Shown: positions 1 through 50,361, counted from the whole stretch's first letter. The stretch is DNA of 50,361 nt, filler included, from Jimgerdemannia flammicorona (GCA_003990765.1; 2 parts of 2 records of this genome joined end to end with filler, not necessarily neighbours in it); one strand, 5' to 3'. Numbers and translations: made by a program. Notes: generated by a model from the sequence alone, not told the origin.

Positions 1-3000
1 CCCTCAACCTCCCCCTGCCCGAGCACCACCCAATTACCCACTATCTGAACCCTCCCACCACTCTTCTGGGCGATATGCTACACCAGACCCCTGTGGTACC
101 CCCCACCCATCCTCCAACCCCGCCACCAGCTATTCAAAATATCCAACATCAACCATTCCCACCAGGCCATCTTGTCACTAACCCCGACCCGGCACCCTTT
201 CTCAAATACATAAACCCAATGACCCACCAGCCCAACCCACATAGCTAAAGCCCAACTAAGGGTCAGCCATTTGTCCCCAACTCCTCCCACCAGTTGCTGG
301 CAGAGCTCTCCCCATCTCCCCCCTACCTCTCCCTCCATGGCACCCCGCCCTACCCTGTCCCTAACATCTCTCCAAAACTCCCCCAAAACCTCGCATTTCC
401 CAAGCCAATGTTCAGGCATTTGTATCACTCCTCCCTCCTGACCCACATTGAAACAATTCTCGCACTCGAATACCCCACTATCCACCAAGTGTCCAGACCG
501 ATAGTTCAATATCACATTCCACCATAGGACCTGCCACCACACCACCCAGAACTTGGGGGGCAGCCACTGCCACACCTGTTTGCTCCAAAGCCAGAGTCCA
601 TTCCAATCCCACTCCTCTCTAATTCCAACCCTCTGCCAGGCTTCTGGCCACAGGTCTCCACCTAGGCCTCACAAACACTCCAGGCCCTTACCAAGCTGAA
701 AGTCCTCCACCAGGACACCACCCAATAGAAGCCTGTCCCACTACCACATCTGCAGTCTCCAAACCTCCTCAGCTTCTTCACCTTGCTACTGAAGTCCAAT
801 CTTCTTAGCACCATCTACCACCCCCCACCAAAAGCCTGTAAACCACATCTTCCTGCTCCCTTCCATGGCCATCATCACAAGCAGATCCCCGGAGCTACTA
901 CATGGGGAGTACCGAATCTCCCACAACCTCTGCATGAGTGGTACCCACTCCTGTCCCCTGAGCTCGCTTGCTCTATGCAGCCACCAGGCTCTCAGATATA
1001 GAAGCTGCTTAGTAAAGTCCACTAGGCCTAGCCCACCTCTTTCCAAGGGCAGTGTGAGCACCTCCCAACCAACCTGGCTTTGCCATCCTCCCCAGATCCA
1101 TGACCTTGCCATCTTCGACAACTCCTTAACCACCCAGGTTGGGAAATCCAAATAATATCCAATATACTACAGCTTCGGCATCCAGTACACATTCAACACC
1201 ATCACCCTTCCAGCAAGGGACATATGCCAGCCTCCCCATCACAGCAAGACATTACCCCACTCCAGAAGTTTATGGTCCCACTATGCCTGAGGAAGAAGAG
1301 ATCCGAATACTGAGAAGTAAATCCCCAAGTAGCGCACTAGTTCACCTGTCAGTACCACTGTCTCAATAACATTGCCACCAACAATTCCAGTGCTCAGCAC
1401 CAGCGTCTCACATTTGTGCCAGTTAAGTTTAGCACCAGAACCCTGCTCATACCATTCCACAGTCTTCTGTAACTCTCCCACATCTCCCAAGGAGCCCAGC
1501 CCGACCACCATGTCATCAGCAAAGGCCCCCACCTTCCAGTTCACCCCTAAAATGTCCAAGTCTCCAATCTTATGCCAAATCCTGTCCAGTAGTGGCTCCA
1601 GGGAAAGAGCATACAATATGAGCGACAAGGGGTCCCCTTGTGGTACCCCACATCCCAGGGGAAAAGTCACCCCCCTGTGGCCATTGATGACTAATGCTGC
1701 CTGACTGTCCTCCAGAAGGCTGATTACTGAACTTCAGATCCCTGGCGGGATACCAATCCACTTCAGCACTCCTTCCAGCCATATTCTCCACACTCTATCA
1801 TAAGCCTTCTCTTGGTCCAGAAATACCAATCAGTCATCCACCCCTGTCGCCCGGATACCTTCAATCACTCCATGAACCCAGGCTGTCCCATCTCGAATCA
1901 ACTGACCACCAACAAACCCACGTTGCTCCACACCAAGAACCTGCTGAGCGATGCCTTGCAACCTCATCACCAAGATTTTCATCACCAATTTGTGGTCCAT
2001 GTTGAGCAGCATAATTGGCCACCAGTTCTTCCAGTCCTCTCGCCTACCCTTGTCCTTAAAGAGCAAAGAGACCAGCCCTAAGCGCTGTCCCCCAATCCAG
2101 GCACCAGACCGAAGAACTCCATCACACATAGCAGTCATTTCCTCTAGCACCTCACCCACCCCAGTCATCTTCTGCCAAAAATCCCAGGGAAGCCCATCCT
2201 CTCCCAGAGCTGTCCCCTTACTCATTGAGGCCACAACCCTGCAAATCTCCTCACCACTCACTAGGTCCCCCAATGCCCCAAGTCCAACCGCAGGGTATGG
2301 GTGCCAATCCCCCATCCTCCTCACTCCAAATATTCCCCCACCAGGTTCACAGTAGGCCCAGAATTGCCGGAGTCTCCACCACCAGCTCGCCATTCTCATC
2401 CAAAACTCCCTCCCACTGTTGCCTCATTTGTCATGCTTGTAATAACCATGACAAAAATCTGATAGGTCTCTCCCCCTCCTCAAGCCCCTGCCACCTCAGA
2501 CAGGTCACCATTCCCTGCAACTGCTCCTCCTCCTCCCTGTGTAGCACCCCTTTGAGCTCCGCCACCTCCTGCCAGATCCTCGCAATATGCCAATCAGTCA
2601 TGGCCCCATCCTCCAATATACCTGCCCATCTCTCCATGAGTACTGCCAGATGCTGTGAGGTCCACAGCACCTGCCGCCTTCGCTGGGCACACTTCCCTTT
2701 CCCCGCTTCCCTCTAATACTTCTGAGCCTTTGCCTTCAGCCTTCTCCAGTGGTCCCCAATTGCCAGTCCTTGTTCCCACCACCTGCCGATATTTCCAACC
2801 ACCTCTGATTCTCACCCCTCCCACAACACTCTATCCTCCAACAGGGAAGAATTTAGTTGCCAATATCCCGGCCCATCCGCATTTCCCCCAAACCTCCTCC
2901 CTCCAAGCAGCCCCCAGTGATCAGACCATAGACACCATATGACTTCCAGCATCGACCAGACATCAGTTCTCCAACACTCTGCTGTTAGAACCCAGTCAAT

Positions 3001-3598
3001 CCTGGAGCCCAGTCCTGCCACCCAGTGGGTGTACATCCACCAATCAGTCCAAAAATGTCTTTCTGAGTCTACTAGAGAACACAACCTCTCCATCTCCAAC
3101 CAGTCACCCAATCCACCACTTTCACTCCACATACCTCTCCCTCCATCAGTTCTGTCCAACTCCTTATCCTGTACCATGTTGAAGTCACCCCCCATACAGT
3201 CTAACCCAACCTCTCCCACCACACCAGCCTCTTTCAATCTGCGGATCCATTCCACCCTCTCCCCTCTCTCAGCTGGGCAGTAACAGGACCCAACCATCAG
3301 TGGGCCCCATCCAGGCTGCTTCCACACTCCCCATACCACCCAAGACCCATAATGTCCAATGTTCCCAATGTCCCCCATCCCTTTCCGAATGAGAATACAC
3401 ACTTTCCCCCTCCAAACTGCTGTGCCCCCCCATTCCTTAGTCCAAATCCTGTAAGTCCATATCTGCCTCATAACAAACATCCTGCAGTAAGAAGAGGTCT
3501 GCATCCAGTCCCTTAAGCCAACCAAATATAAACTTCCTCCTCGCCGACCCCCATAGCCCATTAACGTTCAATGAGAAAATCCTAGTTGTACTGTTCAT
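1..3598 (-). pseudogene. LINE ORF2 (APE endonuclease - reverse transcriptase - zinc knuckle), disrupted
   Basis: ATG at 3598. An extra T near 3445 relative to the right copy (caggatTtgg vs caggattgg) shifts the frame. Many R>W and T>M changes typical of CpG decay (NWWPIMLLNMDHK for the usual NWRPITLLNTDYK). Confidence 0.93.
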
Positions 3599-3629
3599 AT
3601 TGAAGAAATGTTGCAATAGAGACCCCACC

Positions 3630-4904
3630 CTACAATTCTATGCTCATCTCATCTCCTGCCAGATCCAAGTGCTGCTCAGCTTCCAATTTACCCTCTGCAT
3701 TATCCTGAGCATCCAGTGCCCCCAAGATTTCCTGACATTCCACCCTGTCCACTTCCTCCATATTAGCCCTGTAGTTCAAGCAGACAGCACGCCACTTCTC
3801 CAGTCCCTTCCTCAAATTCCACAAGAAAAGTGCTCTGTTACTTGCAATCCTCCTAAGTTCCTCCTCTCGCTAATTATCAACCTGATATTCAACCGACTCC
3901 AGGAGGACTGTCAGGATCTCATTCCTCATCTTCCTCGGCACCTCCTCCCCCCATAGGATCTCCTCCCAATACTTCTCCTCCAACACTCTGAAGTCCTCAC
4001 CCCCCAGCTCTTCAGCCGCTACCCCTTCCAAGGTCTTCCACATCCACTTCTCCTTATCTACTGCCTCCACCGCCCCCTGAGCGATTTGTCCTCCATCCAC
4101 CTCAGGGTCCACCAGTGTGCTCCTCCTCACTGACTCATCCCACTCCTCATCCAGCACATCCATCAACTCCTTCTCCCCCTCTGCCCCATCCAGAACACTA
4201 TACTGAGGGTGCACACCCTCACCCATTTTGGCATCCACCTCCAAAATGCCCTCCCTCCCCTCTCCACCTCCAATCTGAACCTTGCCCTGGGCCATCTCTC
4301 CCCCCTCAGCCCAGGTGCTCTCCCACGACCCTGCAACACCCTCTCCTGAGCTTCCACCAGCCCCCCCCCCACCCAACTTTGCCAACAGCTCCTTCTGGAT
4401 CCTCCTCCCCTACATCTTTTCCCAGGCCCCCTTCTCCATCCGGATCCTCTTCCCATCCACCTCCCCCACTACTGTCCTGGCCTCAAACTCCTTCCAGGCC
4501 AATCTCCTCCTCACCACTGCCCCTTCCAGGTCCTCCAGAGCCTCCAACAGGTCCTTCTCCTCCTCCGGAGTCCCCTTCACCCTGGTGACCTTATACTCCA
4601 CCGGTTCCCACCGCAGTGCTGCTGGCTAGTCCCTCGACTTTCCCATATTCTCCTTCCCAGCCAGCCTCACCTGGACATCGACATCGCCAGTTCTAAGCTC
4701 TGTTCCCTCCCAGACCTTGAACCCAATATCCACAATCTCGCCATACTCCTTAACTGCCTCCACAACCAACTCCCTGGACCTTTCCTTTGATATAGTCGGG
4801 AGGTCCAATACCATCAGCTGCACCACTCGAGGGTCCCAGCACATGCACTAGGCCATAGGGACCACAACTCCACCAACCATCACCCCCTTCTCCATAGCTG
4901 CCAA
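3630..4904 (-). pseudogene. LINE ORF1 (partial, premature stops)
   Basis: ORF pieces 4626..4844, 4410..4601, 3870..4385 and 3630..3824 align with the plus-strand ORFs 48189..49340 and 49347..50105. Confidence 0.9.
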
Positions 4905-5600
4905 AGTTTGGGATTAGCTGAGCAGTAATGGTATATATTTTACATTTCTCCCAAATATACTTATTTATCTCTTTTGACTTATCAAAATAGTATAGTACCA
5001 ATTTGACTAGTTTATAATAGCTCATTCTTATTCTAAATCTGTTTCTTCCCATTTTTATTCATATTTATCTCAATGTAAAACTTTTTCAAAAATATGATAA
5101 TTCTTAAGAATATCTTTAAGAGTGGTATTAGTGGTATAGAGGTATAAATCTTTATATATTCCAATAGGTTGCAAAGATTGTGCTGGAATTGCTTGAGCTT
5201 TTTGTAGGGCAATATATCTTTAGCTTTCTTCTGAGCTTATTTAATATTCTCTTCAGCTTTTTGTTTGATGTGAGAGTAGTGGTAAAGGTGACAATAGTAG
5301 TAATAGTAGTACATAGTAGTAGTAGTAGTGGTAGTGGTGGGGGTAATAATAGTAGTAGTGGCAGCAGTGATAGCTTTCTTTTGAGTAGTAGTGGTAGCTT
5401 TCTTCCAGACTTGTCACTCATTATATATTCTGATATTTTATATAACACTTGTCTTGACTTTTTACTTCATTCAAATATGCTCCTCATTATCAGAAGTATT
5501 CTCATTACTAGCTAAAGTTAGTGAAGGAGTAATACTAGTTCTTGATGTGTAAAATATTCCTTTATTAACTATAATGTATACTTCTTCAATGTTAATTTAA
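4905..5600 (-). mobile_element. Hypermutated AT-rich relic, possibly a Helitron Rep N-terminal region
   Basis: One minus frame reads ...VYLGEM*NIYHYCSANPKLWQ up to the LINE junction. This resembles the YLGxMxxxCxxCxAxxW motif of Helitron Rep proteins once G>A and C>T changes are reverted. Contains (TAG)n at ~5295-5330. Confidence 0.3.
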
Positions 5601-6480
5601 TAAGAAAGGTTTGTATTTCATAGATATAGTTTTTAATATTAGCTAGAAAGTTAAAGTAATTGATTGAGATACTCATATTTTGATTATTGTTTATTTGCAA
5701 ACTATTGTTAAAAAGGTATATCAGTTACAAAAATATATATATTAGCTATAAGATTTTATAATTACTTTCTGATTTTACAGTCATATATTATACTTGGCCA
5801 TTTCAAGATTTTGAGAATTTTAAATAATTATTAGAAGTATGAGGATTTTGAACTTGAGATAACAAGATGATTGTATTAAGATTTTATTGAAAGTGTGAGA
5901 ATTTTGAACTTAAGATAAGAAAATTATAGATAGATAATAATAGTTAATAGAAATATTATTATAATTATTTTATATTTATATTATAGTTATTATATATATT
6001 TATACTATAATATATATAAAAAGAGAGATTTTATACCAAATATATTTACAGATACTATATTTGGTAAAATAATAATTTTTGTAAGAAAATTTGTCTATAT
6101 ATAGTTATAATCTAAGAGATAATGAATAAAGAATAAGTGGGTGAAGACTGTGGGTGGGTGACTATAAAAAAAAGTATAATAAGTAAAAAAAAAGCATAAT
6201 AATAAAAAAAATATAATAAGTAAAAAAAGTATATATATATATATATTCCTTTGACTGTTTTGCATCTATATTTAGAGATAAGATTTTAAAAGTTTATAAC
6301 TTTTATTGGTAAACAAATTGAAATATATTTTTAACAAAAAAACAATATTTCAAAAAATTATTTCTTTCAAACCTTAATTTGTTTGCTTAATGAATTTAAA
6401 AGATGATATTATCTATAGTCAAAGAGATAATGAAAAAAATATAATAAGTAAAAAAAGCTTACTAAAAAGTATATATACTA

Positions 6481-6806
6481 TTAGGAATCCTAGATAGCTA
6501 GCCATATGGCCAATAGCTAGTAAAGATGACTTAGTTTTAAATTTATAGCTAACTGACCAAGTGGCTCAATCTTAAATTTAGTTTAGCCAGATAGTCAATC
6601 TATAAATTTAAAGCCAAGCCACTCTATCTTGATCTTAAATTTATAGCTAACTAGTTAAGTAGAATTTATAGATCTTTTATTTAATTTTGAAAATTTGGAA
6701 ATCAGAATAGCCAAATAAGGCCTAACTATTTAACCAACTAGCCAATTTATAAATTTAAGACTGAGCCATCCTGGTCAGCCATTGGCTATATGACCTCTCT
6801 ATATAC
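6481..6806. repeat. Foldback/MITE-like element with ~47-bp inverted repeats; host site of the Gypsy insertion
   Basis: 6501-6547 is an imperfect reverse complement of 6748-6794, and nearly all mismatches are transitions. Internal ttaaatttatagctaact repeats are present. Similar sequence resumes at 16798-16910. Confidence 0.55.
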
Positions 6807-8018
6807 TATGATGAGCAAATAGTATAACATAGCCAGATGATGTAAACTTCTAGTATAGTATAGTTACTCATGCCTGTCATACTTATAATTAGCCAGAATA
6901 CTGAATCAGAGTTATTTATCTATGTCCTGAAAACACATCTATATTTAGTAGATATACTTATATCCTGTAGATATACCCAAATATTACCAGAGATGATAAA
7001 TCTATAATTATTCAGATAGTAACCAGATAGCAACTATAATAAATAAAATATCCTAGAGATAAGAGTGAATTAACCTCAGTTTGAAATTTAAAGTAAAAGA
7101 CAAGTCTGCCTATCACACTTTAAGAGAAACTCTATAGTTACTACTAGAAGATTGTGAGCTTACTTTTCACTCTGGTCTACTTTCTGATATAAAGAACAAG
7201 TCTATTTTTGGTTTTCTTACTAGATAAGCCTGAAGAAATTGCTGAGTTCAAGAAAGAACTTCACCACTATTTGAGTAATCTACTGCTTAAGGAATAAGCT
7301 ACCATTTTTAAGAAAAACCTATATTCTCAGAGAGCCTACTATAAGGAACCTTGCTATAAAGCCAGTCTGTTGACACAACTTTATAGTAGAGCTAGTCTAA
7401 TGATATAACTCCATACAAACAAAGCCAGTCTTGATACAACTTTACTCAAGAAATCTGCTATTCTTAGAAGCCTACTGATTCAGAAAAAATCTACATCATC
7501 TGAGTTATCTAAATATCTACCATCTAAGTTATTTATCTATTTCTAGGGAGCTTGATTCAGAAGAATCCACACTATCTACTATTTCCAGAAAGCTACTGAT
7601 TCAGGAGAATCTACACCCAAATTAAGTTATCTACCAAATTGCCAGAATGTCATATATAAGGAATCTGCTATACTATACAAGAAATCATTATGCAGAAATT
7701 ACATACTTTTAGAGATTGTCATTTAAGAAAAAAACTGCTAAATTATCAGACTATTATACATAAGAAATCACCACACTATATAGAGATCATCATGCTATAC
7801 TAAATTATCTACCACATATACAAATTACCACTATATCTAGAGAACTATCTCAATAAGGAAATTGATATACAAATTGACTGCAGATATCCAACTTTGACTA
7901 TTATATCACTAAATATTAAGAACATTTTATTACTTTTTAACAAAGTAACTAAGGGCTCAAGCTAAACTACATTAACCCCAACCTTATAATTTACCTCCAT
8001 TGTGCTGGGCACATTATA
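6807..8018 (+). repeat. 5' LTR
   Basis: Aligns with 15583-16793. Termini are TA...TA, i.e. the canonical TG...CA with both ends mutated. Confidence 0.92.
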
Positions 8019-8019
8019 T

Positions 8020-8038
8020 TCAGGGGCTCAACTGGGAA
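8020..8038 (+). promoter_or_regulatory. Probable primer-binding site, tRNA-Pro-like
   Basis: caggggctcaactgggaa lies just after the 5' LTR and matches the tRNA-Pro-type PBS TGGGGGCTCGTCCGGGAT at 12/18 positions; four of the six mismatches are transitions. Confidence 0.5.
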
Positions 8039-8050
8039 GATTTCAAATTA

Positions 8051-11000
8051 ATGAGACTTTTCAGCTTATAAGAACTCACAGCCAAACTGGATATATTTGA
8101 TACAATATCAATCTCTATCACTACAGGAGAACCAGTCATCACTAGTATTTAGACAGGAAGAGAAGTAATTACTTCAAGACTTGCCAACTACTCAGTATCA
8201 GAGAGATCCCAACCAGAAGCCGGTACAGTTCAGAATCCCTAGCCAGTACTAACAGACTTATTATAGGACCAACCAGACCAATCAGATTATACAGGCAGCC
8301 CTGTTGAAAACTTTGAAGAACTTGCACAAGAACTAGAAAATCTTATTACATAAGTCTGGAATCCTGTAGCCAGATATCCCACAGAGGTCCCACTAATCTC
8401 ACCCATTGAACCTTTACCACCAGTTCTTGCAAAATTGAAAGTAGTTTCTTCAAGAATACCTAAGCTCATTCCACTTCATCTGAGGTCCATAATATTATCC
8501 TCAAGATACCCAAGTACTCTCATTTTCAGTAATAGTTCAGAAAGTAAACTAGAGTCAGAATCTGAATCAGAATCCAGATCAGAATTAGAATTAGAAGAAA
8601 GTGACAATGAAATGACTACCTCATTGCCAATCTTTACAAGATATTCAGAAGAAGATCCTAGAGAATTCCTTAATGAGATTGAGAAAATTGCAGCCCTAAA
8701 GAATCTCTCAGACAAAAGAAAAATTGTTATCTACAAGACTCAGCTCAGAGAACCAGTCAGAGGAATTTTCCACTGAGCAGCAAATAACCCACATTTAGAA
8801 CTTGTAATAGAAATATAAGCAGCAGTATTTTATCAGCTGGAATATATAACCATAGATCACTAACTTATTAAAACAATATGCAGGAAATGAAACCTATCAT
8901 AAGGCTCAAGAATCCATCATAGGAATGAAGATGAATCTTAAAGAATTACTTAGAGTCTTCTTTATAAGAATCTAGAAGAGAATGCATGCAGTAGAATTCA
9001 GTGCTGCCAACTAAGACATTATAGGTCCAATGATCTTCATAAATGAAATTCCCCCAAATATTGCCCAGTATGTCTGCACCCTAGATATCAGAAGGTCTAA
9101 AGAATAAGTAGATGCAGCCCAAGGATTCTTTGATGTCAGACAAGAAACTATCTAGAGTAACCATAATAAGAAAGATAATAAAGAAGACATTCTAGTCAAA
9201 GTCTTGCAAGGACTCCTCTAAGAACAGGAGAGATCTGAAGAAAGAAGACCAGCCAAGGAAGGAAAGAAGAATAGGAGTAAAATTCAAGACCTTAGTTCCA
9301 AGTTAGACCAATTGGATGGACAGATTGAAAAACTCACTATATATAAAAATTAGAGTTATAAACAAGACAACAGAGGATATCCACCACAGAGGAATTAAGG
9401 TTATCTACTTAGAGATAACAGGAGCTACCAACAAGAAGAAAGAAGATACTCTGTCTAAGATAGAGCTCAAGTCCAGTGCTTTTACTGTGAATAGTTCAGA
9501 TACTATGTCACTGAATGTAATAATAAAAGAAGTGACTGAAGGGACTCAGAACCACCAAACTGAAGAAATGATATCCAGTATAAGAAGACTGAGACCCACT
9601 CTGTTAAAGATTTCAAAGAAGAAAACAATAGTGAAGACTATAGTAACCTGGACTTGTATCTAATCAAAGTTATCATCCAAAAGACAGTTTATCTAGCAGA
9701 GAAAAGAAAGAGATCTGTAGAGAGGCCATCTAGAAATACCAGTATAAGAATTCAAGAGAAAGATAAAGAACATAAAGAAGAGCAAGTAGAAATATCTTCC
9801 CAGTCTCTTATCTTTTGTTCTCAAAACAAATAAATTGCCTCCAGAAGATAAAGCTGCTCCAAAATCCAAGAAGAAGTATACCTCAAAGACCATACTCAGA
9901 GATATCTACAATAAAGCCTGGTAAAAGATTCAAGAAGTCAAGATAGAAGTTCCTCTCCTATAGTTCCTACAACTAATACCAGCTGGAGTCTGAAATAAAT
10001 TACTGAGGACTATCAGATCTAATACTGACTGAGTTTCAATTCTATAGCAAGAGCTAGCTTCCACCTCTATCTAAGTAGAGAGATATATCAGCACCTATCT
10101 ATATAGAGATATTGGAGGACAAAAGGCAAAAATCCTCATAGATACAGAGCAGCTGTCTATATCATTATCAAATAATTCCTAGATATCCTCCAATAGCCCA
10201 TTGATGGACTATCTAACCTTAGCATTATAGTAGCAGATGGAGCCCAAACTCAACCCCTTGGAGAAGTATGAAACATCACTATCTCCCTTAGACACATCCA
10301 GTTCTCTATCCTAAAAGCTATTATTACTAAAGCTGTTACTTATAATGTGATTCTTAGTATTAACTAAAAGAAGGAAATGAATGCAGTTCTTGATATTGAT
10401 CAACAAGTACTCAAGTTTAACTACCAAGGCAAGAAGTATAGAGTTAAGATGACCAGCTATAAGCAATTAAAGAAGAAGAAGAAGGTCATTATCCAGAAAG
10501 AATATACTAGTAGTAAAGAGTCTACCACAGAAGAGGAAGAAGAATCTGAAGATGGAAATGATCCCAGACTCAATTCCTGAATCAACCTAGTAGATGATAG
10601 GTCAGAAGACAATATGTGGGTCAGAAATACTATTCCCATTACTATTAGAGCCATTGTAGAAGAAATCAAAGGATGCTCTATCTGCCTTAAGAGACACAAG
10701 TGTCCCAAGCACTCTTCCAAGATTATTGAGATAAGGAATTCATCTGGTACAGCTTTTTCTGAGTGTAGAAGAAAGAAGAAGAAATATAGATATACATATT
10801 CCAGAAATACCTATAGCTAAAGCTACAGAAGTATAAGCAATTTGGAGTCAAGAATTATCTGAGAAAGAAGAAGCCCCTGAACAGGAGGTTCCTAAACAAA
10901 AAGTATCTAAAGAAGAAGAGATTCCCAAACTCATTCCCTGGGATAACTCTCACTGGACACCATCTGAAGATAATGACTTCTGGAATATTAAAGAAGAACT

Positions 11001-14000
11001 CTACATAATCTTCATTATTTCCAAATAAGAAATATACCAAGAAAGAGCTTTTAAGTTAAGAAGATATCTATATCAAATGATCTTCCACTCTCCCCAAGAC
11101 TACTGCTATCAGTACTATGTATCTGTTAGATCAATAAGAAAGATAGAAACTCTAAAGATTAGAACTCCCAACTATAGTTATATAGTCAACTATCTTCCAA
11201 GAAGTTACCACTAAATTGCAAAGTTAATTTAGAGGATAAGGTCTCTTCATCTGAACAGAAGTATACCCTCTGTCCACTCTTTTCTTAGTCTATAATCAAG
11301 ATAGATACCGATTTCCAAAGTAGAAAGAAATCAACAATTAAGAATAATATTTTTGAGCAATAAGATATTACAACTATAGAAGACACCCAGACTGCCAAGA
11401 CTACAGACACTAGAAGATCTATCTCAGTCAGGATGTTGCAATTCATATATTGAAGAGAGGAGATAATAGAGGTCAGATCTGAAAAAGTCAAGCCCAGAAG
11501 CCAGAAAGAAGGATCCTTAAGATCTACAATTTGAGAGAAGATATCTTAGCTCTTATCAGACATACAACCTGCCAAGGATGGGTAGAAGATACCACCAGCT
11601 TTATAGAAGCCTTAGATCTAACAGAAAAAAGAAGAATTAGTTATCTCTGAGACCCCTCTACTAGAGCCAGATGATTGCACCTCAATCTCAGAGTCTAGAG
11701 ACTCTCTACTAGTAGAGCTTCAGCCCAAGGACAGCCCAAACTCAGTAAAGATATTGCCCAGTATGCCCTGCTATATCCTAAGACCAAACCCCCAACCAAA
11801 GCTCACCAAGAAGATATAGAGTATAATCTCTATAGTCTGGAGGATGAATCTATTAAGTCTGGAAGAACACTGATATTCAGAACCAGACTAGCCATACAGC
11901 CACTCTAAGAAACTTACATCTAACTGACCTCAAGGTCTGGACTTACCAGACAAGAAATAACTATAGAAGGAGGAACTATTGACCCAAGATATATAGGCAA
12001 AATCAACATAATCCTATACAATAGTAGTATAGAATGGTACTAAATTATGAGAGAATAAAAGATTATTCAAGCAGTCTTCATGAAAGTCAAGATTTCACAA
12101 TTACAAGAAGTCTCCAAACTGACTGAAGGAATAAGGCAAGCTAAAGGATTTGAAAGCTCAGATAAGAAAGAAGTATATCTCCTTTAGGTCAATTACTTCA
12201 AGAGGAATATGCTCTCTACCAATTAGTCAAACTATATAAGAATCTTATCCTGGAGCCTAGAGAGCAAACCACCTTCGAAATATTTGCACTATCTGACCCC
12301 AGAAACCTCTTCTTTTAACCCAATGAAGATATCCAAAATATAGATATTAAAGGATATATATTCTCTAATAAGATGAACCCAGTATACTCCTGAGCAACCA
12401 ACCAAAGTTGGAAAAATATCATTTTGTTAAAAGAAACCATCATAGGATATCTGGTACCTTTTCTCTACCAAACTTATAGAGAAGTTTATGAACTAAACTT
12501 ACTAGGAAATGACAAAAGATCTCAGAAGAAAAGAAAGACCCCTCTATAATTCAGAAGATAGTAAAGTCTTCTACTAATATTGGAGAAGAATTGGCACCCC
12601 AGTAATAATAATAACTAGTAGAACTCCTCAATAAGTATCAAGATATCTTCACTACTGATTATGGCAATCTGCCATACAACTCATCATATTACTATAGTAT
12701 AAATACAGGAAATATAATACTCATCTGGCAGAAATCCTATAGAATACCCCATTATCTAAAGATATTCAAAAAAGAGCATATTTAAGAACTCTTGGACAAT
12801 AGAGTCATCTGACCCTCTACTAGCCCTTGGGCCAGCCCTATACTTATTATACCAAAGAAAGAAAGATAGAGACTCTATATAGATTACAAGAAACTCAATT
12901 CAGTTACTGAAAGAGATATCTATTCTGTACCAGAATCAATGACTTCTTGGACCAGTTATAAGATGCCAGATACTTCAGTAGTATGGACCTTTTTGCAGAA
13001 TTTTACAAAATCTCCATAGATCTCAAGGATATTCAGAAAACAGTCTTTTTTGTTCTAAAAAAACTGTTTAAGTATCTCTGAATACTCTTTGGACTTTACA
13101 ATACACCTCTTACCTTTCAGAGAATGATAAATTCAGACTATACCCCTCTGATCCATCACTGTCTGATTGTATATATAGATGATTCAAATATCTATTCAGC
13201 AAATTTTGATGAATACCTGCACTACCTAGAAGAATTCTTCAAGCTCACCTGCAAGAACTACCTGAGACTCAATACCAAGAAATGCTATTTTGGAAAACAG
13301 AAACTTGAATTCCTTGGATTCATAGTTTCAAAAGAAGGAACTCATGCAGCTCCAAAGAAGACTGAGAAGATTAATAATTAGCCAGTACTCAAGACTCTGA
13401 AGAAAATACTATCATTTCTGATACTAGTGTCCTACTACAGAAGGTTTATCAAGAACTTTTCCCAAATCACTACCCCAATTTGAATCCTTCTCAAGAAAGA
13501 AGTACCTTACAAATGGATGGAATTATATACAAGAACTAGCCTTCAAGGAACTCAAGTACTGCATGACTACAGCACTAATCCTTATTTACCCCAATCTACA
13601 AAAGCCATTCATCTTATATATAGATACCTCTAAAGATAGTCTGAGAGCAGTTCTAGCCCAAGAAGAACCTGACCAACAGTACCATATAATAGCTTATATA
13701 AGTCAAGCTATCAATCAGCAGCAAACCAACTATGGTAACACCAAACTAGAATGTCTTATAGTCATATGGGTGATTGCTCTTTTCAAGCATTATCTCATCT
13801 GAAAAATATTCACTCTGATAACTGACTATATAGCCCTCAAATAGCTATTCAACTATAAGAAACCTACTAGAATCCTAGCCTACTGGATTCTTATCCTCTA
13901 GGATTACAAAATCACCATTATCCATAAAGCAGAGAAAGCTTACAACAATGTTAATATACTTTTCTACCAACCCCAATAAATCAGAAGAAGGATATACCAA

Positions 14001-15047
14001 GAAACTATTCCCTAAAGAAAACTTCTCAGACCATTAAGGAACAAGAATATCTCATCTGAAAAGAATATCAGAAAGCTCATCAAGGATAGGCAAATATAGA
14101 AAAAAAGTTAAAAACAATATATTAACATTGGCCCAATCTCAGAACACAAGTCCAGGATATACTTAAGAAATATAATATCTGCCAGAAGTATCAAGGAAGG
14201 AAGAATCACTAAGTATCACTAAAACCAATCATACCACTAGACAATATCTTTCAGAGATAAGAAGTAGATGTAATTAGACCCCTACCAGTTATGCCAAGAA
14301 GAAATAAATATATTCTTATATTTGTAGAACATCTGACCAAGTGGCCTAAGGTTTTTCCAATGAAAATTATAGTTGCCTTGACCATTGTAGGCCTTCTCTA
14401 TGAACTTATACTTAGATATAGATCTCTAGAAGAACTTATCTCTGATTGAGGCACAGAATTCATCAATAATATAATTACAAGTTATACCTAAATTTATAAG
14501 ATCTACCTCAAATAAATGATATCATACCACTCTTAGACCAATGGTATAATAGAAAAAATGAAACAGACCATTAAGAAAGAACTTACCCAAGTCAATTCTA
14601 CCAACTGGGATCTCTGCTTATCTGAGATCCTATGGGAAATTCAGAACATCCCTATTGCCTCCATCAAACAAAAGCACTTCAAAATAATATTTGCTAAGAA
14701 AACCAGAACTACTGACTATGAGAACTTCAGAGACCTCCTCAAGAAGGCAGAACAGTTATATAATTAAGCCTGAGTTCAGATTATCAAAGCTCAAGAAAGA
14801 CAAAAGAAGTACTATGACCAGAAGCAGAAGGATCAGAAGATTAAGATTGAAGATCAAGTACTAGTTTGGAGAAGTATGATTGAAATCAACTTTGCTACCA
14901 AACTGGAGCCCAAATGGGAGAGACCTTGTCTTATAAACAACATCAGAGAGATCAGCATCTATTTAAGAAGTATAGATAGATGAACTCTGAGGACACCAAT
15001 ATATATCAATTGCCTCAAGATATATATCATAAATCAAAGAATTAATA
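8051..15047 (+). pseudogene. gag-pol polyprotein of the Gypsy element (inactivated)
   Basis: The frame is traceable from ATG 8051. It is interrupted mostly by TAA/TAG/TGA codons explainable as CAA, CAG, CGA or TGG transitions, with few frameshifts. Confidence 0.9.
11756..12166 (+). pseudogene. dut: Trimeric dUTPase domain within pol, between protease and RT
   Basis: A single frame shows all five motifs in order: DIEYNLY (DAGYDLY), SRSGL, GGTIDPRYIGKI (GxIDxxYxGEI), KIIQ (RIAQ) and RQAKGFESSD (RGxxGFGSxG). Four in-frame TAA stops. Confidence 0.9.
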
Positions 15048-15543
15048 ACTGCCTCCAGACTCTTGTTCTCAGTTCTCTCTAAGCCCTATAGTTTCCCTAC
15101 TATAGTTCCAAGCATCCAATAGAATATATCTTCAAAGAATCCAGGTTTATCAAGAAAACCTCACTCTGACTAAGAGATTACTCCAGATCTACCAGCTACA
15201 GGCCTACTATATAATTAGAGAACAGTTGCAGAATCTTTCTTTTCCAGATCTGGCTGATGTCTGAAATACCACTGGTCTGAATAGAAGGAATATCACTATT
15301 GTAGAAAGACTATACCCAATCTATAAATGAAAACCTTCAGCTCTGATCTAGACCCAGTTGTCTCTGAATGATCTCTAAAGAATAACTCTATCTATCTATC
15401 TTAGTATCATCCACTAAGTTGAGACTCTATTCTCTAAGAAAGAAAAGAAGTCTCTAGAATAGAGTGACTATAGTATAGACAATGAAGATGATGGAATAGA
15501 TATAGATGCAAAAGCTGTTTATGCTTATTGAGATAATAACTGA
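15046..15543 (+). pseudogene. Probable third ORF between integrase and the 3' LTR
   Basis: Frame 15127-15543 reads YLQRIQVYQENLTLTKRLLQIYQLQAYYIIREQL...ERLYPIYK...DNEDDG without a frameshift. All internal stops can be reverted by a single C>T. The start is uncertain. Confidence 0.5.
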
Positions 15544-15582
15544 AAAATAGTCTGAGGCAGACCATTTTTCAGTAGAGGCTAA

Positions 15583-16793
15583 TGTGATAAGCAAATAGTA
15601 TAATATAGCCAGATGATATAAACTCCCAGTATAGTATAGTTACTTATATCTATCATACTTATAATTAGTCAGGATATCAAATTAGGGTTATTTATCTATA
15701 TTCTGAGGATACATCTATATTTAGTGGACACACTCATGTTCTATAGATATACTCATATCCTGTAGACATACTTATGTCCTACAGATACACTCATGTCCTG
15801 TAGATATATCCAAATATTACCAGAGATAATAAATCTATAATTATCCAGATAGCAATCAGATAGCAACCATAATATATAAAATACCCTAGAGATAGAGTAA
15901 ATAAACCTTAGTCTGAAATTTAAAGCAAAAGACAAGTCTGTCTACTACACTTTGAGAGGAACTCTACAGCTACTACTAGGAGATTGTGAGCTTACTTTTC
16001 ACTCTGATCCTTTCTGATATAAAGAATGAGTCCATTTTTAGTTTACTTACCAGATAAGTCTGAAGAAACTACTAAGTTCAAGAAAGAACTTTGCCACCAT
16101 TTGAGTAATCTGCTGCTTAAGAAATAAGCTACTATTTTTAAGAAGAACCTGTATTTCCAGAGAGCCTGCTATAAGGAACCTTACCACAAAGTCAGTCTTG
16201 ATATAACTTTGCTCAAGAAATCTGTCATTCTCAGAAGTCTGCCAATTCAAAAAGAATCTATATCATATGAGTTATCTGAATATCTGCTACCCAAGTTATT
16301 TATCCATTATTAATGAGTCTGATTCAGAAGAATCCACACTATCTACTATTCTTAGAAAGCTGTCAATTTAGAAAAATCTATACTCAAATTGAGTTATCTG
16401 CCAAATTGTCAGAATATCATATATAAGAAATCTGTTGTACTATACAAGAGATCATCATACAGAAATTGCATACTTTTGGAAATTGCCACTTAAGAAGAAA
16501 ACTGCTAAATTGTCAGACTGTCATATATAGGAGATCACTATACTACATAGAGATTATCATACTATATGTACCAATTATCTACTACATATCCAAATTGCTG
16601 CTATATCTAGAGAACTATCTCAATAAGAAAATCAACATACAAATTAACTGCAGATATCTAGCTTTGACTATTATATTACTAAATATTAAGAACATTTTGT
16701 TACTTTTTAACAAAATAACTGTGGGCTCAAGTCAAACTATATCAACTTTCAATCTTGTAATTTGTCTCCATTGAGCTAGATATGTATATTACA
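15583..16793 (+). repeat. 3' LTR
   Basis: TG...CA termini, preceded by a short degenerate purine tract (agtagagg) and followed by the TSD ATAC. Confidence 0.92.
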
Positions 16794-19150
16794 ATACTAT
16801 AACTTAAAAATTAAGCTCAGTTACTTGGTTAGCCAGTAGCTAACTATAGCTGATCATAGCTCTATCTAGTTATAGCTGATCAGAGTGATCTAGACATAGC
16901 TAGGATCTATTTATAATATATTAATTCTATCAGTACATAGTTTTATTATATTTATCAGACTTCAATTTGCTGATAATATAGTTATATATAAATATTAGTA
17001 AACAGTTTTTTTATTTTAAAATAATATAAAAAAAAAAGAGTATTTAAATATATATATATAATTATATAATAAAGAAAGTTAAAATAATAGTAAGAGATAA
17101 AAATGAACCAATGATTAATTAACTTTAAATTACAATAACTTTATAATTAATTATCTAAATATAAACAAAGTATATACTTTATAAAAACTATTAGAATTGA
17201 AATATAAATTTAATACTATTTATATTTAAATTAAAATCAATTTATAATATAACAATAATTTAGTATTGATCTATTTTTATCTCTTATTATATATTTAATA
17301 AATATTAATATATTGACAATAAAGCTCAAAAATATATATATTAACTCTAATAGCTATATAACTAATTTATATATACTTAGATTTATTTATAACAAACTTA
17401 AAAATCTACTTTATAGTATATTTAATAAAAAATTGATCTATACTTTATATATAATTTAAATGATAATTAAGATTGAGATACTGGTGCAGATAAGAGAGAA
17501 GAGTTGGAAGTAATATAAGAAGTCTGAAATTAATATTATTAATAATAATGATAGAATTGATTATTATTAATGCGCAGTCTCATGACCTTCATTTGTTTTA
17601 GTATTAACATCCATCCTGAATTCAGTAACAGGTAATCTCATGATCTTAACATGCAGCATCATTCAAGTTATCCTTGATATTGTTTTCCACCACAATTTTT
17701 TTTTTTGGTGAAAATAAATGTCTCATTTTTCTATTTTCCCGCAATTTGCGCAATTTGCCAGAGCCCATTTTTCCGTAACCCTACGATGACTGGTATATAC
17801 CCTCAAATCAACGTAGCAGATGCCTTAAAAGCAGTCATAATCTGGGAAGTTAACTCTATCTTTCAAGCGTCGTGTCACTAAACATCCAGAGCGTTTATCG
17901 AACATATGCCATTAAGTTTAGAAACGCAGTCCCAGCGCGTGCAACTGTCCAGGACCAACGATAATGTTGCATCGACCATATGGGTTCCTTATTAGCCACA
18001 ACATGGAGCACTGGCATTCTCGATATCGAGGCAAAGGCCATCCGACGAACCGAGAGATTTCCAAAATCGGGAAACTCCCGTCCACACGCAACCAAATGGG
18101 GTACATAAACAAGTTCAATGAACACTAACCCAAGGAGCAAAGTGGCGGACATTCGTGTGTTCGAAGCACTAGCGTTGAGTGGATCATTAATATGACCGCA
18201 AATAACAGAAGTGATGCAAAGCCAATGTGATGTAAACGCAACTTTAGACAGCTCTTTATGCACAAGGAGTGTCAGAGAGAAGCACTGGAGAAGAACAAAA
18301 ACCTCACCCCATACTGCGGCCAATGAACACTCCTAGTTCAAGCATATTCGTAGACTCTACTTCGGTTCCATTTATTCAAAGGGGATATTTGGGGGCAGCT
18401 GACAGCCGAATATAATCGACAGCCATGCGACCATGCGATTGCCAAACGCGACAAACTCTGTATATCTATTTCTTTTTTCCACGTGTTTAGTCTATTTATG
18501 AAATGATTACACAAGGAAATCGTGTGTCGACGCGCGGACAGCAATCATCAAAGAGTTTATACCTGGCGTCTTTCAGCAAACATAATCCCCCCTCAGCCTA
18601 TGACGCTCCCCCCCCGCTAAAGGGTGATCCGCGTGGATTTGTATATAGGCCCTAGACATGTATCCCAGTTATCCCGAATGTAAAGAAAGTAACAGTAACC
18701 AAAACGGTCCATTTCAGGTTTCAATGTTGGTGCTAACTCGTAACCACATCCAGTGACATAAGTGGACAATATTGTGGGTAAATTTTTTCGGTGTGCGATT
18801 TGACGAGAAGTGCTTGGATTTGTGTACACCAATACTTATTCTAACTCGATATGGTCATGATAAGTTTTGAGATTTTGGTCTAACTAATCATGTTCCGGAT
18901 ATATGTTCAAAATGGCTTTCGGATACCGACGTCACTTTTATTCTCTCGACCGATTTATCAATACATCTCATAGAAATCTGTTTATGTTCCCAGCGTGGTA
19001 CATTGCATAGCATTGCATTTTGGGGGAATGATTTTATCTACGTGTACTTTTTGGGTGGCAAAGCCTTTTCGCCAAATGTCATGATGAATACCAACACTCT
19101 GGATCAACCGGAGCGTGCGCCCACCGGAATTCCATATCAACCGATCTCCC

Positions 19151-20569
19151 CTACGTTCTCACTCTGTTCCTATCCCACAAGATGCCTAATCGGTTCTCGC
19201 CATCGTTCCTCTTCACGAATCCTGCTTCCGTCAGCATCCCTACATCCCCGTAATACAAATACGAGTAGCTAACGTGCAGTATCTCCAACTCTGGGCAGCT
19301 TTCCACCAACGCCCGCACGAACGCCGGCAATAGGTAACTCGCTGTCGACACGTTGATCCTCCGCAGCTCGGGCCATGGTAACCGCAAATTCACCGGCGTG
19401 CCTTCAGGCTCGCACACCCGCCGGCCGGTCACCGCCGGCGCCAGCAACGTTAAGTCGAGATCCTGTAGCTGCGGCAGCTCAAGCCCAACGAGGAAGGCGA
19501 GCAAGCTTTCCGGATCTTCGTGATCTGGGCCGGCGAGGTAAGACGGGACGGCGAGTGAGACTAAAGTAGATGCGCTGTGGAGGAGAAGCGAGCGGAGCGG
19601 AGGGTGAAGCGGACCCTGTGTCTCAAAGCTGTAGGCGTTGTGGAGTTCGAGTGTCTTGAGGTGCGGGGGCGGACGAAGGGAGAGTTGTGTGAGCATCGGA
19701 CCGAGGTTGACGAAGTGCTGTGGGTCTTGTGCGCGGACGGAGATGTGACGAAGGTCAGGCCAGGTGGCAATGGCGTTGGCGAGGTCATCCGCGGGGACGG
19801 TGAAGGCTATGTGGTGAAGACTTAGTGTGCGGATGTAGGGACAAGCGCGGAGGGTTTGGAGGAGGATCGGGGTGAGGGTTGAGGAGGTAAGGTGAATGTG
19901 GTTGAGTTGGAGGTGGAGACAGTCAATGAGGGTGAGGATGGGATGGTGTTGGGAGATTAATGCGGTACGAATGTTCAGGTTGCGAAAGAGACCCGTGCGC
20001 TCGGCGGTGGAAAATTTGCGAACGCTCAACGTGCGCAGTGTCGTGATGCCGTCGAGGTTCGGACGGAGGATGGAAACGAGCTTTCGCAGGTTACTCATCT
20101 CATTAACGCTGGATATACCTTTGAAGTTAAGCTCGAGTGTTTGCATATGAGGCTGTAGTGCCTGAATTAGCTTTCCAATTGTCTTCGCGCGACGACGATC
20201 GATCGCCACACCGCGGAACTTGGACACGGTGAGTTTACGAACGGTGATTTCGATCCATTCAAACAACTTTGCGTGGCCTAACCGGTATCGCTTTGACTCT
20301 GTCATGAGGTCTACCAGCTGTTCAAGGGCAGCGTCGGTGTACTTATTGATGTCGCGGTTGAGGTACGGATTGTTGGACTCAAGAAGAAGTGGGAACGCCC
20401 AGTCATACCACAGGCGGCACACAAGGCTACAAGAGACGAGGCCGAGGTGTGGGAAGGGGAGGGTGTCGGGGTCATCGCGTATTTCGGCGAAGATGGGCAG
20501 GAGGAGTTCGGCGGGGAGATGTGGCATGGCTTTGATGGACGTTTCAACCCGAGAAAAGGGAAGGGTCAT
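19151..20569 (-). CDS. F-box protein with RNI-like/LRR C-terminus, single exon
   Basis: 472-aa ORF. N-terminal LPAELLLPIF...LVSCSLVCRLW matches an F-box, followed by repeated LxxLxL units (LRTLSV, IRTLSL, LKTLEL, LQDLDL, CPELEIL). The start could be Met 14. Confidence 0.85.
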   Translation of the reverse strand: MTLPFSRVETSIKAMPHLPAELLLPIFAEIRDDPDTLPFPHLGLVSCSLVCRLWYDWAFPLLLESNNPYLNRDINKYTDAALEQLVDLMTESKRYRLGHAKLFEWIEITVRKLTVSKFRGVAIDRRRAKTIGKLIQALQPHMQTLELNFKGISSVNEMSNLRKLVSILRPNLDGITTLRTLSVRKFSTAERTGLFRNLNIRTALISQHHPILTLIDCLHLQLNHIHLTSSTLTPILLQTLRACPYIRTLSLHHIAFTVPADDLANAIATWPDLRHISVRAQDPQHFVNLGPMLTQLSLRPPPHLKTLELHNAYSFETQGPLHPPLRSLLLHSASTLVSLAVPSYLAGPDHEDPESLLAFLVGLELPQLQDLDLTLLAPAVTGRRVCEPEGTPVNLRLPWPELRRINVSTASYLLPAFVRALVESCPELEILHVSYSYLYYGDVGMLTEAGFVKRNDGENRLGILWDRNRVRT

Positions 20570-23500
20570 CGCCCAAACTGCTAGCTATAGGGCAAGCTCA
20601 CGTGATTGCGTGTGCGACTATAGCGATATTGGATGTCGCACACATTTAAAAACGGGTTGACCCTGTTGCCGATTGTCGCAGAGATAACACGAGGTCGTCA
20701 TAGTAATACGAGCCCATCATAGTTTTGATCAGGTGACAGTCACCATTTTCGGAAGTGCGCCCGCAATTCCACGAAACTCTATAGAAATATAGAAAAACTA
20801 GATTGTTTGGTATATAGATATGAATCAAAAAATCTTTGGAGTATTTGAAGGGTGGTCGCTCCACACCAGAGACGAGGCTCAAAGCACGGTGGCAGCGAGT
20901 GGCACATTGGTGAGATATGGGAAAGTAGCTACGGATTTCTGTATTTAGATGTGCTATATATAATTACATGTTCCAGGTATTCGTTGGTGCTCGCTGAGTT
21001 TGACGAAGCGTTACGCTAGTCGGCAGGCGCATCTCTTGTTGGTTTAAACAGGTTCCGTTCTATGCACTACGGATCGGCGATATCCTTTTTATGTGTAGTT
21101 GTTAGTGGTAATATAAGCCAAATTGGTCTGCTGAACAGTTGGAAATGTTGAGATTCTTGGTTGATCCTTTCATACACTGGCCCAAATTCAGATGAAATCA
21201 GGATATTTCTGCAGGCTTAATATTAGCGCAGTCCCTCAAATTAAATTACACACCTTCTGTAGCACTCTGTGAATATTTCGCAAAAGACACTACCATTTAG
21301 AATTCGATAATGTGCCGGAACGCCGCAACTATTCAGTCGTACATGCATGCGAAGATAATCCTCCACAATCGGTTAACGATAGGCCGTTGCCTGTGAGACG
21401 AATTAGTTCCAGACCGGACTCATGGTGATGTGTGTAAGAAAATCTTTTCTTGTCTTTTCATTGACAACTGATATACCACTCGCACCATATTGGTAAGGTT
21501 TGCCCATCTACAAGGGGGCACAACCGCACGAACAAGCATTCGTAGCAGAATAATTAAGGATATCGATGTTCTGGAATATGTCACAGAGGCGTTTTGGTGT
21601 ATACTAATAGCTAATTCGGGGTATGTGCAATGCTCCCAAATTGTTCCAGTATGGTGGCTCCATAATATAATGTATTTCTTTGAAGATGGAAATTCATTCC
21701 CAGAGCTGCTCCCATACTCGGCTACCCTTCCGAGCAATACATCACACAAGAAACGGCCCACGAAGGTTCTCCTACACTGCTCGTGAATCCTAAAGGGCGG
21801 ATCCCACAAAAATCGGACATTTACATGTGGTATATGAGCGTGACCACATAAATATGTTTTAAATCTGAGACTAGAGATGATTTTTATTTATTTCACCACC
21901 GCGCATCAATGTCTGCGCTCTCCGTCACGACAGTTGTTGCTAAAGTCCTTGACGAGATGGACCAGGCCCATCATATTAAATTATTTCCGAAATTATCCGA
22001 CCTTAAGACGGTATTCACCAACTCGCTTGTTTTCTTTCATGTAAGATATCATTACAGCTGTTGTTCCGGTACTTGCGCAATCTGGTCCACCTCGGTCTGA
22101 GCCGCTGTGCCACGCCTCCAAGAAACATTCTTTCTTACAGACTTGCCTTGCAAGGAGTTGAAAAAAGGAGAGTCGTTTGACGCACCTCGGGTTGTGGGCG
22201 ACATGTACGAATTGAGAGTTGCCGCAATTTTTTTTACACGACGATCCGGCATTGTACAAATTTTTGGGCAACTTTCCAACGATGCACACATCTGTGTAGA
22301 AAATCAAAATAATTAGATGTATTTTTTGGAGTGGACTGGCTTGCATTTACGGCATGCATGGTTGGTCAAAGGCTTAATTTACTAGTATATAATCAAAATA
22401 ATCATTGCCTATTCTTAACAATCTCCGGCCATCTCATAGAAACCTCGCACATCGAGAAAGGATGTCCTATGCCACGCGTCGTGAATGTTCCGACCCAAAC
22501 CACAAACGCACAAGAATAACCCTTGAAATCATCAAGGGGGTAAAGTTGATGGCTAGCACCGCGGGCTACATGTGCTGACTTTAAAAACATGCCTGTTGTC
22601 TGGGCATTCATATTTGTATTTATTCGTGCATATAACATGCCATTTTAACATCCGTGGCAAATTTCATAATTATAATTAGAAATTTTGACGAGCAATGGCG
22701 CCGCTGGTAATAAAAATATATGTGGACTTTGGACTTAGAGCACGATGAGCTGATGCTGGGAGTGGGCATGATCTGTACGGACAGGAAATCACTAAAAGTC
22801 CCATAATCTGGAACTATAACCCGTGATGAGGGATTCGAAACTGCCTAACTGGAAGAAAGCCATTAGTCGTGATTGCCATACCTCTTTTCTTCTTCGTAAA
22901 GTACGCCAATTAGTGTCTCCGATAATCTGTTACCCGAAGCGGTCGTTTTGAATACCTTTTCCGTCGAATATTTGGCCAATATGTGAGTGCTTTGGTAATA
23001 AAAAGCTCTCAAACTTTGGTATCCGACGCACTGTTGATAATGAATAAACACATCCTAAATGTATAATGGAAGGTGGTTGGGAGCATGTCACCATGGGATT
23101 GTAATCGCCTATTATTTTTACTCATTGAATATATACCTTTTTTTTTTAAAAAAAAAAAAACATCATCTACGTAAGCCTCCATACGATTCTACAAAGTATC
23201 CGCTTGCGCTGCACCTCCCATTGTTCTGGTGCGCTGTAATAGTTGCTGCGAACATAGTTCTAATAACTTCCATCTGTCTCTGCGTGCGGCGTGGAGCCGT
23301 AGACATTCTAGGATAACACGTCGGCAGATGGACATTGGGGAAGGTAGGGTACTTTGAGAATCAGGCGACCGGCGTGAGATTTTGGATCTCGGGGGACTTG
23401 ATTTCAGACGTGGTATTGCCATACCGTAGAGGTTGTAATGGCCGATTCATGAACGGGTGAAGTAAGATCAGTGAAAACGGGTTATGGATCAGTAGACATT

Positions 23501-23640
23501 GCCGTCAAGATTCGCCAGTTACGTTCGCTATGAAATGACATCTTTTACGAGGGTTACGGTCATGCAAACAAACCCCAAGTAATCAACTAACCCATCTCGA
23601 CGGCAGGATATGGCTACATGGCATGGCCTCGTCGGCGTCT

Positions 23641-24042
23641 TCATGGTGCCAGAAACACGGTAGCAAGCCGGTGTTCATTCTCCGGAGTGACAACAATTTT
23701 ATTGCCATCGAAACCATATGCGACGAGTTCGTTCTGCACGGTCGCGCCGCCGACGCACGGGGGTACGCAGATGACGCCTTTGTTGCGGTAGAATCCCAGA
23801 ACGTATTTGAAGAGATCACCGTCGCGGTTGATTGTGGGTTCCTGGCCGACGAAGCGGGGGTCGTTAATCAGGCGATACAGAACGGTTCCGGGATAGTTGG
23901 AAACCGTCTCGCGCGTGGTCTGCCAACGTCTGCCTATGTAGAGAAAAGGTGAGCATCGGTGTGAGATGAAGGAGGAGGGAGAGGAGAGGGAGGGACTATT
24001 GAATGACTTACCGTTGACATTGAAAGTGATGTTATTGATCAT
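23641..24042 (-). CDS. BTB/POZ (KCTD/T1-type) domain protein; 3' part uncertain, possibly a pseudogene
   Basis: ITFNVNG|RRWQTTRETVSNYPGTVL...INRDGDLFKYVLGFYR after removing a GT-AG intron (24011-23934, 78 nt). Downstream coding-like sequence to ~23180 contains stops. Confidence 0.7.
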   Translation of the reverse strand: MINNITFNVNGKSFNSPSLSSPSSFISHRCSPFLYIGRRWQTTRETVSNYPGTVLYRLINDPRFVGQEPTINRDGDLFKYVLGFYRNKGVICVPPCVGGATVQNELVAYGFDGNKIVVTPENEHRLATVFLAP

Positions 24043-25096
24043 CGTTTCGGAAAGTCGTAGTGCGATATAGTGTATACCAAGAGGGGCTTGTAAGGATTGT
24101 CCTTTGTTTGGGATATATGGCTGTTATTGGGCGTCGACAAGCAATGAAACCCAGCAGCACGACCGTGCATCCTCAGCTCCGAGTTATGTTGTGCATGGGA
24201 ATGATCATTGGCTCCTTTTGCCTTTTACAAGTGCTCAGATCACATGTTAACCGATCAAAAATCCAATCGCGCGAGTGTGTGGGGTACTAAGCGAACGATG
24301 CACAATCGCGGAGCTGGCATTATCATTAATTTTAATCGAAGTATGCAGAATTGAAGCTACAGATCGTAACTGACGAGTGATAAAATGTCGATTTTTAAGA
24401 GTAAGTTCAACGAACATGAAGTAGAAAAATATTTGTATCACTCTGCGATAAACATGATTGTCGTTGAAAATAAAAACCTCGTTATTTCTCTGCCAGAACT
24501 TGCGCTCCGACGATTTCCTAGATGGTTGATAACGGAATAGGATGCATCGTCCATGGAACGTTTGCTTCAGCATGAGAAATGTTTGTGCTCATTCTGTTTT
24601 TTGGCGCTTCCAGATTTTGTGGGTGATTCGAGGACCAGGCCAAGGCAAGTACGACAGGGCGGAGCAATTTGTGAGGGTGTTGGGATCAGAAAATTGCAGA
24701 TGGTAAAGTATACAAAGGTAATTGTAACTAAAGGCTCTCGAGTATACATCAATAGCTAAGAAGAACATCTCCGCAACGCACTTGCCCACCGTTCAAACTG
24801 TTGAATTATAGACTGAATAATGTCATTTATTGCTACGGAAACATGAAGTATTCATAATGAAGACGTGTTCAAGGGCTAAATACGATTCATTAAGTCTAAG
24901 AAGTATAAATATATAAAATTAAGATTAGCTATCTTGAACATATTATCAATCAGACTAAAACTCATATGGACTATACTAAAATCAAAACTATAGCAGTCTA
25001 TTTAATACTAATAATAGGTACTGAAGTTAGAGTATTTATAGGTCTTACTATATAGTATAGAATATTTATTCAAGAATTCTCTAATATGTATTATAA

Positions 25097-25135
<39 letters not shown>

Positions 25136-25234
25136 NNNNNNNNNNNNNNNNNNNNNNNNNNNNNNNNNNNNNNNNNNNNTTAATTAATTAANNNNNNNNN
25201 NNNNNNNNNNNNNNNNNNNNNNNNNNNNNNNNNN
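25136..25234. other. Assembly gap with an artificial six-frame-stop spacer TTAATTAATTAA
   Basis: 44 N + TTAATTAATTAA (25180-25191) + 43 N, preceded by a 35-nt poly(T). Confidence 0.97.
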
Positions 25235-26370
25235 NCACACGGCTCCTTGTCGGTGATCTTACAGTCATAGTGGTAGAAAGGACCCTTTCAAAATTGAGGT
25301 GAGCGAGCAAGTCGTTGTAAAAGACACTGGACATCCCACGCGGCCAGATAATATTTTGTCGCATCTTATCACTCTACTTGATCCAGCCATTGGATATGTA
25401 AAACTATTGCTCATATTAGGGAGTACAAGCAGGTGTCATATCTTCGAACAAAAAAAAAAAAAAAAAAAAAAAAAATCAGGTGGCCAAAAAAGCGTGTGAT
25501 GGAAAAAACCTACCCGTAACAAAGCATGTAACATGCAGGTTATTGCACGAATCATCGAGCCCATTTCTAATGTTCATGCACATATCGCAGCTCAATATCA
25601 AGGATTATTCATTTTCTCGCAGGGCGAGAAGTCAGCCATGATGGCTCCGACTGACCATGACCGGGTTTCTCCTGCCACCATTCTCCTCGATCCTTCGGCA
25701 CTAGCTATTTTTGTGGGAGAAGCCAAGGCAAAAATGGGCGGAATAACTAGTGGTATCGAGGCCATATCGAATTTGGGCGAGTCCTGCGCCCTTTGGGAGA
25801 TCGAAGTGAATGCGCCGATACTTCTGGTCAGAGGTTGCTCACGGGATTGAAGTGTAGTAGAAGGTGCCGAGGTATAGGACCACGGCGGTCATGATGGGAT
25901 ATAGTAGGGCATGTTCCCTTGCGAAATAAGGCTTACGATGAACAATGACTTTGATCGCATAAATTCAATTCGGTTCAAGTTTGCTTTTGTAATTCCCATT
26001 TTAATGCAGTCATTATTTTGCCCGAACCACTTCAGCTCAGACTGAGTCGGCCACAAGTTAAGGCCGATCATATGACCCCTTTTGGAGATGCTGCTTCAGT
26101 TGAAGGGGTCATCATATGTCATCACATGTTTGGCAACTCTGTATTTGGAGCATTGTGTCGTTACGGTGATAGACAATTCAATGTTATCTTGTCAAAAGAA
26201 CTTGCTTTTCTTTTTTTATTAATTACACAGGATAGTATATTGGATGGAAAGTATCGAGTGTTATTTTGACTTTGGGTCACAAAAAATGCCAGTTTTTGTT
26301 GAATTGTGTGAATAATTGTGTGCGTCGAGTAATGTGGGGGGAGGAAGCGATGTTGTACACATGGATGGAA

Positions 26371-26888
26371 CTAGAAGATCGCTGAAGCACCGCCAAGCTG
26401 TATTTTTTTTGTTTTTTTTTTTTTTTTTGAAGAAAGAAAAAAGGTAAGCGACAAACATCATGCCATGCCAGACCCACGACGACAACGGGTTTCACAAGAA
26501 GGCCAAAAACCGGCGACGCGTACCTGAACAGCCTCGATTTCAGCCTCTGTCAGCAGCGCATGCTTGTACTTGGCGGGAAGCTCGGAGAACTCGATGGCGC
26601 CGTTCGCCGATTTCCTTGAAGTCCGCGCGGAGGATTGGGCAACGGACGGTTGAGCGACAGACTTGACGAGGTTGTTCGGGGCGAGGGGGTGGGTCGTGCC
26701 GTGATGCGGATCGTGGTCTGTCGGAGGAGAAGCGAAGATGCGTTTCGATTGTTAGAGCTAAATGTTGGCATATCAAACAACATGTGGGAGGGGGGCGGCT
26801 TACCCTTCCATAGTAGCTTCCTGGGACCAAGGAACCGGATCATGGGCTTGCGGAACTCGGCGGCGGCTCTTGCGATAGTGGAATGCAT
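26371..26888 (-). CDS. KGD4: KGD4/YMR31/MRPS36 family (2-oxoglutarate dehydrogenase adaptor), 3 exons
   Basis: Spliced product MHSTIARAAAEFRKPMIRFLGPR...HPLAP...ELPAKYKHALLTEAEIEAVQ|LGGASAIF*, with GT-AG introns. The N-terminal PMIRF and C-terminal LP..Y...EIE...GGA motifs match the family. Confidence 0.85.
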
Positions 26889-27522
26889 GGGTTGCGGAGT
26901 GGAAGTTGGGGTAAAGTCCAACGGAAGGGGTAGGATGAGGGAGATGGGCTGAAATTCTTGGTGCATTGCCGCGATGCCTATTTTGGACGATAGCTGCCAT
27001 CACGTGGTATGACGCATGAGTGATTATCATCACTACACCCGGCGCCCCGCACACGAACACATGAACATAAACAATCGCATGGACTAACGGTTTCAATAAA
27101 TTTCTGCGTAGAGCGGGTCTTCGTCGCAGTCCGTTCTTCTCTCTGCTTCGGATGCTCTGAAGAAGTTGCCAGCTAACCAACAAAACCAACCCGAGTATCC
27201 AAACATCGGAATGCAAACTTACATTTTGAGACTTCACGATAATCAATATCTTACGCGTTTGGTCATTATGTTATTTGCACATGCGAAATTTCAAAAAGTT
27301 GTTCAGCCTTCGGTGTGACATAAGCTTGATGAAACTGGACATGGTACATAGTATCCTACTAAACTCGTGCCAACTGTTGCTGTCGTCGGCATTGCCCAAG
27401 CCGAAAACTATTTCGATACACACGTCAGCCACACATACAAGTCTGACCGTCCGATTCTCTAACCATAGGATGTGGGTAAATGGTCCCATTAAAAACGTTA
27501 TTCTATTTCTTTTGTTGAAATC

Positions 27523-28252
27523 CTATATACGTGTTGCAACCCAGATCGCGGCCTTGCATCCCTGGCCAATAACGGTCGAGAGAGGCCCGTGCAGAGGTGC
27601 GTTGCGCGCGTCAAAGTCAACGGCAATATCATGATGCTCGAGCTCCTCGTCGCGGAATTGACTCACGACCTGCAATAGAATTTTGATGTTCAAAGGATGA
27701 ACATCAATGGTTGATGTGCAGCGAGGCGTGTTGAGGATAGGGATACATGAATAGTGAAACAACACGCACCTCGCTCAACTCCTTGATATCTTCGCTCGGC
27801 GTCAACTTCACGAGTTCCCTCAGCTGATCTTCGTAATGATCGCTGATGACGGTCTCAACGGCCTCCGTGCAGGCCATGGCCGCCTCCTTCCCCATCAAGG
27901 CCGTCCCCGCGCCGACAACGAACCCAGCCACCTCCCACAAGGGGCGTAACAGCGTGGGCCGAACGCGGTGGTGGGTGACTAGCTCGTCAAACTTGGAGAG
28001 GTGCTTCTTCTCCTGGTCCCACATCTCCTGGATAATGGGCGCCACGGCCTTGTCGTGGCCCAGCACGGCCAGCTGACCGCGGTAGATCCAATTGGCGCCG
28101 ATCTCGCCCGCCTGGTCGACGCGGATCATGCGGTCCAGAAGGGCCCTCTCTGAAGCGGTGTGTAGACGGCTGGGCGGCTTTGTTGCTGCTGCTGTGGCAA
28201 GTGTCCTGGTGGTGGCGAACAGCACGGGGAATGTCTTTGCTCGAAGTGCCAT
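27523..28252 (-). CDS. COQ7: 5-demethoxyubiquinone hydroxylase (di-iron), 2 exons
   Basis: [43 protein letters not shown] and [10 protein letters not shown] motifs. One intron, 27769-27670. Confidence 0.97.
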
Positions 28253-28391
28253 TGTGTTGTGGGCTTGAAAAAAAACGAACACAGAAGGATGGTTGGTGAC
28301 GTTACTCGTGACGTCATTCTGTGGCGGTTGTTTACCAATTCTCCAACACACTCCGCTCTCTACTCCGCATCTCTACTCGTCTTGCATCACC
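28253..28391. promoter_or_regulatory. Compact bidirectional promoter COQ7/YJU2 with tandem CRE-like sites
   Basis: 139 bp separate the divergent ATGs. GTGACGTTAC at 28296-28305 and TGACGTCA at 28309-28316. Confidence 0.6.
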
Positions 28392-29395
28392 ATGTCTGAA
28401 CGTAAGGTCATCAACAAGTACTACCCACCCAACTTCGATCCCGCCGCGATCCCGCGGCGGAAGATGCCCAAGGACGCCCAGTACAAAGTCCGCCTCATGA
28501 CTCCCTTCTCCATGCGCTGCGAGACCTGCGGCGAATATGTCTACAAGGGCAAGAAGTTCAACGCGAGGAAGGAGGTCGTCGAGGGGGAGATGTACCACGC
28601 GATCAGGATCTTTCGGTTCTACATAAGGTACAAGTGATTTTATTGCTCTCCGCAATTAACTCTTAAACCACTAAACTAAACTAACCATAACTCGCCTTCT
28701 CGCCTATCCCCTACCGTAGGTGCCCCCGCTGCTCCGCCGAGATTACCTTCAAGACAGACCCCAAAAACACTGATTATGTTGCCGAGCATGGTGCTGTCCG
28801 CAACTTCGAGCCATGGCGCGAGGAGCGAATCACGGGTGAAGAGGAAAAGAAGGCGAAAGAGGAGGAGGAGGAGAACAATCCAATGAAGGCATTGGAGAAC
28901 CGTACAGAGGACTCGAAGCGTGAAATGGAAATCTTGGACGCGCTTGACGAAATCCGCACACGCAACGCCCGCAACGAGCGTGTCGATGCGGACGACATCC
29001 TCGACAAGCTGACGGAGGAGGACAAGACGGTGGTCTGGTCCCAGCTGTCGCGCGAGGAGGAGGAAGATGAGGAACTCGCCAGGTCCATATTCCACACCAC
29101 CGACGGCGAGTCCGTCAAGCGCCTGATGGAGGACGATGAGCCAGACCCCATCGAGCTCATCTCGAGTTCCGCGGCCGCTGTCTCGTTGCCCGCGTTTTCC
29201 GCGCCCGTTCAGACCATGAAGCGGAAGGACAACGCGTTTTCGAGCCTTGGGGTCCTTGTCAAGAAGAAGAAGCCCGATGATCAGGTTGTGGCGTCCCGGA
29301 ACGCTGGGACATCTGATTGTCCGGCAAAAGCCAAGCCCGTTTCTGCTCTCGCTGCTCTGGGATCTTATGACTCTGATTCCGATGGAAGCGAGTGA
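28392..29395 (+). CDS. YJU2: Splicing factor YJU2/CWC16/CCDC94, 2 exons
   Basis: [17 protein letters not shown]...[29 protein letters not shown]...[21 protein letters not shown]. Intron 28628-28719. Confidence 0.97.
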
Positions 29396-30499
29396 AGATA
29401 TCGACTTTATGGGCAGCTCGATTTCCTTCGCGATCTAATCGTCAACGTCACATTTCATGTTGATCGAGGTTGTGCTCTGTATCATCCTTTTGTACATAAT
29501 TTTGTAATGTAGTGTCATCCCTCTATTCATGGTATTGGGAATGACCTTTGATTGTGAATATAGAGAGTGTGATGTCATTTAGATCTTGCTATTAATTGCA
29601 AACCATGATTTGGAAATCCAAATAATGAACGAATATAATTTTATTGTCACTATAGCATAAAAATACCTATCATAAAGCTTATTTAAGGAAACAAAGCGAA
29701 GGCGAATGGCAGCCCCTAGGTTCAATCTTCATCATGAGCCGATGATACCTGTAACGATATTCCAACATCGCCAAAAACAAATACATACCGCCACGTTGCC
29801 CTGACTCGAGATTACCCTAAATGATGCGTCTTAACGACGTGGTTACCATACAGGAACGGCGTTTCGCCGTTGGGTTTGATGCACATTGTACTGGCCGTAT
29901 TCATGGTATGGAGAAATTAGCGTAGGGATTTCGAGCGAAGCGCAAATCGGGCAACGATACACGTAATTCAATGACCCTATGGCTCGTCATTCTGTTCTTT
30001 CTAACTTTGGCGTGCTGCGCAGAGATGATCAAGATAAGTCTGGCTGCGGTTTCGGGCGTAACTTAATTATTTAGCAATTGTGAGGAGAGAATGCTACTTG
30101 AAATAATCGAGAGTTTAAGGCAACTTACTGTTTGGCAAGCTTCTTTGTCCCTATTGTGAGTGGCCACATCGTCAGAGATGTGAGAAAACACCAATTTGTC
30201 GAGTTCCCATCTGGTCTGGATTTGTTTGCCAGAAAGGGCCATTGTCCATAGAGAACTGTCCGGTGGTTGTAAGGATATTTTTGGGCCGCAGCAACAGGCG
30301 TAGTCGTTTTAAATTTTATTAGTCAATGATACGTCTACGAGTCAAAACAATTGCTCTGAATAAGTCAGTGGAGGCAGCCACGTGACAACTTAAAAGGAAT
30401 GATGTCATCGCTAATGCTGCGTGTAAAATGGATGCAAGATACATATTGTGCAATCCCTCTTTCTATTGACATTCATTTTGTCAGAAGACATTAATCACC

Positions 30500-31668
30500 A
30501 TGAGGTACCCATCCATATTATATCCATCCGTCCATCCGTCCATCCGTCCATTCCGCACATCCCGCCATGCCAACCATCCCTAATTCCCGTCCCTCGAATT
30601 CAGCAGTAAGATCAGCGTTGCCGCCGTAAGAGAATCTGTTCGCGTCGTTCAGTCCGCCGCCGAGGAGAAGAAGAGGAAGTTCACCGAGACCGTTGAGCTC
30701 CAGATCGGTCTCAAGAACTACGATCCCCAACGTGATAAACGTTTCTCGGGCACCGTCAAGTGAGTGTCGCCCTTTATGTGGAATTCGGCTGGATTGGAGA
30801 AGCTGAGTTGTGTGGATAATCGGTAAAGGAGGATTGAGCTGAGGCATATGCGCGGGAATGTGTTCAAGGTTGATGCTTGCTCGTGTTACGTTGCCGGCCA
30901 TAGCGAAGCCGCGTGCGTGGTTCTGTACAGGCGTTCTCCCCTTACGCGGTTTTCCCCTGGTTTCCAGGCTTCCCAACATCCCTCGCCCCAAGATGACCGT
31001 GTGTATCCTTGGTGATGCCTTCCATTGCGACCAAGCTAAAGCCGCCGGCCTTGAATTCATGTCCGTCGATGACCTCAAGAAGCTAAACAAGAATAAGAAG
31101 CTGATCAAGAAGCTTGGTATGCGTTGCTGATTTTCATGTTTTGAGTTATGGGTCGTGGTGTCAACGTGGTAGAGGAAAAGGAACCTTCAATGCATGGGAT
31201 GTGCGTCCTTACCCTGAAAATGTCTTCTTTCCTCAGCGAAGAAGCACGATGCCTTCCTCGCTTCCGAGGCGCTCATTAAGCAGATCCCCCGTCTGTTGGG
31301 TCCTGGTCTCCACAAGGCCGGTAAGTTCCCCACCCCCGTCACTCACGCTGACGATCTGGTTGCCAAGGCCGACGAGCTCCGCGCCACTATCAAGTTCCAG
31401 CTCAAGAAGGTGCTCTGCCTGGGTGTCGCTGTCGGGTAAGCTGCATTCCTTTTCCGTGTACATCATTGCATGGCACATTCGTAGCCATGAGCACTCAAAC
31501 ATATCGACATTCTCTTATGCCAGCCACGTCGGCATGACCGAGGACGAGTTGCTCGGTAACATCATGTTGTCCATCAACTTCCTCGTCTCGCTGCTCAAGA
31601 AGAATTGGCAGAACGTGAAGTCGTTATTCATTAAGTCGACCATGGGCAAACCCGAGCGTCTCTACTAG
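30500..31668 (+). CDS. RPL1: 60S ribosomal protein uL1 (L1/L10a), 5 exons
   Basis: Exons 30500-30504, 30607-30759, 30969-31116, 31237-31435 and 31524-31668. Contains [38 protein letters not shown] and LLKKNWQNV. Confidence 0.98.
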
Positions 31669-32649
31669 ACGTTTTATTATTGCACGCGCTCCCCCGGTTT
31701 GGTTGTTTTAGCACAAGGTCCAATAAAAAAAAGTCTCTCTCACGGCGTACCAAGGTAGTCCCGTCCACGGAGTTGGATCGGGCTGCGATTGGGAGCTAAA
31801 CAACATTTTCAAACCAAACGCATCTTTCGTAATGGGCATTGTGTATGTGTTGTATGGCTCTGTGCGAGCATTATGGGAATTGTAGAGGATGGGGACGGTC
31901 GCGGAAGCTGTTGGGATTCTGTATGTGCTGCCTCTATCACCGATTTTGTGGGTTCTGGTTTGTGTTAATCTCCGTCAATGAAAATGTGCTAGTCGTAGAG
32001 GAAAGGGAGGTACGAACAGAGCATACACTAGAAAACATTCCTTTGCAAAGTCACGTGTGCCGTGCAACGCGACAATTGTCTCCACAGTATCCTTTATTGA
32101 TGCTGGTAGAAAATTCTGGAATTCACTGGGAGCTTGCAATTTGTTCTGCCGATTACCAACGGTGAGTCCATGTTACGGTCAATTGCAATCCTGATTTTCA
32201 CATCATTTCATCAGGGGTATCCTTGCCGGTTGCTCTAAGAGCGAAGGGCGAAAAGCATGCGCGCAAATGCCGAAGAGAAATTGAGCGAAGACATGTTGGT
32301 TCTATTGGTTGATCCTTTCGATATTGGTGTTTTTTGGGAGCTGTGTGTTTGCCACATTACTCTTCCATTGATTATCTGCTTACGCTTTCATATATGCAAA
32401 TGAACACAGTGAAGAAAGCCGACTTCAATGAACCACAGTATAATGTTGGAACTAAGGGGCAAATAATGGAATAAGAATATTTAAAGGCTTAAAACTCGTT
32501 ACAGTATCCTAGAATATATTACTCTGGTTACAAATTAAGTTCTTTTATTTTATTTAAACAACATACTAATAATAACGATCGAGTTACGCATCGGTGCTAG
32601 CAAATATTTTTTGTATTTACAAAAGTACCTCAAGGAAAATTAATTTTAG

Positions 32650-32730
32650 GCCAGCGTGTCCGAGCGGTTAAGGAGTGGAGCTTAAGATTCCATATCGAAA
32701 GATTCGTGGGTTCGAACCCCACCGCTGGCA
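32650..32730 (+). tRNA. tRNA-Leu (anticodon TAA), intronless
   Basis: Acceptor stem GCCAGCG/CGCTGGC plus A, anticodon arm TGGAG-CTTAAGA-TTCCA, long variable arm ATC-GAAA-GAT, T loop GGTTCGAACC, and a TTTTT Pol III terminator immediately downstream. Confidence 0.97.
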
Positions 32731-33820
32731 CTTTTTCTCTCCCAAGACGAAAGGTGTATTATGGTATATTTTTGTTCATTTTGTTGATAGAATCATTTGT
32801 AGTGGTTGACAGTCACAAACGCCATTTACTTCCTCATATAATTACATTTTGACTATATACGATAACAACAATTACGGCACGACGCTGACAACCCGCCAGA
32901 ACAACAAAAAAAAAATCAAGAACGACAAGAGGCACAATGATAACAGCGATGACGAAAACAGATACGACATGGATAAATGGTGGGAGACTCACTGAAGAAG
33001 ACGGGGTGAAAATTGTTGCAAGTGAAAAATAACTATGAAGTGGGGTGCGGGATCCATGATGTATAACTTTACCCATATCAGGATATTTTTACTGTTGCCT
33101 ATGTTTTAAACCGAACAGCGGCAGCGACTCACCAATGTCACCACGTTTTCGGGTGGTTCTTACGGGATTTGATTTTGTGTTTGGTCACCAACCAATTACA
33201 AACCATGCTACTTTACGGATTACCGGAGTCGCTATTTTGTCATTGAAGAGGGGAAAAAAAGCTTTCAGTGTCAACGATGCTTGATACTGGTTCTCCATCG
33301 ATACTTCCTTGCACGTAGGCTGATGCGCATCGTCATTTTTCGATAGCGTTGACAACTACTCGTGGCATATAACAATAGATAATAGAGTGGTACACAGTAC
33401 TTAACTGACAAGCAAAGTCAAATGCAACATTATCCTCAGCCGGCCCACAGACTTGCATCCCTGTGGCCACCTCCTCCACTGTCCCTGATTAATGACGAAG
33501 CCTGGGAGTGGTTACCCAGCGAGGCCGGAACTCGAGACGACAGCAGTTAAGTATGCTGAGAATTTATGACAAGTGTGATTCTCTTGTGCACTCCCCACCT
33601 GAACGTACACGTGAATAAAACATCCCATACCTTCTCACCCATGGCTCGCATATATAATGAAAATAATCGGGTTCGCGGCATCTCTGACAAGAAGCTAATT
33701 ATATATAACGTCTTACGCAGAACGGAAGGTGTTTTAATTCGGGATATGGTCACGTGTAGTGGGTATAAATACAAGCCGCAGGACTGCCCTTGTACTTAGT
33801 GGACAGTGAAGGGAAACATA

Positions 33821-35292
33821 ATGACCGACCTAATCGGAGAGTTCAATGTGCTCAAAAAGATGGACCGCCAGGACGAGGCAACAGCCCTGCTAAGAAAAAT
33901 TGCCTCACAGGTAGGCTACTGCAATGCTGCAACGAGATCTCCCTGCCGAACGACCTCTCACCATGATTGACAACAATGCATTTTCTCGCAGGTGAAACCC
34001 ATCATGAAGAAGCGCGGCTGGAAGGTAACGATTCTGCAAGAGTTTTTTCCGACCAACCCTACTCTCTTGGGTATGTGTACACCATCTCAAACTTTAACAT
34101 TGAGACATGCAGACTTGCTTCCTTCTAACGACCATTCGATCTCGCTAGGTTTGAACGTCAACCACGGCTACAAGATTTGTATTCGGCTTCGACCCCACTA
34201 CGATTCCAAAATGTTTTTGCCCTACGAATCGCTTCTGGGGACAATGTTGCATGAGTGAGTAAGGACGGGGCACTTGTGGCGAGACCTCCGTTCCGAAGGA
34301 TAATCTAGTGCGGATTGAGTATGAATTGGCGCTACTGCGTTATGAATTATTCTGAAGATTTTTACTCCCATTGTGTCCCGCACGCCGTATGGTTTACGTG
34401 CTTACCAGGCTGACACACATAGGTGGGTCTTGCATCAACCATTTCAACTTCAACATTATTCACCTGGAAGCCAGGACCCCATTTAACGCGCAGCCTGCAT
34501 TTTTTTTTTTATCCTTATTTTCCACCTCCTTTCCGCCTCCCAACCTTAGTCCGCGGCCCACACGATCAACAATTCTACAAGATTCTCGACGAGCTCACGA
34601 CTGAATGCGAGAATCTGGTCATCTCGGGCTATACAGGCGAGGGCTTCGACGGCCCCGGTCAACGACTGGGTGTGCATGTTTCGCACGACCTCCCGCCGCA
34701 CCTGGCCCGCGAGACCGCCCTCGACGCCGCCGAGAAGAGACGTCGCACAACTGAGATCATGATCCCCGCAGGTGGGAGGCGGCTGGGTGGGTCAGCAGGC
34801 CACCTTGAGAAGGTTTTCACTCCCCGGGAGCTGGCTGCTATGGCGGCGGGGAGGAGGGTGAAGGATAGTTTATGGTGCGGGAGTGGGAATGAGGAGGGCA
34901 CGGTTAAAGAGGGTGTGCAGGGAGTTGGAGGGGATGTGCTCGGGAAACGGAAGGCGCCTCCGCGGGAGCTAGAAGTGGAGAGGCTAGGAAAAGGGAAAAC
35001 GGTGGGAGTTGGGGTGACGGCGGTGGCAGCATCGGGACGATTGGTGAAGCAGGAGGCATGGGGTGAGTGGTCGTGTCCGAGCTGCACACTCGTGAACCGC
35101 GGAATGGCGTTGCAGTGCGAATGCTGTTTGGAGAGGCGGCCGGAGCCGGAGGATGGATTTGGATTCGAGGAGAAAGTGGAGGCGGTGGTGGATGTGGGTG
35201 TGGGGCTTGAATGGAAGTGCCCGAGATGTACGCTGATGAATGGAAGGGATATCATCATGTGTATAGCATGCGAGTTTTTAAGGGACGAGTGA
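33821..35292 (+). CDS. WSS1: DNA-dependent metalloprotease Wss1 (WLM domain, SHP/VIM-like motifs, two RanBP2 zinc fingers), 5 exons
   Basis: VKPIMKKRGWKV, LLGLNVNHG, ICIRLR and TMLHELTHIVRGPHD after splicing. GQRLG and PRELAAMAA are present. Fingers are WSCPSCTLVN...CECC and WKCPRCTLMN...CIAC. Confidence 0.93.
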
Positions 35293-36570
35293 GGTTGGAT
35301 CGAGATAGTATAAGTGAATCATGTGATTTCTCGATTGTCACGTGGTCTAGCGTATTCTCATTTTATCATTTTGCATTTCTCTTCTGTGTATTATATACAA
35401 ACTATCGCCCTAATATAGACTACATCATTATCGTGTTTGGTTATCGTGCTCTCGCGCGGATTTCGGCGTGGCGCTAATCCGCAAATCCGATTGAGACATC
35501 AAATTTCAATCAACATTTTTACTTGCACAAAATTCTTGAACTATGGGGAAAAGTTTGCACAATTCGAAACGGGTCGAACTGTCGGAACATCACGTCCTTA
35601 TCCAATGTTGAAGGGATGTCGATCCTGTGAATGGCAGTGTTAGATAACGAAGCGCGTGCAGCATTCAGGAGTTTGCAAGCTGCACCCTGCTACCGACGGT
35701 CGTGTCTGCGAAGAATTGAGGTGATGCAATTACATGTGCGCAAGCAGTACGACCAGTCTCAACCTATTGGTGCAAAATCCTTCCTCCTAAAAAAAAAAAA
35801 AAAAAGGGAAATCACTCGCTGGGTAAAAGAGCCCTGTTCCCTTGAACCAGCACGTCGTTCGACAATGATGCGAATATGCTTTGCGGAGATTGCATGTAGA
35901 AGTACCCTCTAATATCGAGTAGCTCCTCCCGTCTCGCTGACTGGAACGTCTACTTTGAGCACCATTTCGTTGGCATCGACGTTGTATACGGTTTCGTACT
36001 ATGTGATTACGGCAAAGGTGTATTGGGAGGACCCTGACAATTAGGGCTGCCTTCTTGTCCATTCGTTTGAGGAAGGGCCACACATTCAGGATTTTATTGC
36101 TGACCCACCCAGATGGTGTAAGTACATTGGAACATTGCAAGGTAATTAATTGAATCAGAAGCTGAATGCACACGTTCTTTTTTAATAATCGAACAAACCA
36201 AAGCAACAAAACAAGACAAACTTTAAGAACAAAAACTGAAAAGTGATTCAAGGAAACGAAAGAGGACACGAAGGTATGGATGCGATGGATGACTGAACAC
36301 GAACAAAAGACAAACAGTACGCGCGAACGAACGACTGGGGGGATCTCTACGAAAGACGATCTCCCCAAAAAGAAATCTAAAAATTTGCCCGGGTGGGCCG
36401 CAATCGTCGCATGCACGAGAAATGCCAGAATACTAGGTATATAAACACGATGAAATTACTGGGGAGAGGGTAGACGGCTAGTTGAGACGAAATGAGAGGG
36501 AAGGGTGGCATATCTCGGTGATTTTTGTTTGCGATTTTTTTCGATGTTTCACGTTCGTCATGAATCGCTT

Positions 36571-39500
36571 CTAACTTTTGATGAACCCAGGAATCCACGA
36601 ACTACGCTTATCCTGGCCCTTGGGCGTGGAAGGAGACGGCGGCACGTCGCTATTTGTAAAGAATCGGAAGAGAAATTAATGCCGAGCCACCACATCATCA
36701 AAATATTGAAGACACAAAGGATAAAATCAAGCTTCGATAGAAAGACATTCTTACTCGGAAACAACGGCGGTGCCGCGCAGAGGCTTGGCAATACGACCAA
36801 AGTTCAGAGCTTGCATGGCGGTCTGAGATTTTTGGGCTGAGCGAACGAACGTATAAAAAACGAGTCAATTATCATTTAACTAAATGACAATCTTGAGCAA
36901 CAGCTCAAAATTACTTACATCGTGCTTGTTCCAAGCGCTCCCTGACGGCTTGAAGTTGGGCCTCGAACCTGTAGTCAAGGTGCAGATGAGCATAGTGCAA
37001 GATACGATGATCAGTTTATGCCAATCACCAAACTTCCGTGAAAGACACAGTAAGGGCAAATCTCTTACAACACTTACTTCTGGTTTTGCGTAACAAGTTT
37101 CTCTTGCGCTTCCTGCAGCAGCACCTCCAAGCTCTGGATGCGTTCGTTTCTCGCAATGAGCTTGCGCTCGGAGATGGCGACCTCCTTCTTGAGCGACGAG
37201 TTTTGCTCGACCAGCTGTTGTGCGGAAGGTAAGAATGAGAGAGGAGTGATTGAGTTATAGACCATGTTGAACACGAAATGGAATGGATCCTGGTAAGGGA
37301 AAAAAAAAAAAAAAAAAAAAACGGACCTGTTTTTGAACATTAGTGAGCTGCTCGAGATTGCGCTCCAAGAAGGCCATCTTTTTCTGCTGGGCCTTGTTGT
37401 TGCTCGCCCGTAGTACGTTGTTGTACTGCTCCCGAGTTTCATCAAGCGAGATTTCGAGTTCGACAACCTTCTCGCACCGATTCTGGAGGTCGCGCATGAG
37501 GGCCTTCTTCATCACTTCGAAGTCGGAGAGCTGTTGTGCCTGTTGGGATTAAATGGATGCGGAAAATGTAAAGGCAAGAGGTCGGAGACAGATCATAGAG
37601 AAAGGAGCGCTGCGGAATTCGTGATATAGAGAAGAAGAAAAAATTTATTAACACCTACCATCGACTTCCTCATCCTTTCCATATCCTTCTCCTTCTCAGT
37701 CATGTCCGAGCTAGCCTTAGGCTGGCTAGAAAGTGCAACCTGCAATCACGGAAACCGGTAAAACAAGAATGCAGTCAGAAATCTTATCCAAAACAATTCA
37801 CGGATAATATGTAGCGATTAGATCGACTTGTAGAAAACTTACCTGCAACTGTTCGTTGGCCCTCTTCAAATCGGTCAGGGCACTACAACGAGGGGTTGTA
37901 GAGATGATTTTTAATATAGATCATTTGTACCATGAAATTTAAGACCCAATGCATAGATGCAAGGATTTGATCAGTGCTAAAAAAAAAAAGTACCTGCTGA
38001 GCTTGTGATACTCGTCAGTCTTGCGCTCAAGCTCGTTCTTGAGCTCCTCAATCTCCTTCTGCTGCATTTCCCTCTTGGCGGTGAACGATGACTCGAGCTT
38101 GTTCTGTTTCGCACGGAAGGAACAGCGAAGGAACAAACGCATCGTCAGGATTTTGTCGTCATCTTCTTCGCTTGCAAAGCCACCATTTTTGTACCTTGTG
38201 CTTTTTGACTTTTATAGGCACGAACAGATGGCAGGAGAAAAAAAATGAAGAGATGAGATACGATGACGAACCTTCAGCTCTGTGAACGTCTCCGCGATGC
38301 TCACAGTCGTGTCCTCTACCTCCTCTTCCTCAGCGATAGTTTTGTCTGCATACCAAACCAACAAGAAGCCATGTTATATCAGTTTGATGATGCTTTCTGT
38401 AACCACCCCCAGCCCAACAATCGGAAACCCTCTCCTCTCAACACCCTTGCGCCTGTAGCACGACTTACCAAGTAACTCCTCGTACTCGAGCTCGAGCGTC
38501 GTCAGCCTGGCCTCGAGATCCTCGCGCTTTCGCTCAAGGTTCTCCTTGGTGTGCGACAGCTCGTTGATGGTCTGCTCGTGCTGCTCGATGAGCGACCTTG
38601 AATCCGCCAGCTCCTTGCGGAGGTTGGCGAGCTCCTCGTTGCTCAAGGAAGCGGAAGTTTCATTGTCTAGCTTCACTAACGCCTCGCGGATCTGCTTCTC
38701 CTTCTCCGTTATCTCGTTCTGCGCAGGAGCGGATGAGTGAGTGTAAAGCGTAAGTGAAATGAGGAATTACTTATAACAATTAACAAAAGTTGCACGTTCC
38801 AAGCTACTCACCGAAGGGTCAAAGTTGGCCATCATGGCAGCCATCTTCTCGGCCTTCTTTTTCTCCTTCTCGCCATCAGCCGATTCCTTCTGCGCGATGC
38901 GCAGATCGAGCAACTGCTTCTTGAGCTCCTCGAGCTCGGCATTCAGCTCCTGATTCGTCTCCTTGAGAGAATCGACTGTGATGACGTTCTCCTTGGATTC
39001 GTACGACACCTTCTGCAGCTGCAGTCTGAGCTCGTTGAGCTCTGTTGTCATAAGTTGGTTTTCCTTGGTGATCTGCCCCTCTTGCTCCTTGAAGTACCCG
39101 AGCTCCTCCTTTAATTGATTGAGCTGCGTTTCTCGGTTGGTCAACTCCGACTCCTTTTCCGCAATCTGGTCGGTCAGCTCGTTTTCTCGCTTCAAGAACT
39201 CCTCGCGCTCGTCCTTTTCAAGTACCATTGCAGGCGTCGCTGGCCGTGAGTCGTCCATCAGTGCCTTAAACGCAGGGATCGGCGCCGTGGGCGCAGCCGT
39301 CGTCGGACTCGATGCAGACCCCGTCTCGCCCTTAGTCACCTTTTCTAGCGTTACCCATTGCGTCTCCGGCACGCTCTGCCCGGCACGCCAGCACCCGACC
39401 TCGCCCTCCAGCGCCGCAATGTACGCCTGAAACGTGACAGCCTCGGATTTGACCTTCTTGAGCAGGGCCTTGAGCTCGGCCGGTGAGAGGTCAGCGTTGA

Positions 39501-40375
39501 CCTTGGCCTTGTTCTTAATGGTCTTAGCACGCATGCCAAAACGTAAGGTACTGAGCGTTTCGGCCTCGTTATACGAGGATGGCGAACAGTTGATAATTAA
39601 AGTCGTGCGCGAGTTACCACCCAAGGCTTCTTGCAAGATACGCGTGAGCTTGGAGTCACGATACGGCACGTGAGAGGACTAGCAGGATTGATGGAAATTA
39701 ATTATTGCTTATAATGGCATGGTTGCACGCAACCACAACCGTACAGCCTGTCAAATGCATTATCTTACCTTGCCATCCGTCAAAGCGTTAATGACCATAC
39801 CAAGGGCAGTCAATGACTTGTTAATTTTCTTGGCCTCTTCAAGAGTCTGACCTGAAGCGCCAGTCTTGCCGACTTTCTCGGAACCGGCTAAATCGACGAG
39901 ATGGAGCTTGCCCTGCTTGACGGCGCCCGTGTCCAAATTCTTGTTGGCAACGGTGATAACGAAGATGGAATGGGATCGGGAGGATTCGGCGTTCATGTCT
40001 GGAGCGAACGCAGAGGGCGGAGTGATGAAAGGATAGTGAGAGACCATTCGTGTTTTTGGGATCGCAGGGGAGGGTCGAAACGATAGCACGTACTTGTGTA
40101 GGCGACAATACGGGCGCCAGTACCACGACGCATGACTTCATGAATTTCCTCCACGGACGAGACATAAACCTCGGCCAGGCCCTTGACGTAGACACCGCGG
40201 GTTTTGTCCTCGTGGATGGGAAGGTTATCGTTTTGAGCTGTAATCGGTTGAGCGAGCAAAAAGTTTGTTAAGAGTGTTAGTCGTCGATTCTATGCTGGAA
40301 GAGATGGCATGATGTGGGTTGCAAGCATCTGACCAATTGGCCGCTGAATCAATACGGCCGCGATTTCGGGCAGGT

Positions 40376-40418
<43 letters not shown>

Positions 40419-41283
40419 GTAAGTCCCCCTTGTCACACAACAAAACAGCAACACAAAACACTCACGGGCAAGCAAGTCGCGGACTTTCTCCATATAGATT
40501 TCCATGAATGAGACTTTAACTGTAAACTCCATGTTAGAGGGAGACTCTACGATGCTCTGGAAAATCTGCTCGACGAGGCGGGGGGTGATACCCTTGAGCT
40601 CGTCGTTGTCCATTACACCCTGTGCGGAGGATGGGGGTTTACCAGATGGTTAGAGAAACGGGTTGGAGAGATTTACATCTCAGAAGGACCCGGGACGGAT
40701 ATGAAGGATTTCTGTACCATCATCGAGAAGGTCTTGCCGGAACCGGTTTGACCATAGGCGAAGACCGTGCCATTGTAACCGCCAACGACATCTGGAAACA
40801 AGGATACGACGAGGTATGAGGGTGAAGGTTTCGGGGATTTTCGGACGGATAAAAAATGGTCGAATAAGAGACAAACCATCGACAATGGATTTGATGGAGT
40901 AGTCGAAGATATCCTTCTGCTTAGAATCCATGCCGAAGACCTTGTCGAACGCGAAGGGCGGGCCCTGAAATTCCTGGCCCTATTAACATGACGGAGAAGA
41001 AAGAGAGAGAGAGAGAGAAAGGAAGAAAAGGAGAGAGAAAGAAAGAAAAAGAGAAAAAGAGAGAGAGAAAGAGAAAGAGAAAGAGAAGAGGGGAAAGGCA
41101 GAAGTAATTAGACTGCGAAAGAAGAGGGCTTCGGTGTTTCGAGGTGGTTTTGTTATAGCTTACATTAAGCGCTACGCTGGTACCCTCTTCATCGATGTCG
41201 ATGATGGGCACACCACCTTCGCTAATTTCGAGCTTGTTCTGGGGTCTGAAGCGGCAGACGACTTTGATGTTGTTCCCCGACAT
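36571..41283 (-). CDS. kinA: Kinesin-1 heavy chain (conventional kinesin), 17 exons
   Basis: P-loop [37 protein letters not shown], coiled coils, [15 protein letters not shown], the tail RIAKPLRG and C-terminal KRSSW. All introns traced as GT-AG. Confidence 0.97.
40993..41097. repeat. Polypurine (GA/GAAA)n tract in kinesin intron 1
   Basis: ~100 nt of almost pure A/G on the plus strand, i.e. an extended polypyrimidine tract on the sense strand just upstream of the acceptor. Confidence 0.85.
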
Positions 41284-42255
41284 TTAGCAGAGTGTTCACA
41301 GAGGGTCTCTCCTTTCTTCTTAGTGCTTTTCGGAGATGTGTGTGAGCCTTTTTTTTGAATATTAAAACAATAAGGGCTATGTAATGAAAGAGGGTTGTCG
41401 TACTCCCGTTTTGCAGGAGTACTACTTGGCGGGTTGAGAGAAACGGACCGTTGGACAAGCTCCATCTCTAAAAACCGGGCGCGCCTGATTGGTCATGGTC
41501 ACTCGTGGCCCGATATGGAAATGACAACACCGGCCCGCCCCGCTTCAGCACACGACTCCGCCAAAAAAAGAAATCCAAAAAGGGATTGGTCCTGACACAA
41601 GGACACAAGGACATCGTGGGGCGCCATCATGTCAAGACCGAATGCTTTGAGAATCTTTAGCATGGCCCAACGCGCGAAAATCCGCCAACACACGCCGACC
41701 CTGCTTGCTCCCGACATCGGTGCAGCTGAGCATTTCGGAGTCTCGACAAAAGTTGCCGAGTCCCGAGGCTCGAGGCTTCGGGCTCGTTCTTGACTCTGGT
41801 TGGGTATCTCCGTGGGAACAAAATGACGGGCAACTTGGCCCATGCGTGCTTTTGATTCACATACTTGATTCAAAGTGAGATGCCCAATGAATAATGTTAG
41901 GTCCGAAATCAGGGACCGCACTATAGTTAAGGAGAAAGTCACACTTGAACAATGTGATTGGTTGATTCTCGCACATCGCAGATCGGATCTCTCCTTAAAA
42001 TAAGTGTATGTAGCGGTGGCTTTGTTACGAGATTTCATATCAACCAAAAAGACGAACGACCTAATATTCTAACGTTTCAATCTAAATAAAGATTTAATAA
42101 TCCAGCCCTGGAAACGTCCGGTGACAGGGTTTCGCAACGCCCGCCCGCCATTGTACGCTAATCCCTTCGTCTCCATCCCCCTCCTTACTTATCTAATTCG
42201 TCGCATCCACTTTTAAATTCCCATCCAGAACACTGAACAACTCCCGCCATCTAGC

Positions 42256-43772
42256 TCAACTCAATAGCCTTGCCCATTCCCCTGTGTCCTCCGCACTCGA
42301 ATCCCAATATCCCTTGCGCGTGAACCCACAGCGCACAAGCTTTTTGATCCCATGCCAAAGGTTGGTCAGCCCGATCTTGATATCGTGCCACAAGTGCGGC
42401 CGGCCCTGTTGGATGCGTTCGGGACGGAGGCGGGCCTTGTTGTCGATGAGGGTGAGGAGGCAGACCTTTTGCGATAAGTTACAGGCAGCCAGGAATTAGT
42501 GGGATTGAATTACGAGCGACGCATCAAAACTTCTTCAACCAACTCCAATCCCATCCAAACACCACGTACCACAACAGAGCTCACGACACCGAGCCCCGTA
42601 GACGCTGAAATCATGAACATGATGATCTGCTGGTACTTGACCGCGTCCATGACGGGTGCGCCGCCGATGATTTGGCCCGTCATCATGCCAGGGATGGCTA
42701 TGAGGCCGATCACACTCATCTGGTTGATCGTTGGCAACATAGCCAGGCGGATGGCCTCGATCATGATGGGGCGTCCGGCCTCCCACCGGGTCGCGCCGTA
42801 GGAAAGGGACATCTCGACCTTGTCCTTGTTGTCGCTGGTGTGACGACGGATTGAGAGGTAGAAGTTAGAAGAAGAGATGGAAGAATGTGAGATTGGCTCA
42901 ACGCATAACAGAATTCTGTTCGTTGACAGTATTCTTTTTCTTCATGGCAATCACCATTCTATGTTAATGCTAGTTGCCCACTCTTTTCAATACATCCCGC
43001 TGCCACTAACCGTTCCCCAGACTCAAACCATTCCTTACCTCAACTGCGTCAAAACTGTGCTGATCCCGACGGCCATCCCGCTCATACAATTGCCCAACAG
43101 CATGCCCATGCTCGGGATAAACTTGACGGGTTCCCAGAACGGGATCTGGTTCATGGCGTACCGGGAGCCCAGGACACCGACGAGCATCGTGCTGGCGCCC
43201 ATTGACACGAGGACTGACAGAAACTAGAGAAAAAAAAGTAGAGGGGGGCATCAAGAGTAGCACACAAATTCAGAGGAATATAGTACATGTCGCAGAGTGG
43301 GGCCAGATAGGGACATACCATGCCATTGTAAGTCCTCTTGGCCTTGTTGTAGATAATCTCATAGGTGCCGAGGAAGATAAGAACGCCTGAGGTGGCGGAC
43401 GATTGAGGTGCGTTAACATTTTCAGAAAATGTCGACATTGCGTTTAAATGACGACCAAAAATAGAGACGAGAAAAGGTCATATGATTCAATACGCACAGG
43501 CCATAAAGATAACCAGTGCTGGATGTCTGATCCGGAAGACATCCTCAAGAACATACCCCTGTAAAGATGGAATTGCATATCAGGAACAGCATACTGCGAC
43601 GACAAAATAGGATCCCCGCTTTATACCATCAAGTTTTACTCCACTCAAGTCTCAATCTCAAGCCAACTTACCATAATTGTCAGCTGGACGATACAGCGGA
43701 GAGCGGCGATGAAGAGCGACTTTTCCAGACGCAGGCCCAACCATAACGAAATGGCGCCTGTGTTGGCAAAAG

Positions 43773-43812
<40 letters not shown>

Positions 43813-44085
43813 CGTGGGCCGAGCAAAAGAACGATGGGTTAATCAGAACAAGTAAAAGAACGGTGAGGTGAATTAGAGCAAGCACAGGTACGATTGTACG
43901 TAAGAAGGAATAATGCGCGCTGTTGCAGAGCGTTCACAAAAGAGAATGAGATAGTTACCATCGACGAGAATGAACAAAGAGGCAATGCCAACGTTGTCCC
44001 AGTGAAGCGGAGCATGATCCTTCGGAGGGCAGTCGGGAGCGGTACCGTTGGTGGATCCTTGGAGGAACTGGTACAAGAGGTCCAT
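42256..44085 (-). CDS. UPF0014 family membrane protein (FetB/YbbM/STAR2/ALS3-like ABC permease), 7 exons
   Basis: Spliced product has RCIVQLTIMGYVL, FIPSMGMLLGNCM, YGATRWEA and LPTINQMSVIGLIAIPGMMTGQIIGGAPVMDAVKYQ. Confidence 0.92.
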
Positions 44086-44179
44086 TTCTTGGGATCGCGG
44101 TGTCAAGAGAAGGAGGCGAATTGATATGGCTTTGTGTCACGTGACGGTCCTGTTTTCACCATAACGAGTTGGAAACATT

Positions 44180-44830
44180 GATGACGAACCTAAGGTAAAA
44201 ATGACACCTAATTCGAAGATCTGGCCCCCGAGATTGAATTTCATAATCAGGCGAAAAATGTGCATTCACACTATTATGCAGAATTACGTATTAGCTCCTG
44301 AATATTCTCTAGTTGACCTAGAAGAGCTTTCAGTGATAATCAACGGTTCGCGCACGCCAAAGCTTGACGGAAACATGGAGGCCGTTAATATCGAAGCTGA
44401 TGACGTGGCGCCAATTCGCAGCGCTCTTGGTGATCAAGCTCTATGGGATGAAATCGGACGCAAAATGGAGAGACTATCTTCCTAGTGAGTATTTGGCGTC
44501 ACTGCGAATGGTAAGAGGTAGCATTAATCGCATAATGTTAAAACGTTTAAACCAACTGTCAACAATCTCTTTCAGTCGAACATTGCAGAGATTCGAAGTG
44601 TTTTGATGAAGCCGTACACCGAACACGCCTACAACGTCAAAATTCACTATGATCTCGAGTACATCCATACTGTGATTCGAAATTTGTACGTTCCCCTTAA
44701 ATTTGCTAAAGCAAATTTTATTTGAAGATTGAAACGCGCTAACATCTCTACTCTCCATTTTGGACAGTGTTTCAATGGCCGAGCAGACGGTCAATCCACT
44801 CCTCGACGATTCCAGTACGGAGGGTTTTTT
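44180..44830 (+). pseudogene. Multi-exon gene remnant truncated by a retroposon insertion
   Basis: Exon-like blocks NYVLAPEYS...MERLSS*, SNIAEIRSVLMKPY...HYDLEYIHTVIRNF and VSMAEQTVNPLLDDSSTEGF are separated by GT-AG intron-like segments. There is an in-frame stop and no clear start. Confidence 0.4.
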
Positions 44831-45101
44831 GCCTGGTTGGTGGAGAGGATGGGGCCCCAAGGGGGGTTACTATAGATGACTAGTGGAAAGATATGTGAGA
44901 AAAGTGGGTAGTGAGTTGCAGTCATCAGTAACTTGGTAGTGTTTAGGAAGAGGGTGGGGAGGAAAGAGTGAGTGTTGGGGTAGAGTAGAGAGGGATTGGA
45001 TATGGCTACTAGTATAGTATAAGGATTATGTACATGTTATAGAATAGTTAATAAAGAGGTCTAGTGCTTATTGAAAAAAAAAAAAATAATAATAATAATA
45101 A
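44830..45101 (+). mobile_element. 5'-truncated LINE 3' end with poly(A) tail
   Basis: G-rich, CpG-free sequence with the same strand bias as the LINE family. AATAAA at 45050-45055, A13 at 45074-45086, then (TAA)n. Confidence 0.6.
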
Positions 45102-45419
45102 TATTAACTGGCAACTAATATATTATTATCATTATAGATTTTTTTTATAAAATGGATAGAAGCAGAATCTCTCAAGAAAGTTAATATATAGTCAATTGCA
45201 GATTTCTTTATAGAAAAATTATCTGCTGATTCAAGATCTTAATATAAGTAATTACTAATAGAGAAATGTAATTTATTATACCTTTCTCCAGTACTACTTG
45301 GATTATATAAACTTCTGATAATACTTTTGATACAGTCTTTTGGAGAAAAGGTAATAGCAATATAATAATCAATGTATAATCTGTAGAGTATACTGGGCAG
45401 AGTAGTTCTAGTACATTTG

Positions 45420-45832
45420 ACTGATAGTATATAGAAAGGAGCCATGGCTTGAGGGGAAGTCTGTTAGATTCTCATTTGAGTAGATGTGAGGTCAGTAGTA
45501 GTGAGAGATTAGATATAAGTAGACAGAAGGCTAGAGGAGTGAGTTTTGCTAATAAGGTTAAGACTGAAGATCAGTCAGCAGACTTAGATAGCTAGCTGCA
45601 GAAAAGTAAGGAGAAGATAAAGATTGTAGAGTCTGAAGAGATTACTTAGAAGAGTAGTAGTGATAGAACTAGAAAAGTAGTAGCTAGAGAGAAGAGAGAG
45701 ACTGCTGATAGGAGAGTAACTACTAATCTAAAAAAAAATACAAATGTGATGACTAATGAAGAGACTGAACTGAAGGATGGTATAAGATCTAGAGACTTGG
45801 CTAATAGTGTAATAGAACTGGTAACAGTACTA
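45420..45832 (+). mobile_element. Old, heavily mutated LINE ORF1 5' fragment
   Basis: tttgctaataaggttaag matches tttgctgacaaggtcagg (~48369), and tataagatctagagacttggctaatagtgtaa matches cacgaggcccagggacctggcagatggggtga (~48605). Differences are mostly G>A and C>T. Confidence 0.75.
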
Positions 45833-45835
45833 TTT

Positions 45836-47213
45836 AGTACTCTGAATAAGTTAATTCAAATTAAATCTGGATTTGATTCATCATATAATAGTTTGACCTA
45901 AATCTTAAATCTAAAATAATTTGGATTAACTTAGATTAATCTAAATTACTCTATTTAAATCACTCTATCTGAATTACTTCATCCAAACTACTTAATCTAA
46001 ATTACTCAATCTAAATTACTCAATTTGAATTATTTAATCTAAATTACTTAATCTAAATTACTCAATCTGAATTACTTAATCTGAATTATTCAATACAAAT
46101 TATTCAATTCAAATTACTTAATCTAAATCACTCAATCTAAATTATTCAATCTGAATTATCTAATTCAAATTATTTTATCTAAATCCTTTAATCTAAATTC
46201 TCTAATCTGAATTCTCTATATGACTTATATATTGGATATATCTATATATAATATATATATATATATATAAATATATATACAAATATATATATATAAATAT
46301 ACATATATATTAATAAATCAGTCTTTAATAGTTTATAGTATCAATAATGCTTCAAGTCAAATATCCTTGATAGTTTTATACTTTCTATATAATTCTCATT
46401 CTGAAATCTAGTAACATTATACTAAGACTGAAGATGATGTTATTTGTAATTATTATAGATAAAAAATTAAAAAAAAAAGATATACATATTTATAATACAA
46501 CTGATGTTTTTGTTTAATATATATATAATATTGTTTCTATCAACCTCTTATACTATATAGCCAAAAGTTCAAAATACTTAGTGGTTCAACTTTAAATATA
46601 TATCAATATATAAAAGACAAATACTCTAATAAAATTAAAAAGAATATAGAAATAAATTCAAGCTATAGTAGATATATTTATCTGATTGTCTGATCATTTC
46701 TGTATTAATAATTCTATTTAATCAAAAATATTTAGCTATATTCTTTAGTAGAATTTTGTATTGACTTATTTGCTAGATTATATATATAGATCAACTATTT
46801 ATAACCATTAAGTGTGACCAATTATATAGTACTTCAGTCTTCTCAAATATGATTTATATCTACCAAGTACTGATACTATTTATAAAGATATCCTGGAGGC
46901 CTATAGGAAGGAGTATGATAATCTTTACTAAATATTTTAAATAAAATAAATAAATAAGAATAATACTGTGATCATTACAGGCTGAATTATATATATATAT
47001 CTAAGGAGGTCTTTATTATAGACTTGTGAAGATAATTTATATATAGAGTGAGAGAAGGATTAGAGTATCTAGAGAGATAATTTTCTTCTAAAGGATTGGA
47101 AAAGAAGAGAAGAGAAGAAGAGAGAATCCTCTGTAGGATTAGATGAGAGAGGATATATTTTATAATATATCATAGAAGAGTGAGTAATAAAGTAGGAGTC
47201 CAAGTAACTATAA

Positions 47214-47258
<45 letters not shown>

Positions 47259-48100
47259 TGAAATTTATAAATCTGTTCTTTGAGGTTCTTTATAAGAAAT
47301 ATAAGATTCAGTATATTCAAACTATAGTCTATCACTCTCAAGAAAATAGATAGACAGAAAGAACTAATAAGACTCTTAAGAATATTATTGCTAAGATTTA
47401 TAATATATAACTATGAAAACTAAGATTACTATCTACTAATAGTATTATCTGCTCTCTAAGATATTTGATTATAAAGTATTCATTTTACTTTATAAAAATT
47501 GCTATTCAGAGAAGAAAGTTTTAGAGAAACCCTATTATTTAATAGAGATATTATATAAATATATATATATAGATACTGAGATATAGAAGATATATATACT
47601 AAATAAGAAAAAAGATTAAAGATTATATAATTAAGATATAAGAAGATTTATAAGCTTTTAAAGATTATCAAGATAAGAGATAAAGTTCTAATATATTTAG
47701 AATATGATAAAAGCTTTATAGTTATAAAGCTGATATTAAAGTAAAAAAGACTATACCTTATATAAGATATAAAAGAAACTATCTTCTAGCTATAAAAACT
47801 CTCAGATATAATTATCTCTATTATTATTTATTAAAACTGACTTAAGAAGTACTATGACTAATTAATGAAGCTAGTACTTTTAAACAAATTAAATCAATTT
47901 GAATTAAATCAAATTGAGAGTTATTTTAATCAAATTAAATTAGAAATTTTTCAATTTAAATTAAGTTCAAATCAAATTAAATTCAAATTATATTAAGGGT
48001 CTAATTCAAACTCTATTTTTCAAAATATAATAAATTAATGAAAATATGTCCAAATTTAATAATCTTTAGCTTGTTAGATTTCTCTTATGTATATAGAGAA
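45836..48100 (+). mobile_element. hAT-like DNA transposon relic (BED finger and transposase N-terminus), boundaries approximate
   Basis: ~46550-46625 reads ILYSQKFKILSGSTLNIYQYIKDKY, a BED finger (C..GSTSN..H...H) with C>Y and H>Y changes. ~46850-46912 reads DLYLPSTDTIYKDILEAYRKE, resembling hAT LPSxxTI. Short-repeat arrays occur at both ends. Confidence 0.6.
45938..46217 (+). repeat. 14-bp tandem array, 20 units (consensus AATCTAAATTACTY)
   Basis: Twenty contiguous 14-mers counted directly. Probably a subterminal repeat of the hAT relic. Confidence 0.92.
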
Positions 48101-48188
48101 ATCCAGGCACCTTTCACCAGTAACATTCAGGTGACACAAAACTCAGACTATACTTTTACAACATTTTTGGTGCCTGACGACTAACAAC

Positions 48189-50105
48189 ATGGACAGCAAT
48201 GATCGATCTGGTGAGCGTACTGGCCAGGGGGGTGACAGCGCCTTTGGCTGGCAGCAGGTAGGGGGGAGGGGAGATGGTTTGGGGATGCCAGGGGCCTCGA
48301 TGGCTCGCCAGGGCCCTAGCAGCGGAGGGAGGGGAGGTCTGAGGCAGAGAGGAGGGGAGCGGTCGATCTTTGCTGACAAGGTCAGGATGGGGAAGATGGC
48401 TTCTAGGCTGGATAGTTGGCTGGGACTGGAGAAGGCATCGATGGCTACTACCGGGAGTCAGGGAGATACACCCCAGGGTACTTCTGGTGATAGGGAAGGG
48501 GCTGGAGTAGGGGCTGGAGATGTGACTGCTGATGGGGCTGTGACTGGGGATCTGGCAAAAAATCCAGATATGACAGTGGTCGGCAATTTGGAACTTGGAG
48601 GGGGCACGAGGCCCAGGGACCTGGCAGATGGGGTGACGGGCATGGTGTTGGCCCCGTTACTCAAGAAGTTGAGATCCGAATTCACGGTCACGATGTGCTT
48701 CCGAGGCTTGGCTATAATGGCGAGAATGATTTTGGGGCTGGTGGCGCAGGAGGCTAAGGGAGCGGCATCGGTGAAGTTCTTGAGGGGAAAGGAAGGGGTT
48801 GAGGTGGGGTTTGAGGAGGAGGACACCTTGTTGGCAGCCATGGAGAAAGGGGTGATGGTTGGCAGGGTTGTGGTCCCTATGGCCTGGTGTATACGCTGGG
48901 ACCCCCAGGTGGTACAGTTGACAGTATTGGACCTCCCTATAGTGTCGAAGGAAAGGACCAGGGAGTTGGTTGTGGAGGCAATCAAGGAGTATGGCGAGAT
49001 TGTGGATGTTGGTTTCAAGGTCTGGGAGGGCACAGAGCTTAGGACTGGAGATGTCGATGTCAGGGTGCGACTGGCTGGAAAGGAGAATACGGGGAAGTCG
49101 AGGGACTGGCCAGCAGTGCTGAGGTGGGGCCAGATGGAGTGTAAGGTCACTAGGGTGAAGGGGACGCAGGAGGAGGAGGAGGATCTGTTGGAGGCTCTGG
49201 AGGATCTGGAAGGGGCAGTTGCAAGGAGGAGATTAGTCTGGAGGGAGTTTGAGACGAAGACAGTGGTGGGGGAGGTGGATGGGAAGAGGGTTCGGATGGA
49301 GAAGGGGGCCTGGGAGAGGTTGCAGGGGAGGAAGATTTAGAAGGAGTTGTTAGCGAAGTTGGGCGGGGGTGGGGCTGGTGGAAGCTCCAGGGCAGGGGCT
49401 GCAGGGTTGCAGGAGAGCACCTGGGCTGAAGGGGGAGAGATGGCCCAGGGCGGGGCTCAGGTTAGAGTCGGGGAGGGGCAGGAGGATAGCTTGGAGGTGG
49501 ACGCTGAAATGGGAGAAGGTGGGCGCCCTCAGTATAGTGTTCCAAATGGGGCAGGAGGTGAGGAGGAGCTGATGGATGTGCCAGATGAGGAGTGGGATGA
49601 GTCAGTGAGGAGGAGCGCACTGGTGGACCCCGAGGTAGATGGGGGACAGATTGCTCAGGGGGCGGCGGAGGCAGTTGATGAGGAGAAGTGGATGTGGAAG
49701 ACCCTGGAAGGGGTAGCGGTGGAGGAGCTGGGGGGTGAGGACTTCAGGGTGATAGAGGAGAGGCATTGGGAGGAGATTCTACGTGGGGAAGAGGTGCCAA
49801 GGAAGATGAGGAATGAGATCCTGGCTGTCCTCCTGGAGTCGGTCGAGTATCAGGTTGATGATCAGCATGAGGAGGAGCTTAGAAGAATTGTGAGTGACCG
49901 GGCGCTTGTCTTGTGGAACTCGAGGAAGGGACTAGAGAAGTGGCGCGCAGTCTGCTTGGATTATAGGGCAGATATGGAGGAGGTAGACAGGGTGGAGTGT
50001 CAGGAAATCTTGGGGGCACTGGATGCTCGGGATATTGCGGAGGGTGAATTGGAAGCTGAGCGGCTCTTGGACTTGGTGAGGGATGAGATGAGCATGGAAT
50101 TATAG
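48189..50105 (+). pseudogene. LINE ORF1 (~638 codons) with one in-frame TAG at 49338-49340
   Basis: ORFs 48189..49340 and 49347..50105 share a frame, and the left copy has CAG at this codon. RRM-like segment LTVLDLP...AIKEYGEIVDV. Confidence 0.88.
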
Positions 50106-50136
50106 GTTGAGGTCTCTTTTACAATTTCTATTCAAT

Positions 50137-50361
50137 ATGAACAATACAACAAGGATATTTTCGTTGAACGTTAATGGGTTACAGGGGGCGGCTAGGAGGA
50201 AGTACATCTTTGGTTGGCTTCGGGGTCTGGATGTGGACCTCTTCTTGTTACAGGATGTTCGGTATGAGGCAGATGTGGATTTACAGGATTGGACTAAGGA
50301 ATGGGGGGGTGCAGCAGTTTGGAGGGGGAAAGTTGGTATTCTTGTTCAGAAAGGGATGGGG
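50137..50361 (+). CDS. LINE ORF2 N-terminus (APE endonuclease), partial
   Basis: MNNTTRIFSLNVNGLQGAARRKYIFGWLRGLDVDLFLLQDV..., open to the window end. Confidence 0.9.
   Translation, partial: MNNTTRIFSLNVNGLQGAARRKYIFGWLRGLDVDLFLLQDVRYEADVDLQDWTKEWGGAAVWRGKVGILVQKGMG

Follow-up and report, generated by a model that had tools for sequence, protein, structure and literature searches.

C-to-T mutation beyond CpG, confined to transposon-derived DNA, in a window of the Jimgerdemannia flammicorona genome

Introduction

RIP, the RID-dependent process of Neurospora and other Pezizomycotina, converts C:G to T:A almost exclusively, with a strong CpA>TpA component, and leaves transposons carrying stop codons with few indels, in sharp-bordered AT-rich blocks beside genes of normal GC content. 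The context order in Neurospora is CpA >> CpT > CpG > CpC, and the usual index thresholds are TpA/ApT of at least 0.89 and (CpA+TpG)/(ApC+GpT) of at most 1.03. A different preference, hypermutation at TCG, was reportedly described in Microbotryum by Horns et al. in 2012. The trigger of RIP is quoted as a duplication of about 400 bp or more with about 80% identity or more (PMC6572847), and a composite index above 0 serves as a further criterion (PMC11105155). RIP-like repeat-directed mutation is described as restricted to ascomycetes in the part of the survey literature used here (PMC12543289).

Three other systems come close to the locus described below, each summarised from the portions of the papers drawn on here. 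In Zymoseptoria tritici, Dim2 methylates in the order CG > CA > CC, with almost nothing at CT (PMC8016269, Moller et al. 2021, Fig 3D legend), and causes CA>TA mutation in mitosis; more than 98% of Dim2-dependent mutations fall at CA, and CGs show no high rate of mutation (PMC8016269). In Phycomyces blakesleeanus, a member of the Mucoromycota, 5mC is nearly restricted to repeats, at CG and CHH sites (PMC11258239, Lax et al. 2024), is heavier on LTR than on non-LTR elements, and occurs in a genome that encodes both DIM2 and DNMT1 (PMC11258239). In basidiomycetes, transposons show methylation-associated decay of CpG only (Amselem et al. 2015, PMC4352252).

The DNA analysed here, referred to as the window, is a stretch of 50,361 nucleotides, filler included, from Jimgerdemannia flammicorona, and it is the single source of evidence. 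An initial annotation had proposed that an element in it carries RIP-like, repeat-restricted C>T hypermutation in an apparently non-Dikarya fungus. The guess about the host was right, as two markers lead to the order Endogonales (Mucoromycota). The kinesin exon shares 87-89% identity with Jimgerdemannia and Endogone, others reaching at most 77%, and groups within the Jimgerdemannia/Endogone clade with support of 100/97; for the COQ7 exon, identity is 92% with Jimgerdemannia and no higher than 74% with others. Basidiomycota, suggested by 3-7 labelled Protein Atlas members for the kinesin exon, was overruled by the named matches and the tree.

A dead Ty3/Gypsy element in a nearly CpG-free island

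Positions 6807-16793 hold a dead Ty3/Gypsy LTR retrotransposon of about 10 kb, which sits within an AT-rich island of 12.7 kb that has hardly any CpG. Its parts are as follows.

6807..8022, plus strand: 5' LTR, from direct repeats, alignments and composition; GC 30.5%, 0 CpG
8023..15582, plus strand: internal gag-pol region; three-frame translation gives 153-160 stops per frame; 3 CpGs
9477..9518, plus strand: relic of a presumed Gag zinc knuckle, C-x2-C-x4-Y-x4-C, with an internal stop, read in the frame-1 translation
12546..13520, plus strand: reverse transcriptase, split over two frame segments with a shift close to 12932, from Pfam RVT_1 and tblastn
13518..13973, plus strand: RNase H domain, from Pfam RT_RNaseH_2 (E 1.3e-24) and tblastn
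14066..15037, plus strand: integrase-like region of weak similarity, from tblastn
15583..16793, plus strand: 3' LTR, from direct repeats, alignments and composition; GC 30.5%, 0 CpG

The Ty3/Gypsy assignment follows from the two LTRs, the order reverse transcriptase, RNase H, integrase, and a 4-base match, ATAC, flanking the LTR pair (6807-8022 and 15583-16793) and taken as the short target-site duplication. Pfam RVT_1 matches at 13082-13378 (E 1e-11), Pfam RT_RNaseH is matched as well, and the pol domains were searched by tblastn with nine Gypsy polyproteins as queries. The integrase-like region aligns with the integrase part of six of these nine at 22-26% identity (E 7e-8 to 7e-23) and has no Pfam match. 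The motif at 9477..9518, which we take to be a Gag zinc knuckle from its pattern, carries Tyr at the usual His position. No primer-binding site was recognised in the element.

An exhaustive HMMER search returned only distant Gypsy relatives, about 30-46% identical, which confines the polarisation of changes to 183 conserved positions. With the RNase H piece, a word-based homologue search produced 55 candidates, none of which scored, and a metagenome scan gave 203 pattern matches with 0 confirmed. The expectation of few indels was borne out: three frame segments, spanning about 2.5 kb, cover reverse transcriptase, RNase H and integrase. The in-frame stops number 24 per 830 aligned pol codons (11 TAA, 6 TAG, 7 TGA). 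That they arose mostly by CAA>TAA and CAG>TAG, as had been proposed, was not confirmed in that form, although the check is a weak one made against nine distant homologues: a conserved Gln is clear at only 2 of the 24 sites, while one site has Trp in 4/9 and another Arg in 4/9. The 5' LTR had likewise been thought to have changed at both ends to TA...TA; its start is indeed TA against TG in the 3' LTR, but its end, under the boundary used, is still CA at 8021-8022.

Mutation spectrum and strand balance

The two LTRs give a direct record of change since insertion. A recount of the first 60 aligned bases reproduced the six differences first noticed, all transitions and five of them CA/TA or TG/TA. 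The full alignment comprises 974 matches, 176 mismatches and 7 gap events that take up 129 columns; 161 of the mismatches are transitions and 15 transversions (binomial P 7e-59 against a one-third transition expectation). CA/TA (41) and TG/TA (38) differences outnumber CA/TG double differences (7), and most LTR changes are therefore not plain CpG decay. Single transitions total 142, with 79 in the CpA class and 29 in the CpC class.

Context rates, which come from one LTR pair of about 1.2 kb under a two-copy model with no outgroup, differ strongly. At NCA, 72 sites differ and 51 keep C in both LTRs (p about 0.41 per copy); at NCC the counts are 25 and 12 (p 0.51), and at NCT 16 and 120 (p 0.06). 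No NCG site remains in either LTR. CpA and CpC thus exceed CpT by about 8-11 to 1 in rate (odds ratios 10.6, P 6e-16, and 15.6, P 5e-11, respectively), and the order observed is CpG > CpC ~ CpA >> CpT. The 5' neighbour of C has little effect, TCA alone being lower, and CAG (p 0.31) behaves like CAA (p 0.29). Direction was read at the 183 amino-acid positions conserved among the nine homologues, where 51 single-base changes are inferred: 37 GC>AT transitions (14 C>T, 23 G>A), 1 AT>GC transition and 13 transversions. The hypermutation first reported in the element is thus upheld, with its non-CpG component real, directional and context-dependent.

Changes are spread about equally over both strands and both copies (39, 40, 51, 31; by strand, 90 top and 71 bottom). 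An AID/APOBEC-like or other DNA cytidine deaminase, acting on reverse-transcribed cDNA or on genomic DNA, would also produce hypermutation limited to C>T and G>A in a retroelement, and the LTR element is hit harder than the LINEs of the window. However, the LTRs were identical at insertion, so their differences arose after integration, unless the cDNAs of the two LTRs were edited independently. Editing of minus-strand cDNA is expected on one strand only, and C/T and G/A changes are about equal both between the LTRs and at conserved codons; as both strands are affected, cDNA editing was rejected. AID/APOBEC enzymes, moreover, read the 5' neighbour of C, not the 3' neighbour on which the rates here depend, and the non-retroelement flanks are CpG-free too. 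Deamination by such an enzyme is accordingly a very improbable source of the pattern.

Confinement to transposon-derived DNA

Outside the Gypsy element, the window contains two LINE copies, several AT-rich blocks and a gene region.

1..4904, minus strand: GC-rich (53%) non-LTR (LINE-like) element, 5'-truncated, from Pfam RVT_1 and Exo_endo_phos on minus-strand ORFs
4905..6806, no strand: left AT-rich, CpG-free flank, GC about 24%, from composition and the CpG map
16794..17572, no strand: right AT-rich, CpG-free flank; CpGs restart at 17573
24884..25135, plus strand: small patch within the gene region, AT-rich (GC 21-24%) and CpG-free, abutting N runs
44819..48177, no strand: second AT-rich block, GC 23%, 0 CpG
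45338..45853, plus strand: decayed relic of the LINE family's 5' ORF within that block, from tblastn, 30% identity
48135..50361, plus strand: second copy from the LINE family of 1..4904, GC 56%, CpG observed/expected 0.44

The near absence of CpG noted over 10 kb was reproduced, with only three in 6807-16793 (at 8221, 11309 and 12276), and the CpG-poor domain spans 4829-17572. Equally, the neighbouring genes proved CpG-rich: 18001-45000 contains 1572 CpGs (observed/expected 1.04), its non-coding DNA is spared as well, and TpA observed/expected over these 27 kb is 0.69. The AT blocks, whose borders are sharp on the CpG map, have observed/expected values of 0.00-0.01 for CpG, about 1.0-1.14 for TpA and, by block, 1.39-1.64 for CpT+ApG. 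The left flank is probably part of an older decayed block into which the Gypsy element inserted. LINE similarity ends abruptly at 4904 in plain alignment, and a purine/pyrimidine-collapsed BLAST of 4905-5800 as a decayed LINE continuation was uninformative, giving about 70% matches everywhere. Elsewhere, the LINE relic (tblastn E 1.7e-10 when the entire window was searched and 9e-12 for the block by itself) has a GC content of 35% against 59% in the intact copy on base-by-base comparison, and the small patch encloses a Gypsy RT-connection relic at 24909-25100 (tblastn, 27 matches). Within this window, C>T change outside CpG is limited to transposon-derived DNA.

The LINE copies provide a control within the window, with the qualification that their divergence may partly predate insertion and may carry the effect of selection. 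Positions 48831-50361 are 85% identical to 4904-3373, over 1.5 kb. Per-copy loss in this pair is 0.41 at CpG and 0.06-0.10 in other contexts, and the GC-rich copies show CpG-only decay, with CpG observed/expected of 0.24 in the left copy and CpA+TpG raised to 1.24-1.33. CpT sites change at the same rate in the LINE and LTR pairs (odds ratio 0.76, P 0.43), but CpA (odds ratio 6.0, P 1e-12) and CpC (odds ratio 17, P 2e-13) are changed far less often in the LINEs. In transposon CpG loss the window resembles basidiomycete CpG-only decay as reported (PMC4352252), and the GC-rich LINE copies behave in just that way; the LTR element and AT blocks, however, go well beyond CpG. For CpA+TpG the LTR element has an observed/expected of 0.93-1.06, and for TpA an elevated 0.97-1.14, a pattern unlike that of CpG-only decay.

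Ordinary decay with age, combining CpG methylation with general AT-biased mutation in non-recombining heterochromatin and without targeting of non-CpG C, would need only familiar processes: CpG methylation alone explains the LINE copies, spontaneous mutation is generally GC>AT-biased, and the LTR mutations are scattered and unclustered. Yet transversions amount to only 15/176 (0.65% per site per copy) against a 41-51% per-copy loss at CpA and CpC, and the ts:tv ratio is above that of the LINE pair (odds ratio 3.3, P 5e-5). CpT has changed by 6%, just as in the LINEs, and the excess therefore follows context rather than age. We regard this account as improbable.

True RIP deserves more weight, though we still consider it rather unlikely. 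Homology-recognised duplicates would be mutated by a RID-like enzyme at a set stage of the life cycle, for example premeiotically in the zygospore; the element would have been struck at a time when several similar family members existed, or because its own LTRs form a 1.2-kb duplication, and the GC-rich LINEs would be younger or have escaped. Nearly all changes are C:G>T:A and affect each strand and each copy, the CpA>TpA share is strong (79/142 single transitions), stops come with few indels, restriction to transposon DNA is sharp, and TpA/ApT reaches 0.99-1.17 within the element as compared with 0.68 for the gene region; all of this agrees with RIP. The LINE family is not immune, since its old relic has decayed too, and a composite-index hint outside Dikarya exists, with caveats, for Entomophthorales (PMC11105155). 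Against these points, the size and identity thresholds in PMC6572847 would take in the LINE pair, which lies in the same window and lacks a CpA/CpC excess; being repeated thus appears not to be sufficient for non-CpG mutation. The label "repeat-restricted" accordingly holds for confinement to transposon-derived DNA in the window and lacks support in its duplication-triggered sense.

The context order also departs from that of Neurospora, CpC being as high as CpA, CpT spared and CpG lost completely. The indices are borderline: (CpA+TpG)/(ApC+GpT) is 1.03 for the 5' LTR, 1.18 for the 3' LTR and 1.28 for the internal region, and the composite index, mostly below 0 within the element, is +0.14, -0.14 and -0.29, respectively (AT blocks: 5001-6803 +0.09 and 45001-48100 +0.08; positions 16776-18000: -0.11). 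A runs test found no same-strand or same-copy clustering of LTR mutations (P 0.41 and 0.95); the lack of same-strand runs counts against RIP, and it neither supports nor rules out episodic mutation events. The host, moreover, belongs to Endogonales and not to Ascomycota. In the parts of the literature used, a kingdom-wide screen places RIP-like signatures only in ascomycetes (PMC12543289), and such signatures are reported as undetected in Mucoromycotina (PMC8647823 citing Venice et al. 2020).

Transposon-directed methylation as a candidate mechanism

The reading we favour, at about an even chance, is transposon-directed cytosine methylation, at CpG and beyond, followed by deamination. Dependence on the 3' neighbour is the context expected of a methyltransferase that reads CpN. 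In this model, transposon and heterochromatin DNA would be methylated not only at CpG but at CpA and CpC too, probably by a DNMT1-superfamily cytosine methyltransferase, DIM-2-like and working with DNMT1, and the methylated or enzyme-engaged cytosines would then be deaminated. The sequence itself shows that a C>T mutation process, acting on both strands of the Gypsy element and probably after its insertion, erased every LTR CpG and roughly 40-50% of C before A or C in each copy, leaving C before T almost alone, while neighbouring genes and their non-coding DNA escaped. LTR elements would be affected harder than LINEs, and the outcome would be irreversible inactivation and AT-enrichment, as RIP yields in ascomycetes. 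Of the two options in the initial annotation, a repeat-targeted mutator or dense non-CpG methylation, the second fits the context order better, and the classical RIP order is not matched.

Comparison with described systems is consistent with this model in several respects. As in the part of the Zymoseptoria study used here, change is transposon-restricted and includes CA>TA, and contexts rank alike for Dim2 methylation there and for mutation here (PMC8016269). The mutations there are more than 98% CA, however, whereas here CpG has been erased and CpC is affected as much as CpA; Zymoseptoria also belongs to a different phylum, and at the present locus a mutational proxy is what was read. Phycomyces is of the same phylum, and its heavier methylation of LTR than of non-LTR elements, as given in the portion of the work drawn on, parallels the contrast between LTR element and LINEs (PMC11258239). 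Its methylation avoids CHG, while CAG is mutated like CAA here, and those portions report methylation and do not mention a mutational scar or AT-rich CpG-free islands (PMC11258239). According to reviews, early-diverging fungi have little 5mC overall (PMC13297926), which counts against the methylation reading.

Implications

The Endogonales window offers a clean case, statistically strong, polarised and internally controlled, of C>T change beyond CpG with a distinctive "not CpT" rule. It also carries a warning: with classical indices no more than borderline here, variants of this kind can escape screens by dinucleotide index or k-mer that are tuned to CpA>TpA. It is conceivable, if on balance doubtful, that Endogonales have a transposon-inactivating point-mutation defence aimed at C before G, A or C and not before T, in which a DNMT1-superfamily enzyme older than, or independent of, ascomycete RID would act. 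Were this true, RIP-like defence would not be an ascomycete invention and would either go back to the ancestor shared by Mucoromycota and Dikarya or have two separate origins. If genome-wide, the process would explain AT-rich CpG-free islands in the large, repeat-rich genomes of Endogonales, would tie Mucoromycota non-CpG methylation to irreversible transposon killing, and would give a handle on when methyltransferase-driven mutagenesis arose in fungi.

Host placement

The host was placed through two genes neighbouring the retrotransposon under study. The kinesin-1 exon (38770-39678) shares 87-89% identity with Jimgerdemannia flammicorona and Endogone sp. FLAS-F59071, and no other fungus listed exceeds 77%; in a maximum-likelihood tree of 22 rows, which is built on one partial gene and whose deep nodes lack resolution, it groups inside those Endogonales with support of 100/97. 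The COQ7 exon (27707-28372) matches J. flammicorona at 92% identity, and no other match exceeds 74%. The host is therefore a member of the Endogonales (Mucoromycota): a non-Dikarya fungus, as the initial annotation had supposed, and not one of the Pezizomycotina.

Structure of the LTR element

The region 6807-16793 is a Ty3/Gypsy LTR retrotransposon, long dead and with few indels. Its LTRs are bordered by matching 4 bases, ATAC, and alignment to Gypsy polyproteins gives the domain order reverse transcriptase (RT), RNase H, integrase.

6807-8022: 5′ LTR, direct repeat of ~1.2 kb
12546-13520: RT, nine distant Gypsy polyproteins aligned
13082-13378, + strand: RVT_1 (Pfam)
13428-13799, + strand: RT_RNaseH_2/RT_RNaseH (Pfam)
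13518-13973: RNase H, nine distant Gypsy polyproteins aligned
14066-15037: integrase, aligned for six of the nine
15583-16793: 3′ LTR, direct repeat of ~1.2 kb

The pol alignment changes frame near 12932, near 13518 and once more ahead of the integrase segment, in keeping with the scarcity of indels described initially, and stops number 153-160 in each frame of the internal part. The stretch from LTR to RT (8354-12500) is unusually long, at ~4.5 kb; its only recognisable features are a zinc-knuckle relic (near 9477) and two weak matches to a single polyprotein, P0254 (10149-10451 and 11816-12211), and it could hold gag and protease or a further ORF. Immediately 3′ of the 5′ LTR (8023-8040, GGGGCTCAACTGGG), no tRNA primer-binding site (TGG...) is recognisable; mutation or an unusual type of site may be the cause. 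Inside each LTR, copies of a 42-base repeat are paired 104 bases apart (7624-7769 and 16391-16536).

Divergence of the LTRs

Of the aligned columns of the LTR pair, 974 match, 176 mismatch and 129 are gaps. The gaps fall into 7 events, and the two large ones (57 and 63 bases) look as if short internal repeats had changed in copy number. Transitions make up 161 of the mismatches and transversions 15 (P = 7e-59 against an expectation of one-third), which confirms the hypermutation far above chance. A recount of the first 60 bases returned the same six differences as before, all transitions and five of them CA/TA or TG/TA; the terminal CA of the 5′ LTR, said to have turned into TA, is still CA with the boundary used here. 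CpG was rightly described as nearly absent: both LTRs have none and the whole element has 3, within a CpG-poor domain spanning 4829-17572. CA/TG doubles, the mark of a single ancestral CpG that decayed on one strand in one copy and on the other strand in the other, number only 7 against 41 CA/TA and 38 TG/TA differences, and most LTR divergence therefore required C>T outside CpG.

Cytosine loss by context in the LTR pair, counting only sites with identical neighbours in both copies (per-copy loss from a two-copy model)
Context; differ; both C; per-copy loss
NCA; 72; 51; ~0.41
NCC; 25; 12; ~0.51
NCT; 16; 120; ~0.06
NCG; none left; none left; complete

Loss depends on the 3′ neighbour: it exceeds that at CpT both at CpA (odds ratio 10.6, P = 6e-16) and at CpC (odds ratio 15.6, P = 5e-11), with no difference between CpA and CpC in the LTR pair (P = 0.35). 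The 5′ neighbour has a small effect, except for TCA, which is lower at 0.27, and that of the second 3′ base is also small (CAG 0.31, CAA 0.29, CAT 0.54). The composition of all AT-rich blocks follows the same rule, the surviving Cs being those that precede T: observed/expected CpT+ApG is 1.39-1.64 by block and rises to 1.86 in individual 1-kb segments, versus 0.90 in the gene region.

Because two LTR copies alone cannot be polarised, direction was taken from the coding region, using the 183 positions at which six or more homologues could be compared and 75% or more of them shared a residue. At 115 of these the element has the consensus residue; a further 11 require more than one change, 6 are ambiguous and 51 are single changes, namely 23 G>A, 14 C>T, 1 A>G, 0 T>C and 13 transversions (a transition was chosen where both kinds were possible, which biases the transition:transversion ratio, not the direction). 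Among 830 aligned codons, 24 are in-frame stops (11 TAA, 6 TAG, 7 TGA). Those at 13899 and 14534 stand where the homologues have a conserved Gln, that at 13842 where 4/9 have Trp and that at 12810 where 4/9 have Arg; at the remaining stops the homologues, ~30-45% identical, give no clear residue of origin.

Changes are about equal across both strands and both LTR copies and form no runs. This speaks against the editing of a single cDNA strand, and processive single-strand events have left no sign. AID/APOBEC-type deaminases read the 5′ neighbour, whereas dependence on the 3′ neighbour, as found in the element, would be expected of a CpN-reading methyltransferase.

Controls and relics in the window

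The gene region (18001-45000, ~27 kb) has an observed/expected CpG of ~1.0, including in non-coding kilobases of GC ~0.40, so neighbouring genes do retain CpG, as initially stated. Its observed/expected TpA is 0.69 and its TpA/ApT 0.68, values that reflect composition, not substitutions. A LINE pair provides a repeat control, and further relics lie in AT-rich DNA.

1-4904, − strand: GC-rich LINE-like copy, RVT_1 and Exo_endo_phos (Pfam)
48135-50361, + strand: LINE-like copy of the same GC-rich family
24909-25100: Gypsy RT fragment inside a 250-base CpG-free patch, GC 21-24%
44819-48177: second AT block, zero CpG, GC 23%
45338-45853: relic, within that second AT block, of the LINE 5′ ORF, E 1.7e-10 against the whole window and 9e-12 against the block alone

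The LINE copies are 85% identical across 1.5 kb (171 transitions, 53 transversions), with per-copy losses of 0.41 at CpG, 0.105 at CpA, 0.081 at CpT and 0.057 at CpC. The CpT rate is the same as in the LTR pair (odds ratio 0.76, P = 0.43), while the odds of loss are 6-fold lower at CpA (P = 1e-12) and 17-fold lower at CpC (P = 2e-13). The LINE copies thus show CpG decay only, and the CpA/CpC excess of the LTRs is not simply age, with the caveat that the LINE differences may date from before insertion and may bear the effect of selection. Their strand composition is extreme (GC skew about −0.5 in 1-4904 and +0.35 to +0.57 in 48135-50361), long ORFs persist in them (reaching 401 residues from stop to stop) and CpG is only partly depleted (0.24-0.44). 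The left copy is 5′-truncated at 4904, and the 5′ ends of both adjoin AT-rich CpG-free blocks.

The LINE family is not immune: the ORF relic has a GC of 35% versus 59% in the intact copy, with 116 GC>AT against 32 AT>GC transitions and 113 transversions in a noisy alignment. The GC-rich copies are probably younger. The patch around the small Gypsy fragment is surrounded by otherwise CpG-normal DNA. Within the window, transposon-derived sequence and CpG-free, AT-rich stretches fall together.

Right after that fragment and an A-rich run, in the filler between the two joined records, stand two 44-base N runs 12 bases apart (25136-25179 and 25192-25235), which taken alone could pass for an assembly gap or a withheld stretch; the small relic may be longer than its visible part. 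The second AT block contains two overlapping ~180-base direct repeat copies (45905-46213; 128-base offset, ~77% identity) and a 75-base segment (46237-46311) that matches, in inverted orientation and at 80% identity, 5952-6018 of the other AT block, which hints at an old repeat common to both. Near-identical low-complexity runs of 35-44 bases are common to the AT block (47212-47258) and the gene region (25098-25135, 40377-40416 and 43769-43812), and account for weak spurious tblastn matches at 47252-47407.

Origin of the mutation pattern

The initial annotation was right on the mutation as well as the host: on the evidence of a single 50-kb window, and mainly of a single LTR pair, C>T mutation extends beyond CpG and is confined to transposons. 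Repeat-induced action, its further suggestion, is not supported by this window, whose 85%-identical LINE pair is unaffected. True duplication-triggered RIP (repeat-induced point mutation) is a less likely alternative; that spared pair, borderline RIP indices and the context order of the LTR changes speak against it.

A 2025 kingdom-wide screen describes RIP-like signatures as unique to ascomycetes, its text making no mention of Endogonales (PMC12543289); in Mucoromycotina, RIP signatures are stated to have gone undetected (PMC8647823, citing Venice et al. 2020); chytrids are reported to be without RIP (PMC6572847); and composite-index hints in Entomophthorales come with caveats stated by their authors (PMC11105155). 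A search of mainly open-access literature on RIP in Mucoromycota, Endogonales or Jimgerdemannia turned up no account of this kind of signature in Endogonales.

In Zymoseptoria, Dim2 methylation ranks CG > CA > CC with almost none at CT, an order mirrored by the mutations of the LTR pair, and Dim2 drives CA>TA mutation in mitosis (PMC8016269). In Phycomyces, also of the Mucoromycota, nearly all 5mC falls in repeats, at CG and CHH sites; LTR elements carry more of it than non-LTR ones, and DIM2 and DNMT1 are encoded in the genome (PMC11258239). The element differs from both: CpG is spared in Zymoseptoria but erased here, CpC loss is here as strong as that of CpA, and CAG is not spared. The signature is a variant, in which CpG, CpA and CpC are mutated and CpT is not. 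Given the 3′-neighbour dependence, Zymoseptoria Dim2 and Phycomyces 5mC, the best reading, to which we give about an even chance, is that CpG plus non-CpG cytosine methylation would be directed at transposons in this fungus, and that deamination of the methylated cytosines would follow.
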